NCBI GenBank assembly: GCA_965248695.1
Contig: CBDFKD010000002.1
Coordinates: 5,056,001 to 5,120,000 of the forward strand
Length of the DNA stretch: 64,000 bases
Direction of reading: 5' to 3'
DNA from: Acidobacteriota bacterium
Lineage (GTDB): Bacteria > Acidobacteriota > UBA890 > WLXD01
In this document: piece by piece, positions 1 to 64,000 of the stretch
How the letters are laid out: each line of letters begins with the position of its first letter
Position numbering within the stretch: position 1 is the first letter of the stretch
Notes under the pieces: generated by a model
What the model was told of the DNA's origin: nothing
Databases searched by the model: none
Seen by the model: only the letters and a program-made list of their open reading frames with translations
Program-made: the position numbers and the translations under genes

Positions 1-714
1 GGTACTGGCGGTGCTCGGGGTCCAGCCCGACGGCCAGAAGGTGTTGGTAGCGTTGCAGTTGGCGGTCTCGGAGGCAGCGGTGCACTGGCAAGGACTGATC
101 GAGTCGCTGGTGAGACGAGGGCTGCAGGCGCCGGAGGTGCTGATCGCCGACGGCCACAAGGGCCTGGCCAAGGCGATCGAGGTATGGCCCGATGTGTCGG
201 TGCAGCGGTGCACACAACACAAGTGGAGCAACTTACGCGACCACTGCCCGGTTCATGCACGTGCGGAGATGAAGCGGGACTGGGATGCGATCGTCCGGGC
301 CGATGACGGCAACCAGGCCAGAGCCGCCTACGCCGCCTTCGTACGCAAGTGGTCGACCCTCGTGCCCGCCGTGGCCCGGAGCCTGCAGGAGGCCGGCTTG
401 AACCTGCTGACTTTCTACCAGTTCCCGAAGCCGATGTGGAAGACGCTGCGCACCACCAACGCCCTCGAGAACCTGAACCGGGAGTTCCGTCGTCGTACCA
501 AGACGCAGGGCTCGTTCTCGACCGAGGCCGCTGGGGTGACGTTGCTGTGGAGCCTGGTCGCCTTCGGCCAGATCCGCATGCGACGCATCGATGGCCACCG
601 GTTCTTGGCTCAGCTCACGTGCGGCCCCGACAAACAGGCCGCCTAACCGATAGGATCATCCGTCGTCGCGGAGGAGACGCTCATCCAATTTCCACGACAT
701 TCGGGGCACATCCC
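1..714 (+). mobile_element. IS256-family insertion sequence, right part (runs off window start)
   Basis: The transposase C-terminus is followed by an IS256-like right terminal sequence, CAATTTCCACGACATTCGGGGCACATCCC (686-714). Directly after it, coding sequence of a truncated PAS-GGDEF-EAL gene resumes. The exact boundary is inferred because the left end is not in the window. Confidence 0.8.
2..646 (+). CDS. IS256/Mutator-family transposase, 5'-partial
   Basis: LIADGHKGL (DDE Asp), QRCTQHK (CxxH) and TTNALENLNREFRRRTK (Glu) motifs. The frame is open to the window edge. Confidence 0.92.
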   Translation, partial: VLAVLGVQPDGQKVLVALQLAVSEAAVHWQGLIESLVRRGLQAPEVLIADGHKGLAKAIEVWPDVSVQRCTQHKWSNLRDHCPVHARAEMKRDWDAIVRADDGNQARAAYAAFVRKWSTLVPAVARSLQEAGLNLLTFYQFPKPMWKTLRTTNALENLNREFRRRTKTQGSFSTEAAGVTLLWSLVAFGQIRMRRIDGHRFLAQLTCGPDKQAA

Positions 715-730
715 GGAACTGTACGAGCGG

Positions 731-2440
731 ATGCTCGAAGACGCCGGCCTCGCCCACTGGGAGTCGCCCGACGCGACCGAGAAGGTGATGGACTTCTCTC
801 AGCGTTCCAAGGAGCTTCTGAGGCTCCCCTGGGCGACGAGCAGATGCGCCGAGCGCGAGTTCATGGAGCGGGTGCTTGCCAGCGATCGCGGAGAGTTAGA
901 AGCGGTGCGCACGAAGGCCCGGGAGTTTGGCCGCGCATACACCATCGAGTATCAACTCTACGATCGCAACGATGACACGCTGTTCGTCATAGAGCGTGGC
1001 GAGATGCTCCGGGACGACCGCGACCGCGAGCCGAAGCTGGTCGCCACATGTCAGGACATCACTGCCCGTCGCAAGAGCGAGGAGCGGATCGAACGGCTGG
1101 CGAACTCCGATGCGCTCACCGGGCTACCGAATCGGCGTCTGCTCGACGACCGTTTCCAGCAAGCACTTCACCGGGCCGGCCGCCAAGAGCGACCGCTAGC
1201 GTGTCTGTTCCTGGATCTGGATCGTTTCAAGCAGGTCAACGACAGTCTCGGGCACTCGGCCGGCGACGAGTTGCTCGCCGAGGCGGCGAAGCGCCTACTA
1301 GGCTGCGTACGCGACGTCGACACCGTGGCCAGGTTCAGTGCGGAGATCGAGCCGACGGTGGCGCGCTTCGGGGGCGACGAGTTCGTCATCCTGCTCGAGG
1401 CGATGCGCAACGAAGACGACGCAGAATTGGTGGCTCGGCGCATCCAAGAGCTGTTTGCTTTCCCATTCTCCATCGGCGGCTACGATGATCTCCGAGTAAC
1501 ACCGAGTGTCGGGATCTCTCTGTTCCCGCGCGACGGTACGGACTCCGAGACGTTGCTCAAGCACGCCGACGCGGCGATGTATGAGGCCAAGGAGCGTGGC
1601 GGCAAGGACTACAGCTTCTTCAGCCAGGAGATCGACGACAAAGCGCAACGCCGGCTTTCCATCGAACAGGCGTTGCACCGTGCGCTCGACAACAACGAGT
1701 TCTTTCTCCACTACCAGCCGCTGTTCTCGGCCGCTGACGGGAGCCTCACTGGAGTCGAGGCGCTGCTGAGGTGGACCGGTCCGGAACACGGCATGGTCTC
1801 GCCTGCGGAGTTCCTGCCGATCGCTGAAGACACCACCCTGATCCTGGCCATCGGCGATTGGGTGTTGGAGCGGTCCTGCGCCGATTGGCGGGCTCTCTTC
1901 GACGCGGGGGTTCCACCGCTGCGAGTAGCGGTCAATATCTCGGCGCTGCAGCTGCGGCGTGGTGACCTCGTGGCGCGCATTCGATCCGTACTCGGCAGCA
2001 CCGGCTTCCCGGCGCAGTGCCTCGAGCTCGAGCTTACCGAGAGCCTTCTCATTGGCGACGCTTTCCACGTCCACGACGCGCTGGACAAGCTCAAGGAGTT
2101 GGATGTCAACATCGCCCTCGACGACTTCGGCACCGGCTACTCATCGCTGAGCGTCCTCAAGCAGTTTCCTATCGATCGAATCAAGATCGACCGCTCGTTT
2201 ATCAGGAACCTGACCGTCCACCCCGAAAACGAGAGCATTGTCAGCGCCATCATCGCGATGGCCGCCGGGTTGCGGATGCAGGTGAGCGCCGAGGGCGTCG
2301 AGCTCGACGAGCAGCTGAGCTTTCTCCGTAAGCGCGGCTGCGATGAAGTCCAGGGGTATCTGCTGGGGCACCCGCTGCCACTGGAGGAGCTGGTAGAGCA
2401 GCTCTTCGATCCTGACATTCGCTTGCCGGTGGCCTCCTGA
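731..2440 (+). CDS. PAS/PAC-GGDEF-EAL c-di-GMP enzyme, probably N-terminally truncated by the IS
   Basis: PAC ending QDITARR, DALTGLPNR, DLDRFKQVND, RFGGDEF, VEALLRW, DDFGTGYSSL, KIDRSF, EGVE, QGY. In-frame ELYER- upstream of the Met reaches the IS end, and there is no obvious SD. Confidence 0.9.
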   Translation: MLEDAGLAHWESPDATEKVMDFSQRSKELLRLPWATSRCAEREFMERVLASDRGELEAVRTKAREFGRAYTIEYQLYDRNDDTLFVIERGEMLRDDRDREPKLVATCQDITARRKSEERIERLANSDALTGLPNRRLLDDRFQQALHRAGRQERPLACLFLDLDRFKQVNDSLGHSAGDELLAEAAKRLLGCVRDVDTVARFSAEIEPTVARFGGDEFVILLEAMRNEDDAELVARRIQELFAFPFSIGGYDDLRVTPSVGISLFPRDGTDSETLLKHADAAMYEAKERGGKDYSFFSQEIDDKAQRRLSIEQALHRALDNNEFFLHYQPLFSAADGSLTGVEALLRWTGPEHGMVSPAEFLPIAEDTTLILAIGDWVLERSCADWRALFDAGVPPLRVAVNISALQLRRGDLVARIRSVLGSTGFPAQCLELELTESLLIGDAFHVHDALDKLKELDVNIALDDFGTGYSSLSVLKQFPIDRIKIDRSFIRNLTVHPENESIVSAIIAMAAGLRMQVSAEGVELDEQLSFLRKRGCDEVQGYLLGHPLPLEELVEQLFDPDIRLPVAS

Positions 2441-2588
2441 CTCCTGGACGTACCATCGGCTGGTTGCGCTTTGCGCCGACCTACCTCGCGTACCGTCCGA
2501 GGTTGCCCACAAGACGGTTGCCTCGCGTCGAAGGGCGGGTGATGCTTCGCGCTCGAGATCGCTCGCTTGTCAGGAGCGCACCACATCG

Positions 2589-2825
2589 ATGAACGGTATG
2601 ACCGCCAAACGGGTTCGCGAGCTACGCGGTACGGACACCGGCGCTGCGTTCGGTGAGCGAGTCCGGCTCGAGCTGGCCGACCTGCTCGCGGTACCCCTCA
2701 GCAACATTCCTAAGGTGAGCTATACACAGGTCTCGCGTTGGGAGAGTCGTGGCCTCGATCCGAGCACCGGGAAGATCTCGACGCTGGTCTACCTGGCGGC
2801 GCTACGGCGCTTGCGTCGGCGATAG
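2589..2825 (+). CDS. small XRE/Cro-like HTH protein, atypical
   Basis: RVRELR..T.AAFGERV and VSYTQVSRWE resemble XRE helices 1-3. An AGGAG lies upstream. Confidence 0.5.
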   Translation: MNGMTAKRVRELRGTDTGAAFGERVRLELADLLAVPLSNIPKVSYTQVSRWESRGLDPSTGKISTLVYLAALRRLRRR

Positions 2826-2885
2826 ACGGACGTCGGTGGCGAAGCGCAAGAGCTTCGTAGGTCCACCTTCACTTCCGCGACGGCG

Positions 2886-4304
<1,419 letters not shown>

Positions 4305-4315
4305 TCAACCCGAGG

Positions 4316-4344
4316 ATCGTAGCAAGAGCCCAACGGGTCAACAA
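4316..4344 (-). promoter_or_regulatory. putative sigma70 promoter of purA
   Basis: Minus strand TTGTTG-17 bp-TACGAT, with an extended -10 TG. Confidence 0.4.
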
Positions 4345-4448
4345 GCAGCCGGTATGCTACGCATCTGCCGCCAACTCGGCGGCCGGTCCCGGGCGCGACG
4401 GTCGTTGCCGTGCGCTCATTTGATCTTGCCCCGCCTGCTCGACAACCG

Positions 4449-4652
4449 ATGAATCTTGACTGGAAGCTCATCTGGATCGCCTTCGGCCTCGTGCTCATCA
4501 TCGAGGGGCTGCCGTACTTCCTCTTCCCGGAACGGGCCGTTGCGCTGCTGCGCCAGCTGGAGGACGCCGGGCCTGGACCGTTGCGGCTGTTCGGCTTTCT
4601 GGCAATGATGGCCGGGGTAGTGTTCCTTCTTGTCGGGCGCTGGCTTGCGTGA
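4449..4652 (+). CDS. DUF2065 (YjeT-like) small membrane protein
   Basis: AFGLVLIIEGLPYFLFP...LRLFG...G pattern with two TM helices. The family is commonly found near purA. Confidence 0.85.
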   Translation: MNLDWKLIWIAFGLVLIIEGLPYFLFPERAVALLRQLEDAGPGPLRLFGFLAMMAGVVFLLVGRWLA

Positions 4653-4670
4653 CGGACTAGCGATGGAGCG

Positions 4671-6176
4671 ATGGTGATCGAGATCGATGGTCTCAACCTG
4701 CGGTTGGCCGAGGTGGAACGCGTGGCGAGATCGGCCGGGCCCGCGGTCCAGCTCGCCGCGGCCGCGCGTGAGGCCATGGATCGTACGCGAGAGCACGTCG
4801 ACGCCATCGTGGAGTCGGGTGAGCCAGCCTATGGCGTGAACACCGGCTTCGGGCACTTCGCCGAAGTCAGCGTGCCGCCCGACCGGGTGCGTGAGCTACA
4901 GCTGAACCTGGTGCGATCGCATGCCGTGGGCACGGGCGAGCCCCTGCCGCCAGAGGCAGTGAGGGCGCTGCTGCTGTTGCGCGCCAACGTCATGGCGCGA
5001 GGTGCTTCGGGAGTGCGACCCGCAGTAGCGGATCAGATGCTCGGCCTGCTGCGAGCCGACGCGCTTCCGGTGGTGCCTCGTCAGGGCTCGGTCGGCGCGT
5101 CGGGCGACCTCGCGCCGCTGGGGCACCTGGCTTTGGTCCTCATTGGTGAGGGCGACGCCACGATCGATGGCGAGCGCGTGTCGGGCGCTGACGCGCTGCG
5201 CCATGCCGGGCTGGAGCCGCTGGAGCTTCTGGCTAAGGAAGGACTGGCGTTGCTGAACGGCACGCAGGTGATGACTGCCCTTGGTGTGCTTGCCAGCGCC
5301 GAGCTGTTGCGGCTCTGCAGCATTGCCAACGTCGCCGGTGCTCTGAGTCTGGAGGCGCTGCGCGGCAAGACAGGGCCGTTCGATCCCGTAGTGGCAGAGC
5401 TGCGACGTCACCCCGGACAGGCGGTGTGCGCCGATGAGCTACGCCACCTGCTACACGAGAGCGAGCTGGCGAACAGCGATGCGACACGGGTGCAGGACTG
5501 CTACTCGCTGCGCTGTATGCCGCAGGTGCACGGTGCCGCGGTCGATGCTTGCGAGGCCGTACGGCGGGTGCTCCGAATAGAAGTGAACTCGGCGACCGAC
5601 AACCCGCTCGTGCTCGCGGATGGCCGCCTGCTCAGCTGTGGCAATTTTCACGGGCAGCCAGTAGCCCAGGCGCTCGACTGGTTGGCGATGGCGGCCGCCG
5701 ACCTAGCGTCAATCTGTGAGCGCCGCATCAACCGGCTATTGAACCCCAACCTGTCTGGTCTGCCGGCGTTCCTGGTGCGCGACGGCGGAGTGCGGTCCGG
5801 ATATCTGCTGGTGCAGACCGCCGCCGCGTCGCTGGTATCCGAGACACGAACGCTGGCAGCGCCCGCCAGCATCGACAGCATCCCGACCTCGGCCGATCAG
5901 GAAGATCATGTGTCGATGGGCGTCTGGAGCGGCTGGAAGGCGATGCTGGCGGTGGTGAACTGCCGCCGGGTGGTGGCCATGGAGTTACTTTGCGCTGCGG
6001 AGGCAGTGAGCTTCCATTCCCCCGCGGTTCCGGCTCCGAGGCTGGGAGAAGCGCACGCCTGGGTACGGCAGGAGGCGGCAGCCCTCGACGCCGACCGCTC
6101 GCTCGCGGCGGATATCGAGAATCTGGCGAATCGCCTGGTCGATGACACGCTGCTCGCCCGGGTCGCGCTACGGTGA
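4671..6176 (+). CDS. hutH: histidine ammonia-lyase
   Basis: YGVNTGFG, LVRSHA (HAL-type SH), GSVGASGDLAPL (MIO), KEGLALLNGTQ, QDCYSLRC, QEDHVSMG. Confidence 0.92.
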   Translation: MVIEIDGLNLRLAEVERVARSAGPAVQLAAAAREAMDRTREHVDAIVESGEPAYGVNTGFGHFAEVSVPPDRVRELQLNLVRSHAVGTGEPLPPEAVRALLLLRANVMARGASGVRPAVADQMLGLLRADALPVVPRQGSVGASGDLAPLGHLALVLIGEGDATIDGERVSGADALRHAGLEPLELLAKEGLALLNGTQVMTALGVLASAELLRLCSIANVAGALSLEALRGKTGPFDPVVAELRRHPGQAVCADELRHLLHESELANSDATRVQDCYSLRCMPQVHGAAVDACEAVRRVLRIEVNSATDNPLVLADGRLLSCGNFHGQPVAQALDWLAMAAADLASICERRINRLLNPNLSGLPAFLVRDGGVRSGYLLVQTAAASLVSETRTLAAPASIDSIPTSADQEDHVSMGVWSGWKAMLAVVNCRRVVAMELLCAAEAVSFHSPAVPAPRLGEAHAWVRQEAAALDADRSLAADIENLANRLVDDTLLARVALR

Positions 6177-6925
6177 GCCGTACGGTGCCGAACGTCTGCC
6201 GTATCGGAGGCGTGTCCGTGGGGCTGCTGGCGGTGCTCGCCTGCGGAGCCGAATCGGTTGCGGCGCAGCGGACTTACGAGATCATCGACGACCTCGCAGC
6301 GCATGACTTCGGCGCGGCGTCGAGCCGTTATCGGATGTACGAGTCGGAGGTGTTGTCGCTCGAGGCGGCGCCGGTCTGGCGACGGGCGCTGGCGCACGAA
6401 GATGCCACCGTACGGGAATGGGCAGTAGACGCCCTGTCACGTGCCGGCGCCGCCGAGGACGTGGCTCGCATCACCGAGGTGCTCGACGACAGCTCGCGGG
6501 GCGTGCGACAGCAAGCCCTCGACGGGTTGATCCGCCTGGATCCGAGCGCCGCAGATCAGGCGTTCCGCGAGCGGCTCGACCGGTCGGCGCCCGAGCAAGT
6601 GGCACTGGCGGCGCAGGGTCTGGCGCAGCTCGGCGCGCAGGGAGCAGCCGTAGCGATTCTGAGGCGCGCCTTCGACGAGGAGTTGCCGGCGAGCACTCGC
6701 GGCGCGCTGATGCAGCCGCTGGCGGCTCTCGGCGACGCCGCAGTGGTGGGAGATCTGGTCGATCTGGCGCTCGACAGCGATGCGGATGTGCAGTTGCGGC
6801 GTCTGGCGGCCGAGGCTGTCGTCGCCATCGAGACGGCTGATCCCAGGGTTGCGCTGCGACGGCTGGCGACGGCGAACGACGAGTACATCCAGGCGCTCGG
6901 CGAGCGGGGGCTCGAACTCCAGTAG
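6173..6925 (+). CDS. exported HEAT-repeat protein
   Basis: N-terminal hydrophobic stretch ending VAA/Q. Repeated D..VR..A..AL units. GTGA overlap with hutH. Confidence 0.7.
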   Translation: MSRTVPNVCRIGGVSVGLLAVLACGAESVAAQRTYEIIDDLAAHDFGAASSRYRMYESEVLSLEAAPVWRRALAHEDATVREWAVDALSRAGAAEDVARITEVLDDSSRGVRQQALDGLIRLDPSAADQAFRERLDRSAPEQVALAAQGLAQLGAQGAAVAILRRAFDEELPASTRGALMQPLAALGDAAVVGDLVDLALDSDADVQLRRLAAEAVVAIETADPRVALRRLATANDEYIQALGERGLELQ

Positions 6926-6952
6926 ATCAGGGAGTCGCGGGCGAGGCGGAAC

Positions 6953-7912
6953 CTATTTGCCTGCCACGGGCAGCGGCAGGCGCGACTGGATTGCCGTCAC
7001 TGCTGCTGCGGCGGCGGCGTGATGATTGTCCAGCAGAGCCCATAGCCAGCTGCCGCCGGTGTCGTCGTGGACATCACATACGTGGAGCCCGGAGCGACTG
7101 GCAACGCGCGCCGGCGAATCGATGATCTCACCATCGGCGTCGGTGGTGTCCACCAGGATTCCACCACTACGGAGCGTATCCCGCAGCTCATCGGCCGCCA
7201 CCCCACGAAGGTAGATGCTGGCCGCAGTACCGTGGAATACGGAAGCCCTCAGTGCCGTGAGAGCCGGCGCCGGAACTCCCAGGGCGGCGAGCTGCTGACG
7301 GATCGCTTCGGCGGCGCCCGCCGGCGGCGTGGCGTCGGGCCAGGTATCGAATGCGAGGCGGCGCCCGAAGGTCTCGTCCGTGCCGTCCCCGAAGTTGAGC
7401 ATTGCCGTGGCCTGCTTGGCCAGCTCCTCGGTGCCGGGGTCGGACAGCTCGGAGGCCGGAAGCATCAGGATTGCGACGCCGTTTGCGAGGCGCGCGCCGA
7501 TGCCGACCGACAGGGTGGCGAGCAGAAGCGTCCCAGCGTGCGGCACGGCGAGGAATCCGGTCGCTGCTGGACTGCCGGCCGCATCGATCAGCGTGACGTC
7601 TGCGGCGGAGGCGTGGGCACCGGTGCAATCGATGACCGTGCCACCAGCGGCGACCACCACGGGCGCGAACCGCTGCGTGGCTCCTGGATCACCACAGAAA
7701 CACACCAGCCCATGCTGGCGTAGGGAGTCCTCGCCGGCCTCCAGAACGACGCGGGCCTCGTTGCTGTACTTGGTTACCAGGCCGATCTGGTCTTCTAGAT
7801 CGAGGAGCTCGATGGCGCCGCCCGGGTAGCCGACCTGGGCGAGCATGTCCTTCAGGTCGCCGCCAAGGACGCTCGAGGAGCCTACCAAGGCCAGCGTTGC
7901 AGATGCACTCAT
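6953..7912 (-). CDS. aspartate-semialdehyde dehydrogenase-like (Asd/Usg) protein, catalytic residues not conserved
   Basis: N-terminal Rossmann strand LALVG, VIDCT, RLAFD, RASVFHG, W.LLDN. The NPNC catalytic Cys is replaced by VPHA. Confidence 0.75.
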   Translation of the reverse strand: MSASATLALVGSSSVLGGDLKDMLAQVGYPGGAIELLDLEDQIGLVTKYSNEARVVLEAGEDSLRQHGLVCFCGDPGATQRFAPVVVAAGGTVIDCTGAHASAADVTLIDAAGSPAATGFLAVPHAGTLLLATLSVGIGARLANGVAILMLPASELSDPGTEELAKQATAMLNFGDGTDETFGRRLAFDTWPDATPPAGAAEAIRQQLAALGVPAPALTALRASVFHGTAASIYLRGVAADELRDTLRSGGILVDTTDADGEIIDSPARVASRSGLHVCDVHDDTGGSWLWALLDNHHAAAAAAVTAIQSRLPLPVAGK

Positions 7913-7945
7913 GCCTTGGTGAGCAGCCTTGTCGAGATCAGGACG

Positions 7946-8182
7946 TCAGTGTCCGATCTTGGCGAACTCCGTGTCGCGCGCCAACAGCGCCATGCGATCT
8001 TTGACCAGGAGCTTGCGCTTCTTGACGACGCTTTCTTCGAACCAATCCTGCTGGGTAAAAGGTCTTCGGTTGGCAATCTGCTCGAGTTGTTGCTCATACT
8101 GTCGATGCTCTTCATCCAAGCGCCTGAGTTCGTCGTCAGAGTTCGTCAGGCAGGCCCGGTGTTCGGTCTCGAGCAGCTCCAT
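7946..8182 (-). CDS. DUF465/YdcH-family small helical protein
   Basis: L.EEH..YE..L...E..KKRKL.VKD.M pattern. Strong AAGGAGG SD. Confidence 0.85.
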   Translation of the reverse strand: MELLETEHRACLTNSDDELRRLDEEHRQYEQQLEQIANRRPFTQQDWFEESVVKKRKLLVKDRMALLARDTEFAKIGH

Positions 8183-8247
8183 ACCTATCCTCCTTGTTGC
8201 AGGTTGGAAGGCTGAGTCGCGCTATCGTACCACGCAGCCAGCCGGCC

Positions 8248-9000
8248 TCAATTCGAGTCTCGTGCCGTCGCATCGCTCTCCCGCCGCGCGGCAGTCTCGG
8301 CCATCTCGCGTAAGGGTGAGGGGCCGGGCACTGCGTCAGCTGGACGGATGTAAAAAGGCGCCAGGGCCGGCAGGCTGGCTGCGGCAGCGCGGGCTGCCAG
8401 CGTTGCAACGGCGATCGCCAGGGGCGCAGTATCCACCGGCCGCGTAGCCCCCACGAGGCGATCGTCGATCCGCGCACCGCTGCCCGCCGACACCGGTCGA
8501 ATGTCCTCGATCCGGGCGATCAGCTCGGGGGGCGTCACTAGCGCAGGGCCCCACTCGAAAGACATCCCGGCGGCCGGGAGGCTTTCGGCTGCGCTCAGTG
8601 CCGCGTAGAGCTGGCCGCGCCGCGCGTCGACCACCGCCAGCACCTGACCGGCGGCAGACTCGGCTGCCATGCCGGTCGCCTCGACCAAGGCCTCGAGCGT
8701 CGTAACGCCGACGGTGGCGGCGCCGATGCCCCTGGCCAGCCCAGCCGCCGTAGCGATGCCGACGCGAATTCCCGTGAAGGTCCCCGGGCCGATGCTGGAG
8801 GCAATGCGGTCGAGCTGTGCCAACGACAACCCAGCGGTCTCGAGGACGGATTCGATGCCATCGAGGATCCACGCGTCCGTCTGCGGCCCGAAGGGCCCGG
8901 TGGTGCTGGCGAGCACCTCACCACCGCGCACCAAGGCGACGCTGGCCGGTGGTGTGGCCGCGTCCAGGCCGAGGACGACAGGGCTCGACGATTCGGTCAT
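8248..9000 (-). CDS. tsaB: tRNA threonylcarbamoyladenosine biosynthesis protein TsaB
   Basis: LGLDAAT..SVAL, GPGTFTGIRVG, VDARRGQLY, P.YIRP.DA. Start reset to MTESS. Confidence 0.92.
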   Translation of the reverse strand: MTESSSPVVLGLDAATPPASVALVRGGEVLASTTGPFGPQTDAWILDGIESVLETAGLSLAQLDRIASSIGPGTFTGIRVGIATAAGLARGIGAATVGVTTLEALVEATGMAAESAAGQVLAVVDARRGQLYAALSAAESLPAAGMSFEWGPALVTPPELIARIEDIRPVSAGSGARIDDRLVGATRPVDTAPLAIAVATLAARAAAASLPALAPFYIRPADAVPGPSPLREMAETAARRESDATARDSN

Positions 9001-9111
9001 CGTGCTCGGACCCGGACGACGGGCGCGGCGGTGGTTTGCGGCATGCGTGGTAACCTTCCGCTCCCGCTGCGATGCCGGCTCGGGCGCCCCGCCGCTACTG
9101 CATAAAGGATC

Positions 9112-11742
9112 ATGGCCGAAGCGTCGTCTCCGATGATGCGGCAGTACCATCGCATCAAAGCATCTCATCCCGATGCCATTCTGTTTTTCCGGCTCGGCGA
9201 TTTCTACGAGATGTTCTTCGATGATGCCGAGCTTGCCAGCGGGGTCCTGGATATTACCTTGACCGCTCGCGGCCGCGGTACGGCCAACGAAGCACCGATG
9301 TGCGGCGTCCCTCACCACAGCGCCGACGGCTACCTGGCGCGGTTGCTCGAAGCCGGTCACAAGGTCGCCATCGCCGAGCAGGTGGAAGAGGCGGCAAAGG
9401 CCAAAGGCATGGTGCGTCGCGAGGTCGTGCGTGTGCTGACGCCTGGCACCGTGGTCGAAGAAGATCTGCTCGACAGTCGCCGCAACAACTACGTGATCGC
9501 GGTGAGCGAACCCGGCGATAGGGTGGGCGTCGCGGCTCTGGACGTCTCCACCGGGGAGTTCATCGTTGCCGAGTTCGACGGCGAGAACCGCTTCATGCGC
9601 GCCCGCGAGGAGATCGGGCGCTGGGCACCGAGCGAGATCTGCCACGCCGAGTCGGACAATCCAGCCGCCTGGCTGGTACCCGAGGATCCGAGCCTGCCGA
9701 CGGTGCAGGGAATCCGCACCTGGAGCCCGTTAGCAGACTGGAATTTCGATACGGAGCGCGCTCGAGTAGGGCTGTGTGAGCACTTCGCCGTTGCGACGCT
9801 CGACGGGTTCGACCTCGGCGACTGCGATGCCGGTGTGGCGGCTGCTGGCGCCCTGCTGCGGTACGCCTCGGAGGAGAGTCACAAGGCGCCGTTGGGCCAT
9901 GTTCGATCGATGCGCCGCTATCGCGGTCGCGACGTGCTGCAGCTCGACGATGTCACGCGGCGATCGCTCGAGCTCACCGCGTCGTGGCAGCAGGGCGGGC
10001 GTGAGGGCTCGCTGTTGGCAGTGCTCGATCGGTCGGCGACCGCGATGGGTGGACGCCGGCTGCGACAGTGGCTGCTGCGGCCACTGCGCGATCCACAGTT
10101 GATCGATGCGCGCCTCGAAGTAGTGGACCGTCTGGTGTCAGCCGTGCGATTACGTGACGGTATTCGTGACGCGCTGCGGGCGGTGCATGACCTCGAACGC
10201 CTCACGACGCGGATCACGATCGGCTCGGCCACTCCACGCGACCTGTATGCGCTGCGAACCTCGCTCGAGGCGCTGCCCGCGGTCGTGGACGGGCTCGGTG
10301 AGCTGACAGGCGCGCGGCTAGGCAATGAGTTGGCCGGGCGGCTCGATCGGTGCGAAGACATCGCCCACACCGTGGCCGCCCGTCTGGTGGACGAGCCGCC
10401 TGTCAGCCTCGGCGCTGGCGAGGTGATGCGCGAAGGCTGTGACGCGCAGCTGGATGTGCTGCGGCGCTCGCGGGCGGAGGGCAAAGGGTTCATCGCCTCG
10501 CTCGAGGCGACGGAGCGCGAGCGCACCGGCATCGCGTCGCTCAAGGTGCGTTTCAACAAAGTGTTCGGCTACTTCATCGAGGTGTCCAAGGCGAATCTCG
10601 CCAAGGTTCCGGACAACTACCATCGCAAGCAGACGCTCACCAACGCCGAGCGCTTCATTACTCCGGAGCTCAAGGAATTCGAGGAGACCGTGCTCGGTGC
10701 CGAGGACAAGATTGCGGCACTTGAGCTGGAGCTATTCGGCGCACTGCGACAGGAGATCGGCGCTGAGGCGGAAAGGCTACGGCGCACGGCCGACGTGCTC
10801 GCCAGCCTCGACGCGCTGGCGGCGCTGGCGGATGGTGCCGCGCGAGCCGGATGGGTGCGGCCAGTAGTTGACGATGGGCTCGTCCTGGAGGTTCACGGCG
10901 GGCGGCATCCTGTGGTCGAGGCGTTACAACCCGACGTGCGCTTCACGCCGAACGACGCCTATCTGGACGGCGCCGAGCATCGCATCAAGCTGGTCACCGG
11001 ACCCAACATGGGCGGCAAGTCGACGTACTTGCGCCAGGTTGCGTTGATCGTGATTCTGGCGCAGATGGGGAGCTTCGTCCCGGCCGAGGCGGCTCGTGTC
11101 GGTGTCGTTGATCGAGTGTTCACGCGTGTCGGGGCGAGCGACAATCTGGCACGGGGCGCCTCGACGTTCCTGGTGGAGATGCAGGAAACTGCCAACATCC
11201 TGAACAACGCCACGCCGCGCAGCCTTATCCTGCTCGACGAGGTGGGGCGAGGCACGAGCACCTACGATGGCCTGTCGATTGCGTGGGCGGTGATAGAGCA
11301 TTTGCACGACACTGCCGAGCTCGCCTCACGCACCTTGTTTGCGACTCACTATCACGAGCTGACGGAGCTGGAGGAGCGTCTGGGCGGGCTTACCAACCTG
11401 AGTGTTGCCGTACATGAGTCCGGCGCCGGGGTGGTCTTCTTGCATCGAGTCGAGTCGGGGGCCGCGGACCGATCGTACGGTATCCATGTGGGGCGACTCG
11501 CGGGGCTGCCGTTACCCGTGGTGGCGCGGGCTGAAGAGATTCTCGCGCAGCTCGAAGGACACGAGAAAGGGGTGCCGGAACCTCGGGAAAGCGGGCGTAG
11601 CGCGCCGCAGATGAGCCTCTTCGCGCCGCAGCACCCGCTGACCGACGCGCTGGCCCAGCTGCAGCCGGAATCGATGACGCCGTTGGAGGCGCTGCAACTG
11701 CTGAGTCGCTGGAAGCAGAAGTACGGCGCCGAACCGGATTGA
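9112..11742 (+). CDS. mutS: DNA mismatch repair protein MutS
   Basis: FRLGDFYEMF, TGPNMGGKSTYLRQ, DEVGRGTST, ATHYHEL, SYGIHV, and a C-terminal QMSLF clamp-binding-like motif. Confidence 0.99.
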   Translation: MAEASSPMMRQYHRIKASHPDAILFFRLGDFYEMFFDDAELASGVLDITLTARGRGTANEAPMCGVPHHSADGYLARLLEAGHKVAIAEQVEEAAKAKGMVRREVVRVLTPGTVVEEDLLDSRRNNYVIAVSEPGDRVGVAALDVSTGEFIVAEFDGENRFMRAREEIGRWAPSEICHAESDNPAAWLVPEDPSLPTVQGIRTWSPLADWNFDTERARVGLCEHFAVATLDGFDLGDCDAGVAAAGALLRYASEESHKAPLGHVRSMRRYRGRDVLQLDDVTRRSLELTASWQQGGREGSLLAVLDRSATAMGGRRLRQWLLRPLRDPQLIDARLEVVDRLVSAVRLRDGIRDALRAVHDLERLTTRITIGSATPRDLYALRTSLEALPAVVDGLGELTGARLGNELAGRLDRCEDIAHTVAARLVDEPPVSLGAGEVMREGCDAQLDVLRRSRAEGKGFIASLEATERERTGIASLKVRFNKVFGYFIEVSKANLAKVPDNYHRKQTLTNAERFITPELKEFEETVLGAEDKIAALELELFGALRQEIGAEAERLRRTADVLASLDALAALADGAARAGWVRPVVDDGLVLEVHGGRHPVVEALQPDVRFTPNDAYLDGAEHRIKLVTGPNMGGKSTYLRQVALIVILAQMGSFVPAEAARVGVVDRVFTRVGASDNLARGASTFLVEMQETANILNNATPRSLILLDEVGRGTSTYDGLSIAWAVIEHLHDTAELASRTLFATHYHELTELEERLGGLTNLSVAVHESGAGVVFLHRVESGAADRSYGIHVGRLAGLPLPVVARAEEILAQLEGHEKGVPEPRESGRSAPQMSLFAPQHPLTDALAQLQPESMTPLEALQLLSRWKQKYGAEPD

Positions 11743-11744
11743 CG

Positions 11745-12881
11745 ATGAATCTGGCGCTCGGGCTGATATCGGGGACTTCGATGGACGGCATCGACGTGGC
11801 ACTCATCGGCTGCGATGGCGGTGCCGCGGCGTTGCCGACGCTTGCCGGCTTCCGAACGCAGCCGTACGAGCCGGGATTGAGCGCCGAGCTGCGCCTGTGC
11901 CAGGAACACGGTGACATCGCCCACCTGGCGCGATTGAACGTCGCCGTCGGTGAGGCCTTCGCCGACGCTGCGCTCGCTCTGCTCGATGAGCTCTCAGTGA
12001 GTGCCGAAGAGGTGTGCTGCATCGGCTCCCACGGCCAGACTCTGGTGCACCTTCCGGAGGCAGTCGAGGTCGGCGGCCAGGTGGTGCGCGCGACGCTGCA
12101 GATCGGCGACGCTGCGGTTATCGCGGCACGCACCGGCATTCCGACGGTGGCGGATTTCCGCTCGATGGACATGGCTCTGGGTGGAGAGGGAGCCCCGCTG
12201 GTGCCATTGCTCGACTGGCGCCTGTATCGCCACGCCAGCCGTGGGCGCGTGCTGTTGAACATCGGCGGGGTAGCGAACGTCACCGGGCTGTCGCCAGACG
12301 CGCCGCTCGAGTCGGTGATCGCCTTCGATACCGGGCCCGGCAATGCGCTGCTCGACGCGGTCGCGCGACAGCGGGACCTACCCGGCGGCATGGACGTCGA
12401 CGGGTCGCTGGCGGTATCCGGGCAGGTCGTCCCTGATCTGTTGGAAGTGCTGCTGGCCGACGGCTACTACGCCCGTACGCCGCCTAAGTCAGCCGACGCC
12501 AGACAGTTCGTGTCCCGCCTCGACGACGACACGGTCTCGCAGCTCGCCACTGCCGACGTCCTCGCCACGCTGGCGGAACTGACGGTAACCTCCGTGGCGG
12601 AAGCGGTGGATCGATGGCTTGCGCCCCACCAGCCGATCGACGAGGTGCTCGTGGCAGGCGGGGGATGCCACAATCGGGCCCTCATGCAGGGTCTCCGGGA
12701 GCGCTTCTCCAGCGTCGAACCGCTGCCAGCCGAAGACGGGATTGCGCCCGACGCGAAGGAAGCGGCAGCCTTCGCCGTGCTGGCGCTGGAGACACTCGCC
12801 GGGCGCCCGGGAAATGTTCCGAGCGCCACCGGTGCGTCGAAGGCGGCGGTGCTCGGAACGGTCACTAGGCCACCCGGATAG
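11745..12881 (+). CDS. anmK: anhydro-N-acetylmuramic acid kinase
   Basis: GLISGTSMDGID, IGSHGQT, DFR..D...GGEGAPLVP, NIGGVAN, FDTGPGN, KEAAAFA. Confidence 0.95.
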   Translation: MNLALGLISGTSMDGIDVALIGCDGGAAALPTLAGFRTQPYEPGLSAELRLCQEHGDIAHLARLNVAVGEAFADAALALLDELSVSAEEVCCIGSHGQTLVHLPEAVEVGGQVVRATLQIGDAAVIAARTGIPTVADFRSMDMALGGEGAPLVPLLDWRLYRHASRGRVLLNIGGVANVTGLSPDAPLESVIAFDTGPGNALLDAVARQRDLPGGMDVDGSLAVSGQVVPDLLEVLLADGYYARTPPKSADARQFVSRLDDDTVSQLATADVLATLAELTVTSVAEAVDRWLAPHQPIDEVLVAGGGCHNRALMQGLRERFSSVEPLPAEDGIAPDAKEAAAFAVLALETLAGRPGNVPSATGASKAAVLGTVTRPPG

Positions 12882-12927
12882 CGGCGTATCGAGGCGGATT
12901 TCGTGGCCAGAGCCAACCTGGGGTGCG

Positions 12928-12936
12928 TGGTACCAT
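12928..12936 (+). promoter_or_regulatory. putative extended -10 for ilvE
   Basis: TGGTACCAT about 30 bp upstream of the AGGAGG SD and ATG. Confidence 0.35.
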
Positions 12937-12966
12937 CGAGGCTTCCGCAGCCCCAGGAGGTGGGCG

Positions 12967-13947
12967 ATGCCTGCTCTCGAGCCAACGCCGTACATGTGGC
13001 ACAACGGCAAGCTGATCCCGTGGGCCGAAGCGACGGTTCACGTCGGTACCCACGCGCTGCACTACGGCTCTTCGGTATTCGAAGGAATCCGCTGCTACAA
13101 GACCGAGCGCGGCCCGGCGGTCTTCCGCCTGCCGGAGCACGCCCGCCGTCTGGTTGACTCGGCGCGCATCTATAGGATGGATCTCGACTACGACGCCGAG
13201 CAGCTGGCCGAGGCCTGTCTGGAGACCATCCGTGCCAACGAGATGGAGCACTGCTACATCCGCCCGATCACGTTTCGCGGCTACCATTCGCTCGGCGTCG
13301 ACCCGCTCCCGTGCCCGCTCGAGACGTACATCATGGTGTGGGAGTGGGGCGCCTATCTCGGGGAGGAAGCGCTCGAGTCGGGCGCCGATCTGAAGGTGTC
13401 GTCGTGGAATCGGATGGCTCCCAACACGCTGCCCTTCATGGCCAAGGCCGGCGCCAATTACATGAACTCGCAGCTCGTGAAGATGGAGGCGCTTTCGGAG
13501 GGCTTCGCCGAGGCGATCGCGCTGACTCCCGATGGGTTGGTGTCGGAAGGCAGCGGCGAGAACGTCTTCATCGTTCGCGACGAGATCGTTCACACTCCCA
13601 GCACGGCGGCGTCGATTCTCCCCGGGATCACCCGTGATTGCGTCATCACGCTCGCCCGCGACCTCGGCTTCGAGGTGCGCGAAACTGCCATCCCCCGCGA
13701 GATGCTGTACGTCGCTGACGAAGTCTTCATGAGCGGGACGGCCGCCGAGATCACGCCGGTCCGATCGATCGATCGCATCCAGATCGGGGCTGGCCAGCGC
13801 GGTCCGGTGACGGCTCAGATCCAGCGGCACTTCTTCGAAATCGTTCAGGGGCGAACGGACGATCTGTACGGCTGGCTGACGGCAGTGTACCCGGATGCTG
13901 GCGATCCACGCGCGGAGGCAATGGCGGGCGAGAGCTCGGTGGCCTGA
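12967..13947 (+). CDS. ilvE: branched-chain amino acid aminotransferase
   Basis: HALHYGSSVFEGIR, YIRP, KAGANY, EGSGEN, LPGITR, GTAAE. AGGAGG SD. Confidence 0.97.
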   Translation: MPALEPTPYMWHNGKLIPWAEATVHVGTHALHYGSSVFEGIRCYKTERGPAVFRLPEHARRLVDSARIYRMDLDYDAEQLAEACLETIRANEMEHCYIRPITFRGYHSLGVDPLPCPLETYIMVWEWGAYLGEEALESGADLKVSSWNRMAPNTLPFMAKAGANYMNSQLVKMEALSEGFAEAIALTPDGLVSEGSGENVFIVRDEIVHTPSTAASILPGITRDCVITLARDLGFEVRETAIPREMLYVADEVFMSGTAAEITPVRSIDRIQIGAGQRGPVTAQIQRHFFEIVQGRTDDLYGWLTAVYPDAGDPRAEAMAGESSVA

Positions 13948-13957
13948 GGACAGCGAC

Positions 13958-15079
13958 ATGGATCTCGATACCCTTCTCTGGGAGGCTGTTGATCGTGGTG
14001 CCTCCGATCTCCACCTGCGAGCCGGTAGTCCACCGATGCTCCGTGTCGACGGCGAGATCGAGCCGGTAGACGAAGAGCAGGCGCTGACGTCGGCAGATAC
14101 CGCCGCCGTGGCGAAGGAAATCCTCAAGGACCACCACGTCAACCTGGAGGCCATGCGGGAGGTCGACGTCGGCTACGCGGTTCGGGAGTTGGGCCGCTTT
14201 CGCGTCAACTTGTTCACCAACAGCGGCCAGGTCGGCATCGTGCTGCGGATCATGCCGCCGGAACCGCTCGGACTGGACGAGCTCAACCTGCCCCCGGTAC
14301 TGGCCAAGGTCGCCAGCGAAAACCGCGGGCTCGTGCTGGTAACCGGCGTAACCGGCAGCGGTAAGTCGACCACCCTGGCCGCGATGATCGACCATATCAA
14401 TCGCAATCGGTGCCGCCACATCATCACGATCGAGGATCCGATCGAGTACGTTCACATCGACAGAAACAGTCTGATCACACAACGTCAGCTCGGACTCGAC
14501 ACCAACTCGTTTGCCGACGCGTTGCGCGCAGCGCTGCGGCAGGATCCGGACGTGATCCTCATCGGTGAGATGCGCGACCGCGAGACCATCGATGCGGCGG
14601 TGCTCGCCGCCGAGACCGGCCACCTGGTGTTCTCGACACTGCACACGGTCGACGCGCCGGAAACCCTCAACCGCATCCTGTCGACATACCCGCCGTACCA
14701 GCAGGAGCAGGTACGTACCCAGCTGGCGGATGTCCTCCGGTCCGTCATCTCACAGCGGCTCTTGACGCGTATCGACGGCGAGGGGCTAGTGCCGGCGGTC
14801 GAGGTGTTGATCAACTCGAAGTTCGTTTCCGAGTGCATCCGCGACGTCAAGCGAGCGCAGAAGATCCGCGACGCGATGAGCGAGGGAGGGGAGCGATACG
14901 GGATGCAGACGTTCGATCAGTCGATCCTCTCGCTTTGTCAACGCGAGCTCATCTCCGAGGAGGTCGCCGTGGCCGCCGCTACGGTGCCGAGCGATCTGAA
15001 GTTGCAGCTGCGCGGCATCGTTTCGGGGATCGACCCCGGACGCGGTGGTCAGGGGAGCGGCTCGACACGGTCCGGTTGA
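13958..15079 (+). CDS. PilT/PilU-family retraction ATPase
   Basis: ASDLHL, GVTGSGKSTT, TIEDPIE, LRQDPDVILIGEMRD, TGHLVFSTLHT, GMQTFDQ. Confidence 0.95.
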   Translation: MDLDTLLWEAVDRGASDLHLRAGSPPMLRVDGEIEPVDEEQALTSADTAAVAKEILKDHHVNLEAMREVDVGYAVRELGRFRVNLFTNSGQVGIVLRIMPPEPLGLDELNLPPVLAKVASENRGLVLVTGVTGSGKSTTLAAMIDHINRNRCRHIITIEDPIEYVHIDRNSLITQRQLGLDTNSFADALRAALRQDPDVILIGEMRDRETIDAAVLAAETGHLVFSTLHTVDAPETLNRILSTYPPYQQEQVRTQLADVLRSVISQRLLTRIDGEGLVPAVEVLINSKFVSECIRDVKRAQKIRDAMSEGGERYGMQTFDQSILSLCQRELISEEVAVAAATVPSDLKLQLRGIVSGIDPGRGGQGSGSTRSG

Positions 15080-15558
15080 GCCCCAAGCACAAGCGCACGG
15101 CGTTTGCCGACGCACTGCGGATCATCGGCCTTCGCGATCTGTCGCAGCGTCGACTCCGAGAGAAGCTGTTGGCGCGCGACTACGCCCCGGACGAGGTCGA
15201 TGCCGCGGTGGCGCGTTGTGTCGAGCTCGGCTATGTCAACGATCACTCGTTCGGAGTCGACCGTGCAGGTGCGGTTCTCCGGCGGCGGCCGTGCGGTCGG
15301 TTGGGGCTACAGCGTGACTTGCAGCGACAGGGTCTGCCTCGGACAATGATCAACCGGGTGGTCGATGAGGCCTACGAAGAGGCTGGTGGTGAGCATGCCG
15401 TGCTTGCCGATGCCGTGCGTCGGTGGATAGAGCGTAACGGCGACCCGGTCGATTGGCCGGCCATCCGTCGGTGCTCGACTCACCTTGGGCGGCGTGGTTT
15501 CGCGGGGGGCGACGTCCAAGCGGCGCTTTCCCATTGGTTAGCGGCCTGTAGCAGATGA
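15076..15558 (+). CDS. recX: regulatory protein RecX
   Basis: ALR....RD.S...LREKL, LGYVND..F, G...L..DL.RQG, L.RRGF. It lies before alaS, and the TTG start overlaps the previous stop. Confidence 0.85.
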   Translation: MSPKHKRTAFADALRIIGLRDLSQRRLREKLLARDYAPDEVDAAVARCVELGYVNDHSFGVDRAGAVLRRRPCGRLGLQRDLQRQGLPRTMINRVVDEAYEEAGGEHAVLADAVRRWIERNGDPVDWPAIRRCSTHLGRRGFAGGDVQAALSHWLAACSR

Positions 15559-15559
15559 T
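15538..15559 (+). repeat. solo degenerate copy of the IS630-like terminal repeat
   Basis: TTAGCGGCCTGTAGCAGATGAT matches CTAGTGGCCTGTAACAGATGAT at 19/22 and forms the recX 3' end. Confidence 0.6.
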
Positions 15560-15582
15560 GTGACCACCGGAGGGCAGCTTCC

Positions 15583-18234
15583 GTGAGCAACCGTAGCGAC
15601 GACATTCGGCAGAAGTTCATCGATTACTTCGCCGAGCGCGGCCACACGCACGTGTCGAGTAGCAGCCTGGTGCCGGCCGACGACCCGACGTTGCTGTTCA
15701 CCAACGCCGGTATGAACCAGTTCAAGGCTACCTTTCTGGGCGAGTCGAGCCGTCCGTACCAGCGCGCGGTGACGTCACAGAAGTGCATGCGGGTATCCGG
15801 CAAGCACAACGATCTCGAAACCGTCGGCCCGTCGCTGTCTCACCACACCTTCTTCGAGATGCTCGGCAACTTCTCGTTCGGGGACTACTTCAAGGCCGAG
15901 GCGATCGTTATGGCCTGGGAGTTGATGACTGAGCATTTCGCGCTGCCCAAGGAGCGCCTTTGGGCGACCGTGTTCGAGGAAGATGACGAAGCCGAGGAGC
16001 TCTGGCTGCGGGAGACCGACATTCAGCCCGGGCGCGTTCTCCGGCTCGGCAAGGAGGACAACTACTGGTCGATGGGCGACACCGGACCTTGTGGCCCGTG
16101 CTCCGAGCTGCACTACGACTACGAGCTCGATGAGCTGGGTGAGCCAGAGACGCCGGTCGACCTTGACTCCGATCGCTTCGTCGAGCTGTGGAACCTGGTG
16201 TTCATGCAGTTCAACGCCAACGCTGACGGCAGCGTCGAGCCGCTGCCGAATCCCAACATCGATACCGGTGCCGGCCTGGAGAGGCTGACGGCGGTCCTGC
16301 AGGGAACGCGCTCGAACTACGACACCGACCTGTTCCGGCCCATCATCGAGGCCGTCGCCGACAAGGCCGGTTGTGCCTACGGCGATGCCGCGGAGACCGA
16401 TGTGGCGCTGCGGGTGATCGGCGATCACAGCCGCGCGCTGGCGTTTCTGCTCGCCGATGGGGTCATGCCGGCAAACGAGGGGCGCGGTTACGTGCTCAGA
16501 AGGCTGCTGCGGCGCGCCATGCGCTTCGGCATGAAGTTGGGGCTCGATCAGCCGTTCCTGCGTGCCTCCGCCATGACGGTTGTCGACAGGATGGGTGCGA
16601 CCTTTGCCGAGCTGCAGGAGCACCGGGATCTGATCGCGCGCGTCGTGCACAGCGAGGAGGAGCGCTTCTTGCAGACGCTCGCGGCAGGCTCACAGATGTT
16701 CAACGAGCTCGCCGCCGGCCTGAAGGCAGCTTCGGAGTCGACGATCCCGGGTGGCGACGCGTTTCGTCTCTACGACACCTTCGGCCTGCCAATCGAGTTG
16801 ACCCGCGAGTTCGCCACGGCGGAGGGACTGGCCATCGACGAAGCGGGCTTTACCCGCGCGCTCGAGGCACAGCGCGCCCGCGCGCGATCGGCCTGGAAGG
16901 GCGCCGACGATGAGCCGCTGCGCCAGCTGGTACGGAAGCTAACGGTCGACAGCGAGCCGACGGAGTTTCTCGCCTACGCGGCTACCGCCGTCGATTCAGC
17001 GCGTGTCGTTGCGCTGGTGCGCGACGGGGGATCGGTCGACAAGCTCGGTGCCGGCGACAGCGGTGGCCTGCTGGCGGACCGAACGCCTTTTTACGCCGAG
17101 TCGGGCGGGCAGGTGGCCGACGTGGGCGAGGTGTGCTGGGACGCCGGATCCGGGTTGATTACCGACGTCCAGAGGCCCGTGGCGGGCGTCATCGTGCACT
17201 TCGTCGACGTCCAAGAGGGCGAGTTGGCGGTCGAGCAGGAGATCTCCCTTCAGGTCGACGCCGTGCGGCGCCACAGCATCCGACGCAACCACACCGCCAC
17301 CCATCTGTTGCACGCGGCGTTGCGTCGGCAGCTCGGCGAGCACGTGCGGCAGGCGGGCTCGCTGGTGGACGATGGTCGTTTGCGGTTCGATTTCACCCAC
17401 TTCGAATCGCTGGAGGCTGGCCGCCTCGAGAGCCTGGAGGCGGAGGTCAACGCTGCCATTCGGGATGATCTGGCCCTTGACGTCGAGGAGACCGACTACG
17501 ACGACGCCATCGAGCGAGGGGCGCTGGCTTTCTTCGGCGAGAAGTACGGTGATCGGGTGCGGATGGTGAACATACCCGGGGTGTCCACCGAGCTTTGCGG
17601 CGGCACGCACGTCGGCCGCACGGGCGAGATCGGTGGGCTCGCGATCCAGCGCGAAGAGAGCGTTGGAGCCGGAGTTCGACGGATCGAGGCTGTCACCGGC
17701 GATTCGGCCGTGCGTACGCTGCAGCACTATCGCGGTTTGGTGCGCGATGCAGCGGTACGAATGCGAATCCCCGAGGACGCCTTGGTCGACAGCGTTGGCA
17801 AGTTGGTGCAACGCGCCCAGGAGGCCGAGCGCGAGCTCGAGCGCCTGCGCCTGCGCCTGGCCTCGCAGCAGGCCGGAAGCGATGTCGACACTGATGCGGT
17901 CGAAGTCGAAGGCGTGCGCGTCTTGCGGCGCGAAGTCGATGGATTGGACGCGTCGGGAATGCGCAACCTGGTCGACGAGCTCAAGTCGAAGATCGGGTCC
18001 GGCGTGATCGTGCTGGGGATGCGGACGAAGGGGAAGGCGGCGCTGGTGGTGGGTGTCACCGCAGACCTGACCGCCCGCATCGGCGCCGACGCGGTGATCG
18101 GCGCGGTGGCGCCAATTATCGGGGGTGGTGGCGGCGGGCACCGTGAGCTGGCGCAAGCAGGCGGTCCCGAAGCAGGAAAAGTCACTGAAGCACTAGAGAG
18201 GGCTCCGGAACTGATTGCTGAACTGCTACAGTAA
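15583..18234 (+). CDS. alaS: alanine--tRNA ligase
   Basis: DPTLLFTNAGMNQFK, HHTFFEMLGNFSFGDYFK, WNLVFMQF, NHTATHLL, ELCGGTHV, GGGGG. Confidence 0.99.
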   Translation: MSNRSDDIRQKFIDYFAERGHTHVSSSSLVPADDPTLLFTNAGMNQFKATFLGESSRPYQRAVTSQKCMRVSGKHNDLETVGPSLSHHTFFEMLGNFSFGDYFKAEAIVMAWELMTEHFALPKERLWATVFEEDDEAEELWLRETDIQPGRVLRLGKEDNYWSMGDTGPCGPCSELHYDYELDELGEPETPVDLDSDRFVELWNLVFMQFNANADGSVEPLPNPNIDTGAGLERLTAVLQGTRSNYDTDLFRPIIEAVADKAGCAYGDAAETDVALRVIGDHSRALAFLLADGVMPANEGRGYVLRRLLRRAMRFGMKLGLDQPFLRASAMTVVDRMGATFAELQEHRDLIARVVHSEEERFLQTLAAGSQMFNELAAGLKAASESTIPGGDAFRLYDTFGLPIELTREFATAEGLAIDEAGFTRALEAQRARARSAWKGADDEPLRQLVRKLTVDSEPTEFLAYAATAVDSARVVALVRDGGSVDKLGAGDSGGLLADRTPFYAESGGQVADVGEVCWDAGSGLITDVQRPVAGVIVHFVDVQEGELAVEQEISLQVDAVRRHSIRRNHTATHLLHAALRRQLGEHVRQAGSLVDDGRLRFDFTHFESLEAGRLESLEAEVNAAIRDDLALDVEETDYDDAIERGALAFFGEKYGDRVRMVNIPGVSTELCGGTHVGRTGEIGGLAIQREESVGAGVRRIEAVTGDSAVRTLQHYRGLVRDAAVRMRIPEDALVDSVGKLVQRAQEAERELERLRLRLASQQAGSDVDTDAVEVEGVRVLRREVDGLDASGMRNLVDELKSKIGSGVIVLGMRTKGKAALVVGVTADLTARIGADAVIGAVAPIIGGGGGGHRELAQAGGPEAGKVTEALERAPELIAELLQ

Positions 18235-18330
18235 AGTGTCTGGATCGCACGCGCCGTTGACTGTTTGCGGAACGCGAGCGATGGAGTACGGGGTCTGCGC
18301 TACCGCTTGGGGGCAAGCAGGAGGGCTGTC

Positions 18331-18948
18331 ATGGCCGTTGCGCGGCGGCATGGCGTATTCAAGGCTGGGCTGGTAGGGGCCACGGTGCTCGTGCTGGTGC
18401 TGTTCGATGCGTCCCCGGCGAGCGCCCAGATCTGGGTGGTAACCGATCCTGACGGCTCGCAGCGCTTCACCAGTTCGCCGGAACCCGGAGCAGAGCTCTT
18501 CATGCGCACCCTCCACGGACTCCGTGCGCGGCGAGCGCGGAGCGTGGCGTCGGTGGCGCCGCGCTACCAGGACGAGATCGCGCGCGCGTCGGAGCGCACC
18601 GGGCTGGCTCCGGAGTTGATCACCGCCGTGATTGCAGCGGAATCCAATTTCAACCCCAACGCCGTGTCATCAAAGGGGGCGCAGGGACTGATGCAGCTGA
18701 TGCCGGCGACCGCGGCTTCGCTGGGCGTACGCGACGTGTGGGATCCGCGCCAGAATATTCGCGGCGGATCCGATCACCTGGCGCGGCTGTACGCCAAGTA
18801 CGACGATTTGAGCCTCGCGCTGGCTGCGTACAATGCTGGAGAGGGACGCGTGACGCAGTACGGAGGAGTTCCGCCGTTCCGTGAAACGCGAACCTATGTT
18901 CGGCGTGTTCTGAGTTACTACGAGCGCTATCGGGGAAGTGCACCGTAG
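18331..18948 (+). CDS. soluble lytic transglycosylase (SLT domain), exported
   Basis: Signal peptide, AVIAAESNFNPNAVS, GLMQLMP, AAYNAG, ETRTYV. Confidence 0.93.
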   Translation: MAVARRHGVFKAGLVGATVLVLVLFDASPASAQIWVVTDPDGSQRFTSSPEPGAELFMRTLHGLRARRARSVASVAPRYQDEIARASERTGLAPELITAVIAAESNFNPNAVSSKGAQGLMQLMPATAASLGVRDVWDPRQNIRGGSDHLARLYAKYDDLSLALAAYNAGEGRVTQYGGVPPFRETRTYVRRVLSYYERYRGSAP

Positions 18949-18981
18949 GTTTTCGCCCTGGAGCTATGTTTCTCTGGTTAA

Positions 18982-19003
18982 GACTGGCTACCAGTAGCTA
19001 GTC
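18982..19003. terminator. 9-bp hairpin after the SLT gene (possible terminator or stabiliser)
   Basis: GACTGGCTA-CCAG-TAGCTAGTC. There is no clear U tract. Confidence 0.3.
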
Positions 19004-19023
19004 AAGGGACATTCGGGGCCCTG

Positions 19024-19053
19024 TTGCAGTAAGAGCGCTTTTCGTCATATACT
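19024..19053 (+). promoter_or_regulatory. putative sigma70 promoter of the amidase gene
   Basis: TTGCAG-18 bp-TATACT in a locally AT-rich intergenic region. Confidence 0.5.
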
Positions 19054-19110
19054 TGACGTGATTGCTGATCACTGGGGCGGAAGTCAGGGAGAGGCTGCGT
19101 AAAGGGTGGC

Positions 19111-20973
19111 ATGGCTCGGAGTTTTGCCATGGCCATCAAGCGGACCCTGTTCTGTGTTGTCATAGGTTTGCTTGGGATCGCCCTTACGGCGAGCCCGAGC
19201 ATCGGCGAGGGAGTCGAAGCCGGCGGGCTGTTCGAACGCGCTGAGACTCTCTACCGACAGCTGCGCACCGTCGACCCGGAATGCGCCGACGACGCCTCCT
19301 GGAACCGTCTGCTGTCGGCCTTCGGCCGCATCCCGGTAGAATTTCCGGCTAACCCGCTGGCCGGCGATGCTCTCTGGCGCATCGGCGACATCCACTCACG
19401 GCGAATCGCCGCCGGCGATGCGGATGCCGCAATTGCCGCACATGCGGCCTACGACTCGCTGACTAGACGCTACCCGAGCAACGTCTACGCGCCCGAGGCA
19501 TACCTGCGTATGGGCGACCTGGCCCGTCCGGCAGAGGCGTCGGGATACTACTTCCGCTTGCTGGAGATCTACCCGGGTACGCCGCAAGCCGAGGAGGCGA
19601 GTCGGCGGATCACCGGACGCGGCACGCCATCGGCGACCGCGACCGTGGTCGCGGACAGCTCGCTTGCGAGCCCAGCCGCTCCCGAGCCGTTCAACGAGCC
19701 TACGTCAACCGTCGAGAAACAGCCGCCCGTCGAGGAGCTGGAGGCGATGCCCACCCCCGCCTCCGGTCCCTCGGCAGGGCGCGTTCCGTCGACACCCGTC
19801 ATGCCCGTGGCCGCGCCAGTCGAAATGAGCGGTACGCCCGAGACATTCGAGGCCACCGAGGCGGCGGAATCGGCCTCCCCACCGGCGATCACGGGTCGCG
19901 TGCTGAGCGTGCGCCATTTCTCCGATCGCAAACATACTCGCGTTGTCTTCGATCTAGACAACCCGGTCGACCACCGGGTTGGTGAGGCGCTATCCCCGCC
20001 GCGGGTGTTCATCGACTTGATCGGTGCCGATCTGGCGCGCAACCTACCGCGCAACCTGGCCGTCAATGGCGCCGGTGTGAGACAGATCCGCATGGCCGTC
20101 AACCGTCCGGGCGTCGTCCGCGCCGTCCTTGATCTGACCGGGTCACCGAAGTACAGCGTCTTCACGCTCGCGAGCCCACCGCGACTGGTTCTGGATGTTC
20201 CCAGCGCCTCCATGGCGAAGCAGCTCAACAGCGCCCGCAGACCAGATCCGCCGGCGGGCGGCTCCGAGGCACGTCAGTTGGGCTTCGGCGTGCGGCGTAT
20301 CGTCATCGACCCTGGTCACGGTGGTACGGCACCCGGGGCCATTGGCCGGTCCGGCGCGACGGAGAAGGATCTCACGCTCGACATTTCACGCCGCGTGGCA
20401 GGCAACCTGCGCAGCAGCAACTACGAGGTCATGCTGACGCGGGCCGATGACACTACGGTCGATCTGGAAGACAGGGCGGACTTTGCCACCGACAGCGGCG
20501 CCGATCTGTTCGTATCCATCCACGTGAACTCGAGCACGAACCGCAAGCTATCGGGCTTCGAGACCTACTACCTCGACCTGGCCACGGACCCGACGGCGGC
20601 CGAGACCGCCGCGCGGGAGAACTCCGGTGCCCGAGGTGGGGTCGGTGGCCTCAACGAAGTGCTCGACGAGATCGTCAGGAACGCCAACAAGCGCGAGTCA
20701 CGTGATCTCGCCAAGTCGATCCAGGACAGCCTGGTCATGCAGATGAGCAAAGAATACGGCGACGTCCGCGACCTGGGCGTCAAGCACGCCCCGTTCGTCG
20801 TGTTGGTCGGCGCCGAGATGCCAGCGGTGCTGATAGAAGTGTCGTTCCTCAGTAATCCGACCGAAGAGACGAGGCTGAACGAGGACGCTTACCGGCAACA
20901 GGTTGCCGACGCGATCCATATCGGCATCGAGAACTTCGTCGAGCAACGGCGCATGGTCACGACGGCCGAGTGA
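19111..20973 (+). CDS. N-acetylmuramoyl-L-alanine amidase (TPR-like + Pro/Ala linker + AMIN + Amidase_3)
   Basis: TRVVFDL and PPRVFIDL (AMIN), IDPGHGG, EKDLTL, FVSIHVN, PAVLIEVSFLSN. Confidence 0.95.
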   Translation: MARSFAMAIKRTLFCVVIGLLGIALTASPSIGEGVEAGGLFERAETLYRQLRTVDPECADDASWNRLLSAFGRIPVEFPANPLAGDALWRIGDIHSRRIAAGDADAAIAAHAAYDSLTRRYPSNVYAPEAYLRMGDLARPAEASGYYFRLLEIYPGTPQAEEASRRITGRGTPSATATVVADSSLASPAAPEPFNEPTSTVEKQPPVEELEAMPTPASGPSAGRVPSTPVMPVAAPVEMSGTPETFEATEAAESASPPAITGRVLSVRHFSDRKHTRVVFDLDNPVDHRVGEALSPPRVFIDLIGADLARNLPRNLAVNGAGVRQIRMAVNRPGVVRAVLDLTGSPKYSVFTLASPPRLVLDVPSASMAKQLNSARRPDPPAGGSEARQLGFGVRRIVIDPGHGGTAPGAIGRSGATEKDLTLDISRRVAGNLRSSNYEVMLTRADDTTVDLEDRADFATDSGADLFVSIHVNSSTNRKLSGFETYYLDLATDPTAAETAARENSGARGGVGGLNEVLDEIVRNANKRESRDLAKSIQDSLVMQMSKEYGDVRDLGVKHAPFVVLVGAEMPAVLIEVSFLSNPTEETRLNEDAYRQQVADAIHIGIENFVEQRRMVTTAE

Positions 20974-21340
20974 TCACGGGTCGATACGTGGCGCTGAACC
21001 CGACGGCTTCGCCGACGGTCAGCTCGACCAGCCCGTTGTCGGGCAGCTCGCTGGCGACCAAATGCGCCAGATGCCTGGCGACCTCTTCGGCCGTCGGATT
21101 GAGGACGTCGAACGGTGGCAGCTCGTTGATGCACCGGCCGCGATGCCGTCGGGTCCACTCGCCGATCACCGCCCGTGCCTGTTGCGCGCTGGCCAGCGGA
21201 TCTCCGGTGGGTTCGAGCAACGCCGACACACGCCAGTGGTGAACGTGGATCGGTTCGCGGGTGCCGGCTGCGTCGATCCGAATGCGATGCGCGGCCGGGA
21301 AACTGGCCCGAACTCGGATTCGGATGATCGTGGCGTGCAT
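20957..21340 (-). CDS. 6-pyruvoyl-tetrahydropterin synthase/QueD-family (T-fold) protein, Glu-type
   Basis: F.AAH, EPIHVH, INE...F...NPTAE.VA, V.E....A.Y. Confidence 0.85.
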   Translation of the reverse strand: MHATIIRIRVRASFPAAHRIRIDAAGTREPIHVHHWRVSALLEPTGDPLASAQQARAVIGEWTRRHRGRCINELPPFDVLNPTAEEVARHLAHLVASELPDNGLVELTVGEAVGFSATYRPVITRPS

Positions 21341-21412
21341 GCGCTTCCATTTTATTCGCGGCGTCTGGCCGGCTAGAATCGGTAACCCAACTCGCCACCG
21401 GACGGATTCACG

Positions 21413-22009
21413 ATGAGCATCGATTCCAAGTCCTCGGAAACACTGTCGTCAGCGGGCGCCGCGCCGGTCAACATGTTGTGGACGTTGCCCAATGCGCTCA
21501 CCCTCCTCAGGATCTTCCTGGTCCCGCTATTGGTGGCGTTCCTGTTGACCCGTTACGCGTGGACCGGACTTGCCGTATTCCTCGCGGCATCGTTCACCGA
21601 TTGGTTGGATGGGCACCTGGCCCGCAAACATAAACAGGTGACGACGCTCGGGCAACTGCTCGACCCGGTGGCCGACAAGCTACTGATCTCGGCGGCCTTC
21701 GTCTCTCTCGTCCAGATCGGTCTGGCTCCCGCGTGGATGGTGGTGGTCATCATTGGGCGCGAGTTGGCGGTCACGGGTTTGAGGGCGGTCGCGGCGGCGC
21801 GCAACATCATCATTCCAGCCGGTAGGCTCGGCAAGTACAAGCTCGGCGCTCAGGTCGTGGCCGTATCCATCCTGATCCTGCGGGCGCGCTTCGACGGCCT
21901 CGAGGTAGCGGGCCAGATCGCCCTGTGGGTGGTGGTTGCCTTGGCGGCGGCGTCGGCGGCGCAGTACTTCATCGGCTTCTGGAACCGCGTTGGAATTCCG
22001 GAGTCTTGA
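21413..22009 (+). CDS. pgsA: CDP-diacylglycerol--glycerol-3-phosphate 3-phosphatidyltransferase
   Basis: LPNALTLLRI, TDWLDGHLAR, GQLLDPVADK, RELAVTGLR, GKYK. Confidence 0.95.
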   Translation: MSIDSKSSETLSSAGAAPVNMLWTLPNALTLLRIFLVPLLVAFLLTRYAWTGLAVFLAASFTDWLDGHLARKHKQVTTLGQLLDPVADKLLISAAFVSLVQIGLAPAWMVVVIIGRELAVTGLRAVAAARNIIIPAGRLGKYKLGAQVVAVSILILRARFDGLEVAGQIALWVVVALAAASAAQYFIGFWNRVGIPES

Positions 22010-22034
22010 GAATGGCCCAGCGGCCGCCGCGAGC

Positions 22035-23063
22035 TCATGATCGTACGAGCGATTCGCCTGGCGACGGATCCTGCCCGAGCGCGGTGAGCAAGCGACGCGA
22101 TAGCGTGGAAGCCATTTCGTCGTAGCCTCCTTCAGGAACCGGGACCTGCCCGCCCGCCATGGTGCCGTGGCCTCCCGCAGTACCGAGGCCGGCCACGATG
22201 CGTCGAATGAATCGGCCGGCGTGGGCGAAGGGATCCGTCGTTCGGAGTGAGACGACGAGATCGTTGCGATGCTGTCCCATGCAGCAAGACCACTCGGTAC
22301 CCTGAAGCCGCAAGAGGAAGTCGGCGATCTCGGCGACGATGTCCGGCGTCGCTACGGCCTGCAGGTCGGTCATCACCACCTTGTCGTAGATCACCGCGCG
22401 TTCGATGGCCTGATGAAATGCGCTGAAGTACTCGCGCGGCACCCGAGCGCGTTGTATTCGGGCCACCGAAGCCATGTCGGCCTGTTCCAGCAGGCGAAAG
22501 TAGGCAGCCCTGTCGGCGTCACCGGCCTCACGACCCAGATCGAGCGTCTCTGACCGAATTGCGTAGAACAGCGCGGTGGCGAGATCGGTGGGCAACTCCA
22601 GATCCGCAGCGTCGAGGTACTCGAGCATCATCGTCGCGGTCGCCCCGTATTGCTGACGTATGTCGGCAAAGGGCACTGTGTCGAGGTCGAACTTCAACGG
22701 GTGGTGGTCGAAGACTGCAACCAGCGGCCACCCCTCTACCCACGAGTTGTTGCCGGTGCCGGGCTGAGTGTCGACCAGGGCAACCGCCGAGACCTGGCTC
22801 AGGTCGAGCGTCGACAACGGTTCCGGGGCGAGGTTGAGGACCTGAACCATTGCACGGTTTTCTGCTCGGCCGATGAGGCCGGAGAACGCCACTCGCGCCT
22901 CCGTATCGCAGTGACCTTCGAGAAGGAGGCGCAGAGCGAAGGCGCTGGCGAGGGCGTCTGGGTCCAGGTTGTCGTGCGTCAGGATCACCGCAGAGGAGGC
23001 GTCGCGAAAAACCTCTTGCAGCTGGCCGATCTTGGCACCGAGTGGCGACGGCGCCGGCTTCAC
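22035..23063 (-). CDS. DHH/DHHA1 phosphoesterase (NrnA-like)
   Basis: THDNLDPDALAS, LVDTQP, FDHH, AGGH...AGG. The GTG start overlaps the pepA stop. Confidence 0.9.
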   Translation of the reverse strand: MKPAPSPLGAKIGQLQEVFRDASSAVILTHDNLDPDALASAFALRLLLEGHCDTEARVAFSGLIGRAENRAMVQVLNLAPEPLSTLDLSQVSAVALVDTQPGTGNNSWVEGWPLVAVFDHHPLKFDLDTVPFADIRQQYGATATMMLEYLDAADLELPTDLATALFYAIRSETLDLGREAGDADRAAYFRLLEQADMASVARIQRARVPREYFSAFHQAIERAVIYDKVVMTDLQAVATPDIVAEIADFLLRLQGTEWSCCMGQHRNDLVVSLRTTDPFAHAGRFIRRIVAGLGTAGGHGTMAGGQVPVPEGGYDEMASTLSRRLLTALGQDPSPGESLVRS

Positions 23064-24547
23064 GCCTGTGCCCGGTGCCGCAGCCAGCTCACCAGCAGCC
23101 GTACCCCGAAGCCCGCACCACCGCGAGGTACGTACGGTGTCGGCTTTGTGCGATAGGCGGGGCCGGCGATGTCCAGATGGGCCCACGGTCGGTCGTCCAC
23201 GAAGCGCTCGAGAAACTTGGCGGCGGTGATCGCGCCGGCCCATCGGGCGCCGCTATTCTTGATGTCGGCGATCTTGCTGTCGATCATCTTGGCGTAGTGC
23301 GGAAACATCGGCAGGCGCCAAAGCGGTTCACCGACGCGCTCTCCGGCGGCGGTGAGCTCCGCCGCGAGATCGGCGTTGTTGTCCATCAGGCCGGCGACGT
23401 CCTCGCCCAGCGCCACGACACAGGCGCCGGTCAACGTCGCGAGATCGACGACACAGCGAGGATCGAAGCGTTCGCAGGCGTACGCTAGCGAATCAGCCAG
23501 GATCAGACGACCTTCCGCGTCAGTGTTGATCACCTCGATGGTCGTACCGCCGTAGGCCCGGATCAGGTCGCCCGGTCGGTAGCTATCGCCACCGGGCATG
23601 TTCTCCGCCATCGGTACGACGCCAATGACGCGCAGAGGCAGCTCGAGCTCGGCGACGGCACGCAAGGCGCCGAGCGTGGCTGCTGCCCCCGACATGTCCG
23701 ATTTCATCTCGTCCATCGAGGTGGCTGGCTTCAGCGAGATACCGCCAGTATCGAAGGTGACCCCCTTGCCGACGATAACGATGGGGTCGGCATCCGGGTC
23801 GGCTCCGGCGTGTTCGAGGATGACGACACGAGGCTCGACTGAGGATCCACGCGCCACCGCCAGAAGCGCATTCATGCCCAGGTCGCGTGCGGAGGCCTCG
23901 TCGATTACCTCGCAGCGGAGGCCCGTGTCGCTCGCCATCTCCTGTGCCCGCTTCGCGAGGGCCGGCGGGCGCTTGTCGCTCGGCGAGGTGTTGATCAGGT
24001 CGCGAGCCCAGTAAGTCGCCCGCGCGACTGTCGCGGCGATGGCGACTTCTTCCTCGGCATCTTCAGCAACACCGACGACTCGAACCTCGTCGATGCTCAC
24101 CTCGTCGTCCGCGGGCTGCTTGAACTCGGCGAATCGATACTCGCCCAGCAGCACCGCCTCGGCAGCGGCCGCTGCGGTGATCTTGTCAGGAGCCACCTCC
24201 GGACGCACTGCCACGGCCAGCCGGCGGGCACCGTGTCGGCGAGCTGCTGCGGCGCCTCGCGCCACGGCGCGCCGCCAGGATTCGAGGTCCACGTCGCTCG
24301 CGGCTCCGAGACCTACAAGAATGATCTCGTTCAGGCCGTCTCCGGCGGGCATTGGAAGGTGGAAACACCGACCGGCCTTGCCATTGAACGCCGGGCCGCT
24401 CAGCGCCGCGGCGATGCGGCCGTCCAGAGCCTCATCCAGTGAGTTCCAGGGCGCCACGTCCGAGGACTTGGGATAGGCGAGTATCAGGGCGTCAGCGTCG
24501 ACCTCGGTCGAGGCGGGACCGCCTACACGGATATTGATCTCGGTCAT
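23060..24547 (-). CDS. pepA: leucyl aminopeptidase (M17)
   Basis: GKGVTFDTGG, MKSDMSG, NTDAEGRL, DLATLTG, WAHLDIAG. Confidence 0.97.
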   Translation of the reverse strand: MTEINIRVGGPASTEVDADALILAYPKSSDVAPWNSLDEALDGRIAAALSGPAFNGKAGRCFHLPMPAGDGLNEIILVGLGAASDVDLESWRRAVARGAAAARRHGARRLAVAVRPEVAPDKITAAAAAEAVLLGEYRFAEFKQPADDEVSIDEVRVVGVAEDAEEEVAIAATVARATYWARDLINTSPSDKRPPALAKRAQEMASDTGLRCEVIDEASARDLGMNALLAVARGSSVEPRVVILEHAGADPDADPIVIVGKGVTFDTGGISLKPATSMDEMKSDMSGAAATLGALRAVAELELPLRVIGVVPMAENMPGGDSYRPGDLIRAYGGTTIEVINTDAEGRLILADSLAYACERFDPRCVVDLATLTGACVVALGEDVAGLMDNNADLAAELTAAGERVGEPLWRLPMFPHYAKMIDSKIADIKNSGARWAGAITAAKFLERFVDDRPWAHLDIAGPAYRTKPTPYVPRGGAGFGVRLLVSWLRHRAQA

Positions 24548-24577
24548 CGAGTTGGCTCCGACAAGGGGAGACTAGCT

Positions 24578-24659
24578 GGCCTGCTGGGGCATCGGTGACG
24601 AGGCGCAACCCCGATATCGCCACCAGGATACGCAACGCTCATCTGTTACAGGCCACTAG
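24578..24659. repeat. truncated copy of the pheS-pheT nested element, fused to the dcd stop codon
   Basis: GGCCTGCTGG (inner-type end), then CATCG-GTGACG-A-GGCG-CAACCCCG-ATATCGCC (3' half of the hairpin module), then GGATACGCAACGCTCATCTGTTACAGGCCACTAG (outer TIR). Confidence 0.85.
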
Positions 24660-25213
24660 ATGCGGGGTGCTGTGATCCCGGTCTGCGCCTGATACTTGCC
24701 ACTACGGTCAGCATACGAGGTCTCACAAGCCGGGCTGCCCTCGAAGAACAGCAACTGCGCGATGCCCTCGTTGGCATAAATGCGCGCTGGCAGAGGGGTC
24801 GTATTGGAGATCTCCAGCGTCACGTGACCTTCCCACTCCGGTTCCAGCGGAGTGACGTTGGTGATGATGCCGCAGCGCGCGTATGTCGACTTTCCGACGC
24901 AAACCACCAGGACTTCGCGCGGTATGCGGAAGTACTCGAGCGACCGGGCGAGGGCGAACGAGTTGGGCGGGATGATGCACTCTGGCCCGCTGTACTCGAC
25001 CACCATCGAGTTGACGTCGAAGGACTTGGGATCGACGACCGTGCTGCGCACGTTCGTGAAGATCTGGAACTCCTCGGCGATGCGCAGGTCGTACCCGTAC
25101 GACGATACGCCGTAGGAAATGATTCCATCGGAGACCTGGGTTTCCTCGAACGGCTCGATCATGCGCTGCTCGACCGCCATCTTCCGGATCCACGTATCAG
25201 GCTTGATGCCCAT
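24656..25213 (-). CDS. dcd: dCTP deaminase
   Basis: [42 protein letters not shown]. Confidence 0.97.
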
Positions 25214-25223
25214 TCATTGACTC

Positions 25224-25243
25224 CTAGCAGGCCCTGAAGAAAG
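25224..25243 (+). repeat. solo end resembling the inner (IS5/IS1182-like) terminal repeat
   Basis: CTAGCAGGCCCTGAAGAAAG versus CTAGCAGGCCGAGGTGAAAG at 38824. It overlaps the dcd SD on the minus strand. Confidence 0.45.
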
Positions 25244-25285
25244 CGCGGAAAACGGTTCGGGGCGCCATGGTTACGTTACGGTCTG

Positions 25286-26143
25286 TCAAACGGCCGTACG
25301 GCGTTGCTCGGCTCGGCCGCGCAAGCGTTCGCTCCATTGGATGGGAACCCTGTGCTGCCCCAGCTGCGCATCCCCACGGCCCGGACCGTGAAAGTCGGAT
25401 CCCCCGGAGGGTAGCAAACCCAGGCGCTCGCATGATTCCAGCAAGCTGCGCTCGCGCCGCTCGGGGTGTCGCGGATGACGTACCTCGATGCCGTCGAGCC
25501 CGAGGTTGGCGAGCTCCCCGAGGAGTTTTTCGCGCACCCGGCTGCTTCCGGGATGGGCCACGACCGCGACGCCACCGGCACCGTGAATCGTCGAGATGAC
25601 TTCGGCGGCATCGGCTGATCGCTTTGCTACGAAAGCCGGCCGGCCGATGCCCAGATACCGATCGAAGGCCTCTTGTGAAGCAGCGACGGTGCCGACTCGC
25701 ACCAGAGCGGCCGCCACATGCGGACGTCCGATCGGTGCTCCCGACGCCATGTCGGCGACGGCTGCCATATTTATCGGGATTCCGAGCTTGTGAAGTCGCG
25801 CGACCATGATCTCGGCACGTTCGTCGCGGTACGCGCGCTGGCGTGCCGTCAGCTCCCCGAGCTCCGGCGTCGTCGCATCGATGAACAAGCCGAGAATGTG
25901 GATTTCACGTCCCCCTGCCTGGCTCGAAAGCTCGACTCCCGGGATCACTTCCAGGTTCGCGCGTGCAGCCAAGCAACTGGCAGCGTGCTGCGCCCGGGCA
26001 ACGCCATCGACGGTGTCGTGGTCGGTGACGGCGACGGCGGCGAGCCCGGCGTTGACGGCCGCCGCCACCAGCTCCTCAGGAGTCAGCACACCGTCTGAGC
26101 AGGTCGTGTGCGCGTGCAGATCGACCGTGTGTTCACCAGACAT
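25286..26143 (-). CDS. PHP-domain phosphoesterase (TrpH/YciV-like)
   Basis: DLHAHTTCSDG, VTDHDT, PGVELS, HILG, GRPHVA, AHP, GGSDFHG. Confidence 0.95.
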   Translation of the reverse strand: MSGEHTVDLHAHTTCSDGVLTPEELVAAAVNAGLAAVAVTDHDTVDGVARAQHAASCLAARANLEVIPGVELSSQAGGREIHILGLFIDATTPELGELTARQRAYRDERAEIMVARLHKLGIPINMAAVADMASGAPIGRPHVAAALVRVGTVAASQEAFDRYLGIGRPAFVAKRSADAAEVISTIHGAGGVAVVAHPGSSRVREKLLGELANLGLDGIEVRHPRHPERRERSLLESCERLGLLPSGGSDFHGPGRGDAQLGQHRVPIQWSERLRGRAEQRRTAV

Positions 26144-26250
26144 ACGTGTCCCATGGGAGTCGGCGCCCCATCCCGTCAAGCCACCGCTGGCGAGTGTCCA
26201 GGAGGCCGGAGCCGCGGTCAAGCCGCCGAATCGCCTCGGCCGTTGCCGGC

Positions 26251-26265
26251 TATACTTGTGGATAA
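26251..26265 (+). promoter_or_regulatory. -10-like TATACT followed immediately by a consensus DnaA box
   Basis: TATACT (26251-26256), then TGTGGATAA (26257-26265, reverse complement of TTATCCACA), in a divergent intergenic region. Confidence 0.4.
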
Positions 26266-26348
26266 CGATCGAGCAGGGCATACGATGCACCCTCATTTCA
26301 TCCGGGTCGTCGTCGCCGCTCGTTCATCTTCCGACAACGGGCGTTGCG

Positions 26349-27521
26349 ATGCCGCAGGTGGTCGAGGCCGCTCAGCTGGGAACGAACGAAGATCAAGCGC
26401 TTATCGCGCAGACCGTGCGCGAGTTCGCCGAAGCCGAGATTCGCCCCTACGTGCGCGAATGGGACGAGGCGCAGCACTTTCCGGACACACTGCTACGCAG
26501 CATGGGCGATCTCGGGCTCATGGGAGTGATGATTCCCGAGCAGTACGGTGGTGCAGGCATGGGGCCCCGGGAGCTCGCCACTGTGATCGAGGAGCTCGCG
26601 CGGGTGGACCCGTCGGTGGCGTTGTCGGTGGCGGCGCACAATGGACTTTGTGTCGGGCATCTGATGATCGCCGCCAGCGAAGAGCAGCGGCGGCGCTACC
26701 TGCCACGGCTGGCGACGGCCGAGTGGGTCGGTTGCTGGGGGCTGACCGAAGCACGGTCCGGATCCGACGCCGCCGGTACCCAGACACGAGCCGTTCTTGA
26801 TGACACGAGCAACCAGTGGATTCTCAATGGCTCGAAGACGTTCAATACCAATGGCGCGCGGGCGGACCTGGCGGTCATCCATGCCGTGACCACACCCGGA
26901 CACGGCAACAAGGGGATCTCGGCGTTCGCGGTCGAGCGTGGCACGGCCGGTTATCGCGTTGGCCGCAAGGAGGACAAGCTAGGGATGCGCGCCAGCGATA
27001 CCGTCGAGCTGGTGCTCCAGGACTGCGCCGTTCCGGCGGAGAATCTGCTGGGCGAGCTCGATCATGGCTTCATAGATGCGCTCAAAGTGCTCGATCGCGG
27101 GCGTATCAGCATCGGGGCCCTGTCGGTCGGTGTTGGTCAGGCAGCGCTTGATGCGGCGATCGGGTACGTCCACGAGCGGCAACAGTTCGGGCGCCCGATC
27201 GGTAGCTTCGAGGCAATCCGTCACAAGCTGGCGCGGATGGCCGCCGAGATCGGGGCGGCGCGGCTGATGGTGATGCGCGCCGCGATGCTGCGCGAGCTCG
27301 GCAGGCCGTTCAAGAACATGGCCTCGATGGCGAAGCTCTACGCCTCGGAGGTCGGTATGCGTGCCGCCGAGGAGTCGGTGCAGATCCACGGTGGATACGG
27401 CTACGTGAAGGATTATCCGGTCGAGAAGTATTTCCGCGACGCCAAGCTCTGCACCATCGGTGAGGGGACCTCGGAAATTCAGCGGCTGGTCATCTCCCGA
27501 CAGCTCCTGGCGGCGATCTGA
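26349..27521 (+). CDS. acyl-CoA dehydrogenase (short/branched-chain type)
   Basis: LTEARSGSD, GSKTFNTN, KLGMRASDT, QFGRPI, IHGGYGY, RDAK..TIGEGTSEIQ (catalytic Glu present). Confidence 0.96.
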   Translation: MPQVVEAAQLGTNEDQALIAQTVREFAEAEIRPYVREWDEAQHFPDTLLRSMGDLGLMGVMIPEQYGGAGMGPRELATVIEELARVDPSVALSVAAHNGLCVGHLMIAASEEQRRRYLPRLATAEWVGCWGLTEARSGSDAAGTQTRAVLDDTSNQWILNGSKTFNTNGARADLAVIHAVTTPGHGNKGISAFAVERGTAGYRVGRKEDKLGMRASDTVELVLQDCAVPAENLLGELDHGFIDALKVLDRGRISIGALSVGVGQAALDAAIGYVHERQQFGRPIGSFEAIRHKLARMAAEIGAARLMVMRAAMLRELGRPFKNMASMAKLYASEVGMRAAEESVQIHGGYGYVKDYPVEKYFRDAKLCTIGEGTSEIQRLVISRQLLAAI

Positions 27522-27522
27522 G

Positions 27523-27948
27523 GTGGCGTTCGACGCGATACCGGTGGGACCTTTGGATCACGTCGCGATCGCCGTCCATGACCTCGAGGCGGCGGCGAAG
27601 CGCCTTGGCGGGCCGTTCGGTGTACAGCTCACGCACCGGGAAGAGATCGCCGGAGCCGAAGTGGAAGTGGCCTTCCTGCAGCTCCCGGGACAGACCAGCA
27701 TCGAGCTGGTGTGCCCCCTCGTCGACAACACGCCGCTGGCGCGGTTTCTGGATCGCCGCGGCGAAGCGTTGCACCACATCTGCTTCCGCGTCGACGATGT
27801 CGCTGCCGCCTTGGCGACCGCGCGACAGGCGGGAATCGATCTTATCGACGAGCAGCCTCGCCCGGGTGCCAGAGGCTCGCGCATCGCGTTCCTGCACCCG
27901 CGGTCGGTTGGCGGTGTGCTGATCGAGCTGAAGCAGAAGGCGGAGTAG
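27523..27948 (+). CDS. mce: methylmalonyl-CoA epimerase (VOC family)
   Basis: LDHVAIAV, IELVCP, GEALHHICF.V, AFLHP....GVLIEL. Confidence 0.9.
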   Translation: MAFDAIPVGPLDHVAIAVHDLEAAAKRLGGPFGVQLTHREEIAGAEVEVAFLQLPGQTSIELVCPLVDNTPLARFLDRRGEALHHICFRVDDVAAALATARQAGIDLIDEQPRPGARGSRIAFLHPRSVGGVLIELKQKAE

Positions 27949-27969
27949 GGAAGCGGGTGGCGCTGAGCG

Positions 27970-29160
27970 TCAGCGCTCTTCGACGTGCGGCTCGGGGCCG
28001 CGCTGCGGTGTGAACAGCCTCACCATGCCGTTGGCCTCCACCGCTGCGACGCCGCCGGGCCCGACTCCGACCGGAAAGCTGAGGTCGCCATGAGCGGTCA
28101 GCAGGACGGTTCGTGGCAGGCCGGGATCCGCCGGCCCGCTGGAGCGTAGCGGACCGCGCACCAGAGTCCAGGGTCCCGCCTGCGGGCTGGCGATCACCCA
28201 GCGCCCCCAGACCGCGAGGTCGGCATAAGTGCGGCCGGCAAGTGGCACTCGGTGCCTGTGGCTGCCGCCGCCGATGGCGTAGCCATGTAGGGCACCGTCG
28301 AGCCCAGCGACCCATACGAGGTCATCATTTGCTGCCGGGGCACCGGTGACCCGCACGCCAATCTCCTTGCTCCGCCAACGGCGCCGGCCGTTCTCGGCGT
28401 TGAGCGCAACGACCCGATAGTCCTTTGCGATTACGAACAACGTGCCGGCGATGGTGGCCGGCCGTGGGCCGCTGGCCTCGACGCCATCGCTGCTCCACAG
28501 CAAATGGCCATCGCGTATGCCGAGGGCGTGGACGCGGCCTCCCGCGTCGACGACGAAGAGTCGCTCGTCCGGTGGACTCGCGGTCAGCACCTGCGCTCCT
28601 TCCAGGTCGCGCTGCCATACCTGGGTGATGGTCGCGTTGGTGCCCTCTCCGCTGAGGCGCAGCGCGTAGACGCCGTCAGCGTCGGTCACGTACAAACGCC
28701 GGCCAATGACGGCGGTATCCAGCGGAGCGGTGTCGAAGTCGAATGCGGTCTTGGTGCGTCCTAGGGCGTCGAGCCACAGCCAGCGCTCCGGGGTTGCGAT
28801 GACCACGTCATCGTCGATGGCGATGGGCGGTCGGATGATCTCGGACGCCATGCGCAAGTGCCACAGCAACACGCCGTTGTCACGATTGCGGGCCAGCATC
28901 TGGGTGCCATAGACAATGAACACCGCCCTGGAGCCCAGGGCAGGTGCGCGTGTCGGCGGATCGGGCTCGTCGTCCCCGTCCACATCGAGCTCGAACTCGA
29001 GGTTCCAGTGCTCACGGAGAGCGACAGGCTCTACGTCCTCCGGCGCCACCCGGAGCGGAATTGGCGCCAGTGGGTCGACCATCCCTCCTCCTCCGCACCC
29101 GATCGAAAGGACGGCGAGGTACACGCAGGCCAGGCGACAGCATGACCGTAGGGAGCTCAT
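27970..29160 (-). CDS. PQQ-like/BamB-like beta-propeller lipoprotein
   Basis: Lipobox LSIGC. Repeated AL...G...W blades. Confidence 0.75.
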   Translation of the reverse strand: MSSLRSCCRLACVYLAVLSIGCGGGGMVDPLAPIPLRVAPEDVEPVALREHWNLEFELDVDGDDEPDPPTRAPALGSRAVFIVYGTQMLARNRDNGVLLWHLRMASEIIRPPIAIDDDVVIATPERWLWLDALGRTKTAFDFDTAPLDTAVIGRRLYVTDADGVYALRLSGEGTNATITQVWQRDLEGAQVLTASPPDERLFVVDAGGRVHALGIRDGHLLWSSDGVEASGPRPATIAGTLFVIAKDYRVVALNAENGRRRWRSKEIGVRVTGAPAANDDLVWVAGLDGALHGYAIGGGSHRHRVPLAGRTYADLAVWGRWVIASPQAGPWTLVRGPLRSSGPADPGLPRTVLLTAHGDLSFPVGVGPGGVAAVEANGMVRLFTPQRGPEPHVEER

Positions 29161-30047
29161 CGCGAGCCCCACTGGAGCTTGGTGCGCAGAATATCGAAGT
29201 ACGACCGCGGCACCGGCTGCAACAGTCGCACTGCGCGAGGGGATCTGCGGATGGTCACCGTCTCACCGGGCTGCAACTTGAAACCGGCCTGTCCGTCCAG
29301 AGTCAAGATGACTTCTTGGTCGCGCGATTCATGGCGGATCTGGATCACCGCATCGCCTGGCAAGACCAGCGGACGATTGGTCAGGGTGTGCGGGCAGATC
29401 GGTGTCAGCACGATCGCGTCGACCTCGGGCATGACGATGGGCCCGCCGGCGGCCAGCGAGTAGGCGGTGGATCCCGTCGTCGTGCAGATGATCAATCCGT
29501 CTGATGCGAAGGAGCTCACCAGATCGTCGTTCACCGTGGCGGTGAGCTCGACGATACGGGCCAGATCGGTCTTGTTGATCACCGCATCGTTGAGTACGTC
29601 GTGCCGGACGATCTCGGAACGAGCAGCGCCGCCGAGCTCGGCACGAAGCATGCTGCGCTCGCTGCAGACGTAGTTGCCGTCAAGCACGCTCTCGGTGGCG
29701 CCGATAAGCTCATCACGTGGCGTCGAGGTGAGAAACCCGAGGCCGCCATAGTTGACCCCCAGCACCGGGACGTCAGCCGCCGCGGCGAAACGGGCGATCG
29801 ACAGCAGCGTGCCGTCGCCGCCGAGCACCACCAGCAGGTCGACCTGTCTGGCGAGATCCGGTCGCTCGACACCGACACTGTCGCTTCCCAGCAGGCTCGC
29901 AGCTTCGACGTCGAGCGTGACCTCCACATTGCGTGCGCTGAGGGCCGCGATCAAGTCACGAAGCTCGGGCGCCAGGCTGCGCTTGCGCGGCTTCGAGACG
30001 ATCCCGACGCGACGGAAACGTGTCGTGCCAACGGCGCCCTCAGTCAT
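29157..30047 (-). CDS. nadK: NAD+ kinase
   Basis: LGGDGTLL, GVN.GGLGFL, LND, DG....T.TGSTAYSLAAGGP, PICPH.L..RP. Confidence 0.96.
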   Translation of the reverse strand: MTEGAVGTTRFRRVGIVSKPRKRSLAPELRDLIAALSARNVEVTLDVEAASLLGSDSVGVERPDLARQVDLLVVLGGDGTLLSIARFAAAADVPVLGVNYGGLGFLTSTPRDELIGATESVLDGNYVCSERSMLRAELGGAARSEIVRHDVLNDAVINKTDLARIVELTATVNDDLVSSFASDGLIICTTTGSTAYSLAAGGPIVMPEVDAIVLTPICPHTLTNRPLVLPGDAVIQIRHESRDQEVILTLDGQAGFKLQPGETVTIRRSPRAVRLLQPVPRSYFDILRTKLQWGSR

Positions 30048-30846
30048 CCGGTACGTCCAACTCGTCGAGCCAGGCGGTCGAGCCAGCGATTGTATTCGCG
30101 TTACGGCCGAAATGGAGGAAGCACTCCCAGTTGCCCCGCGGCCCCCGTAGAGGGCTTGGATAGGCGCGACGAACCTGCCAAGCGAATTCCGCGGCGCCGT
30201 TACCGACGTCCTCGACGGCACGCCGGCGTGTTTGTGCAGAGCGCACGACGCCGCCCCGCTCTACCTTCTGCGGACCGGCCTCGAACTGCGGTTTCACCAA
30301 CACAAGCGCCTCGCAACGGTGGCCACAGACTCGGCTTGCTGCCGGCAGTAGCTTGAGCACACCGATAAAGGATACGTCGATCGTCAGCACGGTGATCGCC
30401 GCGGGGAGGCCCGGGGGCAAGGATTCTGTAGTCAGATGGCGGGCATTGCAGCGTTCCAGCACGTGGACGCGTGGATCTTGCCGGAGCTTCCATGCGAGCT
30501 GGCCGTAACCGACGTCGACCGCAACGACTGCTTCGGCGCCGTGCTGTAGCAGGCAATCAGTGAAGCCCCCGGTCGACGCTCCGAGGTCCAGACAGGTAGC
30601 CTCTGCGACGTCGATCCCGGAGGCGGCCAGAACGGGGGCCAGCTTGTCGCCGCCCCGACTCGCATAGCGTGGCCGTTCGGCAACTTCCAGATCGGCACCT
30701 GGCTTGATCTGCGTCCCGGGCTTGTGAACAGGGTGACCGTTGACGCGGACGTGCCCCGCGAGAACGAGTCTCCGGGCAAGGCTGCGGCTGGTTACCAGGC
30801 CGTGGTCGACGAGCGCCTGATCGAGACGGAGCGGGGAGTTAGCCAC
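30040..30846 (-). CDS. tlyA: TlyA-family rRNA 2'-O-methyltransferase
   Basis: S4 RLD..LV, YASRGGDKL, DLGASTGGFTD, DVSFI, LVKPQFE, GN.E. Confidence 0.95.
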   Translation of the reverse strand: MANSPLRLDQALVDHGLVTSRSLARRLVLAGHVRVNGHPVHKPGTQIKPGADLEVAERPRYASRGGDKLAPVLAASGIDVAEATCLDLGASTGGFTDCLLQHGAEAVVAVDVGYGQLAWKLRQDPRVHVLERCNARHLTTESLPPGLPAAITVLTIDVSFIGVLKLLPAASRVCGHRCEALVLVKPQFEAGPQKVERGGVVRSAQTRRRAVEDVGNGAAEFAWQVRRAYPSPLRGPRGNWECFLHFGRNANTIAGSTAWLDELDVPDD

Positions 30847-30847
30847 T

Positions 30848-31765
30848 CTAGCTACTGCGGTCGACAATCAGTCGAGCCATGCAGCGCAGCGCGTCAGCGT
30901 CGGGCCCGAACGGCTCCACTGCCTCGAGCGATATGTCGCGCAGACGAGCAGCCTCGCTGCGCGCCGCATCCACTCCGATCAGCGCCGGGAATGTCGGCTG
31001 GCCGCGGGCCGCATCGCCTCCCGGGCGCTTTCCGAGCTGGTCGACATCGCCTTCGACATCGAGCAGATCGTCCACTACCTGAAAGGCGAGCCCACTGGCG
31101 TCACCGTAGCGCTTGAGTGCCTCGCACTCGGTCTCGCTGGCGCCAGCGATCAGCCCGCCGCAGATCACTGTCGCGGTGAGCAGCGCTCCGGTCTTGGCGG
31201 CGTGGAGACGCCGCAGCGCAGGGAGCTCGATAGGCTCGCCGGTGGCCTCGAGATCGAGGGTCTGTCCGCCGCACATACCGATGCTGCCGGCGGCGGCACT
31301 GAGTCGCCGGGCCGCGGCTATCCAGCCACCAGGGTTCGGTGCGGAGCTGGCGGCAGTCGCCAGAGTCTCGAAGGCGAGCGCTTGCAGGGCGTCTCCTGCG
31401 AGGATCGCCACAGCGTCTCCGAAGAGCACGTGCGACGTCGGCTGGCCGCGTCGGAGCTCCTCGTTGTCGAAGGCCGGCAAGTCGTCGTGTATGAGGGAGT
31501 ACGTGTGGATCATCTCGGCGGCGCAAGCGGCCGACAGTACGTGCGCGGAAGCGACGCCGCAGGCACGTCCGGCGGCGATGGTCAGCAGCGGGCGTAGCCG
31601 TTTCCCTCCCGCGAATACGGAATGACGCATGGCGCGGTGCAGACTCTGGGGCTCGTGGTCGGCGGCCGGCAGGAGCCGCTCGAGCTCTTCATCGACGCCG
31701 GCGCGCTCCCGATCCAGAAACTGCAGCAAGTCGAAGTTGTTTCGGCCGGTCTCGGGCTCAGCCAT
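30848..31765 (-). CDS. ispA: farnesyl-diphosphate synthase / polyprenyl synthetase
   Basis: GGKRLRP, YSLIHDDLP..D....RRG, GQ..D, KTGAL, FQVVDDLLD. Confidence 0.95.
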   Translation of the reverse strand: MAEPETGRNNFDLLQFLDRERAGVDEELERLLPAADHEPQSLHRAMRHSVFAGGKRLRPLLTIAAGRACGVASAHVLSAACAAEMIHTYSLIHDDLPAFDNEELRRGQPTSHVLFGDAVAILAGDALQALAFETLATAASSAPNPGGWIAAARRLSAAAGSIGMCGGQTLDLEATGEPIELPALRRLHAAKTGALLTATVICGGLIAGASETECEALKRYGDASGLAFQVVDDLLDVEGDVDQLGKRPGGDAARGQPTFPALIGVDAARSEAARLRDISLEAVEPFGPDADALRCMARLIVDRSS

Positions 31766-32042
31766 CACCGCTTTCCGAGGCCGCCTGGTCGCCGGTCTCG
31801 GCGGGTGGCTCCATCGGTGCTGTGAGCGGCTCCCCTTCGAGATCTCGAGTCAACAGCTCGAGCTTCGCTTCCACGCCGGCCAGCCGGTCACGACAGGCAC
31901 GGAACAGGCCCACTGCGCGCTCGTATACCTCGAGGGATTGCTCGAGCGGGATATCACCCTCCTCGAGCTCACGCGCTAGCACCTCCAGCTGATCGAGGGC
32001 GGCGTCGAAGCTCAGGTCGTCGGCGGCAGCTTCGTCGGACAT
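31758..32042 (-). CDS. xseB: exodeoxyribonuclease VII small subunit
   Basis: SFDAAL..LE.....LE.G.I.LE.SL..YE. Follows xseA. Confidence 0.95.
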   Translation of the reverse strand: MSDEAAADDLSFDAALDQLEVLARELEEGDIPLEQSLEVYERAVGLFRACRDRLAGVEAKLELLTRDLEGEPLTAPMEPPAETGDQAASESGDG

Positions 32043-32084
32043 GATCAGGACACTAACATCGGCTCAGAACGCCAACAAACATCG

Positions 32085-33475
<1,391 letters not shown>

Positions 33476-33479
<4 letters not shown>

Positions 33480-34270
33480 GACGAGCTTTGCAGTGGGGGA
33501 TCGATGATCTGCCGGATGCTGATGGCGCGGCCCGTTTCGGGATCGGCCTCCACCAGGGCGCCGGCGACGCAGCGGTTGCCGCTGGCCACCTGGAACCGAA
33601 CCGGCCGTGCGTGCAACAGCCTCTCGATCGCCAAATCCGGGCGCGTGCCGATCACCGAGTCATACGGCCCCGTCATGCCGACGTCGGTGCAGAAGGCGGT
33701 GCCGCCGGGAAGCACGCGGGCATCGGCAGTCGGCACGTGCGTGTGGGTGCCCAGCACAGCCGTGACGCGTCCATCGCAGTACCAGCCCATCGCCAGCTTC
33801 TCGGACGTCGCTTCAGCGTGCATGTCGAGCAAGATGACGCGGGCACGGTCGCCGATCTCCTCCAGGATCCGATCGATCGCCCGAAAGGGACAGTCGAGCG
33901 CCGGCATGAATACTCTGCCTTGAAGGTTGATCACGGCCACCTCGACTCCCCGGCGACTGCGCCCCAGAAGCACGCCGCTGCCAGCAGCGGGATCAGGGTA
34001 GTTGTCGGGGCGCAGCAGGCGCGTTTCGGTGCGGAGGTAGCTGTCGATCGAGCCCTGCGCCCAGATGTGATTGCCGCTCGTGATCGCATCGACACCGAGG
34101 CCGAGAATCTCGTCGGCCATCGCCGGCGTGATACCCCGACCACCGGCCGAGTTCTCACCGTTGACCACGGTGAAGTCCACGTCCCACTGGCGCTGCAACG
34201 GACCCAGTCGTTCGGCCAGCACCTGGCGTCCGGGCTTGCCGACCACGTCGCCCAGGAACAACAACTTCAA
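33476..34270 (-). CDS. ymdB: YmdB/TIGR00282 metallophosphoesterase
   Basis: GDVVGKPG, NGENSAGG.G, GNH.W, RP.NY, HAEATSEK, GTHTHV, TDVGMTG. Follows rny. Confidence 0.95.
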
Positions 34271-35838
34271 TGGGCGACCTCTACGGCTCGGGTCTCGCGG
34301 ATCACGGTGATCTTGATCTCGCCGGGATATTGCACTTCACGCTGGATGCGGTTGGCGATGTCGCGCGACAGCCAGATCGATTCGATGTCGCTGACCTTGG
34401 CGGATTCGACAATGATCCGCAGCTCACGTCCGGCCTGGATAGCGTAAGACTTGGCGACGCCGCGGAACGAATCGGCGATCTGCTCCAGCTTCTGGAGCCG
34501 TTTCACGTAGGTCTCGAGCATGTCCCGGCGAGCACCGGGACGGGCTGCGGACAGCGCATCCGCCGCCTGCACGATAACCGCCTCCACGGTGGCCGGCTCG
34601 ACGTCGAAATGGTGCGCCTCCATGGCGTGCACCACCGCCTTGGATTCACCATGCTTGCGCAGCAGGCGAATGCCGATCTGCAGATGCGTGCCCTCGACCT
34701 CCTGATCCACCGCCTTGCCGATGTCGTGCAGCAGCCCGCCGCGCCGGGCGACGGCGTCGTCGGCGCCCAGCTCGGCGGCGATAATCCCGGCGATCGTCGC
34801 CACCTCGACCGAATGGCGGAGGACGTTCTGCCCATAGGAGGTGCGGAACTTCAGCATGCCGAGCAGGCGAAGCAGCTCAGGGGCAAGATCATGCATCCCG
34901 AGCTCGGCCGTCGCGGCCGTTCCGTCGGCGACGATCTGCTCCTCGATCTCGTCGCGGACACGCTGCACGACCTCCTCGATCCGCGCCGGGTGGATTCGTC
35001 CGTCGGACACTAGCCTCTCGAGCGCCAGCTTGGCGATCTCCCGACGGAACGGGTCGAAGCTCGAGATCAGCACGGCTTCCGGGGTGTCGTCGACGATCAG
35101 GTTGACGCCCGTCATCATCTCGAAGGCGCGGATGTTACGGCCCTCACGCCCGATGACGCGCCCCTTCATGTCGTCCGACGGCAAGGCCACTACCGAGACC
35201 GTGTTCTCGGCAACGTGGTTGCTGGCGCACCGCTGAATGGCGATCGCCAGGACACGGTGCGCTTCACGATTGGCGTTGGTAGTCGACTGATCGATAATCT
35301 GAGCCGCCTGGAGTGCGCCTTCTTCCTTTGCGTCGCGCGCCATCGCCCGCACCAGCTGCGCCTTGGCATCTTCGCGGTTGTAATGCGCCGCGCGCTCGAG
35401 CTGCGTGACCGCTTCATCGCGACGTTGAGCGGCTTCCTCTCGCAAAAGGTTGACGTCGCGCTCCATACCGCGGAGCCGATCCTCGTAGTTTTTCAGCTTG
35501 CGCTCGCGCTCATCGATTCGGTTGGCTCGGCGATCGAGCGATTCCTGGCGCTCGTGCAGGCGGGTCTCCGAATCGAGCATCTGCTGACGGCGCTCGCGCG
35601 ATTCGGATTCGAGCCCCTGGCGCTCGAGCTGGAGCTGCTCACGCCCTTCTACGCGGGCCTCCTTCAGTATGGTGGTGACCTGACGTTCAGCCTCCTCGAG
35701 GATGCGGGCGGCCCCGCTCTTGGCGTCGCTGAGATCCTCGGGGCTGGCGCGGCGTCGCAGCAGAAAGGACCAGATAACGAGAGTGGCAACCGCTAATCCG
35801 GCTGCGGTGCCTGCACCTGCGATGAATCCCTGCAGCAT
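34267..35838 (-). CDS. rny: ribonuclease Y
   Basis: N-terminal TM, coiled coil, KH (KGRVIGREGRNIR), HD (LLHDIGK), SAARPGAR. Confidence 0.98.
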   Translation of the reverse strand: MLQGFIAGAGTAAGLAVATLVIWSFLLRRRASPEDLSDAKSGAARILEEAERQVTTILKEARVEGREQLQLERQGLESESRERRQQMLDSETRLHERQESLDRRANRIDERERKLKNYEDRLRGMERDVNLLREEAAQRRDEAVTQLERAAHYNREDAKAQLVRAMARDAKEEGALQAAQIIDQSTTNANREAHRVLAIAIQRCASNHVAENTVSVVALPSDDMKGRVIGREGRNIRAFEMMTGVNLIVDDTPEAVLISSFDPFRREIAKLALERLVSDGRIHPARIEEVVQRVRDEIEEQIVADGTAATAELGMHDLAPELLRLLGMLKFRTSYGQNVLRHSVEVATIAGIIAAELGADDAVARRGGLLHDIGKAVDQEVEGTHLQIGIRLLRKHGESKAVVHAMEAHHFDVEPATVEAVIVQAADALSAARPGARRDMLETYVKRLQKLEQIADSFRGVAKSYAIQAGRELRIIVESAKVSDIESIWLSRDIANRIQREVQYPGEIKITVIRETRAVEVAH

Positions 35839-36035
35839 GTCACCCTCTTCGGACTCCAGAGGTGACAGCGCGAGCTCATAAGCGGACTACAGGCGTTCGG
35901 GGCCTCGTGACAGCCGTATCGGGCGAACAGGCGAAGGGCGCGCCGTATTGGTAAGCGGAGGTTAGCCAGCGAGCGTGTGGTGCGCTTGCGCTCCTCCACA
36001 TATGCAGTCGTTATGGCGGGTTACCGTTCGTAGCC

Positions 36036-36344
36036 TCATTCGTCGAGTGGTCGTCCGAGTTCTGCGTTCACCGGTTTGAGAGCCTCGCCTAGTTCAAGCG
36101 CCAGGTCTCGCGTCCGTTCACTAACCTCGTTCTCGTGTTTCTCTAGAGCTCTGCGGGTTCGGTAGTAGTCGTCAGCGATGTTCAGCGCCGCCATGACGGC
36201 CACGCCGATGGCATCGCCGGGTCCGAGCTGCTCTTCCATCTGCCGCATGCGGCCATCGACGTAGCGAGCCAGGACCCGAATCGTGTTCGGATCGTGTTCG
36301 CCTCTTATGTTATAGCTGCGCCCGAGAATATCAACGGTGGTCAT
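36036..36344 (-). CDS. zapA: cell division protein ZapA
   Basis: V.ILGR.Y.I, LA.YVD..M, AVMAALNIADD. Confidence 0.92.
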   Translation of the reverse strand: MTTVDILGRSYNIRGEHDPNTIRVLARYVDGRMRQMEEQLGPGDAIGVAVMAALNIADDYYRTRRALEKHENEVSERTRDLALELGEALKPVNAELGRPLDE

Positions 36345-36657
36345 TTTGGTGTTCCTTCGGCTCGGCGCTGCCCAGATAGCCGAGTCGCGCCTGTAGGCTC
36401 AGAAGCCGAGATCTGATCGCTTCGCGCTCGCTTTCGAGCTGATGCAGCCGCTCGGCTGATTCCGCTGGCTGCGCCACGCCAACGTCTCCCGGTGGCTCTG
36501 CAGAAGCTCCGTCGCCTCTTGGGATCTGTCCCGCGAACCGTTTTTCGAGCTGCTCGATGCGGGCTTGGAGGGTCGATCGTTGTTCCCGCAGCGAGTGGAT
36601 CTCGGCCACGGCCGCGGCGATAGCTCGTTCGAGCGACGAGTAAGGATCCTCGGTCAT
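36331..36657 (-). CDS. coiled-coil protein, ZapB-like by position
   Basis: LE..I..AV..I..LR heptads and L..ERE.IR.RL. Lies between pheT and zapA. Confidence 0.6.
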   Translation of the reverse strand: MTEDPYSSLERAIAAAVAEIHSLREQRSTLQARIEQLEKRFAGQIPRGDGASAEPPGDVGVAQPAESAERLHQLESEREAIRSRLLSLQARLGYLGSAEPKEHQNDHR

Positions 36658-36696
36658 TGAGAGCTCCGTGTGCGACGGCTTCTCGCCGGTAACGGA

Positions 36697-38742
36697 TCAG
36701 CGCCGCGCTGCCCCGACGGTCCGTTCGAGATGATCGACGAGGTGCTCATGGGCAGCCTCGATCTCTTCTGCGGTGAGAGTGCGGTCGTCGGCGCGGTAGG
36801 TCAACCGCAGCGTCGTCGCCAATCTCCCGGCCGGCACATCGTCGCCGCGGTAACGGTCCAGCAAGCGCAGCCCGACCAACGGAATCTCGATCAACGTGGC
36901 GACCTCGTCCGCGATCCGCCCGAAGGCCAGCTGGTCGTCGATGAGGATGGTGACGTCACGCTCGCTTGCCGGGTAGCGGGGCAGGGGATCGATCGAGAAT
37001 CCTGCCGCCTCGTGAGTCAACAGCGTCTCTATGTCGAGCTCGGCGACCCAAACGGCGCCGTCGACACCGAGCAACGTCGCAACCTCGGGGTCGACCTTGC
37101 CGGCTATTCCGCTGGCCAGGGCACCGACGCGTATGCGAGCCGCCGAGCCGGCTTGCAATCCCGGCACGTCGTCGGCAGACCATTCGATCGACGGCCATCG
37201 CATGCGGGTGCGCACGGTCTCCAACGCCCCCTTCAGCTCGCCGAAGCCGGTAGGCTGCTCCGAGGTCATGAAGTGGGCCTCGTCGGCGCTTCCGCTCGCC
37301 ACCAGGGCCAAGGCGCGGCGTTCGCGCGGCGGCGCGCCCTTGACGGCGTGGAACGTCCGGCCGACCTCGAACAGCCGGACGCGCCGGGCACCTCGGTTGC
37401 GGTTGCGCGCCACGGCGTCCAGCAGGCCGGGCAACATGCTTGTCCGCATGACGCCCATGGCTTCGGAGATCGGATTGGTGAGTGCCAGCGGTGTCTCGCG
37501 GTCGAGGAACGGCGCCTGGTCCGCGCCGCTGGTGAACACGAAGGTCATCGCCTCCCAGTAGCCGGCGGCAGCGCAAATGTCCTTGACGCGGCGCTCGTTG
37601 CGAAGCGCGTCGCTGGGACCGCGGCTGTCACGACGTCGTAACAGCGGCAGGGTGGCAGGGAGCTGATCGTAGCCGTGAAAGCGGGCAATCTCCTCGATCA
37701 GGTCCTCCTCGCGCGCGACGTCGACCCGGCGTGCGGGCACCACGATCTCGTAGCCATCATCGAGTGCGCTCACACCGAACCCCAGCGCGCCCAGAATGGC
37801 GCTCACGCGCTCTGCTGGTACCTCGACTCCGAGGTAGCCGCGAAGGCGTCGGGCACTGAGAACCAGGCGCCGATCTTCCGGGAGCGAGCCGACGACGTCG
37901 ATGCTGTCGGTGCTCACGGTGGCGCCGCCGAGCTCAGCGATCAGGTAACAGGCCCGGTTCACCGCTGCCGCAATTCCCTGGGGTGACATATCGCGCTCGA
38001 AACGGTGACTGGCGTCGGTGTGCAGACCCAGGCGCCTGGACATCCGGCGCACCGTGACGGGGTTGAAGTAGGCGCATTCAAGCAGTACCCGCTCGGTGGA
38101 TTCCGTGACCCCGGTATCGATGCCTCCCATGACCCCGGCGAGGCCCACCGCCCGGTTCGGGTCGGCGATCACGAGGTCTTCGGGCGTGAGCTTGCGCTCG
38201 ACTTCGTCGAGTGTGACGACGTGTTCGCCGTCGCGTGCCCAGCGAACGATGAGCTGGCCTTCGGTGAGCTTGTCGAGGTCGTAGGCGTGCATCGGACGTC
38301 CGAGCTCCCACATCACGAAGTTGGTCACGTCTACGACGTTGTTGATCGGTCGCAGGCCGATCGACTCCAATCGCTTGCACATCCACTCCGGGGAGGGGCC
38401 CACGTGGACGTCGAACATCGCCCGGGCGACGAAGCGCGGACACGCGATCTGGTCGTCCACTCGTACCCCGGCCGCGGAGGTGGTCGGTTCGCCCGCAGCA
38501 GCGAACTCGTCGGCCGGCTGTCGCAGATCGGTTCGCAGCGCGATCGCCAGCTCGCGCGCCAGGCCGAAGTGGTTGAGCACGTCGGGGCGGTTGCTCGGCA
38601 GATCCAGGTCCAGGCTCAGGTCGTCGCCTTCGGCGCGGGCATCATCCACCACGAGTCCGAGCATCGAGAGCCGCTCGGACAGAGCTGCGGTGGCCTCTGG
38701 AAGGTTCGCGTAGTCAGCGATCCAATTGCGGGAAAAGCGCAT
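36697..38742 (-). CDS. pheT: phenylalanine--tRNA ligase beta subunit (short form, 681 aa)
   Basis: MRFS.NWI..Y, NRPD...G.ARE, INNVVDVTNFVM, DAS.RFER, R.D...E.DLIEEIAR, NPIS, RD, RTLT. Confidence 0.97.
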   Translation of the reverse strand: MRFSRNWIADYANLPEATAALSERLSMLGLVVDDARAEGDDLSLDLDLPSNRPDVLNHFGLARELAIALRTDLRQPADEFAAAGEPTTSAAGVRVDDQIACPRFVARAMFDVHVGPSPEWMCKRLESIGLRPINNVVDVTNFVMWELGRPMHAYDLDKLTEGQLIVRWARDGEHVVTLDEVERKLTPEDLVIADPNRAVGLAGVMGGIDTGVTESTERVLLECAYFNPVTVRRMSRRLGLHTDASHRFERDMSPQGIAAAVNRACYLIAELGGATVSTDSIDVVGSLPEDRRLVLSARRLRGYLGVEVPAERVSAILGALGFGVSALDDGYEIVVPARRVDVAREEDLIEEIARFHGYDQLPATLPLLRRRDSRGPSDALRNERRVKDICAAAGYWEAMTFVFTSGADQAPFLDRETPLALTNPISEAMGVMRTSMLPGLLDAVARNRNRGARRVRLFEVGRTFHAVKGAPPRERRALALVASGSADEAHFMTSEQPTGFGELKGALETVRTRMRWPSIEWSADDVPGLQAGSAARIRVGALASGIAGKVDPEVATLLGVDGAVWVAELDIETLLTHEAAGFSIDPLPRYPASERDVTILIDDQLAFGRIADEVATLIEIPLVGLRLLDRYRGDDVPAGRLATTLRLTYRADDRTLTAEEIEAAHEHLVDHLERTVGAARR

Positions 38743-39307
38743 CTAGTGGCCTATAACAGATGATCATTGCCTATCGCAGATGGGATTTGCGCGTGAGATC
38801 AAGGCGCGGCGACGCAGTCGATGCTAGCAGGCCGAGGTGAAAGTGTGGTGGGTCTGGTTACGGCGAGTTGGGGCCAGATGCAAGGCGGCCTGACGCACAC
38901 GATGCCCTAGCCATCGTCGAGGAAGGCCAACGCCGCAGATGGCCCCAAATCGCTGTAACCCTTCGGGCGACTGGGGGTTGCGCGCGCAGGCTGCGTCGTT
39001 TGTCGTCAACGATGGGGTAACCATCGCCTCCTCCTCTCTCCTGGCCTGCGCCTCGCAAGACCCTGTCGCCAGACCCACCACACTTTCACCACGGCCTGCT
39101 CGGACATCATCGAGGAGCCGCAACGCCGATATCGCCCGCCATTGCCCATCTGTCCAGAGGCCAATCAGAACAACAGTGGCGAAATGGGGCCGTCTGCTCC
39201 GTTGCTCCTCTCTTGAACTTGGGCGAACATTGTCTCGTCGGATCGCCTGGCTTCCGGGCCCATTTCGTCACCACGATAGGCAACGATCATCTGTTACAGG
39301 CCACTAG
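38743..39307. mobile_element. non-autonomous MITE-like element with IS630-like termini, inserted at the pheS-pheT junction
   Basis: 34-bp inverted repeats at 38743-38776 and 39274-39307 (32/34 identical; CTAGTGGCCTRTAACAGATGATCRTTGCCTATCG). CTAG is present at both ends. No transposase is encoded. Confidence 0.88.
38828..39098. mobile_element. second MITE-like element nested inside the first
   Basis: Inverted repeats at 38826-38857 and 39069-39100 (31/32; AGCAGGCCGWGGTGAAAGTGTGGTGGGTCTGG). Flanked by CTAG (38824-38827) and CTCG (39099-39102). Confidence 0.85.
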
Positions 39308-40377
39308 GAAGCGAACTGGCGCAGGAAGCGCAGATCGTTCTCGTAGTAGTAGCGGATGTCCTCGACGCCGTACCGTACGGCTGCTATGCGGTCGATACCG
39401 AAGCCGAACGCGAAGCCCTGGTATCGCCCGGGCTCATACCCGACGTTTTCGAACAGGACGGGGTGGACCATTCCGGAGCCGAGCAACTCCACCCAGCCGG
39501 AGCCCTTGCAGACCCGACAGCCCGCGCCGCTACACGCCGGACAGGTGGCATCGAGCTCGGCGGAGGGTTCCGTGAAGGGGAAGTACCCCGGCCGGAACCG
39601 GGTCGCTGTCCGCGGACCGAAGAGCGCCTTGGCGAAGGTGTCGAGCGTGCCCTTCAAGTCGGCCAGCGTGATATCGGTGTCGACAACCAGACCTTCGAGC
39701 TGAACGAACATCGGTGTGTGCGTAGCGTCTGGCGTGTCGCGGCGGAAGACCCGTCCCGGAACGATAATGGCGAACGGGGGCTCGTGGGTTTCCATGTACC
39801 GGATCTGGACCGGCGACGTATGGGTGCGCAGCAGCAAGTCGCCGTCCAGGTGAAGCGTGTCCTGTGCGTCTCGCGCCGGATGGTCGGGCGGGAAGTTCAG
39901 CGCTCCGAAGTTGTACCAGTCCGTCTCGATCTCGGGCCCGTCGACCACGTCGTAGCCCATGGCCACGAAGATGCTCTCGATCTCCGCCAACGTGCGTGTG
40001 ATCGGGTGTAGTCCACCGAGCCCGTCGGGTACCGGTGGCTGGGTGACGTCGATCGCTTCGCTACGGGCGCGCTCGGCCGACGCGGCCCGCCGAAGCCGCT
40101 GCTCGAGCTCCTCCAGGGAAGCACCGATTGCCTGCCGCGCACGATTGGCCGCGGCACCAACCTGCCGCTTGGTGTCGGCATCGAGATCCCGCATGCCCTG
40201 AAAGACGGCCGTGAGGCGGCCGCGCTTGCGGCCCAGATAGCGCGCCTGAATCTCTTCTAGCGCGTCGAGCTCCTGTACCTCGGCGCACTCGCGACGGAAC
40301 TCGTCGACGATCGTCTCAACGAGTGCCAGCGGGTCGATGGCGTCGCCCTCGTCGTCGTCCAGCGGGGCGGCCGCCAT
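39304..40377 (-). CDS. pheS: phenylalanine--tRNA ligase alpha subunit
   Basis: HP....L, NF.ALN.P.DHPARD.QDT, LRTHTSPVQ, YFPFTEPSAE, GFAFGFG.DR, ENDLRFL.QF. Confidence 0.99.
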   Translation of the reverse strand: MAAAPLDDDEGDAIDPLALVETIVDEFRRECAEVQELDALEEIQARYLGRKRGRLTAVFQGMRDLDADTKRQVGAAANRARQAIGASLEELEQRLRRAASAERARSEAIDVTQPPVPDGLGGLHPITRTLAEIESIFVAMGYDVVDGPEIETDWYNFGALNFPPDHPARDAQDTLHLDGDLLLRTHTSPVQIRYMETHEPPFAIIVPGRVFRRDTPDATHTPMFVQLEGLVVDTDITLADLKGTLDTFAKALFGPRTATRFRPGYFPFTEPSAELDATCPACSGAGCRVCKGSGWVELLGSGMVHPVLFENVGYEPGRYQGFAFGFGIDRIAAVRYGVEDIRYYYENDLRFLRQFAS

Positions 40378-40384
40378 ATCGGGC

Positions 40385-40738
40385 TCAGCTGAGAGCGTTC
40401 TTTGCGGTGGCGGCGAGAGCCTCGAAGGCGCGCGGATCCTCGACAGCCAGCTGGGCCAGCACCTTACGATCCAGGCCGACGCCGGCGATCGTCAGGCCGT
40501 TGATGAACTGGCTGTACGACATACCGTGCTCTCTGCTCGCGGCGTTGATGCGCGTGATCCACAGGCGGCGGTAGTCGCGCTTCTTGCGCTTGCGACCGTG
40601 GAAAGCGAACTGCAGGGCCCGGTCGACGGCCTCACGCGCCTCACTGTAGAGGCGACTTTTGGCGCCGAAATAGCCCTTGGCCTGCTTGAGAACGCGGCGG
40701 CGCCGCTTCGTATGCACATTGCCGCGCTTGACGCGCAT
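40385..40738 (-). CDS. rplT: 50S ribosomal protein L20
   Basis: RVKRG, AKGYFG, RK.KKR.YRRLWITRINAA, LDRKVLA.LA. Confidence 0.99.
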   Translation of the reverse strand: MRVKRGNVHTKRRRRVLKQAKGYFGAKSRLYSEAREAVDRALQFAFHGRKRKKRDYRRLWITRINAASREHGMSYSQFINGLTIAGVGLDRKVLAQLAVEDPRAFEALAATAKNALS

Positions 40739-40762
40739 GATGATTCCTCCGTCGCCGGCCGG

Positions 40763-40957
40763 CTAGCCGTTGAGCAGCCGATCGACGCGCTTGTAGTCGG
40801 CGCTGGTCAGCGTAGTCGGTTTGCCGAGCCGCCGCTTTCGCTTGCGTGCCTTCTTGGTCAGAATATGGGCCTTGTAGGCCTTGCGGCGCATCAGCTTCCC
40901 GGTGCCTGTGCGCTTGAAACGCTTGGCTGCGCCGCGATGTGTCTTCAACTTGGGCAT
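40763..40957 (-). CDS. rpmI: 50S ribosomal protein L35
   Basis: [23 protein letters not shown]...KRRL. Confidence 0.99.
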
Positions 40958-41010
40958 GTCGTTCCTCGTTCGCCTCGGATACGCGTCACGTCCCGCTGCA
41001 CGGACCGATC

Positions 41011-41520
41011 TCAGTCGCGCTTGGGCGTCAGGATCATGATCATCTGACGTCCCATCATGCTGGGCATGCTTTCGACCCTGTAGCTACCTTCATCGAGGTC
41101 ATCTTGGACGCGTTCCAGAATCCGACGTCCGAGCTCGGGATGAACCACCTCGCGGCCGCGGAACATGATCGTTGCCTTGATCATGTGGCCTTCGCCGAGA
41201 AACCGCTTGATGTGGTTAAGCTTGAAAGCGTAGTCGTGCTCGTCGATCTTGGGACGAAATTTTACTTCCTTGAGCTGTGGTTGATGTGCCTTTTGCTTGC
41301 GATCCTTCGCCAGCCGGTAGACGTACTTGCCGTAGTCCATCAACCGGCACACGGGCGGTTGCGCCATCGGCGCCACCTCGACCAGATCCAGACCCGCCTC
41401 GCGAGCGAGATCCATAGCCTCCTCGGTGGGGACGATGCCGGCCTGTTCACCTTCTCCGTCGATGAGACGAACCTGCGGGACGCGAATGCTCTCGTTTATA
41501 CGATGGCGCTTGTCGCTAAT
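41011..41520 (-). CDS. infC: translation initiation factor IF-3 (ATT start)
   Basis: The frame extends upstream of the listed ORF to ATT-AGC-GAC ([19 protein letters not shown]) with a GAGGA SD. LDLVEV.P...[23 protein letters not shown]. Confidence 0.95.
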
Positions 41521-41588
41521 TGCTTGGGTTCCTCGTATGGAAGTCGCGATTCACCGACCAGCGTGGCCGATGCTCCGTAAAGAATGCC

Positions 41589-43544
41589 TCAGTCAGCCTC
41601 TACAGGCCACTCCCGCAGACAACGGGCTTCGACGTCGGCAACCGTACGTTCGATGAATTCGGTCGACGTCATGGCGCCGAGGTTGCCGGCGACGCGGTGT
41701 CGAACGGCGACCTGCCCGCCCTCGGCCTCACGGTCGCCGACGACCAACATGAACGGGATTTTCTGCAACTGCGCGTCGCGTATCTTGGCGCCCATCTTCT
41801 CGGAGCGTCCATCGACGTCGATGCGCAACCCGCCGGCGCGCGCTTCTTCCGCGATCTGTTCCGCGTAGTCGATGTGCCGGTCGGCAATCGGGATCACCGT
41901 TGCCTGTACCGGGGCCAGCCATAGAGGAAAGGCGCCGGCGTAGTGCTCTACCAACATGCCGAAGAAGCGCTCGAACGACCCGAGCAACGCGCGGTGGATC
42001 ATGATCACCCGATGCTCGCGTGAGTCGTTGCCGATGTAGCCGATGTCGAATCGTTCCGGGAGCGTGAAGTCGAACTGCACCGTTGAGCACTGCCATTTGC
42101 GGCCGATCGCGTCGGTTACCTGGACGTCGATCTTGGGTCCGTAGAAAACGGCCTCGCCCTCCATGCGCTCGTAGTCGAACCCCTCGGCCTCGAGGGCCCG
42201 GGCGAGGGCGGCCTCGGCGCGCTCCCAGTCGGTGTCGGAGCCGGCGTACTTCTCGGTGTTCTCAGGGTCTCGAACCGAAAGCTCGACGGCGTACTCATCG
42301 AAGCCGAAAGTGGCGAGAAGGTCGCGCATGAACTGCAACGCGCCGAGAATCTCGTCGTCGATTTGGTCGGGAGTACAGAACAGGTGGGCGTCGTCCTGAG
42401 TGAAGCCGCGAACCCGCAGCATCCCGTGCAGCACTCCGGAGCGCTCGTAACGATAGACCGTACCGAACTCGGCCATGCGAATCGGCAGCTCGCGGTAGGA
42501 GCGCCCGCGGTTCTGGTACACGAGGATATGGCCAGGGCAGTTCATCGGCTTGAGGACGTACTCTTGCTCATCGATCTCGAGCGAGTACATGTTCTCCCGG
42601 TAATAGTCCCAGTGGCCGGATTTTTCCCAGAGCTTCTTGTGCGCGATGTGCGGCGTATAGACCAGGTCGTAGCCACGGCGCAGGTGCTCGGCACGCAGGT
42701 AATCCTCGATGAGGCTGCGAATCAGCGCCCCCTTCGGATGCCAGAAGACCACCCCTGGTCCTGCGGATTCGTCGATGTGATACAGGTCGAGGTCGGTGCC
42801 CAGTCGGCGATGGTCACGCCGGCGAATCTCCTCGAGCTGCTCGAGACGTTCCTGGAGCGCCTCATCCGAGAAGAACGCAGTGGCGTAGATGCGCTGCATC
42901 ATCGGCGCGTCATCACGACCGCGCCAATGGGCGGCGGCGGAGTGCAACACTTTCACGGACGGAATGCGCGCCGTCGACGGTAAGTGCGGGCCGGTGCAGA
43001 AGTCGACGAACTCACCTTGCTGGTAGCACGAGACCGAGTCGCCGCCCTTGTCGCGGATGAGCTCACACTTCAGCGGCTCGCCCTTGCCCTCGAATAGCTC
43101 CAACGCCTCCTGCTTCGGCATCTCGAGGCGTTGCATCGGCTGATCGTCGGCAATCAGCTGTTGCATGCGGGCCTCGATCTTCTCGAGGTCTTCCGGGGTG
43201 AACGGCTGCTCGCGCAAGAAGTCGTAGTAGAAGCCATCCGCGGTGGGCGGCCCGATGCCGACCTGTGTGTCTTCGAACAACTGCTGCACGGCCTGCGCCA
43301 TGACGTGAGATGCCGTGTGCCGCGTCATCTCGAGCGCCGCTGCAGGCGTGGCGTCGACGGTGATGAGCTCGAGATCACCGGAGTCGTCGAGCGCCATCTG
43401 GAAGTCCAGCGCCCGCTCGCCGAGGCGCACGCCGATACCGGCTTTGAGCCAGTCAGGCGCGACCTCTTCGAGAAGCTCGCCAACGCGAGCACCGTGATCG
43501 ACGTCATGCGTCTCGCCGCCGATCCCGATCTGTAACCGACTCAT
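41589..43544 (-). CDS. thrS: threonine--tRNA ligase
   Basis: RHTASHVMAQA, GFYYDF, DFC.GPH, RDHRRLG, KPMNCPGH, RVRGFTQDDAH, FYGPKID, HRA.LGS.ERF. Confidence 0.99.
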   Translation of the reverse strand: MSRLQIGIGGETHDVDHGARVGELLEEVAPDWLKAGIGVRLGERALDFQMALDDSGDLELITVDATPAAALEMTRHTASHVMAQAVQQLFEDTQVGIGPPTADGFYYDFLREQPFTPEDLEKIEARMQQLIADDQPMQRLEMPKQEALELFEGKGEPLKCELIRDKGGDSVSCYQQGEFVDFCTGPHLPSTARIPSVKVLHSAAAHWRGRDDAPMMQRIYATAFFSDEALQERLEQLEEIRRRDHRRLGTDLDLYHIDESAGPGVVFWHPKGALIRSLIEDYLRAEHLRRGYDLVYTPHIAHKKLWEKSGHWDYYRENMYSLEIDEQEYVLKPMNCPGHILVYQNRGRSYRELPIRMAEFGTVYRYERSGVLHGMLRVRGFTQDDAHLFCTPDQIDDEILGALQFMRDLLATFGFDEYAVELSVRDPENTEKYAGSDTDWERAEAALARALEAEGFDYERMEGEAVFYGPKIDVQVTDAIGRKWQCSTVQFDFTLPERFDIGYIGNDSREHRVIMIHRALLGSFERFFGMLVEHYAGAFPLWLAPVQATVIPIADRHIDYAEQIAEEARAGGLRIDVDGRSEKMGAKIRDAQLQKIPFMLVVGDREAEGGQVAVRHRVAGNLGAMTSTEFIERTVADVEARCLREWPVEAD

Positions 43545-43597
43545 CGATGTGCTCGCACGTGTCCTGTGACCACGAAAATGGAATGCAATAAAGGGAG

Positions 43598-43670
43598 TAG
43601 GCGCGGCCGGGCTCGAACCGACGACCTCTTCCGCGTCAGGGAAGCGCTCTCCCAACTGAGCTACGCGCCT
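43598..43670 (-). tRNA. tRNA-Val(GAC), CCA not encoded
   Basis: AGGCGCG/CGCGCCT acceptor stem, TAGCTCAGTTGGGAGAGC D-arm, CTTCC-CTGACGC-GGAAG anticodon arm, GGTTCGAGCC T-loop. Discriminator A is followed by CTC. Confidence 0.97.
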
Positions 43671-43733
43671 GCGCTAAGACAACGCGGCTCTCGGCTTGCT
43701 ACCTCCGTGCACGAGAGCCGCGGCAAGGCCGCA

Positions 43734-43742
43734 ACTATAGCA
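43734..43742 (-). promoter_or_regulatory. extended -10 for the tRNA-Val-thrS-infC operon
   Basis: TGCTATAGT on the minus strand, followed by an 11-bp hairpin (43683-43722) and the tRNA. Confidence 0.55.
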
Positions 43743-43759
43743 GCGGTGCGCGAAAACGG

Positions 43760-44452
43760 TCAACGCGACAGTCCGATGCCCAGATCGTGTTTCGGACCGG
43801 TAAGAAACGCGACGACCACCGCCATCAGAACGTCGCCCGGCAGGTGCGTCACGTAGCCGTAGAACAGCAGATCACCGGTTGCCAATGCGGCGCCGTCCGA
43901 GAACCGTTGACTTACCGCCGTCCATGCCAGCCCTATGCAGTAGTAGGGCGCCAGACAGGCGCTGAGGGCGAGGACGCGTGCCGGCTTGGCGACCAGCCGT
44001 AGGGCGTAGAAGAACGCGATCACGATTGCCAGGACCAGCACGGCGTTGAAATAGGGCTTCAGCTGCTGCCCGATCCAAGGTTCTTGCCAGGCGTTGGCGG
44101 TAGCCGCGGCCACCAGCCCCATGACGACCAGGATCGCGTTGACTATCCGGCGACCGGATCGGCCTGCGTTGTCTGCGGCCAGGCGGCCCGCCGCCACGGC
44201 GGCGGCGATCCGACCGGCCATGTAGCCCCAGTGGGCGAAACCTCCGACCAGCCCGACCAGGCTCAGCGCGACCAGCAGCGCACACGCTATTGCCTGCGAG
44301 CGCAACGCCCCCGAGGCGCCGAGCATGCATCCAGCCAGGAGCGCTGCCCCGGTGGAGAACGTGTATGCCCCCACGGTGAGCTCGTAGCCCAATGGGTAGA
44401 CGGCGACGGTGAGGAGCACCCAGGCCCAGACAGGCCAGTCGCGTGGGCTCAC
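43760..44452 (-). CDS. BioY-like ECF S-component membrane protein (divergent)
   Basis: LAG.MLG..G..SQ, GG...WGYMAG..AAA...G.LA, Y.IGLAW, HLPGD. About 7-8 hydrophobic segments. Confidence 0.55.
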   Translation of the reverse strand: MSPRDWPVWAWVLLTVAVYPLGYELTVGAYTFSTGAALLAGCMLGASGALRSQAIACALLVALSLVGLVGGFAHWGYMAGRIAAAVAAGRLAADNAGRSGRRIVNAILVVMGLVAAATANAWQEPWIGQQLKPYFNAVLVLAIVIAFFYALRLVAKPARVLALSACLAPYYCIGLAWTAVSQRFSDGAALATGDLLFYGYVTHLPGDVLMAVVVAFLTGPKHDLGIGLSR

Positions 44453-44456
44453 CGGC

Positions 44457-45308
44457 TCAGCGGCCGGCAGAAATGCTTCGTGCTTGCGGAGCGTGGTCGT
44501 CGACCACGGTCAGCCGACGACGCTCCTCGTGATGCTTGGGCAAGCCGAAATAACCGACCCGTGAGGCGGCACGCCGGATGATCTCCCGCGTCAGTGATCG
44601 GAAGTCCGCAGCCGCCCGCGTAGCGGGGGCGTACCGGGTGATCGGATCCTGCGCGTCGGTCGATTCTGCAACTTGGACGCAGTCGTTTACTATCGTGTCG
44701 AACACCAGATCGCCGTACGTCGAGCGCAGGGTATCGAGGACCTGTCGAGCCAGGCGGGTGCGGACGTCGAAAGCATTGGCGAACACCCCGATCAAGTCGA
44801 GGCTGGGGTTGGCGCCGCGGTCGCGCAGGTCGCGCACCAGATCGAGAACGCGCTGTATGCCCTGATAGGCCATTGCGCCGGACTGTACGGGGCAAAGGAT
44901 ATGCTGTGACGCGACGTAGGCGTTGAGCAGCACCACTCCGTTGCCCGGCGGGCAGTCGATGATGGCGTAGTCGCACGTTTCTGGTAGTCGCGCTAGCAGC
45001 ACGCGCTCGCCGGCCAGGTTACGCCGGTTGATCTCGTCCAGCGACGGGGACGACGCCACGCCCCAAATCCCCGGAATCCGGGTACGGACGGCAGCCGTTC
45101 CGATCGTTGCCTGACCCCGCAGCACGTCTGCCAGCGTGTGGCGCGCACCGAGGGATCGCAGATCGAGGCATTCCGTCAGGCTTCCCTGCGAGTCGCCATC
45201 GATGAGCAGCACCGTGTGGCCGAGCTCGGCCAGCACGGCAGCCAGATTGAACGTCGTCGTCGTCTTGCCGACGCCGCCTTTGATGTTGCTAACAGCGATA
45301 GTGCGCAT
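44457..45308 (-). CDS. ParA/Soj-family ATPase (orphan)
   Basis: NIKGGVGKTTT, LIDGDSQGSLT, IIDCPPG, FD.RT, ESP-like ES...PI..YAP. Confidence 0.93.
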   Translation of the reverse strand: MRTIAVSNIKGGVGKTTTTFNLAAVLAELGHTVLLIDGDSQGSLTECLDLRSLGARHTLADVLRGQATIGTAAVRTRIPGIWGVASSPSLDEINRRNLAGERVLLARLPETCDYAIIDCPPGNGVVLLNAYVASQHILCPVQSGAMAYQGIQRVLDLVRDLRDRGANPSLDLIGVFANAFDVRTRLARQVLDTLRSTYGDLVFDTIVNDCVQVAESTDAQDPITRYAPATRAAADFRSLTREIIRRAASRVGYFGLPKHHEERRRLTVVDDHAPQARSISAGR

Positions 45309-45546
45309 CGATTCCCGGGGTGAACAATGCTCGCCGAGGGAGCGTAGATGGGGCGAACACCGGGGTCAAGAGGGTTCTATTCGCTCGGCGCGATTGGATG
45401 GTCGGCGGCGGACTGCGTCGACGTACGGTCGCGGCTCCCTCGCTGACGAGAATCAGGTGCCCGGCCTATACTTTGCTCTTGCCGGAGCCCCGGGTCGCCG
45501 GAGATCGAGCCCGGCGTCAAGCGCGCGAGCCGCAGGAGCCGAGACA

Positions 45547-47469
45547 ATGTCCACACGAGTCCGGGCAACGGTCGTCCTCACCCTCGTCGTCGCCGCTCTC
45601 ACCCCGTCCGCGGCTGCTCAGGAGGGCAACTGGCCCGGCTGGCGAGGCGACGGAACCGGTGTCTCGCGCGAAATCGACCTTCCAATCGAATGGGATGCAG
45701 AACAGGGGATCGCGTGGAAGAAGCCGCTATCCGGAGCCGGGCACTCCTCGCCGGTTGTCTGGGACGGTCGGCTGCTGGTCACAACGGCCTACGAGCGTAC
45801 CGACTCCCTTTTCACCAAATCTCTGCTGGTCTGGGTGAGTGCGCTGATTGGGCTGGTGGTGCTCCTCGCAATGCTGATGTGCGGGTGGCGAGAAATCAGG
45901 TCCCAGGATCCGGAGGCACGGCCGGGACCGTCTTGGATGGGGTACGTGGTCCGGCTCGAGACAGCGGCGGTGTTGATGGTGGGGCTGTACTTCTTGTGGC
46001 AATTGGCCAACCTGCTACTGAGGACGAGCCTCGAGTTCAACGTCGAGAGCCCGCATCTCACTTGGATCCTCAGTGCCGAGGTTCTCGTGTGGGGGCTCAT
46101 CGCCGCTGTGGGCTTGTTGCGGGCGGGCAGCTGGTCCCGTCTCCTGGCAACGGGGCTCCTGGCCGCCGCCACGCTGGCGTTCCATTCCAATCAGCCGCGT
46201 GGCCTCGCCAATCTGGCGGTGCCGACCGAGTGGCAGATGAACGTACTGCGCCCGGCAGTGATCGCGGTGGGCTGGTTCCTGCTTTTCTGGATTTTCGTGC
46301 GTCTGGTTGGCCACGTGCGCCGCGCCGCCGCGCCGCTGGTTGTCGCCACCGCTGGCGGACTCGCCGGTCTCGCGATGCTCAGCTTCGTGTTCTTCAACTT
46401 CGTCGAAGCCAGGGTCGGGCTCTGGCGCGCGGTGACAGCGCTCGATGCGGTCACCGGCGAGGAGATCTGGAGGCAGGGGGTGCCGGCGCCTTCGGGGCGA
46501 AAGTACCCGACGAACTCCTATGCATCGCCGACACCGGCAACGGACGGCCGATACGTGGTCGTCAACTACGGCCCGGTGTTGGTAACGATGGACTTCGACG
46601 GCAACATCCTCTGGGAGCGTAGGGAGCCGTTGTATATGCAATATCTACGGCACGGCGCGTCCATATCTCCGGTGATCCACGGCGACAGTGTTCTGTTCGC
46701 GTATCTGCCGGAGACGCGCGAAGCCGGCATGGAGGAGGCCACCACCGATACCTCGTTCGAGTCCCTCTCATACGTCGTCGCCCTGGACCTGGCCACGGGG
46801 GCAGAACGCTGGCGCGTCGACGGCATGGCCGGCGGCCGCGACGCCTTCGGCACTCCCTTGCTGGTGCCGACGTCGGAGGGTACATCGGTATTGCTGAGCG
46901 TCAACGACCACATGCACGCCTACGATGCCGATTCCGGAGAACACCTCTGGTCGGTCGAGACGCCCCTGCACGTGCCCGTGCCGAGCGTGGTGGCGAACGC
47001 CGACACGGCGTTCATGTCGGGTGGTTTGTACGGCCCCGCAGTGATTGCCGCCGTGGCGTTGACTGAGGACGCTGAAGGCGATCCGGATCGCGCCGCTACC
47101 CCCAAACGCCGGAAGTTTCGCTGGAAGGTTACGCGGGGCACCCCCGACGTATCATCGCCGATCATCTACGACGGCCTTATCTACTGGGTCACGCAGAATG
47201 GCCGCATGTTCTGCGCCGACCCGGCAACCGGCGAGATCATCTGGCGGCAGCGGCTCGGTAGCCAGTACTCGGCGTCGCCGGTGGCAGGAGACGGCAAGCT
47301 CTATATCGCCGGCGCCGACGGATCCGTCGCCGTCCTCGAGGCCGGCCGCGAGTACCGGGAGATCGCCAGGAACCAGCTCGACGAGGTGATCTACGCATCG
47401 CCAGCGATCGCCAGCGGGCGCATCTATATCCGTGGCCACGAGCACCTGTTTGCCGTCGATGGCAACTGA
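45547..47469 (+). CDS. PQQ-like beta-propeller protein with an inserted 6-TM domain
   Basis: Signal peptide AAA/Q, NWPGWRG, GHSSPVVW, NSYASPTPATDG, SSPII.DG, YSASPV.GDGKLY, ASPAI..GRIYIR. Hydrophobic insert at about 45800-46410. Confidence 0.85.
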   Translation: MSTRVRATVVLTLVVAALTPSAAAQEGNWPGWRGDGTGVSREIDLPIEWDAEQGIAWKKPLSGAGHSSPVVWDGRLLVTTAYERTDSLFTKSLLVWVSALIGLVVLLAMLMCGWREIRSQDPEARPGPSWMGYVVRLETAAVLMVGLYFLWQLANLLLRTSLEFNVESPHLTWILSAEVLVWGLIAAVGLLRAGSWSRLLATGLLAAATLAFHSNQPRGLANLAVPTEWQMNVLRPAVIAVGWFLLFWIFVRLVGHVRRAAAPLVVATAGGLAGLAMLSFVFFNFVEARVGLWRAVTALDAVTGEEIWRQGVPAPSGRKYPTNSYASPTPATDGRYVVVNYGPVLVTMDFDGNILWERREPLYMQYLRHGASISPVIHGDSVLFAYLPETREAGMEEATTDTSFESLSYVVALDLATGAERWRVDGMAGGRDAFGTPLLVPTSEGTSVLLSVNDHMHAYDADSGEHLWSVETPLHVPVPSVVANADTAFMSGGLYGPAVIAAVALTEDAEGDPDRAATPKRRKFRWKVTRGTPDVSSPIIYDGLIYWVTQNGRMFCADPATGEIIWRQRLGSQYSASPVAGDGKLYIAGADGSVAVLEAGREYREIARNQLDEVIYASPAIASGRIYIRGHEHLFAVDGN

Positions 47470-48127
47470 GACGCGCGCCGGCCCCTACACGCTGTTCCAC
47501 GGCAACAAGAATTATTCCTCGTGGTCGATGCGCGCCTGGTTGGCGCTGCGGCAGTCGGGATGCGACTTCGACGAGGTGGCGTTTCATCTGAGTTCCGAGG
47601 GCGTTCGAGACCGGATCGTCGAGCACTCTCCGTCCGCCAAGGTGCCCGCCCTGCGCCACGGTGACCTGACCATCTGGGACTCGCTGGCGATCACGGAGTA
47701 CCTGGCGGAGCGATTCCCGCACGCCGGGCTGTGGCCGTCGAAGGCGACCGATCGGGCGCGGGCCAGGTCAGTGGCCGCGGAGATGCACTCCGGCTTCGTC
47801 GCCTTGCGGGCTGCGATGCCGTTCAATTCCCGCCGTTCGAGCCCGGGCGTCGGCAGGCAACCGGGCGTTGCCGAGGACATCGGGCGGATCGCGGATATCT
47901 GGCGCCAGTGCCGCCAGCTGATGAAGGAAGGTGAGTTTCTTTTCGGTACCTACTCGGCGGCCGACATGAGCTTCGCGCCCGTAGTGAGCCGCTTCCGCAC
48001 CTACGCCGTCGATCTGGACGACATCTGTAGCCGATATGCGACGGCCGTTTGGGAGCATCCCCACGTCGTCGAATGGTGCGCCGCTGCAGCACGCGAAGAG
48101 TGGGTGGAGCCCGATCTCGACCTTTGA
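47459..48127 (+). CDS. glutathione S-transferase
   Basis: GNKNYSSWSMRAWL, SPS.KVP.L, WDSLAI.EYLAE, AEMHSGF..LR, AD..FAPVV.RF.TY. Confidence 0.95.
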   Translation: MATETRAGPYTLFHGNKNYSSWSMRAWLALRQSGCDFDEVAFHLSSEGVRDRIVEHSPSAKVPALRHGDLTIWDSLAITEYLAERFPHAGLWPSKATDRARARSVAAEMHSGFVALRAAMPFNSRRSSPGVGRQPGVAEDIGRIADIWRQCRQLMKEGEFLFGTYSAADMSFAPVVSRFRTYAVDLDDICSRYATAVWEHPHVVEWCAAAAREEWVEPDLDL

Positions 48128-48132
48128 GGCCA

Positions 48133-51027
48133 CTAGGGGACCGAGCCCCGATCCCAGGCACCGTGCTGCTTCTCGAGAAAAGGCACGCCCTCCACCATCC
48201 AGGCCGGTGCCGGCGAACCCGTCAGATGGTGATCGAAGAACTCCAGCATGCGGACGGCCAGGTCGCGACGGTTCGCCAGATTTGCGAGGCTGTGTCCCTC
48301 GTCGGGATACGACAGCAGGATGACGTTCTTGTTGTTAAACCGCAGGCCGTTGTAGAGCTGGATCGCCTCCATGATCCCGACCACTCCGTCGGCGGTGCCG
48401 TGCATGAGTAGCAGCGGCATGTCCATGGCGCGGACATGGTTGGTCGGGGACTCCCGCCAGTAGAGCTCTCGATCGTCATAGGGGTTGGTGCCCAAGCGCC
48501 CCTGCTGGTAGTAGTCGTAGCGATGCGCATTCTCGCCGGTGCCGTTCATGTTCGTCGGGGTCCAGCCCCACATGTGGTTGAAGTCGGCGAGCAGATCGGT
48601 CGCGGCCGCACCGGCCGCGATGGCGGCGAACAACTTCGAGGTGCCGGCGATGTAGGCGGACCCCTGGCCGCTGAAGCTGTGTCCGAGCAGACCGATCCGG
48701 TCGGGGTCCGCATATCCCATCTCGATGACCTCGCGGGTCGCCGCCTCGACACACTCGAGCATGTCGGCGTGGGTGTTGCCGGTGCGGAAATGGATGTCGG
48801 GCTGCATCACCAGGTATCCCTTGCTCACCGCCTCGATCAACGGCGCCCCGAACCCGGTGACGTATCGCGGGGGAACGTGGCGATGGAGGTTCTGGGAGTT
48901 CTTCTCGTAGAAATTCACCAGCATGGGCCGTCGCTCGCCGGCGACGTAGTCATCGGGAATGGCGAGGGTTCCCTGCAACCGGACCCCGTCTGCGTTGGTG
49001 TAGTCGAACAGGAGCCGCCGGCCCCAGCGGTACTCTGACTGCCACGGGTTGGCATCGGTGATCCTCTCCAGGTCGGCGAAGCTGCCGTCGCTGGCGTACA
49101 GATCGGGAAACTCCTGGAACGTTTCACGGGACACCAGATATATGTCAGTGCTCCGTGCTTTCAGCGGTCGGCCGAAGCGTCGGTCGTCAAACACCAGCTC
49201 CCGCAGCTCACCGTCGGAGAGTCGAAAGAAGCCCGCCTGCTTCGACCACTGCCCGTACGCGGACAGCAGGAGCGGCTTGCGGAGGTCGACGGTCAGCGCA
49301 CTGTCGTCCGTGCGGACATGGCGGAACCGGATCTCCCGAGCGTCGCCCTGGCCGCCGGTGAGGTTGACCGCCGGGGCGCCGTCGAGTGGTTGCTGCCAGA
49401 GATCGTAGCGGTGATTGAGCAGCACCGAGGAACCGTCCTCGGTCCAGCCGGCGACCCCGTACGGTGGCGGAGTGTCGGGGTAGTCGTGCTCCTGGTTGAC
49501 GAAGCTCACCGGCGCACTGACGGTGAGGTTCCGCGTTCGCCCCGAATCGAGCTCGTAGAGCCACAGATGTGCGTCGTTCCAGTACAGGAAATAACGACCG
49601 TCAGGCGACAGCCCAAGGGTCAGCTTGTGCCCCCGCAACATCAGCGTGCGATCGCCCGTTCCTGTGTCGACGCGATAGTAGTCGGCTTGCCGCTCTTTCC
49701 AGTCCGAGACGTAGGCGCGGTCGTCGACGCCTACCCCCCATCTGCCGTCACGGCTGATGGTGATGCGGCGCATGGTCTCGTCGGTGAGAGCAATGACGCG
49801 TTCGCCATCGAGGGCCACGGCGGCGCGGTAGGTGAAGTCACGATCCCGTTGCGCCTGCATCATCTGTACCGACTGGATGCGCTCGTCCTGCACGTGCCAG
49901 ACATCGACGTTGGCAACTCGATCGGGATGCTCCGGTTCCTCGACCACGTCCTCCTGCTCGTCGAGCCCGAAGAACACCCGTCCGAGGTCGGCACTCCATG
50001 CGATCGCCGCCCGCTCGCTGATCACCATTCCGTCCGGGAAAGAGTCGATGAACGTCGGATCCAGCTCCGAAACGATCGGGGAACCGCCGTGATCGGTGGA
50101 GGCTTCGAGCTGGCGTACGGCTAGCAGAATGTTGTGACGCTGGGCGTGGCCGTCGGGCTTGTTGCCCTTGAGCACTGCCAACGCGCTTCCGTCGATGTTC
50201 CAGGTGAGCCTGGCATAGGTGCGTGCATCGTTATCGAGCGGCGTCAGCACGCGGCTGTCGAGGGCGATCGCGTACAGCCCATTGCCGGCCTGATCGGCCG
50301 CGTCGACCGTATATGCGAGCCATTGAGCAGCGGCCTCCGATCGCGGCCCCTCTGCGTCGCCGGCACGCTGCCGGTTGAAGGCGAACTCGTTGACGCTCCC
50401 GATGAGCTGTTCAGTGCCGAGATCCAGGTCCCGGAGCACGAGATCCGCCCCCTGGTGGTCGGCATCACGGTCGGTCGGCACCTTCTTGACAGCCAGAAAC
50501 CCGGAGCCGACAGCAAACTGGAAGTCCCGGGCGTTCGACCAGGTGACGCGTTCGCCGGACGCGAGATTCAATAGCTGCACCTGACGGGGTCTCGTGGCCT
50601 GTCGGCGTCTCGGCTGGCTGGGTTGTTCGTGCGCCGGGTCCACGAAGTAAGCAGCCCAGCGCGAGTCGTCGGAGAACTGTGCCGACGAGCCCCGCTGTAC
50701 CTCGAACTCGGTGTCTTCGCCGAGCGCCTTCAGGTGCAAGGTCACGCCGGGGTCGAGGGTGTTCAGCTTGCGATAACCATAGGTCACCCACTTGCCATCG
50801 TCAGAGATCGCGGCGCCGGTGAGTCGACGCCAGCGCTCGTAATCATTGGAATCCAGGACTTTCTTGCCGGACCGCTCGAGGCCGGCATCCTGCGGTAGCG
50901 GTCTGGGTCCGGTAGTGGCCTCTAGCAGGGCTGTCTGCAGCGTGAGGGCGGCCACCAGAGCGAGCGTGATCGAGGCGGCGAGACCGCCGCGGAAGCTGAA
51001 GTATCGAGCGCCAGTAGCAATGTGCAT
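48133..51027 (-). CDS. S9-family (prolyl oligopeptidase/acylaminoacyl) peptidase, exported
   Basis: Signal peptide, propeller repeats (S.DG), GLLGHSFSG nucleophile, MHG.ADG.V, YP.EGHSL. Confidence 0.93.
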   Translation of the reverse strand: MHIATGARYFSFRGGLAASITLALVAALTLQTALLEATTGPRPLPQDAGLERSGKKVLDSNDYERWRRLTGAAISDDGKWVTYGYRKLNTLDPGVTLHLKALGEDTEFEVQRGSSAQFSDDSRWAAYFVDPAHEQPSQPRRRQATRPRQVQLLNLASGERVTWSNARDFQFAVGSGFLAVKKVPTDRDADHQGADLVLRDLDLGTEQLIGSVNEFAFNRQRAGDAEGPRSEAAAQWLAYTVDAADQAGNGLYAIALDSRVLTPLDNDARTYARLTWNIDGSALAVLKGNKPDGHAQRHNILLAVRQLEASTDHGGSPIVSELDPTFIDSFPDGMVISERAAIAWSADLGRVFFGLDEQEDVVEEPEHPDRVANVDVWHVQDERIQSVQMMQAQRDRDFTYRAAVALDGERVIALTDETMRRITISRDGRWGVGVDDRAYVSDWKERQADYYRVDTGTGDRTLMLRGHKLTLGLSPDGRYFLYWNDAHLWLYELDSGRTRNLTVSAPVSFVNQEHDYPDTPPPYGVAGWTEDGSSVLLNHRYDLWQQPLDGAPAVNLTGGQGDAREIRFRHVRTDDSALTVDLRKPLLLSAYGQWSKQAGFFRLSDGELRELVFDDRRFGRPLKARSTDIYLVSRETFQEFPDLYASDGSFADLERITDANPWQSEYRWGRRLLFDYTNADGVRLQGTLAIPDDYVAGERRPMLVNFYEKNSQNLHRHVPPRYVTGFGAPLIEAVSKGYLVMQPDIHFRTGNTHADMLECVEAATREVIEMGYADPDRIGLLGHSFSGQGSAYIAGTSKLFAAIAAGAAATDLLADFNHMWGWTPTNMNGTGENAHRYDYYQQGRLGTNPYDDRELYWRESPTNHVRAMDMPLLLMHGTADGVVGIMEAIQLYNGLRFNNKNVILLSYPDEGHSLANLANRRDLAVRMLEFFDHHLTGSPAPAWMVEGVPFLEKQHGAWDRGSVP

Positions 51028-51253
51028 TTGACCAACATCCTCGGACGGGAGAAACGTCGACTGAACCGTCCGCAGGGTCCGTGGGCGTCAAACATCTGTC
51101 AAGAGCGCGACCCCGCCGTTTCGATGCTGTCGGCGATGGGGCGAAATGACCCGCGCCAGATTGCCTCGTATTTGGGCAGCGGGTACTCTCTGGCGCGATG
51201 CGAAGCGCTTGCCGTACCCGGCGAGCCTCCCTACAGCCCTCACCCTCTTTCGC

Positions 51254-52492
51254 ATGTCACTGAAGCTGTTCCGCGAAGCCCTGGCAGGTCGCGAGCGATT
51301 GCCGCGCATGTGGCGTCAGCACGCCCTCAAGGATAGCTACGACGCGGTCATCATCGGCGGTGGCGCCCACGGCCTCGCCTGCGCCTATTACCTCGCCAAG
51401 GACCACGGCCTGACCGACGTTGCGGTAGTGGAGAAGACCTATATCGGCTCGGGGGGCAGCGGCCGCAATACGGCCATAGTTCGCAGCAACTATCTGACCC
51501 CGGAAGGGGTGCGCTTCTACGATGCCAGCCTCAAGCTCTACGAGGGTCTGGCCCGAGACCTCGATTTCAACGTCATGCTGGGCCAGCGCGGCCATCTCAC
51601 GCTGGCGCACAGCGACTCGTCGGTGATCACCATGCGTCGCCGCGCCGAGACCAACAAACTCGTCGGGGTCGACTCGCGGCTGATCTTCCCCGGCGAGATT
51701 GCCAAGCTGTGCCCCGAGCTGGACCTGAGCGATCGGCCGCGGTACCCGATACTGGCTGCGCTCTATCACCCACCCGGCGGCATTATCCGGCACGATGCCG
51801 TGGTGTGGGGCTACGCACACCAGGCCGATGCACGGGGTGTGCACATCCACCAGAACACCGCGGCAACCGGGATCGATATCGCCGATGGCAAGGTCACAGC
51901 TGTCCAGACCACCCAGGGTCGGATCAAGACGGGTACGGTCCTCAACGCGACCGCCGGCTGGGGGGCGATCATCTCGGATATGGCGGGCGTCAAGCTGCCC
52001 ATGACGACCCGTCCGCTGCAGGCGTTCGTTACCGAGCCGTTGAAGCCGTTCCTCAACGTGGTGATCGTTTCCGGGAGCTTGCACGCCTACGTCAGCCAGT
52101 CCGACCGCGGCGAGCTGGTATGCGGCGGCAGCGTCGACCCGTACGCGTCCTATTCGATGAACTCTTCGCTCGATTTCATGGAAGGCCTGGCTGGCCATCT
52201 GCTGGCGCTGTTTCCGTGTCTGCCGAAGGTGAGTGTTCTGCGCCAGTGGGCCGGCCTATGCGACATGACGCCCGACTACAGTCCGATCATGGGCAAGACG
52301 CCGGTCGAGGGATTCCACATCGATCTCGGTTGGGGCACCTACGGGTTCAAGGCATCGCCTATCTGCGGCAAGACGCTCGCGGAGCTGCTGGCGACGGGTC
52401 GGACGCCCGACCTGATCCGGCCGTTCCGGCTATCCCGCTTTGCCGAGCACAACTTGGTCGGAGAAGGCGGCGCCGCCTCGGTCGGACACTGA
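51254..52492 (+). CDS. soxB: sarcosine oxidase beta / N-methylglutamate dehydrogenase MgdA-like flavoprotein
   Basis: IIGGGAHGLA.AYYLA, GRNTAIVRSNY, RHDAV.WGYA, LRQWAG..DMTPD.SPI, GWGT.GFKA. Confidence 0.9.
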   Translation: MSLKLFREALAGRERLPRMWRQHALKDSYDAVIIGGGAHGLACAYYLAKDHGLTDVAVVEKTYIGSGGSGRNTAIVRSNYLTPEGVRFYDASLKLYEGLARDLDFNVMLGQRGHLTLAHSDSSVITMRRRAETNKLVGVDSRLIFPGEIAKLCPELDLSDRPRYPILAALYHPPGGIIRHDAVVWGYAHQADARGVHIHQNTAATGIDIADGKVTAVQTTQGRIKTGTVLNATAGWGAIISDMAGVKLPMTTRPLQAFVTEPLKPFLNVVIVSGSLHAYVSQSDRGELVCGGSVDPYASYSMNSSLDFMEGLAGHLLALFPCLPKVSVLRQWAGLCDMTPDYSPIMGKTPVEGFHIDLGWGTYGFKASPICGKTLAELLATGRTPDLIRPFRLSRFAEHNLVGEGGAASVGH

Positions 52493-52514
52493 TGCGTCGG
52501 AGCTGGAGGACCCT

Positions 52515-52817
52515 GTGCTGCTGCTGACCTGCCCCAACTGCGGCCCCAGAAACGTGAGCGAGTTTCGCTTCGGCAACGAGTACAACCCGCGCCCGGCAGA
52601 CCCCGCCGCCGTAACGGAAGCCGAGTGGGTCGACTATCTCCATCTGCGCAACAACAAGGTCGGCGTGCAGAAGGAGTGGTGGCACCACGGAACCGGCTGC
52701 GGTCTGTGGCTCCTGGCGGAGCGAGACACCAAGACCGGTGTGGTGTTGCGCACCTATCTCTGGTCCGACGCCGACGCGAATACGGATACGCAGTCAGACA
52801 CCGGGGCAGAGTCGTGA
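52515..52817 (+). CDS. soxD: sarcosine oxidase delta / MgdB-like
   Basis: CPNCGPR..SEF, W.DYL..R.N..G...E.W.H..GC..W....RDT. GGAGGA SD. Confidence 0.92.
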   Translation: MLLLTCPNCGPRNVSEFRFGNEYNPRPADPAAVTEAEWVDYLHLRNNKVGVQKEWWHHGTGCGLWLLAERDTKTGVVLRTYLWSDADANTDTQSDTGAES

Positions 52818-55711
52818 AGCGTCTGCCCGAGGGCGGCACGTCGATCGATCGATCCTCGAGCCTGCAGTTCACCTTCGATGGCAAGAAGGTCGAAGCGCAT
52901 CCGGGCGACACCGTCGGCTCGGCGCTGGCCGCCTCGGGAGTCCGGGTTGTCAGCCGCTCGTTCAAATACCACCGTCCACGCGGCCTGCTGTGCTGTTCCG
53001 GGCATTGCCCGAACTGTCTCGTTCAGATCGGTGATGAGCCCAACGTTCGCGCCTGTATGCGGCCGGTTGAGAGTGGGCTGCAAGTCCGTTCGCAAAACGC
53101 CTGGCCGTCGCTACGATTCGACCTGCTTTCGCTGAGTCGGTTCACCTCGCGCTTCATGCCGGCCGGTTTCTATTACAAGACCTTCATCCGGCCGAAGTGG
53201 TTGTGGCCGTTCTACGAGCATGTGCTCCGCAATGCCGCCGGTCTCGGCGTTGTCGATCCCGACACACCGAGAGGCCGATACGACAAGCAGTATCGCCATG
53301 CCGATGTCGTCGTGAGCGGCGGTGGACCTGCCGGAATCAGTGCGGCACATGCCGCCGGTGCAAGCGGCGCGCGAGTGCTGTTGATCGACGACAACACCGA
53401 GCTTGGCGGGCATCTCAGGTTTGCCGGGGTATCGTCGGACCCCGACGGCGAGGTGGAGCGGCGTCGCACCGAGCTCGATGGCATGGACAACGTCGAAGTG
53501 CTGACAGACACGTCCGTGCTCGGCTGGTACCGCAGCGACTGGCTGGCCGCCAAGACCGGGAACCGGCTGCTCAAGATTCGCCTGCGTTCGCTGGTGGCGG
53601 CGACGGGCGCTTTCGAGCGTCCGCTCCAGTTCGACAACAACGACTTGCCCGGAGTGATGCTCGGCGGCGCCGTGCGCCGCCTACTCCACCAGTTCGGCGT
53701 CGTCGCCGGCCGGCGTGCCGTGGTGGTCGCGGCGAATGACGACGGTTGGGACGTTGCCGCCGATTTGCGCGCTGCAGGGGTGGAGATTGCTGCCATCGTC
53801 GAAGAGCGCGCCGCAGGGATCTGTGCCAGTCGGAATGCCGACTCCCTGATCGCGGCTGGGGTGCCCGTTCACCATCAGCACACGGTGGTCAAAGCTACCG
53901 GGTCAAACTGCGTCAGTTCGACCACCATCGCCCAGGTAGGCGACGGCGACGCAGTGAACGGAGATTCCTACAAGACGATCAACTGTGACCTGCTGGTCAT
54001 CAGCGCCGGCTGGACACCGGACACCGACCTGACTCATCTGGCAGGCGGCAAGACACGCTACGATGCGGATCGTGCCGAGATGTTGCCGACCGAGCTGCCG
54101 ACCCATCTTCAGGTCGTCGGCCGTGCCGCCGGTACCCACGATCTGCACACGCAGCTCCTGGAAGGGGAGCTTGCCGGCCAAGCGGCGGCCCACGAGCTAG
54201 GGTTCGGCTCGCCACCGGATAGCGCCGGACTGGCGGAGCTGCACCGACTCAAGAACACCGAGCCGCAGCGTAGCTCGGCTCGCGTGACGATTCCTGGAGG
54301 CGCCACCAAGAAGCGGTTCGTATGTCTGTGCGAGGACGTTACCGAGGAGGACATCCTCGCGACGATCGCCGAAGGCTACGACAGCATGCAGCTGCTCAAG
54401 CGCTACAGCACCGTATCGATGGGACCGTGTCAGGGAAAGATGTGCTCGATGGCGGCGATTCAGATCTGCGCCCGCGAGACCGGTCGTTCGATTCCGGAAA
54501 CCGGCACGACAACCTCGAGGCCGCCGGCAACGCCTGTTTCGTTGGGGGCCCTGGCGGGACAGGAGATGGACCCCGTTCAGCTCGGCGCGCTGCACGACTG
54601 GCACCTGGCCAACGGCGGCAAGTCGATGGTCGCGGGGCAGTGGATTCGCGCCGAGCACTACGGGGACGCGGTTGCGGAAGTGAGGGCGGTGCGCGAGGCC
54701 GTGGGCCTGATCGATGTCAGCTCGCTCGGGAAGCTTCGTTTGACCGGTCCGGGCGTTCCGGATCTGTTGCAGCGCGTCTACATCAACAAGTGGCGAAAGC
54801 TCGGCGTCGGCCAGTCGCGCTACGGTGTGATGTGCAACGACGAGGGCATCGTTCTGGACGATGGCGTGTGCGCCCGCGTGGGAGAGCAGGAGTGGTACAT
54901 GAGCACGACGTCCTCCGGCGCCACCGGCATGTACGACTGGATGCAGTGGTGGATTCAGTCGGGCTGGGGGGAGGGGATCCACCTGACCAACGTCACCGAG
55001 GCCTACGCGGCGATGAACCTGGCAGGTCCGCGTACGCGCGACGTCCTGTCTGCGCTCACTGACATCGACCTGAGCGATGCTGCGTTCCCCTACATGGCGG
55101 TACGCAGCGGCGATGTCGCCGGTGTCCCGTGTCGCCTCCTGCGCATCGGTTTCACCGGCGAACTGTCGTACGAGATTCACTGCCCTTCGGGCCACGCCCT
55201 GCATCTGTGGGAGGCTTTGATTGACGCCGGCCAGCCCCACGGTCTGAAGCCGTTCGGGGTCGAAGCACAGCGCGTTCTCCGACTAGAAAAGGGCCATATC
55301 ATCGTCGGCCACGATACCGACGGTCTGACCGACCCGATCATGGCGAACATGGAATGGGCCGTGAAGCTGGATAAGTCGGACTTCCTCGGCATGCGCCATC
55401 TGAGCCGGGTCGCCAAGCACGGGCCGCGGGAGCGCCTGGTGGGCTTCAAGGTTCCGCCCGGTGGCACCAAGCCTGAGGAAGGAATGCAGATCGTGGCGGC
55501 GAGCAACGGCCAGCCGCAGGTGATCGGCTGGGTTACGTCCTGTCGCCTTAGCCCGACGCTCGGTGAGGTCATCGGCCTGTGCTGGCTGCCCGCCGAGCTG
55601 GGGGATCGCAACGGCGCCGAATTCACCATCCACATCGATGGACGATCGCAGGTGGCCAGTGTTTGGCACGGCGCCTTCTACGACCCCGAGGGCAAGAGGT
55701 TGCGACCGTGA
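52814..55711 (+). CDS. soxA: sarcosine oxidase alpha / MgdC-like (Fe-S, FAD/NAD, GcvT domains)
   Basis: GDT..SAL.A, RSFKYHRPRG, CCSGHCPNC, GFYYKTF, GGGPAG, CLCEDVT, GPCQGK.C, DVSSLGK, GFTGELSYEI, LRLEKG, FYDPEG. Confidence 0.93.
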   Translation: MKRLPEGGTSIDRSSSLQFTFDGKKVEAHPGDTVGSALAASGVRVVSRSFKYHRPRGLLCCSGHCPNCLVQIGDEPNVRACMRPVESGLQVRSQNAWPSLRFDLLSLSRFTSRFMPAGFYYKTFIRPKWLWPFYEHVLRNAAGLGVVDPDTPRGRYDKQYRHADVVVSGGGPAGISAAHAAGASGARVLLIDDNTELGGHLRFAGVSSDPDGEVERRRTELDGMDNVEVLTDTSVLGWYRSDWLAAKTGNRLLKIRLRSLVAATGAFERPLQFDNNDLPGVMLGGAVRRLLHQFGVVAGRRAVVVAANDDGWDVAADLRAAGVEIAAIVEERAAGICASRNADSLIAAGVPVHHQHTVVKATGSNCVSSTTIAQVGDGDAVNGDSYKTINCDLLVISAGWTPDTDLTHLAGGKTRYDADRAEMLPTELPTHLQVVGRAAGTHDLHTQLLEGELAGQAAAHELGFGSPPDSAGLAELHRLKNTEPQRSSARVTIPGGATKKRFVCLCEDVTEEDILATIAEGYDSMQLLKRYSTVSMGPCQGKMCSMAAIQICARETGRSIPETGTTTSRPPATPVSLGALAGQEMDPVQLGALHDWHLANGGKSMVAGQWIRAEHYGDAVAEVRAVREAVGLIDVSSLGKLRLTGPGVPDLLQRVYINKWRKLGVGQSRYGVMCNDEGIVLDDGVCARVGEQEWYMSTTSSGATGMYDWMQWWIQSGWGEGIHLTNVTEAYAAMNLAGPRTRDVLSALTDIDLSDAAFPYMAVRSGDVAGVPCRLLRIGFTGELSYEIHCPSGHALHLWEALIDAGQPHGLKPFGVEAQRVLRLEKGHIIVGHDTDGLTDPIMANMEWAVKLDKSDFLGMRHLSRVAKHGPRERLVGFKVPPGGTKPEEGMQIVAASNGQPQVIGWVTSCRLSPTLGEVIGLCWLPAELGDRNGAEFTIHIDGRSQVASVWHGAFYDPEGKRLRP

Positions 55712-56415
55712 GCGCCGCCCGTCCGCGGCTACTGACACCTCTATATGGCGTTGCCGTGCGTCTCGGGGCACAGTTCGCCGATGGCGGGGCTGGCTGGCAG
55801 ATTCCCGCGAGCTACGGCGATTCGGCGGCCGAGGCCTCCGCAGTGCGAGACCGACTCGGGATCGCCGACGTCTCGGCGGATGGCAACCTGCGAATCGAGG
55901 GGGCCGCTGCCGAGGCGGTGCTGGGAACAGCATATGGACTGCGGGTGCCGGAAATCGGCGAGAGCGCCGCGCTCGGCGAGGGGCGCTGCTATCGCGTACG
56001 CACGGACCTGTTCGTGGTCACGACCCCGCCGGGCGCCGAAGGGGCGGTGGACGATGCGATCGGCTCAGCCGCGCAGGCGGCGGATCAACGGGTCACGGTG
56101 ACCGTGATGACCCATGGACAGGCCAACATCCGTATAATCGGTGCGCGCGTGACCGAGTTGATGAGCAAGCTGTGCGGCCTGGACTTCGGCCCCGCAGCAT
56201 TCCCGAACGGAGCGGTCAGGCGGACGAGCTTTGCCAAGACGGGGCAGCTGATCATTCGTCGCGACCTGGACCGACTCCCCGCCTTTCTGGTGATCGGGGC
56301 TCGGTCAGCTGCACCCTACGTTTGGGAGACGATCATGGAGGCCGGCGAGGAATATGGCATCACGCCAATCGGGCGGGATGCGCTGGCCGCCATCGCTTCA
56401 GACAGCATCGCTTAA
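55708..56415 (+). CDS. soxG: sarcosine oxidase gamma / MgdD-like
   Basis: Short GcvT-like fold: KLCGLD, F..G....T.FAK, RS.A.Y.W..I..AG.EYG. Overlaps the soxA stop. Confidence 0.85.
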   Translation: MSAARPRLLTPLYGVAVRLGAQFADGGAGWQIPASYGDSAAEASAVRDRLGIADVSADGNLRIEGAAAEAVLGTAYGLRVPEIGESAALGEGRCYRVRTDLFVVTTPPGAEGAVDDAIGSAAQAADQRVTVTVMTHGQANIRIIGARVTELMSKLCGLDFGPAAFPNGAVRRTSFAKTGQLIIRRDLDRLPAFLVIGARSAAPYVWETIMEAGEEYGITPIGRDALAAIASDSIA

Positions 56416-56435
56416 GACAGTACTGAGAGGGGAAC

Positions 56436-57899
56436 ATGACTGATCTTGAAACTTATGTTCGTGCCGACGGCCGCGACGAGTTGGTCAGGGAAGTTCGCAA
56501 GCAGATCGACGCGCTGGGGATCGAGTACATCTACTACCAGTTCGTATCCGTAACCGGGCGCATCGTCGGCAAGGGCGCCCCCGCGGATCACTGGGAGAAG
56601 TTCGCCGAGGATGGCTTCCAGCTGGTCTATGGCTCGACCGCGAACCTGTTCACCGATCGGCACGGCAACTACATTGGCTACGGGCCCGAATCGTCCGAGC
56701 TGGTTGGCATCCCAGATCCGGAGACCTTCGTGCAGTTGCCCTGGGAGAAGCGTATAGCGCGCGTCTTCTGTACTTGCTTCCGCAACCGCGAGGAACCAGA
56801 GAACGCCGGGGCCTTCCTGAGCTCGGACTGCCGCGGCAACGTGCGGCGTATCCACCGGCAATTCACCGCCGACCATGGGCTCGAGATGCGCGTGGGTACC
56901 GAGCCCGAGATGATGTGGTTGAAGAAGGGCGCCGACGGGCAGCCCGATGGCGGCGTCACTCGACCATTCTGCTACCACATCGATCAGTTCGAGACCCTAC
57001 GTCCGATCGTCCTGAAGGTGGTGGAATACAGCCGCGCGATGGGACTGGATATTATCCAGGGCGACCACGAAGACGCCCCTGGCCAGCTCGAGCTCAACTT
57101 CACCTACGACGATGCGCTCCGTACTTGTGATCGACTGACCACCTATCGGCAGATCTGCGCCGAGGTGGCCAAGCAGAACAACATGATCGCCTGCTTCATG
57201 TCGAAGCCGTTCATGGGCGTCTCGGCATCAGGTTGCCACCACAACGTCTCCCTGTGGCGCGGTGGCGAGAACACGGTCAAGGCGCTTGGACACGATCCGT
57301 TGCCCGGCATGGAGGACAGCTTCGTCCATCGTAAGGGCGGCGAGAACGTCTTCTTGCCCGATGCGGGGCAGCGTGTTCCATCCGAGCTCGGACTGCAGTG
57401 CCTGGGCGGACTCAAGGAGCATTTGCCAGCGTTGACGGCGATCGGCTGCTCGACAGTGAACTCGTACCGCCGCCTCTGTGAGACTGGCTTCTGGGCACCG
57501 ATCTTTGCCGACTGGGGATTCCAGAACCGTACCTGTGGCTTGCGGGTCTCGTCGCCCGATCGGTTCGAGTATCGCGCCGTCGACTCCATGGTGAATCCGT
57601 ACTTGATGGCGGCCGGAATCCTGAAGGCGTTCGACGACGGTATTCGGACCAAGGCAGACCCCGGTCCGCCGGAGGAGCGCAACATCTACGACGCCATCGA
57701 AGAAGGCAAGGAGGTGGTGAAGCTGCCCTTGTCGCTCGGTGCCGCCCTGGATACGCTTGCCGCGGACGAGGTCGTCAAGTCGGCGATGCCCGACGAGATG
57801 TACCGGGTCTTCATGCACTACAAGACCGATGAGTGGGAGCGTTTCCTCGCTCAAACCACTGAATGGGACCTCGAAAACTACTTGGACTGCTTGCCATAG
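56436..57899 (+). CDS. glutamine synthetase-like gamma-glutamyl-amine ligase (GmaS-like by context)
   Basis: G.EPE, DHEDAPGQLELNF, FMSKPF.G.SASG.HH, TVNSYRRL, NRT...R, EYR..D...NPYL. Confidence 0.85.
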   Translation: MTDLETYVRADGRDELVREVRKQIDALGIEYIYYQFVSVTGRIVGKGAPADHWEKFAEDGFQLVYGSTANLFTDRHGNYIGYGPESSELVGIPDPETFVQLPWEKRIARVFCTCFRNREEPENAGAFLSSDCRGNVRRIHRQFTADHGLEMRVGTEPEMMWLKKGADGQPDGGVTRPFCYHIDQFETLRPIVLKVVEYSRAMGLDIIQGDHEDAPGQLELNFTYDDALRTCDRLTTYRQICAEVAKQNNMIACFMSKPFMGVSASGCHHNVSLWRGGENTVKALGHDPLPGMEDSFVHRKGGENVFLPDAGQRVPSELGLQCLGGLKEHLPALTAIGCSTVNSYRRLCETGFWAPIFADWGFQNRTCGLRVSSPDRFEYRAVDSMVNPYLMAAGILKAFDDGIRTKADPGPPEERNIYDAIEEGKEVVKLPLSLGAALDTLAADEVVKSAMPDEMYRVFMHYKTDEWERFLAQTTEWDLENYLDCLP

Positions 57900-57921
57900 C
57901 TGTTGGCGGAGATAGCTAACG

Positions 57922-58869
57922 ATGTGTGGAATCGCCGGGATCATTCACCGCAACAAGACGGGCAACGTCGGCGCCGAGATGACCGGCATGCTCCAGGCCA
58001 TGAAGCATCGTGGTCCGGACTCGACCGGGTTCGCGTTTTACGGTGTTCCGAACGAAGACGAGTTGCTGCTGCGCTTCAAGGTAGCGGAGCATGAGGATCT
58101 TGAGACGGGTTTCGAGATCCACGATGCGATCAAGCGACGCCGCGCCGAGGTGGACGAGCGCATCGAATCGATGGGCGGCGATATTCAGGTGGCCGAGGCG
58201 CCGACCGAGTATGCCTTCCTCTACCGCCTCCGTTTTGATCCCAAGCTCGAGAGCCTGGCGCGTCTGGCCGACTATATCGAGGACGTCGACGGTGCCGAGG
58301 TGCTGTCGATTGGCAACGCGCTGGAGGTCGTCAAGGATCTGGGCGACGCCACCGAGGTGAGCAACCAATACGAGATGGGCAAGTTCGTTGGCACGCACGC
58401 CATCGGCCACACGCGCATGGCCACCGAGTCCGACGTCGATATCTGCTCGGCGCATCCGTACTGGGCCTACCCGGTCAGCGATGTCTCGGTGGTGCACAAC
58501 GGCCAGCTGACCAACTACTGGAGCAAGCGGCGCGAGCTGGAGCGCAGCGGCCACCGATTTCTCTCCGACTGTGATTCAGAGCTCATTGCCGTGTATGTCG
58601 CCGAGCTGACCGAGCGTGGGAAGTCGCTAGAGGAAGCGATGCGTCAGTCGGTGGACGAGCTCGACGGCGTATTCAGCTATCTGGTTGCCACCTCGGACGG
58701 GCTCGGTCTGGCCAAGGACACCATGGCCGCCAAGCCCATGGTGCTGTACGAAGGCGACGACTGCATCGTCATGGCCTCGGAGGAAGTGGCGATCCGGACC
58801 GTGTTCCAGGAGGAGATCGACACCTTTGATCCGTACGCCGGGGATGTACGTGTCTGGAGCACCAACTGA
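57922..58869 (+). CDS. N-methylglutamate synthase subunit A (GlxB/MgsA; Ntn amidotransferase)
   Basis: MCGIAG, HRGPDS.G, GHTRMATES, AHP, HNGQL.N, DSE, LDG.F, ASEE. Confidence 0.88.
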   Translation: MCGIAGIIHRNKTGNVGAEMTGMLQAMKHRGPDSTGFAFYGVPNEDELLLRFKVAEHEDLETGFEIHDAIKRRRAEVDERIESMGGDIQVAEAPTEYAFLYRLRFDPKLESLARLADYIEDVDGAEVLSIGNALEVVKDLGDATEVSNQYEMGKFVGTHAIGHTRMATESDVDICSAHPYWAYPVSDVSVVHNGQLTNYWSKRRELERSGHRFLSDCDSELIAVYVAELTERGKSLEEAMRQSVDELDGVFSYLVATSDGLGLAKDTMAAKPMVLYEGDDCIVMASEEVAIRTVFQEEIDTFDPYAGDVRVWSTN

Positions 58870-59681
58870 TGACTGATGTCCACGCGGAGCCACTGAAGGG
58901 CCGTTCCTACAAGACCATGTTCCGGGCCGAGGAAGGAGAAAACCTCGTCTATCCGGACAGCGTCGAGGTCGACTTCGATAGCCGTGCTGAATTCGATGCT
59001 GCCGAGATGGACACCAGCTCGATCAACAAGCGCATCCGTGAGCTCATGGGCGAGGGCCACGGTCACATCGTGGTCCTCAATCCGGGCGCCAAGCATTCCC
59101 TCGGCGTGGGTATCCTCAATCGGCTGCAGCTGGATTTCGATGGATCACTGGGCTACTTCGGGATCGGACTCAACGATGGTCCGAACGTACGCATCCGGGG
59201 ACGAGTCGGCTGGTCATGTGGAGAGAACATGATGGCCGGTACCATCGTCATCGAAAAGAACGCCGGCTCGTGTTTCGGCGCCGCGATCCGCGGCGGCGAT
59301 CTCGTCTGCAGGGGAGACGTCGGAGCGCGAACCGGGATCAACCAGAAGGGTGGAACCATCATCGTAGGTGGCCGAACCGGAATGCTCTCGGGGTTCATGA
59401 TGCAGCGCGGCCGCATGATCTTTCTCGGCGACGCTGGCGAGAGCCTCGGTGACTCGATGTATGACGGCACCATCTTCGTCGGCGGCGAGATCGCGTCGTT
59501 GGGAATCGATGCGGTACCCGGAGAGATGACCGATGTCGAGGCGCATTGGTTGCAGCGCAAGCTCGATCTCTACGGCCTCAAAGCACCCAACGGCGTCGAG
59601 AAGCTGCAGAAGATCGTTGCCGGCAAACAGCTTTGGAACTACGACAACCTCGAACCTACTGAAAAGAAGATCGTCCTGTGA
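58869..59681 (+). CDS. N-methylglutamate synthase subunit B (GlxC/MgsB; GXGXG beta-helix)
   Basis: NP.AKHS.GVG, GS.GYF, ENMM.G, G.VGAR.GI..KG, GDS.Y, LWNYD. Confidence 0.9.
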   Translation: MTDVHAEPLKGRSYKTMFRAEEGENLVYPDSVEVDFDSRAEFDAAEMDTSSINKRIRELMGEGHGHIVVLNPGAKHSLGVGILNRLQLDFDGSLGYFGIGLNDGPNVRIRGRVGWSCGENMMAGTIVIEKNAGSCFGAAIRGGDLVCRGDVGARTGINQKGGTIIVGGRTGMLSGFMMQRGRMIFLGDAGESLGDSMYDGTIFVGGEIASLGIDAVPGEMTDVEAHWLQRKLDLYGLKAPNGVEKLQKIVAGKQLWNYDNLEPTEKKIVL

Positions 59682-61021
59682 CTGATAACGGCAAGCGCAA
59701 CAAGGACGTCCTGGGTGAGAACTTTCTGTTCAAGCCCAGCGTTATCGACGACATCCACATCAAAGCGGATCTCGGCCGCTACCGCATGCGCGGCATGGCG
59801 CTGTTCAAGACCATCCCTACCTGGGATGACCTGACGTTCCTGCCCGGCACGCTGACGCGCTTCGTGATCGAAGGCTATCGCGAGAAGTGTCTGACGAAGA
59901 CGGTTCTCGGCCCGAAGGCCAAGCGCCCGCTGGAGCTCGATATCCCGATCTACATCACCGGCATGAGCTTCGGGGCGCTTTCGTACGAGGCCAAGGTAGC
60001 GCTGGCACGCGGTGCGACGATGGCTGGAACCGCCACTTGCTCGGGGGAGGGCGGCATGCTGCCGGACGAGCGCCGTTACTCGTCGAAGTGGCTCTACCAG
60101 TGCATCCAGTCGCGCTACGGGTTCAACCCGCATCATCTTCGACTCGCTGACGGCTGCGAGTTCTTCATCGGACAGGGCTGCAAGGTGGGGCTTGGCGGGC
60201 ACCTCATGGGGCAGAAGGTCACCGATCAGGTGGCCGAGATGCGCAATCTGCCGGCCGGAATCGACCAGCGCTCACCGGCGAGACATCCGGACTGGCTGGG
60301 ACCGGACGATCTGGCTCTGAAGATCGACGAGATCCGCGAGGCGACCAACGGGGAGATCCCCATCCAGCTCAAGCTCGGATCGGCGCGTGTCTACGACGAT
60401 GTTCGCATGGCCGCCAAGACGGGTCCGGATAGCATCTACCTCGACGGTATGGAGGGCTCGACGGGAGCCGGTCCGCATCTCGCCACCGAAGAGACGGGAG
60501 TGCCGGGAATCGCTGCCATCCGGCAGGCGCGCCACGCGCTCGATGACGTGGGCAAGACCGGGGAGATATCGCTCGTCTACGCCGGCGGTATCCGCAACGG
60601 CGCCGACGTCGCCAAGGCCCTGGCGCTGGGTGCCGACGCCATCGCGATTGGCACAGCCGCTATGGTGGCGCTCAACTGCAACCGCGACATTCCAGAGGCC
60701 GACTTTGAGGGAACCATCGGCGTGCCGGCGGGTTACTGCTATCACTGCCACACCGGTCTGTGCCCGGTCGGTGTCGCCACTCAGGATCCGGAGCTGCGCA
60801 AGCGGCTGGATCCCGACGAGGCGGCGATCCGTGTCTACAACTTCCTGCATACGCTGGCCATCGAGTGCCAGATGATGGCGCGCGCCTGCGGCAAGACGAA
60901 CGTGCACTCGCTGGAGCCCGAAGACCTGGCGGCGTTGACCTCCGAGGCGTCGGCCATGGCCGAGGTGCCGCTCGCCGGCACCCGATACACCGTCGGCCAT
61001 CCGGAAATGACCCGGTTCTGA
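59678..61021 (+). CDS. N-methylglutamate synthase subunit C (GlxD/MgsC; FMN-binding glutamate synthase domain)
   Basis: EGYREKC.T, GMSFGALS, GEGGM, GQG.K.G.GG.L.GQK, DQRS..RHPDW.GPDDL, GGIR.G.D, CYHCHTG.CP.G..TQ, RACGK. Confidence 0.93.
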   Translation: MTDNGKRNKDVLGENFLFKPSVIDDIHIKADLGRYRMRGMALFKTIPTWDDLTFLPGTLTRFVIEGYREKCLTKTVLGPKAKRPLELDIPIYITGMSFGALSYEAKVALARGATMAGTATCSGEGGMLPDERRYSSKWLYQCIQSRYGFNPHHLRLADGCEFFIGQGCKVGLGGHLMGQKVTDQVAEMRNLPAGIDQRSPARHPDWLGPDDLALKIDEIREATNGEIPIQLKLGSARVYDDVRMAAKTGPDSIYLDGMEGSTGAGPHLATEETGVPGIAAIRQARHALDDVGKTGEISLVYAGGIRNGADVAKALALGADAIAIGTAAMVALNCNRDIPEADFEGTIGVPAGYCYHCHTGLCPVGVATQDPELRKRLDPDEAAIRVYNFLHTLAIECQMMARACGKTNVHSLEPEDLAALTSEASAMAEVPLAGTRYTVGHPEMTRF

Positions 61022-61059
61022 CAGACCCGATCCTGAGCGACCTGATTCCGAGAGACGCT

Positions 61060-61470
61060 GTGAACGACGAAGCCTCGAAGCCAGACGAAGAGCAGGACGT
61101 CGACTACTACCTCAAGTCGAGCGGGCTGGATACCGACCGCGAGGTCGAGATCGGCCAGCACATCGGCTACCGGTACGACGTCAACCTCGTTCCCGACTAC
61201 TCGCTGCTCACTCCGTTGCTGAAGAAGTACATCGAGCTGATGGGCTGGGACGATCTCAACTGGATGGAGGACGTCCATATGGGCTACGAGGAAGGCCGTT
61301 CGGCGGTCTTCGATCGCAACATCAACGGTTGGGTTGTCGTGCCAGACGACATGGAACTGCCTGACTCGCAACAAGAGCGAGATATGGTAGCGCGCGAGTT
61401 ACTGTTGAAGTTCCAGATGTCGCCGCAGCATCCGCTCTACGACCTGGGCGAGAGACACAAGAAGTTCTGA
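61060..61470 (+). CDS. hypothetical acidic 136-aa protein
   Basis: Codon usage matches the neighbours. It fills the gap between mgsC and the ACAD-fold gene. The GTG start is inferred. Confidence 0.8.
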   Translation: MNDEASKPDEEQDVDYYLKSSGLDTDREVEIGQHIGYRYDVNLVPDYSLLTPLLKKYIELMGWDDLNWMEDVHMGYEEGRSAVFDRNINGWVVVPDDMELPDSQQERDMVARELLLKFQMSPQHPLYDLGERHKKF

Positions 61471-61529
61471 CGTCCAGGGTGGTCGCGCGGCGGCCAGCAT
61501 CGGTCGACGTTAACGAATGCGAGGCTGAC

Positions 61530-62927
61530 TTGAGCGACACCAAGAAGTGGGGCACAGAAGAGTTCTGGGGGCTGGCATATGATTGGGATCCGCAGTGGAT
61601 CCTGACGCCGGAACAGCAAGGGCTCCAGGCGGCCTTGATCGACCTGTGCCAGACCTCCATGCGTGACAACGCCGTGGAAAGCGATCGCGAGCTGATCTTC
61701 CCGCGCAAGAACTTCGAAGCGCTTGCCTCGCTCGGCCTGCTGGGCCTTATGGTGCCGAAGGACCTCGGCGGCCGCGGTGAGAACCACACGTGCTTGGCGA
61801 TGGTGGTCGAGACGATCGCGCGGTACGGCTGCCCGAGCACGGCGATGTGCTACACGATGCACATCGGCGCGATGGCGGCGGCGATGCTCCGGGCTCACGG
61901 CAGCGAGACCATCCAGAACCTGATGCGGCGGCTCGATGACGAGGTGCTGGTCGGCACGCTGTCGTATTCCGATCCCGAGACCGGTTCTCACTTCTGGTAT
62001 CCGTTCTCGTCCAGCGCCGAGCGTGTTGACGGCGGCTGGAAGGTCAACAAGAAGGCATCCTGGACGACCTCGGGCGGGTTCGCTGACTGGTACATCATCC
62101 AGACCACCAGCCCGGACTTCGATGGCGACTACTCGGATCTGTCCTGCTTCCTGATCATGGCCGACGAGATCAAAGCAGATCCGTCCACTTGGGACGGCCT
62201 CGGTTTGCGCGGCAACCAATCAGGACCCCTGTACGTGGAGGACAAGACGATCCCCGAGGACCGCCTCATCGGGCCGATCGGCGATGGTGCGAGCTCGAAC
62301 GACGAGGCGGTCGACCCCTTCTTCCTGCTGTGCTCCTCCTCGTGCTGGAACGGCATCTCGATGGGTCTGATCGATATCACCAAGGGGCACACGACCAAGA
62401 AGAAGCATGTCGACGTGGGAATGCGAGTGTGCGATTACCCGACGATTCAGGACTACGTCGGCGAAGCAGTGATCGACACGAACACGTCGCGCGCCTTCGT
62501 CTATCAGCTGGCCTCGGCGATGGACAAGAAGACCGATGACTGCGACTGGTCTCTGCACGAGGATCTCTCGGTATTGCCGCGGTCGACCGTCTTGCACTGG
62601 ATGTGGCAGGTGAAGTTCACCGCTGCCAAGAACGTTGCCCACGTGGCCGACAAGATGCTCCACGCCTGTGGTGGCACGGGTTACAAGCCGGCGCTCGGTA
62701 TCGAGCGATACCTTCGCGACGGCAAGGCGGGTTGGGTCATGGGGCCGACCAACGAGGTGTTGCGCCAGTTTGTCGGCAAGGCGGTGCTCCTGGGCTTCGA
62801 CTCGCTGGACTACTGGAACCAGTCGATCAACGAGCGGGCGCTCCACAACGAGATCAAGAAGATGGACGCCGCGGCCAAGAGCGCGCTCGCCAAGCAGCTG
62901 CTCGCGGAGGCCGAGGAATCGCAGTGA
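61530..62927 (+). CDS. acyl-CoA dehydrogenase-fold flavoprotein, non-canonical
   Basis: GL.VP..LGG.G, S.PETGS, K..W.TS, W.GLGLRG..S, CGG.GY, IERYLRD, TNEV. The TTG start is inferred (GAGG upstream). Confidence 0.9.
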   Translation: MSDTKKWGTEEFWGLAYDWDPQWILTPEQQGLQAALIDLCQTSMRDNAVESDRELIFPRKNFEALASLGLLGLMVPKDLGGRGENHTCLAMVVETIARYGCPSTAMCYTMHIGAMAAAMLRAHGSETIQNLMRRLDDEVLVGTLSYSDPETGSHFWYPFSSSAERVDGGWKVNKKASWTTSGGFADWYIIQTTSPDFDGDYSDLSCFLIMADEIKADPSTWDGLGLRGNQSGPLYVEDKTIPEDRLIGPIGDGASSNDEAVDPFFLLCSSSCWNGISMGLIDITKGHTTKKKHVDVGMRVCDYPTIQDYVGEAVIDTNTSRAFVYQLASAMDKKTDDCDWSLHEDLSVLPRSTVLHWMWQVKFTAAKNVAHVADKMLHACGGTGYKPALGIERYLRDGKAGWVMGPTNEVLRQFVGKAVLLGFDSLDYWNQSINERALHNEIKKMDAAAKSALAKQLLAEAEESQ

Positions 62928-64000
62928 TCCAGTCGCAGCTCGATGGGCCGCGATGGGCCGCGGGGGGCCTACTTCACCAGATCCCCGGTAGGGAGCGCTA
63001 TCGAGTCGCCGGCGGCGGCGCCACGGTCGTGGCACTGGCGGCCGGCGATCGCATCGACATCACCGACGTCGAGGGCGGCCAGCGCTGTGAGCTGGCGGTG
63101 TTCTCTCCGACCGGCGGCGAGGACAGCGCAGCACTCAACGCGGCTCCCGACAGCCAGCTGGGCGTGCTGGGTATCGCTCAGGCAAGCCGCGAGGGCGATG
63201 CGGGCGCCGCGGTGGCGTCGCTGCTGGCGCACGGTATCGATCCGCGCGGAGCTCCGGCGCTACAGCTGTTTCGGGGCGACGGGCCCGCTGGCGCACAGGA
63301 GTCGTTCACCGCCGAGCGCGACGTCGTCTGTATCGTCGGCGCCCCCGGCGGTCCCATGCGTGTCGATGCGCAGGATCCACCCACCGATCTCGAGATGATC
63401 ATCCAACGTGCCCGGGTGACCGAGACCCCGGAGACCCCACTACCCGCCCCACTCGGCGATATGCGGATCGACCTGCGGGTGGAGCGTGCCGGGGCGCGCG
63501 CCTACGAGGTGAAGGCCGGCGAGTACATTCAGGTGATCGACGTTGCTGGTCAACAGTGCTCGGATTTCCTCGCATTCCGGTCCGATGCCCTCCAAGACGG
63601 GGTGGAGAAAGGGCTGGACCCCACTGCCACCCGCACTTTCATGGGTGCGGCGTATCCCGGGCCCGGCCTGTACTCGAAATTCTTCGACCCGGATCTACAG
63701 GCGCTTGTCGAAGTCGTTCGCGATACGGTCGGCCGCCACGACACCTTCGGCCTGGCATGTACGGCGAAATACTACGAGGACATGGGGTACTTCGGTCACG
63801 CCAACTGTTCCGACAACTTCAACGCCGAGCTGGATCCGTTCACCATCGCGCCGCGCAAGGGTTGGCCGGCGATCAACTTCTTCTACAATACGCGCATCGA
63901 CGACGACAACGTCCTTTACCTCGATGAGCCGTGGTCGCGACCCGGCGACTACGTCTTGCTTCGCGCCCTGACCGATCTTGTTTGTTTGACTTCGGCCTGT
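62924..64000 (+). CDS. tdm: trimethylamine N-oxide demethylase-like (DUF1989 + presumably GcvT), 3'-partial
   Basis: Missing from the ORF track because it has no stop in the window. Translated by hand: ERYRVAGGG, DVEGGQRCEL, AYEVKAGEYIQVIDVAGQQCSDF, DTVGRHDTFGLAC..KYYEDMGYFGHANCSDNFN, INFFYNT, SRPGDYVLLRALTDLVC.TSAC. Confidence 0.85.
   Translation, partial: MIQSQLDGPRWAAGGLLHQIPGRERYRVAGGGATVVALAAGDRIDITDVEGGQRCELAVFSPTGGEDSAALNAAPDSQLGVLGIAQASREGDAGAAVASLLAHGIDPRGAPALQLFRGDGPAGAQESFTAERDVVCIVGAPGGPMRVDAQDPPTDLEMIIQRARVTETPETPLPAPLGDMRIDLRVERAGARAYEVKAGEYIQVIDVAGQQCSDFLAFRSDALQDGVEKGLDPTATRTFMGAAYPGPGLYSKFFDPDLQALVEVVRDTVGRHDTFGLACTAKYYEDMGYFGHANCSDNFNAELDPFTIAPRKGWPAINFFYNTRIDDDNVLYLDEPWSRPGDYVLLRALTDLVCLTSAC

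Follow-up and report, generated by a model that had tools for sequence, protein, structure and literature searches.

Two nested, apparently undescribed MITEs very probably form the 565-bp insert between pheS and pheT of an uncultured Acidobacteriota bacterium

Results

The locus between pheS and pheT

We analysed a stretch of 64 kb, in the following called the window, with a G+C content of 65%. All coordinates are positions in this window, and L-numbers denote loci from other genomes which were fetched by the end of the inner element described below. Other than in the repeats themselves, no overlap between the window and the fetched loci was found. According to Pfam matches, the gene order on the minus strand includes thrS - infC - pheS - pheT, and a non-coding insert of 565 bp (38743-39307) fills exactly the gap from the pheS TAG to the pheT ATG. 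The features of the locus are as follows, with the strand where one is assigned:

36697-38742, minus strand: pheT, 681 aa (Pfam B3_4, B5, tRNA_synthFbeta and FDX-ACB)
38743-38776: left inverted end of the outer element, 34 bp including CTAG at 38743-38746
38777-38823: 5' arm of outer hairpin 1, homologous to the hairpin module of the inner family (direct repeat D1, alignment, fold)
38824-38827: CTAG at the tip of outer hairpin 1, the target that holds the inner element
38828-39098, plus strand: inner element, 271 bp, with ends at 38828-38857 and 39069-39098
38856-38960: inner hairpin 1, with a loop CTAG at 38907-38910
About 38966-39068: inner hairpin 2 (fold)
39099-39102: CTCG, a decayed second copy of the CTAG target
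39103-39155: 3' arm of outer hairpin 1 (direct repeat D2, alignment, fold)
39176-39271: outer hairpin 2, a second, inverted and diverged copy of the module (inverted repeats I4 and I6, alignment in reverse orientation, fold)
39274-39307: right inverted end of the outer element, 34 bp including CTAG at 39304-39307, source of the pheS stop codon
39304-40377, minus strand: pheS, 357 aa (Pfam tRNA-synt_2d, 5.6e-95, and Phe_tRNA-synt_N; ORF list)

Of the two CTAGs at the borders of the outer element, one contains the pheS stop codon (TAG, 39306-39304 on the minus strand), and the other directly adjoins the pheT ATG (38742-38740). The minus strand thus reads ...TTCC-TAG, 557 nt, CTAG-ATG-CGC... The ATG at 38742 is the true start of pheT, since PheT and its E. 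coli counterpart align with each other over residues 1-35 of both. The 681-aa PheT encoded here is without the B2 (tRNA-binding OB-fold) domain, and from residue 39 on it aligns with the E. coli protein from residue 153 on.

As the empty site before the insertion we infer C-TAG-ATG. The outer element would have integrated in the CTAG that is made up of the last C of the pheS coding sequence and its TAG stop, just before the pheT ATG. Because CTAG is rebuilt on either side of the insert, the pheS stop and the pheT start are both intact, and the insertion within an essential operon therefore survives. Targeting of CTAG lets an element sit exactly on a stop codon while both neighbouring genes are undamaged. 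CTAG occurs 38 times in the window versus 206 times expected from base composition, and six of these 38 occurrences lie in the two elements.

Two elements with different ends and a common hairpin module

The sequence-only reading had described an outer element with 34-bp terminal inverted repeats and, within it, a 271-bp element with unrelated ends, and both descriptions hold. Positions 38743-38776 and the reverse complement of 39274-39307 are identical in 32 of 34 nucleotides, with A/G mismatches at positions 11 and 24; the 20 letters printed in that reading for the outer repeat are those of the right arm. Without its guest, the outer element measures about 290 bp. The ends of the inner element, 30 bp long, match in 29 of 30 positions, bear no relation to the outer ends, and have CTAG as the left and CTCG as the right flank. 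Neither the outer-end nor the inner-end motif was present in 100 dinucleotide shuffles of the window. On the minus strand of the inner element, a purine tract is found together with an ATG (39024) and a 66-codon open frame, which closes at the TAG at 38826-38824.

The whole 565 nt fold with a predicted energy of -321 kcal/mol (z = -13.6 versus 100 shuffles). In the predicted fold, each element forms an end stem around two hairpins, which is the common layout proposed from the letters alone. The hairpin module is shared by both end types, as was also proposed: the global alignment of the outer and inner elements scores 47, compared with 6.7 +/- 3.4 for shuffled sequences (shuffles in the other orientation score 7.3 +/- 3.9). 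The similarity of the two elements is concentrated in this hairpin (alignment; repeats D1, D2 and I4), and in either element the CAAGG of the module follows the CTAG at a distance of 57 nt.

The apical loop of outer hairpin 1 houses the inner element, in agreement with its earlier placement there, and removal of the inner element in silico leaves a CTAG at this point (GATG-CTAGGA-CATC). A CTAG landing site in the inner loop itself had likewise been pointed out. It lies within CCCTAGCC (38905-38912) at the tip of inner hairpin 1 and is found in at least 20 of 29 aligned rows, while CCCCGG takes its place in 7 of the 29; the loop has been reused as a target, as detailed below.

Copies of the inner family

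A scan of 185,579 species-representative genomes for an exact 21-mer taken from the inner end found it at a minimum of 101 loci in at least 11 assemblies. Among the matches listed, 47 loci belong to CAXWPH01, 39 to CBDBHB01 and 15 to nine other assemblies. The 11 assemblies listed are labelled as Acidobacteriota or Acidobacteria (eight), Myxococcales (one) and uncultured bacterium (two). A search of the plasmid collection with the whole element (blastn in distant mode) gave no match.

The spacing of the inner-end pairs is mostly 271 bp (25 of the 40 pairs listed, duplicates included), with shorter classes of 161-226 bp, and the loci listed hold 43 unique full-length copies. The 28 unique copies of 270-272 bp from other genomes show 96.1-99.3% identity to their own consensus, to which the copy in the window is 94.3% identical. 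CTAG directly abuts 131 of 140 unique inner ends; the other nine differ from it mostly by one base. The flanking genes, as far as Pfam assigns them, are unrelated and have housekeeping and metabolic functions. The inner repeat therefore exists in many independent copies at unrelated loci, and the outer type likewise recurs. Such a pattern is typical of a non-autonomous transposon that was active recently, and its mobility is suggested by copy number and flanks. An enrichment of insertions at stop codons was not found (26 of 140 ends versus 59 of 307 background CTAGs); stop codons are hit because CTAG occurs there.

These copies bear on a further explanation, namely that the stretch is a REP/REPIN repeat spread by a RAYT (Y1) transposase, or else a locus-specific regulatory RNA of the pheST operon. 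It is extragenic, highly structured and situated inside an operon, as either would be, and the sequence-only reading had compared it to a REPIN/MITE hybrid. However, its units of 271-565 bp have inverted ends of 30-34 bp (CAGG... and TGGCC...) and a duplicated CTAG at their flanks, whereas REPs (PMC3733652) are palindromes of 20-40 bp with GTAG or CGTC heads. No Y1 transposase (Y1_Tnp) was detected among 242 ORFs, 44 from the window and 198 from the fetched loci. Rfam, searched in E-value mode, returned nothing above threshold; the only two matches, regarded as noise, were to MIR1437, whose gathering score of 168 lies far above their 28.3 and 25.1 bits. The occurrence of the same element at more than 100 unrelated loci argues against a regulator specific to pheST. 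We regard this explanation as highly improbable in both its forms, and a likeness to REPINs is not supported.

Copies of the outer family

A second copy of the outer type lies in the window itself:

24572-24659: 88-bp deletion derivative of the outer family, with a third outer end at 24637-24659

A dCTP-deaminase-like gene (24656-25213, minus strand) takes its TAG from the right CTAG of this derivative. The derivative retains the junction of the inner right end with the outer right half, GGCCTG-CTGG-GGCATC, and it apparently arose by a deletion from one GGCCTG, in the outer left end, to another, in the inner right end. Both outer copies of the window have CTAG on either side. On the other side of the 88-bp copy lies an M17 leucyl aminopeptidase gene, with a Shine-Dalgarno sequence and an ATG 24 nt further on.

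At the fetched loci, we find a 304-bp outer copy (L018, 494-797) with 83% identity to the right part of the window's element over 206 nt, a composite outer copy (L075, 2071-2692) with 91.8% identity to the window's element in its left 85 nt, and a mini-palindrome of 38 bp, both CTAGs counted (L045, 2272-2309). Remnants are a partial copy in L007 and a solo end in L012. A truncated ORF of an IS110-family transposase (1458-2015, Transposase_20 domain only) also lies in L012 and stops at an inner-type end. The outer copies make up a second family, which is rarer than the inner one. Because all these loci were fetched by the inner end, the outer copies seen are biased toward association with the inner element; none among them lacks every inner remnant, and such copies may exist.

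Nesting and mosaic copies

Reuse of the loop CTAG is visible at two loci, L028 (1997-2358) and L073 (1850-2108). At each of them, the left half of a copy (consensus positions 1-88) meets another element, a full copy, exactly at the loop CTAG. Only a single junction is visible there, because the right half of the host is missing; this loss is what recombination between directly repeated right parts would leave after nesting in the same orientation. The homologous loop of the outer element is occupied in the window and in L075. Inside the composite outer element of L075 (2152-2310), a 51-bp unit of CTAG, inner end and 17 nt is present in 3-4 tandem copies, which may reflect the same process of nesting and recombination, repeated. 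At a density of about 0.9 CTAG per kb in these genomes, no special targeting is needed for a few percent of insertions to hit MITE loops.

The junctions of the composite are not confined to pheS/pheT. The left junction of the window, GATGCTAG followed by CAGGCCG, recurs in L075 as outer left part, GATG-CTAG and inner end. The right junction, that is inner right end, decayed CTAG, ACATC or GCATC and outer right half, is common to L018 and the 88-bp copy of the window. As the same outer/inner junctions are found at other loci, the composite has probably transposed as a unit on its outer ends, and the nesting is probably older than its presence at pheS/pheT instead of being local to it. Alternatively, the only internal CTAG of the outer element may have been hit repeatedly. 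Such independent hits have to be kept in mind because the nested inner parts of L018 and L075 belong to a different sub-type from that of the window.

A hybrid was found in L029 (1747-2026). In this element of 280 bp, the left end is a variant similar to the outer type and the right end is of the inner type; the shared hairpin module lies between them, and each side is bordered by CTAG. Our reading is that the outer and inner elements are diverged or recombined relatives, and not one cargo taken up by two unrelated transposase families.

The search for a partner transposase

Neither the 64-kb window nor the 336 kb of fetched loci yielded an autonomous element with ends of the outer or inner type. 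Pfam analysis of the 44 window ORFs and 198 locus ORFs showed no transposase of the IS630, IS5 (DDE_Tnp_1), IS1182 or Y1 type; the only transposases met in this set were fragments of IS256, IS3 and IS110. An IS3-type integrase is carried by L075. At 11-646, the window encodes the C-terminal part of a transposase of the IS256/Mutator family (Pfam E = 8e-42), which is unrelated to the MITE ends.

Pairs of inner ends that are more than 400 bp apart comprise only clusters of repeats and one unit of 1363 bp. In this unit (L046, 2001-3363; the same as L047, 659-2021), inverted inner ends with CTAG on both sides enclose only a threefold RidA/L-PSP gene. It could be a passenger-carrying element or just two solo ends. 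The RidA/L-PSP protein has a signal-like stretch at its N-terminus.

We also considered the 66-codon frame as a leftover of the N- or C-terminus of a transposase. A search for it among longer proteins gave five matches, all of which are gene models fused to copies of the element, and with the last 43 residues of the frame the protein search returned no match at E <= 10. The matches (P0001-P0005) are public gene models fused to MITE frames. Among such public models are a 443-aa protein whose first ~35 residues come from the element's ATG frame, and a 676-aa protein with sulfatase-modifying/lactamase fold that shows 96% identity to a MITE frame over 30% of the query.

These results have to be weighed with the central proposal of the sequence-only reading, one structured cargo mobilised by two transposase families, with IS630-type outer ends and IS5/IS1182-type inner ends. 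It is consistent with the unrelated sequences of the outer and inner ends around a homologous hairpin module, and with the 280-bp element of L029, which carries one end of each type (the outer one as a variant) between two CTAGs. Both routes have a precedent, IS630-type elements using the TA in CTAG and IS5-related ones the four nucleotides of CTAG (PMC2170065 and PMC3189936). On the other hand, the CTAG flanks are the same for both end types. Sibling transposases of one family fit this shared target, as well as the hybrids, at least as well. The family is not readable from the ends alone, and the window, the 198 locus ORFs and the protein searches provided no transposase. Moreover, hybrids and mosaics can arise from nesting and deletion, as in the half copies of L028 and L073 and the 88-bp copy of the window. 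Taken together, we consider a mobilisation by two families unlikely and prefer the reading of outer and inner elements as relatives.

Coding capacity and position relative to genes

The 66-codon frame, the only one of any length in the element, evolves neutrally. Of 59 distinct changes among the copies, 20 are synonymous versus 18.3 expected, and one new stop codon appears versus 2.1 expected. The frame is therefore rejected as a peptide gene. A promoter scan of the element gave no promoter-like site, and a terminator scan gave one terminator-like site versus 0.6 expected, which is not convincing.

Overall, the 43 unique full-length inner copies, which come from loci L004-L080, are balanced between the strands (23 plus, 20 minus). 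Next to genes, the picture is different in tests that used small samples and crude gene calls (longest ORF plus GC3 filter) and of which several were run: among the 14 genes whose start follows a full-length copy within about 100 nt, the purine-tract strand is the sense strand for 12 (p = 0.013), and where the CTAG of a copy doubles as the stop codon of one upstream ORF, 11 of 13 copies have this orientation (p = 0.022). In one of the two exceptions, L064, the ORF concerned overlaps a Pfam-supported gene on the other strand. The inner copy of the window obeys this rule. For genes that merely end within 100 nt, the ratio is 15 versus 10 and not significant. We take the orientation bias of inner copies beside genes as suggestive and only as a lead.

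In the predicted fold of the mRNA, the basal stem pairs the UAG of pheS with bases just 5' of the AUG of pheT. It is an attractive thought that this modelled stem, by re-joining the pheS stop and the pheT start, could keep up the translation of pheT. Together with the orientation bias, such pairing would allow the following explanation: the elements are of mobile origin, yet copies adjacent to genes are kept partly for a role in the mRNA, where a strong Shine-Dalgarno-like tract with its ATG and the stem that joins stop and start would keep the downstream gene, here pheT, translated. The purine tracts facing downstream genes (12/14), the common orientation of most stop-sharing copies (11/13), the window copy's agreement with the rule, and the predicted pairing all point in this direction. 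So does the sequence ahead of the pheT ATG, which contains nothing more Shine-Dalgarno-like than a weak AGG. The bias comes, however, from few cases, several tests and crude gene calls, and it is absent for genes ending within 100 nt. Furthermore, the 66-codon frame is conserved no more than by chance, the element is without a promoter-like site, and the inner frame stops 81 nt short of the pheT ATG instead of beside it. We therefore hold a retained mRNA role to be quite doubtful.

A wider scenario combines nesting and orientation. A set of MITEs that target CTAG and derive from one module with a CTAG in its loop would nest in itself, move as composites and, by recombination, give rise to half-copy arrays and to hybrids with an end of either type; its gene-adjacent copies would be filtered or used according to orientation, and the stem would let pheS-pheT bear the 561-nt insert. 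If this were true, the strand resembling a ribosome binding site would face the downstream gene, and this in an essential, translationally coupled pair such as pheS-pheT. At present, we find this scenario improbable as a whole.

Discussion

Implementing all observations, the 565-bp stretch is very probably a composite of two non-autonomous DNA transposons (MITEs), one nested in the other. Both elements would be moved in trans by one or more transposases encoded elsewhere, which would recognise the inverted ends and integrate at CTAG. On integration, either the TA within CTAG would be duplicated, in the manner of IS630/Tc1-mariner elements, or all four bases, as in some IS5-related elements. 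Because CTAG is a palindrome, duplications of 2 bp and 4 bp leave identical sequences: a TA duplication with ends G...C reads the same as a 4-bp duplication with ends CAGG...CCTG. The nine flanks other than CTAG look like point mutations and are uninformative on this point. At pheS/pheT, the composite would have been nested already on its arrival and carried in by the outer ends.

The repeat had been put forward as a possibly undescribed system. A literature search for the end sequences of either MITE type gave no match, and the literature on Acidobacteria and MITEs, judged by its abstracts, contains nothing on these elements; no paper treating MITEs together with IS630 and target-site duplication at CTAG came up, and Rfam has no match above threshold either. 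In this respect the suggestion stands, and we have before us two apparently undescribed MITE families, related and nested, in uncultured Acidobacteriota. As a new kind of system it does not stand: the families are ordinary in kind, and the present evidence does not show a new kind of mobile system.

Apart from classification, the elements are of practical relevance. Gene prediction in these genomes joins MITE frames to real genes, and the repeats are likely break points in short-read assemblies. If the orientation bias holds in complete genomes, they offer a tractable case for studying how structured repeats are tolerated in operons.

Comparison with known systems

The features that define a MITE are largely present. 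Both elements are short (271 bp and ~290 bp) and without a transposase or conserved coding capacity, the frame being neutral. Both have terminal inverted repeats (32/34 in the outer, 29/30 in the inner element). The flanking target-site duplication is constant, with 131 of 140 inner ends at CTAG and CTAG on both sides of the outer copies in the window. Copies are many and dispersed: the inner family occupies at least 101 loci in at least 11 assemblies, and the outer one is found twice in the window and in L018, L075, L045, L007 and L012. These are four of five features; the fifth would be a cognate autonomous IS with the same ends, of which none was found in the 64-kb window or the 336 kb of loci.

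The Correia elements (NEMIS/CREE) of Neisseria are high-copy MITEs of ~100-155 bp which form long hairpins and are often co-transcribed with their neighbours, and effects on the expression of downstream genes have been demonstrated for them experimentally. The elements described here resemble them in high copy number, in long hairpin folds and in a possible effect on the downstream gene. They differ in their ends and in the phylum, and an effect on expression is here suggested by the orientation bias alone.

With the REP/REPIN-RAYT system, our elements share an extragenic position, palindromic character and high copy number. Unit size, end structure and the duplicated CTAG flanks are different, and no Y1 transposase was found in the sampled DNA (for the system see PMC3733652).

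IS630 prefers the TA in 5'-CTAG-3', according to a title in the reference list of PMC2170065, and ISY100 duplicates TA, as stated in the same paper. The likeness to IS630/Tc1-mariner elements and their MITEs lies in CTAG as preferred target, rebuilt on both sides, and in short derivatives bounded by inverted repeats. A difference is that the defining TA duplication is here not separable from a 4-bp duplication; another is that a DDE_3-type transposase bounded by these ends did not turn up among the window and locus ORFs.

A close parallel in target choice is MITEPsy1 of Pseudomonas syringae pv. phaseolicola, which duplicates CTAG or YTAA and is thought to derive from ISPsy2, a member of the IS5 family (PMC3189936, also for what follows). 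MITEPsy1 is gammaproteobacterial, has 100 nt and 18-nt ends of unrelated sequence, and a candidate parent IS has been named for it, whereas the elements of this study come from Acidobacteriota, have no known parent, measure 271 and ~290 bp and contain two hairpin modules each. Common to MITEPsy1 and the present elements is that they are small, non-coding and bounded by terminal inverted repeats.

Follow-up and report, generated by a model that had tools for sequence, protein, structure and literature searches.

The locus between pheS and pheT of this Acidobacteriota bacterium raises the question of whether a repeated, covarying hairpin in a 565-nt insert is a structured RNA, a protein-binding site or the interior of a miniature transposon. 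The window, i.e. the whole stretch of 64,000 nucleotides analysed, had been described in a first-pass annotation as carrying an outer and an inner copy of this hairpin. Both copies were found (repeat families D1, 38800/38881, and D2, 38912/39105), and 0 of 300 dinucleotide shuffles of the 565-nt insert contained two 24-mer repeats as good as those observed (19/24 and 18/24). As described, the 4-bp stem is changed compensatorily on both sides between the two copies, and the internal-loop strands GACGCA and TCGAGGA are identical in both; the 2 nt after GACGCA differ between cores A and B, and the outer copy has one apical-stem mismatch. The CTAG ends, the terminal inverted repeats (TIR), the nesting and the stop-codon position are additional to that description. 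The features are as follows.

36697..38742, minus strand: pheT, host gene; its ATG lies directly after the element end
39304..40377, minus strand: pheS, host gene, with the insertion target at its stop codon
38743..39307, no strand assigned: composite miniature inverted-repeat element, 565 nt, between pheS and pheT, CTAG at each end
38743..38776, plus strand: left TIR of the outer element; IS630-like, with 13/20 matching an IS630 end and 5/20 an IS5 end
39274..39307, minus strand: right TIR of the outer element, 94% to the left TIR; the pheS stop codon lies within its CTAG
38800..38823, plus strand: 5' half of core A; the end of the element is 57 nt away
39105..39128, plus strand: core A, 3' half, from the repeat comparison and shuffle test
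38824..39102, no strand assigned: inner two-core element, at the CTAG in the apical loop of core A
38824-38857 and 39069-39102, no strand assigned: TIRs of the inner element, of a sequence type different from the outer TIRs
38881..38935, plus strand: core B, intact, 57 nt from its own element end
38959..38967, plus strand: CCCTTCGGG mini-hairpin linker joining the head-to-head cores B and C; it recurs in other two-core elements
38966..39070, minus strand: core C with arms, a degenerate long form (R1 E 0.06)
39176..39271, minus strand: core D with arms, degenerate (R1 E 8e-5)
24572..24659, plus strand: a further element of 88 nt with an internal deletion; each end is a CTAG, and it comprises the 3' half of a core and the right TIR

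At this locus, a two-core element sits inside the apical loop of a second two-core element. The outer element has 34-nt TIRs of 94% identity and carries cores A (plus strand) and D (minus strand); the 279-nt inner element carries cores B (plus strand) and C (minus strand). It begins at a CTAG within core A's apical loop, and where it stops this CTAG recurs with one mismatch. The left arms are 57 nt in both elements. The same head-to-head two-core build is present in L026, L042, L048, L051 and L081, among the matches listed. Two degenerate copies had been proposed on the opposite strand: one was recovered by model R1 at 39183-39264 (24 bits, E 8e-5), while the other, at 38977-39059, is marginal (14.7 bits, E 0.06) and a longer form. 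Similarly, the proposed 3' half near 24590-24621 is seen by BLAST (82% over 44 nt), and R1 gives only E 0.36 near 24548-24627; the 88-nt deleted element at 24572-24659 is placed on the dcd stop codon. As RNA, the 565-nt insert folds with a z of about -14 on either strand, and as DNA it does so on the plus strand. A weak TIR-like 21-mer (18/21) at 15539-15559, overlapping the end of recX, is possibly a relic or a chance match.

Cores A and B of the window are antisense to pheST. The pheS stop codon lies within the right CTAG and the pheT ATG comes directly after the left one, so that removal of the insert leaving one TA would place the pheT start directly after the pheS stop. We speculate that in the pheST mRNA the insert ends (38743-39307, minus strand) would pair and so put the pheS stop beside the pheT start; equally speculatively, the paired insert would hide the pheT initiation region until the ribosome terminates at pheS, and could preserve translational coupling. 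The pheT product has 681 aa and matches the bacterial model from position 158 only, without the N-terminal tRNA-binding part.

Relatives were collected in a single genome scan with a pattern that fixed three blocks only (CAAGGCG, YGAGGA and CAACGCMG) and left all stems and one loop strand free. The scan gave at least 120 matches at at least 119 loci, and an outer inverted repeat, used as an independent filter, was present in 94 of the 120 matches listed; the 26 without it, mostly chance matches in genes and some at contig ends, were dropped. Copies in other genomes, a search for which had been proposed in the first-pass annotation, were found by R1 and the scan, with at least 94 matches having the outer inverted repeat. 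The 94 kept matches span at least 12 phylum-level groups, including Pseudomonadota, Bacteroidota, Bacillota, Planctomycetota and Acidobacteriota, and those closest to the window subtype, among the matches listed, are Acidobacteriota records. Alignment A1 consists of 82 of the 94 together with window core B (83 sequences); four long forms as well as L005, L011, L027, the second L028 match, L034, L076, L078 and L102 were left out.

In A1, 89.4% of cells pair compared with 62.2% after shuffling, which does not correct for relatedness, and 25-45% in slid controls; two-sided changes occur in 21 of 26 pairs. Among the 77 matches listed that have a 4-nt stem, this stem pairs at all four positions in 47 and at two in 22, mostly with a central tandem G·A, and every column pairs better than in all 2000 shuffles. 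On the free loop strand, the C of the central pair is kept in 82 of the 83 A1 rows, and (GA or C)CG-N-AG fits 50 of 77 matches listed. Because the search pattern fixed CAAGGCG, YGAGGA and CAACGCMG, the invariance of these blocks is circular; 14 model hits outside the pattern keep the outer junction and vary widely in the YGAGGA strand. The internal loops of the family are conserved but not invariant, and are of several types. The invariance that had been described therefore holds for the two window copies and is overstated for the family. A kink-turn, of which the consensus is a 3-nt bulge followed by tandem G·A, was rejected: only 39 of 77 relatives among the matches listed are compatible with it, and the window copies have GC where GA is required.

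The simple element, about 165 bp long and bounded by TA on each side, consists of a core of 52-56 nt and arms of 55-57 nt; TIRs are found across the family as in the window. Among the matches listed, 42 of about 86 loci with sufficient flanking sequence have TAG 55-57 nt upstream of the core, compared with a per-position background of 0.4%, and CTA lies 54-56 nt downstream in 41 of 89; 29 TA-ended elements are 160-170 bp long, and the target reconstructed from the elements is CTAG in 22 of these. Two shells carry the matches to IS630 and IS5, i.e. L017 from Pseudomonas, for which the match is to an IS630 element of 1173 bp, at both of its ends, and L025 from Massilia, which matches IS5 ends (18/20) on two plasmids. 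In the IS loci matching L017 and L025, R1 found no core. The feature probably behaves as a MITE that is mobilised by transposases of the IS630 or IS5 type.

Near-identical cores are present in unrelated shells. Over 57 elements, core identity and TIR identity are uncoupled (Spearman 0.04); for instance, L025 and L069 are 94% identical in the variable core and 45% in the TIR. Moreover, both ends of L025 are closer to one IS end than to the other (25-27 versus 19-23 of 34), a pattern that weakly suggests that one IS end was copied across the hairpin. The same TIR types surround interiors without a core in L019 (15357-15483) and near 7185 in L003, 13797 in L066 and 14345 in L072, and therefore shells and cores are modular. 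A further TIR type, with a CTAGAAAC start, encloses cores in L051, L067 and L116.

Plasmid BLAST and TIR seeds searched through the family loci gave no transposase with the window's own TIR, and the seeds gave no autonomous element; plasmid BLAST with the window element, the inner core and the TIR returned chance matches only, and the phage search a single 23-nt match. Likewise, no transposase end was found for shells L072, L082, L100, L081 and L086. As expected of a MITE, which lacks coding capacity, none of 94 peptides without stop codons, taken from the inner window element and 24 family elements, attained an NCBIfam cut-off, and no model of the Rickettsia palindromic elements matched any of these peptides.

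It could be argued that these are ordinary MITEs with a passive interior, in which template switching across the palindrome makes apparent compensatory changes and the loops are kept by descent. TIRs and TA ends, targeting of stop codons and a random set of neighbours are all typical of MITEs. Template switching is able to create such changes, according to the passages of PMC8794818 that we compared. However, such correction should erase the loops, and yet these persist in at least 12 phylum-level groups while arms and TIRs turn over. Moreover, a passive interior predicts neither of two further observations. These came from 58 elements with paired TIRs among the matches listed, in which arm mismatches were read on the core strand; L027 is counted in this set and is probably a false positive. 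Firstly, inner-arm mismatches comprise 168 G·A versus 11 C·T. Secondly, purine-purine mismatches peak about 3, 14-15, 24-25 and 33 nt from the core, i.e. roughly one helical turn apart. We consider a passive interior improbable. In the same 58 elements, G·T and A·C number 164 and 36 in the inner arms, and 76 and 27 in the TIR zone.

The core strand is also the better-folding strand in 57 of the 58 elements with RNA energies and in 56 of 58 with DNA energies, with a gap between strands of -16 kcal/mol and -7 kcal/mol, respectively. In total, we conclude that the interior is selected to fold on one particular strand. Since a double-stranded transposase substrate needs no strand-specific mismatches, something presumably acts on the folded strand. 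The claim that selection acts on structure plus loop sequence is borne out by the covariation in 83 sequences, the conservation of free loop positions and the strand-specific mismatch classes, and for the same reasons the interior is not neutral filler. The wider claim of an ncRNA or protein-binding site rather than neutral MITE filler holds in this respect; it is not supported as regards a stand-alone ncRNA gene, the module lying inside TIR-bounded, TA-flanked miniature transposons.

The active form could well be single-stranded DNA, for which we put the odds slightly short of even; RNA is a serious candidate too, at odds somewhat further below even. A fold selected as host-level RNA, whether as a small RNA or as part of a transcript whose processing or stability it affects, for which ERIC in Yersinia is a reported precedent, would account for the G·U-rich stems, the A-rich bulges and the larger strand gap with RNA energies. 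It would also fit the reported effect of ERIC on mRNA decay through RNase E, as given in passages of reviews, and the sub-threshold matches of ERIC copies, on the core strand, to the Rfam families V_AS5 (E 1e-10), CssrA and Ysr49, which were the only Rfam matches of these copies. By contrast, the elements have no orientation bias to flanking genes (co-directional pairs 12 versus 8; 25 versus 28 loci; naive ORF calls, among the matches listed), among the matches listed none of the 89 apical loops, read on the core strand, is GNRA or C(UNCG)G, no sigma-70-like promoter was found in the window element, and cores A and B are antisense to pheST. The missing orientation bias and these loop counts, together with C-GNA-G loops in 12 of 89 among the matches listed, point towards ssDNA or a role for the element itself. 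Altogether, we regard a host-level RNA as unlikely, and slightly more so than a passive interior.

The TIR-bounded, TA-flanked transposon setting, ends matching IS630 and IS5 and the lack of an Rfam family speak against a stand-alone ncRNA gene. In the Rfam search that had been proposed, a tRNA was the one family of the whole window to reach its gathering score; at the locus there were chance miRNA-type matches only, and on the cores of 20 relatives none. Elsewhere in the window, a gap of about 200 nt (35839-36035) between ORFs that we take from their translations to be zapA-like and rny-like had no Rfam match at E 1. The gap between zapA-like and rny-like genes is often the location of 6S RNA.

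A linked HUH/RAYT-like gene had also been proposed. REP/REPIN-RAYT systems have strand-specific imperfect hairpins and head-to-head doublets, and an element of that kind would move as single-stranded DNA through an HUH (Y1/Y2) transposase recognising the bulged hairpin. The strand-specific bulged hairpin is as expected for such an element, 12 of 89 apical loops on the core strand are C-GNA-G among the matches listed, and a Y2 and a Y1 transposase lie beside cores in L021 and L028, respectively. These are, however, the only two HUH transposases among the 65 neighbouring ORFs scanned of 101 found, and the neighbours are mixed housekeeping genes. Moreover, unlike REP/REPIN-RAYT systems, the elements lack a constant HUH gene and have symmetric TA-flanked TIRs that match DDE-type IS ends, and among the matches listed there is no bias relative to flank GC skew (24 versus 29), a crude proxy for the replication strand. 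HUH-driven movement is therefore very doubtful. In L021, a core with atypical ends (604-684) lies about 120 nt from the gene for an IS91-family Y2 transposase (790-2211).

We favour, with a probability of roughly 70%, that the motif is the conserved core of a non-autonomous miniature-transposon superfamily in which ERIC/IRU is the long-core, short-arm member. The elements would move in trans by IS630- or IS5-type DDE transposases that read the outer 20-30 bp and duplicate TA. The elements prefer CTAG, and TA duplication by these transposases would explain why insertions at TAG stop codons are frequent. We see the folded strand, which contains CAA/AA bulges and tandem G·A loops, as a candidate protein-binding structure that may benefit the spread or tolerance of the element itself, and new shells may arise when an IS end adjoining a core is copied across the hairpin. 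A bolder form of this idea, which we hold only tentatively and think unlikely to be right in full, is that the core is a parasite of IS across bacteria: an ancient, protein-recognised single-stranded structure that repeatedly captures unrelated DDE ends, among them those of IS630 and IS5, through fold-back copying and in this way stays mobile, with ERIC, the Geobacter repeats and many lineage-specific MITEs as its shells.

ERIC (IRU, RU-1) is described in the passages compared of PMC2759123 and PMC2229807 as a 127-bp repeat of enterobacteria and Vibrio. Both ERIC and the elements analysed here are TA-ended, MITE-like long hairpins with a CAAGGCG / CAACGCMG junction on the better-folding strand and a similar G·A loop about 14 nt out. 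In the published consensus, as far as presented in the part of PMC2759123 consulted, both junction blocks can be read by eye on the reverse strand, and all eight ERIC-like copies fold better on the junction-block strand. R1, which was built without ERIC, found four of six ERIC-like plasmid copies at E 0.002 or better and missed two. The shared junction in a strand-biased hairpin on which we base the proposed ERIC-type superfamily is weak for two E. coli K-12 copies, of which R1 gave one at 10 bits (E 1.7) and did not list the other. R1 matches only the outer junction of ERIC, and the inner loops of ERIC did not align to it. ERIC has arms of about 26 nt and a core of about 75 nt, whereas in the elements here a core of 52-56 nt is flanked by arms of 55-57 nt bearing IS-derived TIRs; the host range of these elements is far wider. 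With lengths of 160-170 bp, other termini and a short core, they are not ERIC in the strict sense. V_AS5, CssrA and Ysr49 overlap ERIC-like copies in L128, L130 and L132 and may be ERIC-derived annotations.

The Geobacter metallireducens 'predicted short RNA elements' Gmet_R1001-R1024 are intergenic hairpins of about 113 nt, and many rows of the Gmet_R1001 family in Fig. S1 carry both junction blocks on the reverse strand, as read by eye; this family has a longer core, is given for four Deltaproteobacteria and is linked to neither ERIC nor IS in the passages compared (PMC2700814). IS630-type MITEs such as RUP, and MITEEc1, have TA ends and IS630-matching TIRs and are non-autonomous, like the elements here; the passages compared of PMC2229807 and PMC11602168 report no structured core common to IS families, whereas the core here is also found in IS5 shells. 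By description, the CMfinder motifs lacto-2 and alpha-transposases are also alike: in the part of PMC1950547 compared they are covarying hairpins that occur in many copies and either keep their internal loops or are associated with a transposase. Literature searches and the parts covered of PMC2996986, PMC10969869, PMC3184786, PMC2718517, PMC11602168, PMC2267715, PMC2229807 and PMC1950547, a scope outside which the primary ERIC papers fall, gave no publication in which these families are brought together.

The mobility of ERIC-type repeats and the reason for the persistence of their fold have been open questions since the first description of these repeats, and a 2007 review states that transposase mobility of ERIC was without experimental support (PMC2229807). 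The results tie ERIC to a much wider family and name transposase-shell pairs (IS630/L017 and IS5/L025); because these pairs and the positions under selection are identified, mobility and binding are directly testable. New aspects are how widely the family is distributed, that a constant core sits in exchanged IS shells, that arm length is fixed and that the fold is specific to one strand. An interior conserved from one IS family to another is at odds with the common view of MITEs as internally deleted IS with disposable interiors, and the repeat is common and likely to be re-annotated as novel small RNAs. Among the individual loci, L090 carries three tandem cores in one orientation (50-365), and in L003 a GC-rich REP-like hairpin (10001-10073) lies inside the apical part of a core.

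Follow-up and report, generated by a model that had tools for sequence, protein, structure and literature searches.

An acyl-CoA dehydrogenase-fold flavoprotein encoded beside tdm is a candidate two-component trimethylamine monooxygenase

We propose that a flavoprotein of acyl-CoA dehydrogenase (ACAD) fold, encoded directly before the trimethylamine N-oxide (TMAO) demethylase gene tdm in an Acidobacteriota bacterium, acts as the oxygenase in a two-component, flavin-dependent monooxygenase of the group D type that converts trimethylamine (TMA) to TMAO. Comparative genomics makes this assignment reasonably likely, and the enzyme probably replaces the canonical Tmm, an unrelated class B flavin monooxygenase. 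The initial annotation of this DNA had suggested that the ACAD-fold protein, paired with a small protein, is a candidate for an undescribed amine oxygenase or demethylase that fills a gap in the pathway. For the ACAD-fold protein, which lacks the catalytic Glu and is tied to tdm, the comparison of genomes supports this suggestion; the pairing with the small protein does not hold.

The window, that is the whole stretch of 64,000 nucleotides analysed, carries the genes listed in Table 1. Between the mgs genes and tdm, both the small gene and the ACAD-fold gene were recovered as open reading frames of the plus strand in the mgsC-tdm interval, as first described, and the GTGA through which the ACAD-fold gene overlaps the tdm start is present at 62924-62927. 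The ACAD-fold frame is open from GTG 61479. Because homologues are about 465 residues long with starts matching TTG 61530, and GAGG sits 7 nt upstream of that codon, 61530-62927 is the likelier gene. Judged by its profile score, the neighbour is a genuine Tdm, the complete tdm gene reaching 1218.7 bits against NF053776 (cut-off 1100). The three sarcosine-oxidase-like genes at 51146..56415 are read as N-methylglutamate dehydrogenase subunits.

Table 1. Features of the window that bear on methylamine metabolism
Feature	Position	Strand	Remarks
Ordinary ACAD motif RDAKLCTIGEGTSEIQR	27435-27485		Comparison ACAD in the same window
soxB-like DAO gene	51146-52492	+	Sarcosine-oxidase-like
soxA-like gene	52625-55711	+	Sarcosine-oxidase-like
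soxG-like gene	55579-56415	+	Sarcosine-oxidase-like
gmaS-like glutamine-synthetase-like gene	56436..57899	+	487 aa; TIGR03105 298.5, below cut-off 469.6
mgsA-like gene	57922-58869	+	Amidotransferase
mgsB-like gene	58869-59681	+	GXGXG
mgsC-like gene	59678..61021	+	Glutamate-synthase FMN domain
Small conserved ORF	61060..61470	+	136 aa; GTG start; no known family or fold
ACAD-fold flavoprotein gene	61530..62927	+	465 aa from TTG 61530; proposed oxygenase of two-component TMA monooxygenase
VDPFFLL motif	62310-62330		In ACAD-fold gene
Motif RDGKAGWVMGPTNEVLR	62715..62765	+	Gly405 at ACAD catalytic Glu position
tdm (TMAO demethylase), 5' part	62924..64000	+	GTG start overlaps ACAD stop; runs on to about 65269, past the window

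Pfam, AlphaFold2 (AF2) modelling and Foldseek agree on a three-domain ACAD fold for the 61530-62927 protein. The Acyl-CoA_dh_N (62 bits) and Acyl-CoA_dh_1 (41 bits) matches are above cut-off and the middle domain is slightly under it (30.9 bits, cut-off 33.3). The AF2 model has a pLDDT of 91.7, and Foldseek aligns it with many ACADs at a TM of ~0.9 of the target, ordinary ACADs ranking top. With extensions at both its N and its C terminus, the protein exceeds typical ACADs by ~80 residues. No FMO-like domain was found in it by Pfam scan, which places it outside Tmm (NF058570, class B FMO). Its best NCBIfam match is the Rv1679/FadE16 family (NF049984), at 210.8 bits over residues 60-436 against a cut-off of 600, so that it is not a member of that family either. 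Known ACAD-fold monooxygenases match at 64.2 (SfnB), 62.1 (HsaA) and 47.9 bits (DszC); PDB-chain matches include DnmZ (4zxv, 1e-10) and 3m9v (1.1e-12), titled merely 'FAD-dependent oxidoreductase'. In sequence, then, the protein is nearer to true ACADs and Rv1679/FadE16 than to the known ACAD-fold monooxygenases.

The C-terminal catalytic Glu of ordinary ACADs is missing. HMMER alignments place the Glu of Y-E-G-T in solved ACADs (3pfd, 8i4p) opposite Gly405 of V-M-G-P-T, and coordinates and alignment alike confirm the motifs and the Gly-for-Glu exchange that the initial annotation had read from the sequence. Every one of the 43 rows of alignment A1 has Gly at this position, or Ala where the relative is distant. 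Its members at 28-36% identity, which we take to be of the Rv1679/FadE16 kind, share a V-M-[GA]-P motif that is likewise without Glu. Isovaleryl-CoA and long-chain ACADs use an alternative catalytic Glu on helix G; the region VDPFFLLCSSSCWNGISMG of the ACAD-fold protein, which may correspond to that site, holds no Glu.

Homologues form a tight family (70-97% identity across six phyla) publicly annotated as 'acyl-CoA dehydrogenase family protein'. Cultured carriers of the gene include Xanthobacter sp., Caballeronia mineralivorans PML1(12), Aquabacter sediminis and Leptolyngbya sp. JSC-1. A scan of a collection with one genome per species returned 263 encoding stretches, from which 80 loci were fetched with up to 10 kb of flank per side. 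A flavin reductase gene (Fre; Flavin_Reduct, PF01613, 137 bits) is present in 43 of the 80, on the strand of the ACAD gene in 41 of these and less than 400 bp away in at least 28. Furthermore, three more distant relatives are natural fusions to FAD_binding_6 and NAD_binding_1 domains (P0242, 53% identity; P0252, 37%; P0249). The ACAD-fold protein has its real partner in the Flavin_Reduct protein, which the initial annotation had not foreseen. The family therefore has the separate NAD(P)H:flavin reductase partner of group D enzymes, for which this genome offers only a candidate in trans: neither this window nor the other Acidobacteriota and the cyanobacterial loci show a flavin reductase gene adjoining the ACAD gene, and the sole Flavin_Reduct gene of the genome is found at C2:1560117-1560572, ~3.5 Mb from the ACAD-fold gene. 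The Gly at the catalytic Glu position, the Flavin_Reduct neighbours and the reductase fusions argue for a monooxygenase rather than a dehydrogenase.

Other neighbours vary between clades. In 11-15 alphaproteobacterial loci the ACAD gene lies near a divergent histidine-ammonia-lyase-family gene and a desaturase-like gene, and in 11-13 loci, almost all cyanobacterial, near genes for a PhyH dioxygenase and a primary-amine oxidase. Ergothionase was considered for the lyase beside Fre-ACAD in Alphaproteobacteria but found no support: its NCBIfam histidine ammonia-lyase match is weak (147 bits, cut-off 524), and among PDB entries it comes closest to tyrosine aminomutase and HAL (~1e-16). Clustering of the ORFs near the ACAD gene brought up no fatty-acid-oxidation gene families.

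In the reaction we envisage, a small NAD(P)H:flavin reductase, encoded beside the ACAD gene in most relatives, would reduce FMN or FAD; the distant Flavin_Reduct gene would be the only candidate for this role in the host genome. Bound in the ACAD fold, the reduced flavin would react with O2 to give C4a-hydroperoxyflavin, and the lone pair of TMA would attack its distal oxygen to yield TMAO and water. The translationally coupled Tdm would then turn TMAO into dimethylamine (DMA) and formaldehyde or methylene-THF, and monomethylamine (MMA) would be assimilated via the upstream GS-like, Mgs-like and Mgd-like genes.

The family is tied to Tdm. A tdm match over more than half of the query occurs in 52 of the 80 loci, often adjacent to or overlapping the ACAD gene. 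Whole-genome searches were run for 50 of the 80, picked mainly for long contigs (loci outside these searches: L008, L010, L016, L021, L023, L026, L030, L032-L035, L038-L041, L043, L045, L046, L052, L054, L055, L057, L058, L069, L075, L077, L079, L081-L083). Tdm was found in all 51 ACAD-bearing genomes examined, 35 times above the equivalog cut-off, the background rate being 33 in 401 sampled Alphaproteobacteria. The cyanobacterial and betaproteobacterial Tdm proteins score under that cut-off and miss ~150 N-terminal residues.

Canonical Tmm is distributed in a complementary way. As a proxy for it, PF00743 proved unspecific and was dropped: tmm genes adjoining tdm reach ~105-125 bits on its N-terminal part, and unrelated FMO-like proteins score higher. 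We used NF058570 instead, which was found by scanning a tdm-adjacent gene. Above its cut-off, Tmm occurs in 1 of the 51 ACAD-bearing genomes; the initial annotation had named constant company of tmm and dmm as evidence against its proposal, and tmm is almost never there. Among the 33 Tdm-bearing Alphaproteobacteria, nine have the ACAD-fold enzyme, 15 have Tmm, none has both and nine have neither (Fisher one-sided p = 0.0013, uncorrected for phylogeny). Virgifigura deserti (L044/G022) has tmm located between the ACAD gene and tdm, so both enzymes can coexist.

The host genome itself points the same way. Profile searches of the window and of the whole genome (96.4% complete) gave no match to FMO-like PF00743, Tmm NF058570, DmmC PF11927 or DmmA PF22289, which extends to the genome an absence of Tmm and Dmm first noted for the window. 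A tdm gene in a genome without any Tmm or FMO supports a TMA role for the ACAD-fold enzyme. An Fe-S/OYE flavoprotein 17 kb downstream was weighed as a TMA or DMA dehydrogenase and set aside because its match to 2,4-dienoyl-CoA reductase (256 bits) is closer than that to TMADH (193 bits). The nine alphaproteobacterial genomes with Tdm and neither oxygenase indicate that Tdm needs no internal source of TMAO; the link between the ACAD-fold enzyme and Tdm could therefore run through something else.

A rival reading would place the ACAD/Fre monooxygenase downstream of Tdm, where it would N-hydroxylate or oxidatively demethylate DMA or MMA and replace DmmDABC rather than Tmm. Strict co-occurrence with Tdm would suit an enzyme that uses what Tdm makes just as well as one that supplies Tdm with substrate, and the DMA step is likewise short of an enzyme: DmmC, present in 13 of the 51 ACAD-bearing genomes, is missing from the host genome and from 38 of the 51, which have no known enzyme for the step, so that a DMA role is possible there. 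However, the ACAD gene stands together with dmmABC in nine loci, from Xanthobacteraceae, Caballeronia, Zoogloea and Chthoniobacterales. Fre and tdm are found in eight of these as well, L071 lacking both within its locus, and in L078 and L084 the order on a single strand is dmmA-dmmB-dmmC-ACAD-Fre-tdm. Tmm is absent from all nine genomes by whole-genome search with NF058570, and dmmABC-ACAD-Fre-tdm operons cover the path from TMA to MMA only if ACAD and Fre make TMAO. Moreover, DmmC is as frequent with the ACAD-fold enzyme as without it in the alphaproteobacterial sample (2/9 versus 6/24, strong matches only; p = 1.0), and a role on DMA or MMA would leave the near-complete exclusion with Tmm unexplained. 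Here the DMA step has another candidate in the DAO-type FAD oxidoreductase encoded directly 3' of tdm. The comparative evidence thus favours TMA to TMAO over DMA to MMA, and we regard the latter as unlikely.

We give a similarly low probability to a flavin monooxygenase that feeds another amine, for example a tertiary or quaternary one, into the pathway, or that hydroxylates a methyl C-H bond of TMA and leaves a related product to Tdm. The clade-specific neighbourhoods speak for this reading, as do the short, low-scoring Tdm proteins of cyanobacteria and Betaproteobacteria. Against this, the high identity of the family across phyla makes one conserved substrate likely, no partner other than Tdm was found in every one of the 51 genomes examined, and the exclusion with Tmm singles out the reaction that Tmm catalyses.

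The small ORF belongs elsewhere. It is the conserved fourth gene of the gmaS-like/mgsABC module and not a partner of the ACAD-fold protein. It lies directly 3' of mgsC in 19 of the 20 ACAD loci that carry mgsC and in 30 of 30 loci of an independently drawn genome sample; in L037 and L042 the two genes are still adjacent although mgsC is ~10 kb from the ACAD gene. Its product has no Pfam or NCBIfam match. The AF2 model (pLDDT 73.7) gave no usable fold match with VIA-align against 48,161 chains (best Z 3.2), nor did a protein atlas search give a usable match, and a complex prediction with MgsC scored 0.02, uninformative either way. A two-subunit amine oxygenase or demethylase made of the small and the ACAD-fold protein, as first annotated, would agree with the adjacency of the genes on one strand, 59 nt apart given the TTG 61530 start, and with the recurrence of this order in Acidobacteriota, Latescibacterota and Gemmatimonadota loci. 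It is nonetheless highly improbable, since the small ORF accompanies only 19 of the 80 ACAD loci, always directly after mgsC (61 have no copy within the fetched flanks), and is carried by 12 of the 15 ACAD-less genomes of the Tmm type. Least credible of all is an ordinary ACAD or related CoA-ester enzyme beside tdm by chance: true ACADs are the best sequence and fold matches and public annotation agrees, but the catalytic Glu is gone, the tdm linkage is kept across six phyla, flavin reductase partners and fusions exist, and the clustered neighbours include no fatty-acid-oxidation family.

Aerobic TMA oxidation is ascribed to Tmm, still so in a June 2026 paper (PMC13390433), and gene surveys tally tmm, tdm and gmaS (PMC5520151). 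Deletion mutants of tmm are available in Ruegeria pomeroyi (PMC13390433). Our literature search, made outside subscription journals and supplements, found no paper in which TMA oxidation is tied to a two-component enzyme or to one of ACAD fold. Taken as a whole, we give even chances to the following picture: an unrecognised family of ACAD-fold oxygenases working with a flavin reductase serves as TMA monooxygenase in filamentous cyanobacteria and in many bacteria of soil and fresh water, has spread horizontally with tdm and displaces Tmm, and the N-methylglutamate-synthase-type module, which marine Roseobacter- and SAR11-like genomes carry too, has in the small ORF an undescribed fourth component. 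If so, surveys that use tmm as the marker of aerobic TMA oxidation miss a whole guild, and tdm-bearing, tmm-less bacteria could use TMA itself, among them Acidobacteriota, Latescibacterota, Gemmatimonadota, Verrucomicrobiota, many Alpha- and Betaproteobacteria and Leptolyngbya-like cyanobacteria. Estimates of who consumes TMA, a volatile, climate-relevant amine, would shift on land and in fresh water. The ACAD fold would gain a new reaction, and tertiary-amine N-oxidation a second, unrelated biocatalyst. With the small ORF, one of the best-studied methylamine operons contains an unannotated gene of high conservation.

How the proposed enzyme stands among known systems can be set out family by family. 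The Rv1679/FadE16 family (NF049984) is the best NCBIfam match; the relatives taken to be of this kind are ~370-410 aa long and form the outgroup in the tree. MgsABC has three described subunits, and the small ORF is not among them. ACAD-fold group D oxidisers of heteroatoms include dibenzothiophene monooxygenase DszC, the amino-sugar nitrososynthases DnmZ and KijD3, and isobutylamine N-hydroxylase. Like these enzymes, the protein described here has the ACAD fold, lacks the ACAD catalytic base and would depend on a separate flavin reductase. It is only distantly related to them and nearer to true ACADs; as its substrate we propose a tertiary amine, small and volatile, that is used in catabolism, and no natural-product intermediate. 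DmmDABC belongs to the same pathway and shares operons with the ACAD gene in the nine loci, but its families differ (DmmA-like, Fer2/NAD_binding and HODM_asu-like), and it co-occurs with the ACAD-fold enzyme and does not stand in for it. With Tmm, a single-component FAD/NADPH enzyme (PMC13352529), the ACAD-fold protein has in common the proposed reaction from TMA to TMAO and the place beside tdm and dmm genes. The two differ in fold and family, the ACAD-fold protein would work with a separate flavin reductase, and among Tdm-bearing genomes their distributions are complementary.

The initial annotation had described an acyl-CoA-dehydrogenase-fold (ACAD) gene without the catalytic glutamate beside tdm, and this observation was confirmed; the ACAD motifs that it reported were found at their positions. 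Homologues of about 465 aa start at the position corresponding to TTG 61530, a codon with GAGG upstream of it, and the ACAD stop overlaps the GTG start of tdm. Alignments to structures place Gly405 opposite the catalytic Glu of solved ACADs, and Gly or Ala occupies this position in 43/43 aligned family members and distant relatives. The AlphaFold2 prediction has high confidence (pLDDT 91.7) and can be superposed on ordinary ACADs, thus the fold alone cannot tell a dehydrogenase from an oxygenase. The protein scores below the threshold set for Rv1679/FadE16, the NCBIfam family that it matches best. In sequence it resembles true ACADs more closely than the known monooxygenases of this fold, which counts against the reading favored below.

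Genes of the mgs-ACAD-tdm region. Positions are those of the window, or of L006, the locus of the same genome that runs past it.
Feature	Position	Strand	Remarks
Sarcosine-oxidase-like genes	51146-56415	+	
Glutamine-synthetase (GS)-like gene, 487 aa	56436-57899	+	Adjoins mgsABC; 298.5 bits vs TIGR03105 cut-off of 469.6
mgsA-, mgsB-, mgsC-like genes	57922-61021	+	
Small ORF, 136 aa	61060-61470	+	
ACAD-fold ORF	Open from GTG 61479	+	Between small ORF and tdm
tdm	From 62924	+	Runs past window end
DAO-type FAD oxidoreductase, 450 aa	L006:4267-5619 (window ~65266-66618)		Overlaps tdm stop; soxB subfamily, 61 bits only
Second GS-like gene, 447 aa	L006:8041-9384		645 bits; above TIGR03105 cut-off
Fe-S/OYE flavoprotein, 656 aa	L006:16836-18806		17 kb downstream

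Scanning a single genome for each species returned 263 ACAD-encoding stretches. The best 80 (six phyla, 70-97% identity) were fetched, searched by tblastn with the window's own proteins, and their ORFs clustered without prior labels. Matches to tdm at more than half coverage occur in 52/80 loci. A flavin reductase gene (Flavin_Reduct; Fre) is present in 43; it shares the strand of ACAD in 41 of these and lies less than 400 bp from it in at least 28; in Latescibacterota and Gemmatimonadota it lies near the tdm end. Furthermore, three distant relatives consist of an ACAD domain fused to an FNR-type reductase domain. Together the missing Glu, the adjacent reductase and the reductase fusions speak for a role as oxygenase component in a flavin monooxygenase of the two-component type. 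Against this counts the absence of an adjoining reductase from Acidobacteriota and cyanobacterial loci; the only Flavin_Reduct gene of this genome lies 3.5 Mb from ACAD and is 33-55% identical to the ACAD-linked ones. The fusions P0242, P0252 and P0249 (770, 882 and 562 aa, respectively), members of the wider ACAD clade, carry FAD_binding_6 and NAD_binding_1 domains and would represent self-sufficient forms of this two-component system. Genes of the divergent histidine-ammonia-lyase-family, fatty-acid-desaturase-like and cold-shock-domain types precede Fre-ACAD in 11-15 alphaproteobacterial loci (L023, L025, L027, L029, L031, L044, L049 and others). L025 also has a serine-hydroxymethyltransferase-like gene (324.7 bits, just below the 335-bit cut-off) between ACAD and tdm.

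We examined which step of trimethylamine (TMA) degradation the ACAD gene accompanies. The model for the TMA monooxygenase Tmm, NF058570, was found by scanning the tdm-adjacent gene of another genome (819.6 bits, cut-off 675). In 51 ACAD-bearing genomes, this one and 50 from the set of 80, selected mostly for their long contigs, Tdm was found in 51/51 (above cut-off in 35), Tmm above cut-off in one and DmmC in 13. Tdm of Betaproteobacteria and Cyanobacteria (G034-G050) begins near profile position 130-158, reaches 780-1083 bits vs a cut-off of 1100, and is a shorter form without ~150 N-terminal residues. Profile searches of the present genome (96.4% complete) found no FMO-like protein, Tmm, DmmC or DmmA. 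An even sample of 401 Alphaproteobacteria, with 33 Tdm-bearing genomes, served for comparison: 9 of the 33 have ACAD (strong DmmC hits in 2), 15 have Tmm (3), none has both, and 9 have neither (3). The exclusion of ACAD and Tmm gives a one-sided Fisher p = 0.0013, uncorrected for phylogeny, and strong DmmC hits show no association with ACAD in these 33 genomes (p = 1.0). Among the genomes examined, ACAD thus occurs only with Tdm, almost never with Tmm and indifferently to Dmm, as expected for non-orthologous replacement of Tmm, not of the dimethylamine (DMA) monooxygenase Dmm.

DmmA-, DmmB- and DmmC-type genes stand together with ACAD in 9 loci. Fre and tdm accompany them in 8, the exception being L071, whose locus lacks both; the single-strand order in Caballeronia and Zoogloea is dmmA-dmmB-dmmC-ACAD-Fre-tdm. 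Such operons in genomes without Tmm point likewise to replacement of Tmm. An oxygenase of DMA or monomethylamine (MMA), one of the two main rival readings, is improbable. Some findings weigh on the other side. Virgifigura deserti carries a full Tmm (L044, ~12958-14283, -; 861 bits) between ACAD and tdm, and the nine Tdm-bearing genomes with neither gene count against replacement of Tmm. V. deserti is the one genome with both systems and has a second tmm copy elsewhere. The other main rival, an oxygenase for another amine, is also unlikely, given the constant company of Tdm. The best explanation, which we favor with some reserve on this comparative evidence, is that ACAD would be a two-component TMA monooxygenase replacing Tmm. 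The initial annotation, which had proposed an amine N-oxygenase or N-demethylase formed by ACAD and the small ORF, was right in kind for ACAD and wrong in the pairing, since the small ORF follows mgsC.

The small ORF matches no Pfam or NCBIfam family and no fold. Its homologues number thousands at 70-90% identity, all named 'hypothetical', and more than 60 positions are invariant among 27 aligned sequences. It occurs in 19/80 ACAD loci, each time directly after mgsC, even with mgsC ~10 kb from ACAD. Likewise, it is directly 3' of mgsC on the same strand in 30/30 alphaproteobacterial loci returned (L100-L129), among them loci of Tmm-type genomes and of some genomes as small as 1.3-1.4 Mb. Among the 401 sampled Alphaproteobacteria it is present in 34, 23 of them Tdm-bearing (p about 1e-21), covering 12/15 Tmm-type and 7/9 ACAD-type genomes. 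The small ORF is not tied to ACAD; in our reading it is a fourth, undescribed member of the mgsABC-type module, and its product may be a fourth component of the N-methylglutamate synthase module. In one of these loci an otherwise intact mgsC homologue (L102:1303-2625, -; 88% identical) is interrupted at codon 320 by a single in-frame stop, which could reflect recoding, a pseudogene or an error in sequencing.

In the whole-genome copy tdm is complete (781 aa, 1218.7 bits vs the TMAO demethylase equivalog cut-off of 1100), followed 3' by the DAO-type FAD oxidoreductase, an Amt-family transporter and the second GS-like gene. The oxidoreductase accompanies the gmaS-like/mgs module in 10-11 of the 80 loci and is a candidate enzyme for the step from DMA to MMA where a genome lacks dmm. 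Either GS-like gene may encode gamma-glutamylmethylamide synthetase; the 487-aa copy, though below the cut-off, is ~70% identical to ACAD-adjoining cyanobacterial copies. The Fe-S/OYE flavoprotein, of the family containing TMA dehydrogenase, was rejected as a TMA or DMA dehydrogenase, being nearer to 2,4-dienoyl-CoA reductase (256 bits) than to TMA dehydrogenase (193). In cyanobacterial loci (L064, L066, L068, L069, L072, L076, L085 and others) ACAD is accompanied by a dioxygenase of the PhyH family, a copper primary-amine oxidase (NF008559, 992.7 bits), the N-terminally shorter Tdm, an Amt transporter and a gmaS-like gene; tdm is followed by a conserved ORF of 165 aa that belongs to no known family. 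Downstream, DMA and MMA may take a different route here.

The ACAD family is very tight. Acidobacteria, Latescibacteria, Alpha- and Gammaproteobacteria and Verrucomicrobia provide matches at 75-90% identity, none with a more specific name than 'acyl-CoA dehydrogenase family' or 'AidB-like', and the closest related locus (97%) is from an Acidobacteriota genome. Clustering at 50% yields a single main cluster, beside which stand a few relatives of full length (45-53% identity), then a gap down to ordinary-length ACAD-like proteins at ~30-36%. In a FastTree phylogeny of 81 members and six relatives, all rows kept, the family is a compact clade. Its Cyanobacteria group together, and Acidobacteriota, Latescibacterota and Gemmatimonadota are nested among Alphaproteobacteria, suggesting horizontal spread.

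A June 2026 paper (PMC13390433) still names Tmm as the enzyme of TMA oxidation, and the 2017 Dmm paper documents dmmDABC as often absent. A full-text literature search, with supplements and subscription journals outside its scope, found no description of an ACAD-type enzyme for TMA; an earlier description is possible. DszC, the nitrososynthases and isobutylamine N-hydroxylase are heteroatom oxygenases of the ACAD fold; the chemistry proposed here would resemble theirs, although their sequence matches to ACAD are only weak. The proposed reaction would be the same as that of Tmm, but carried out by an unrelated protein.
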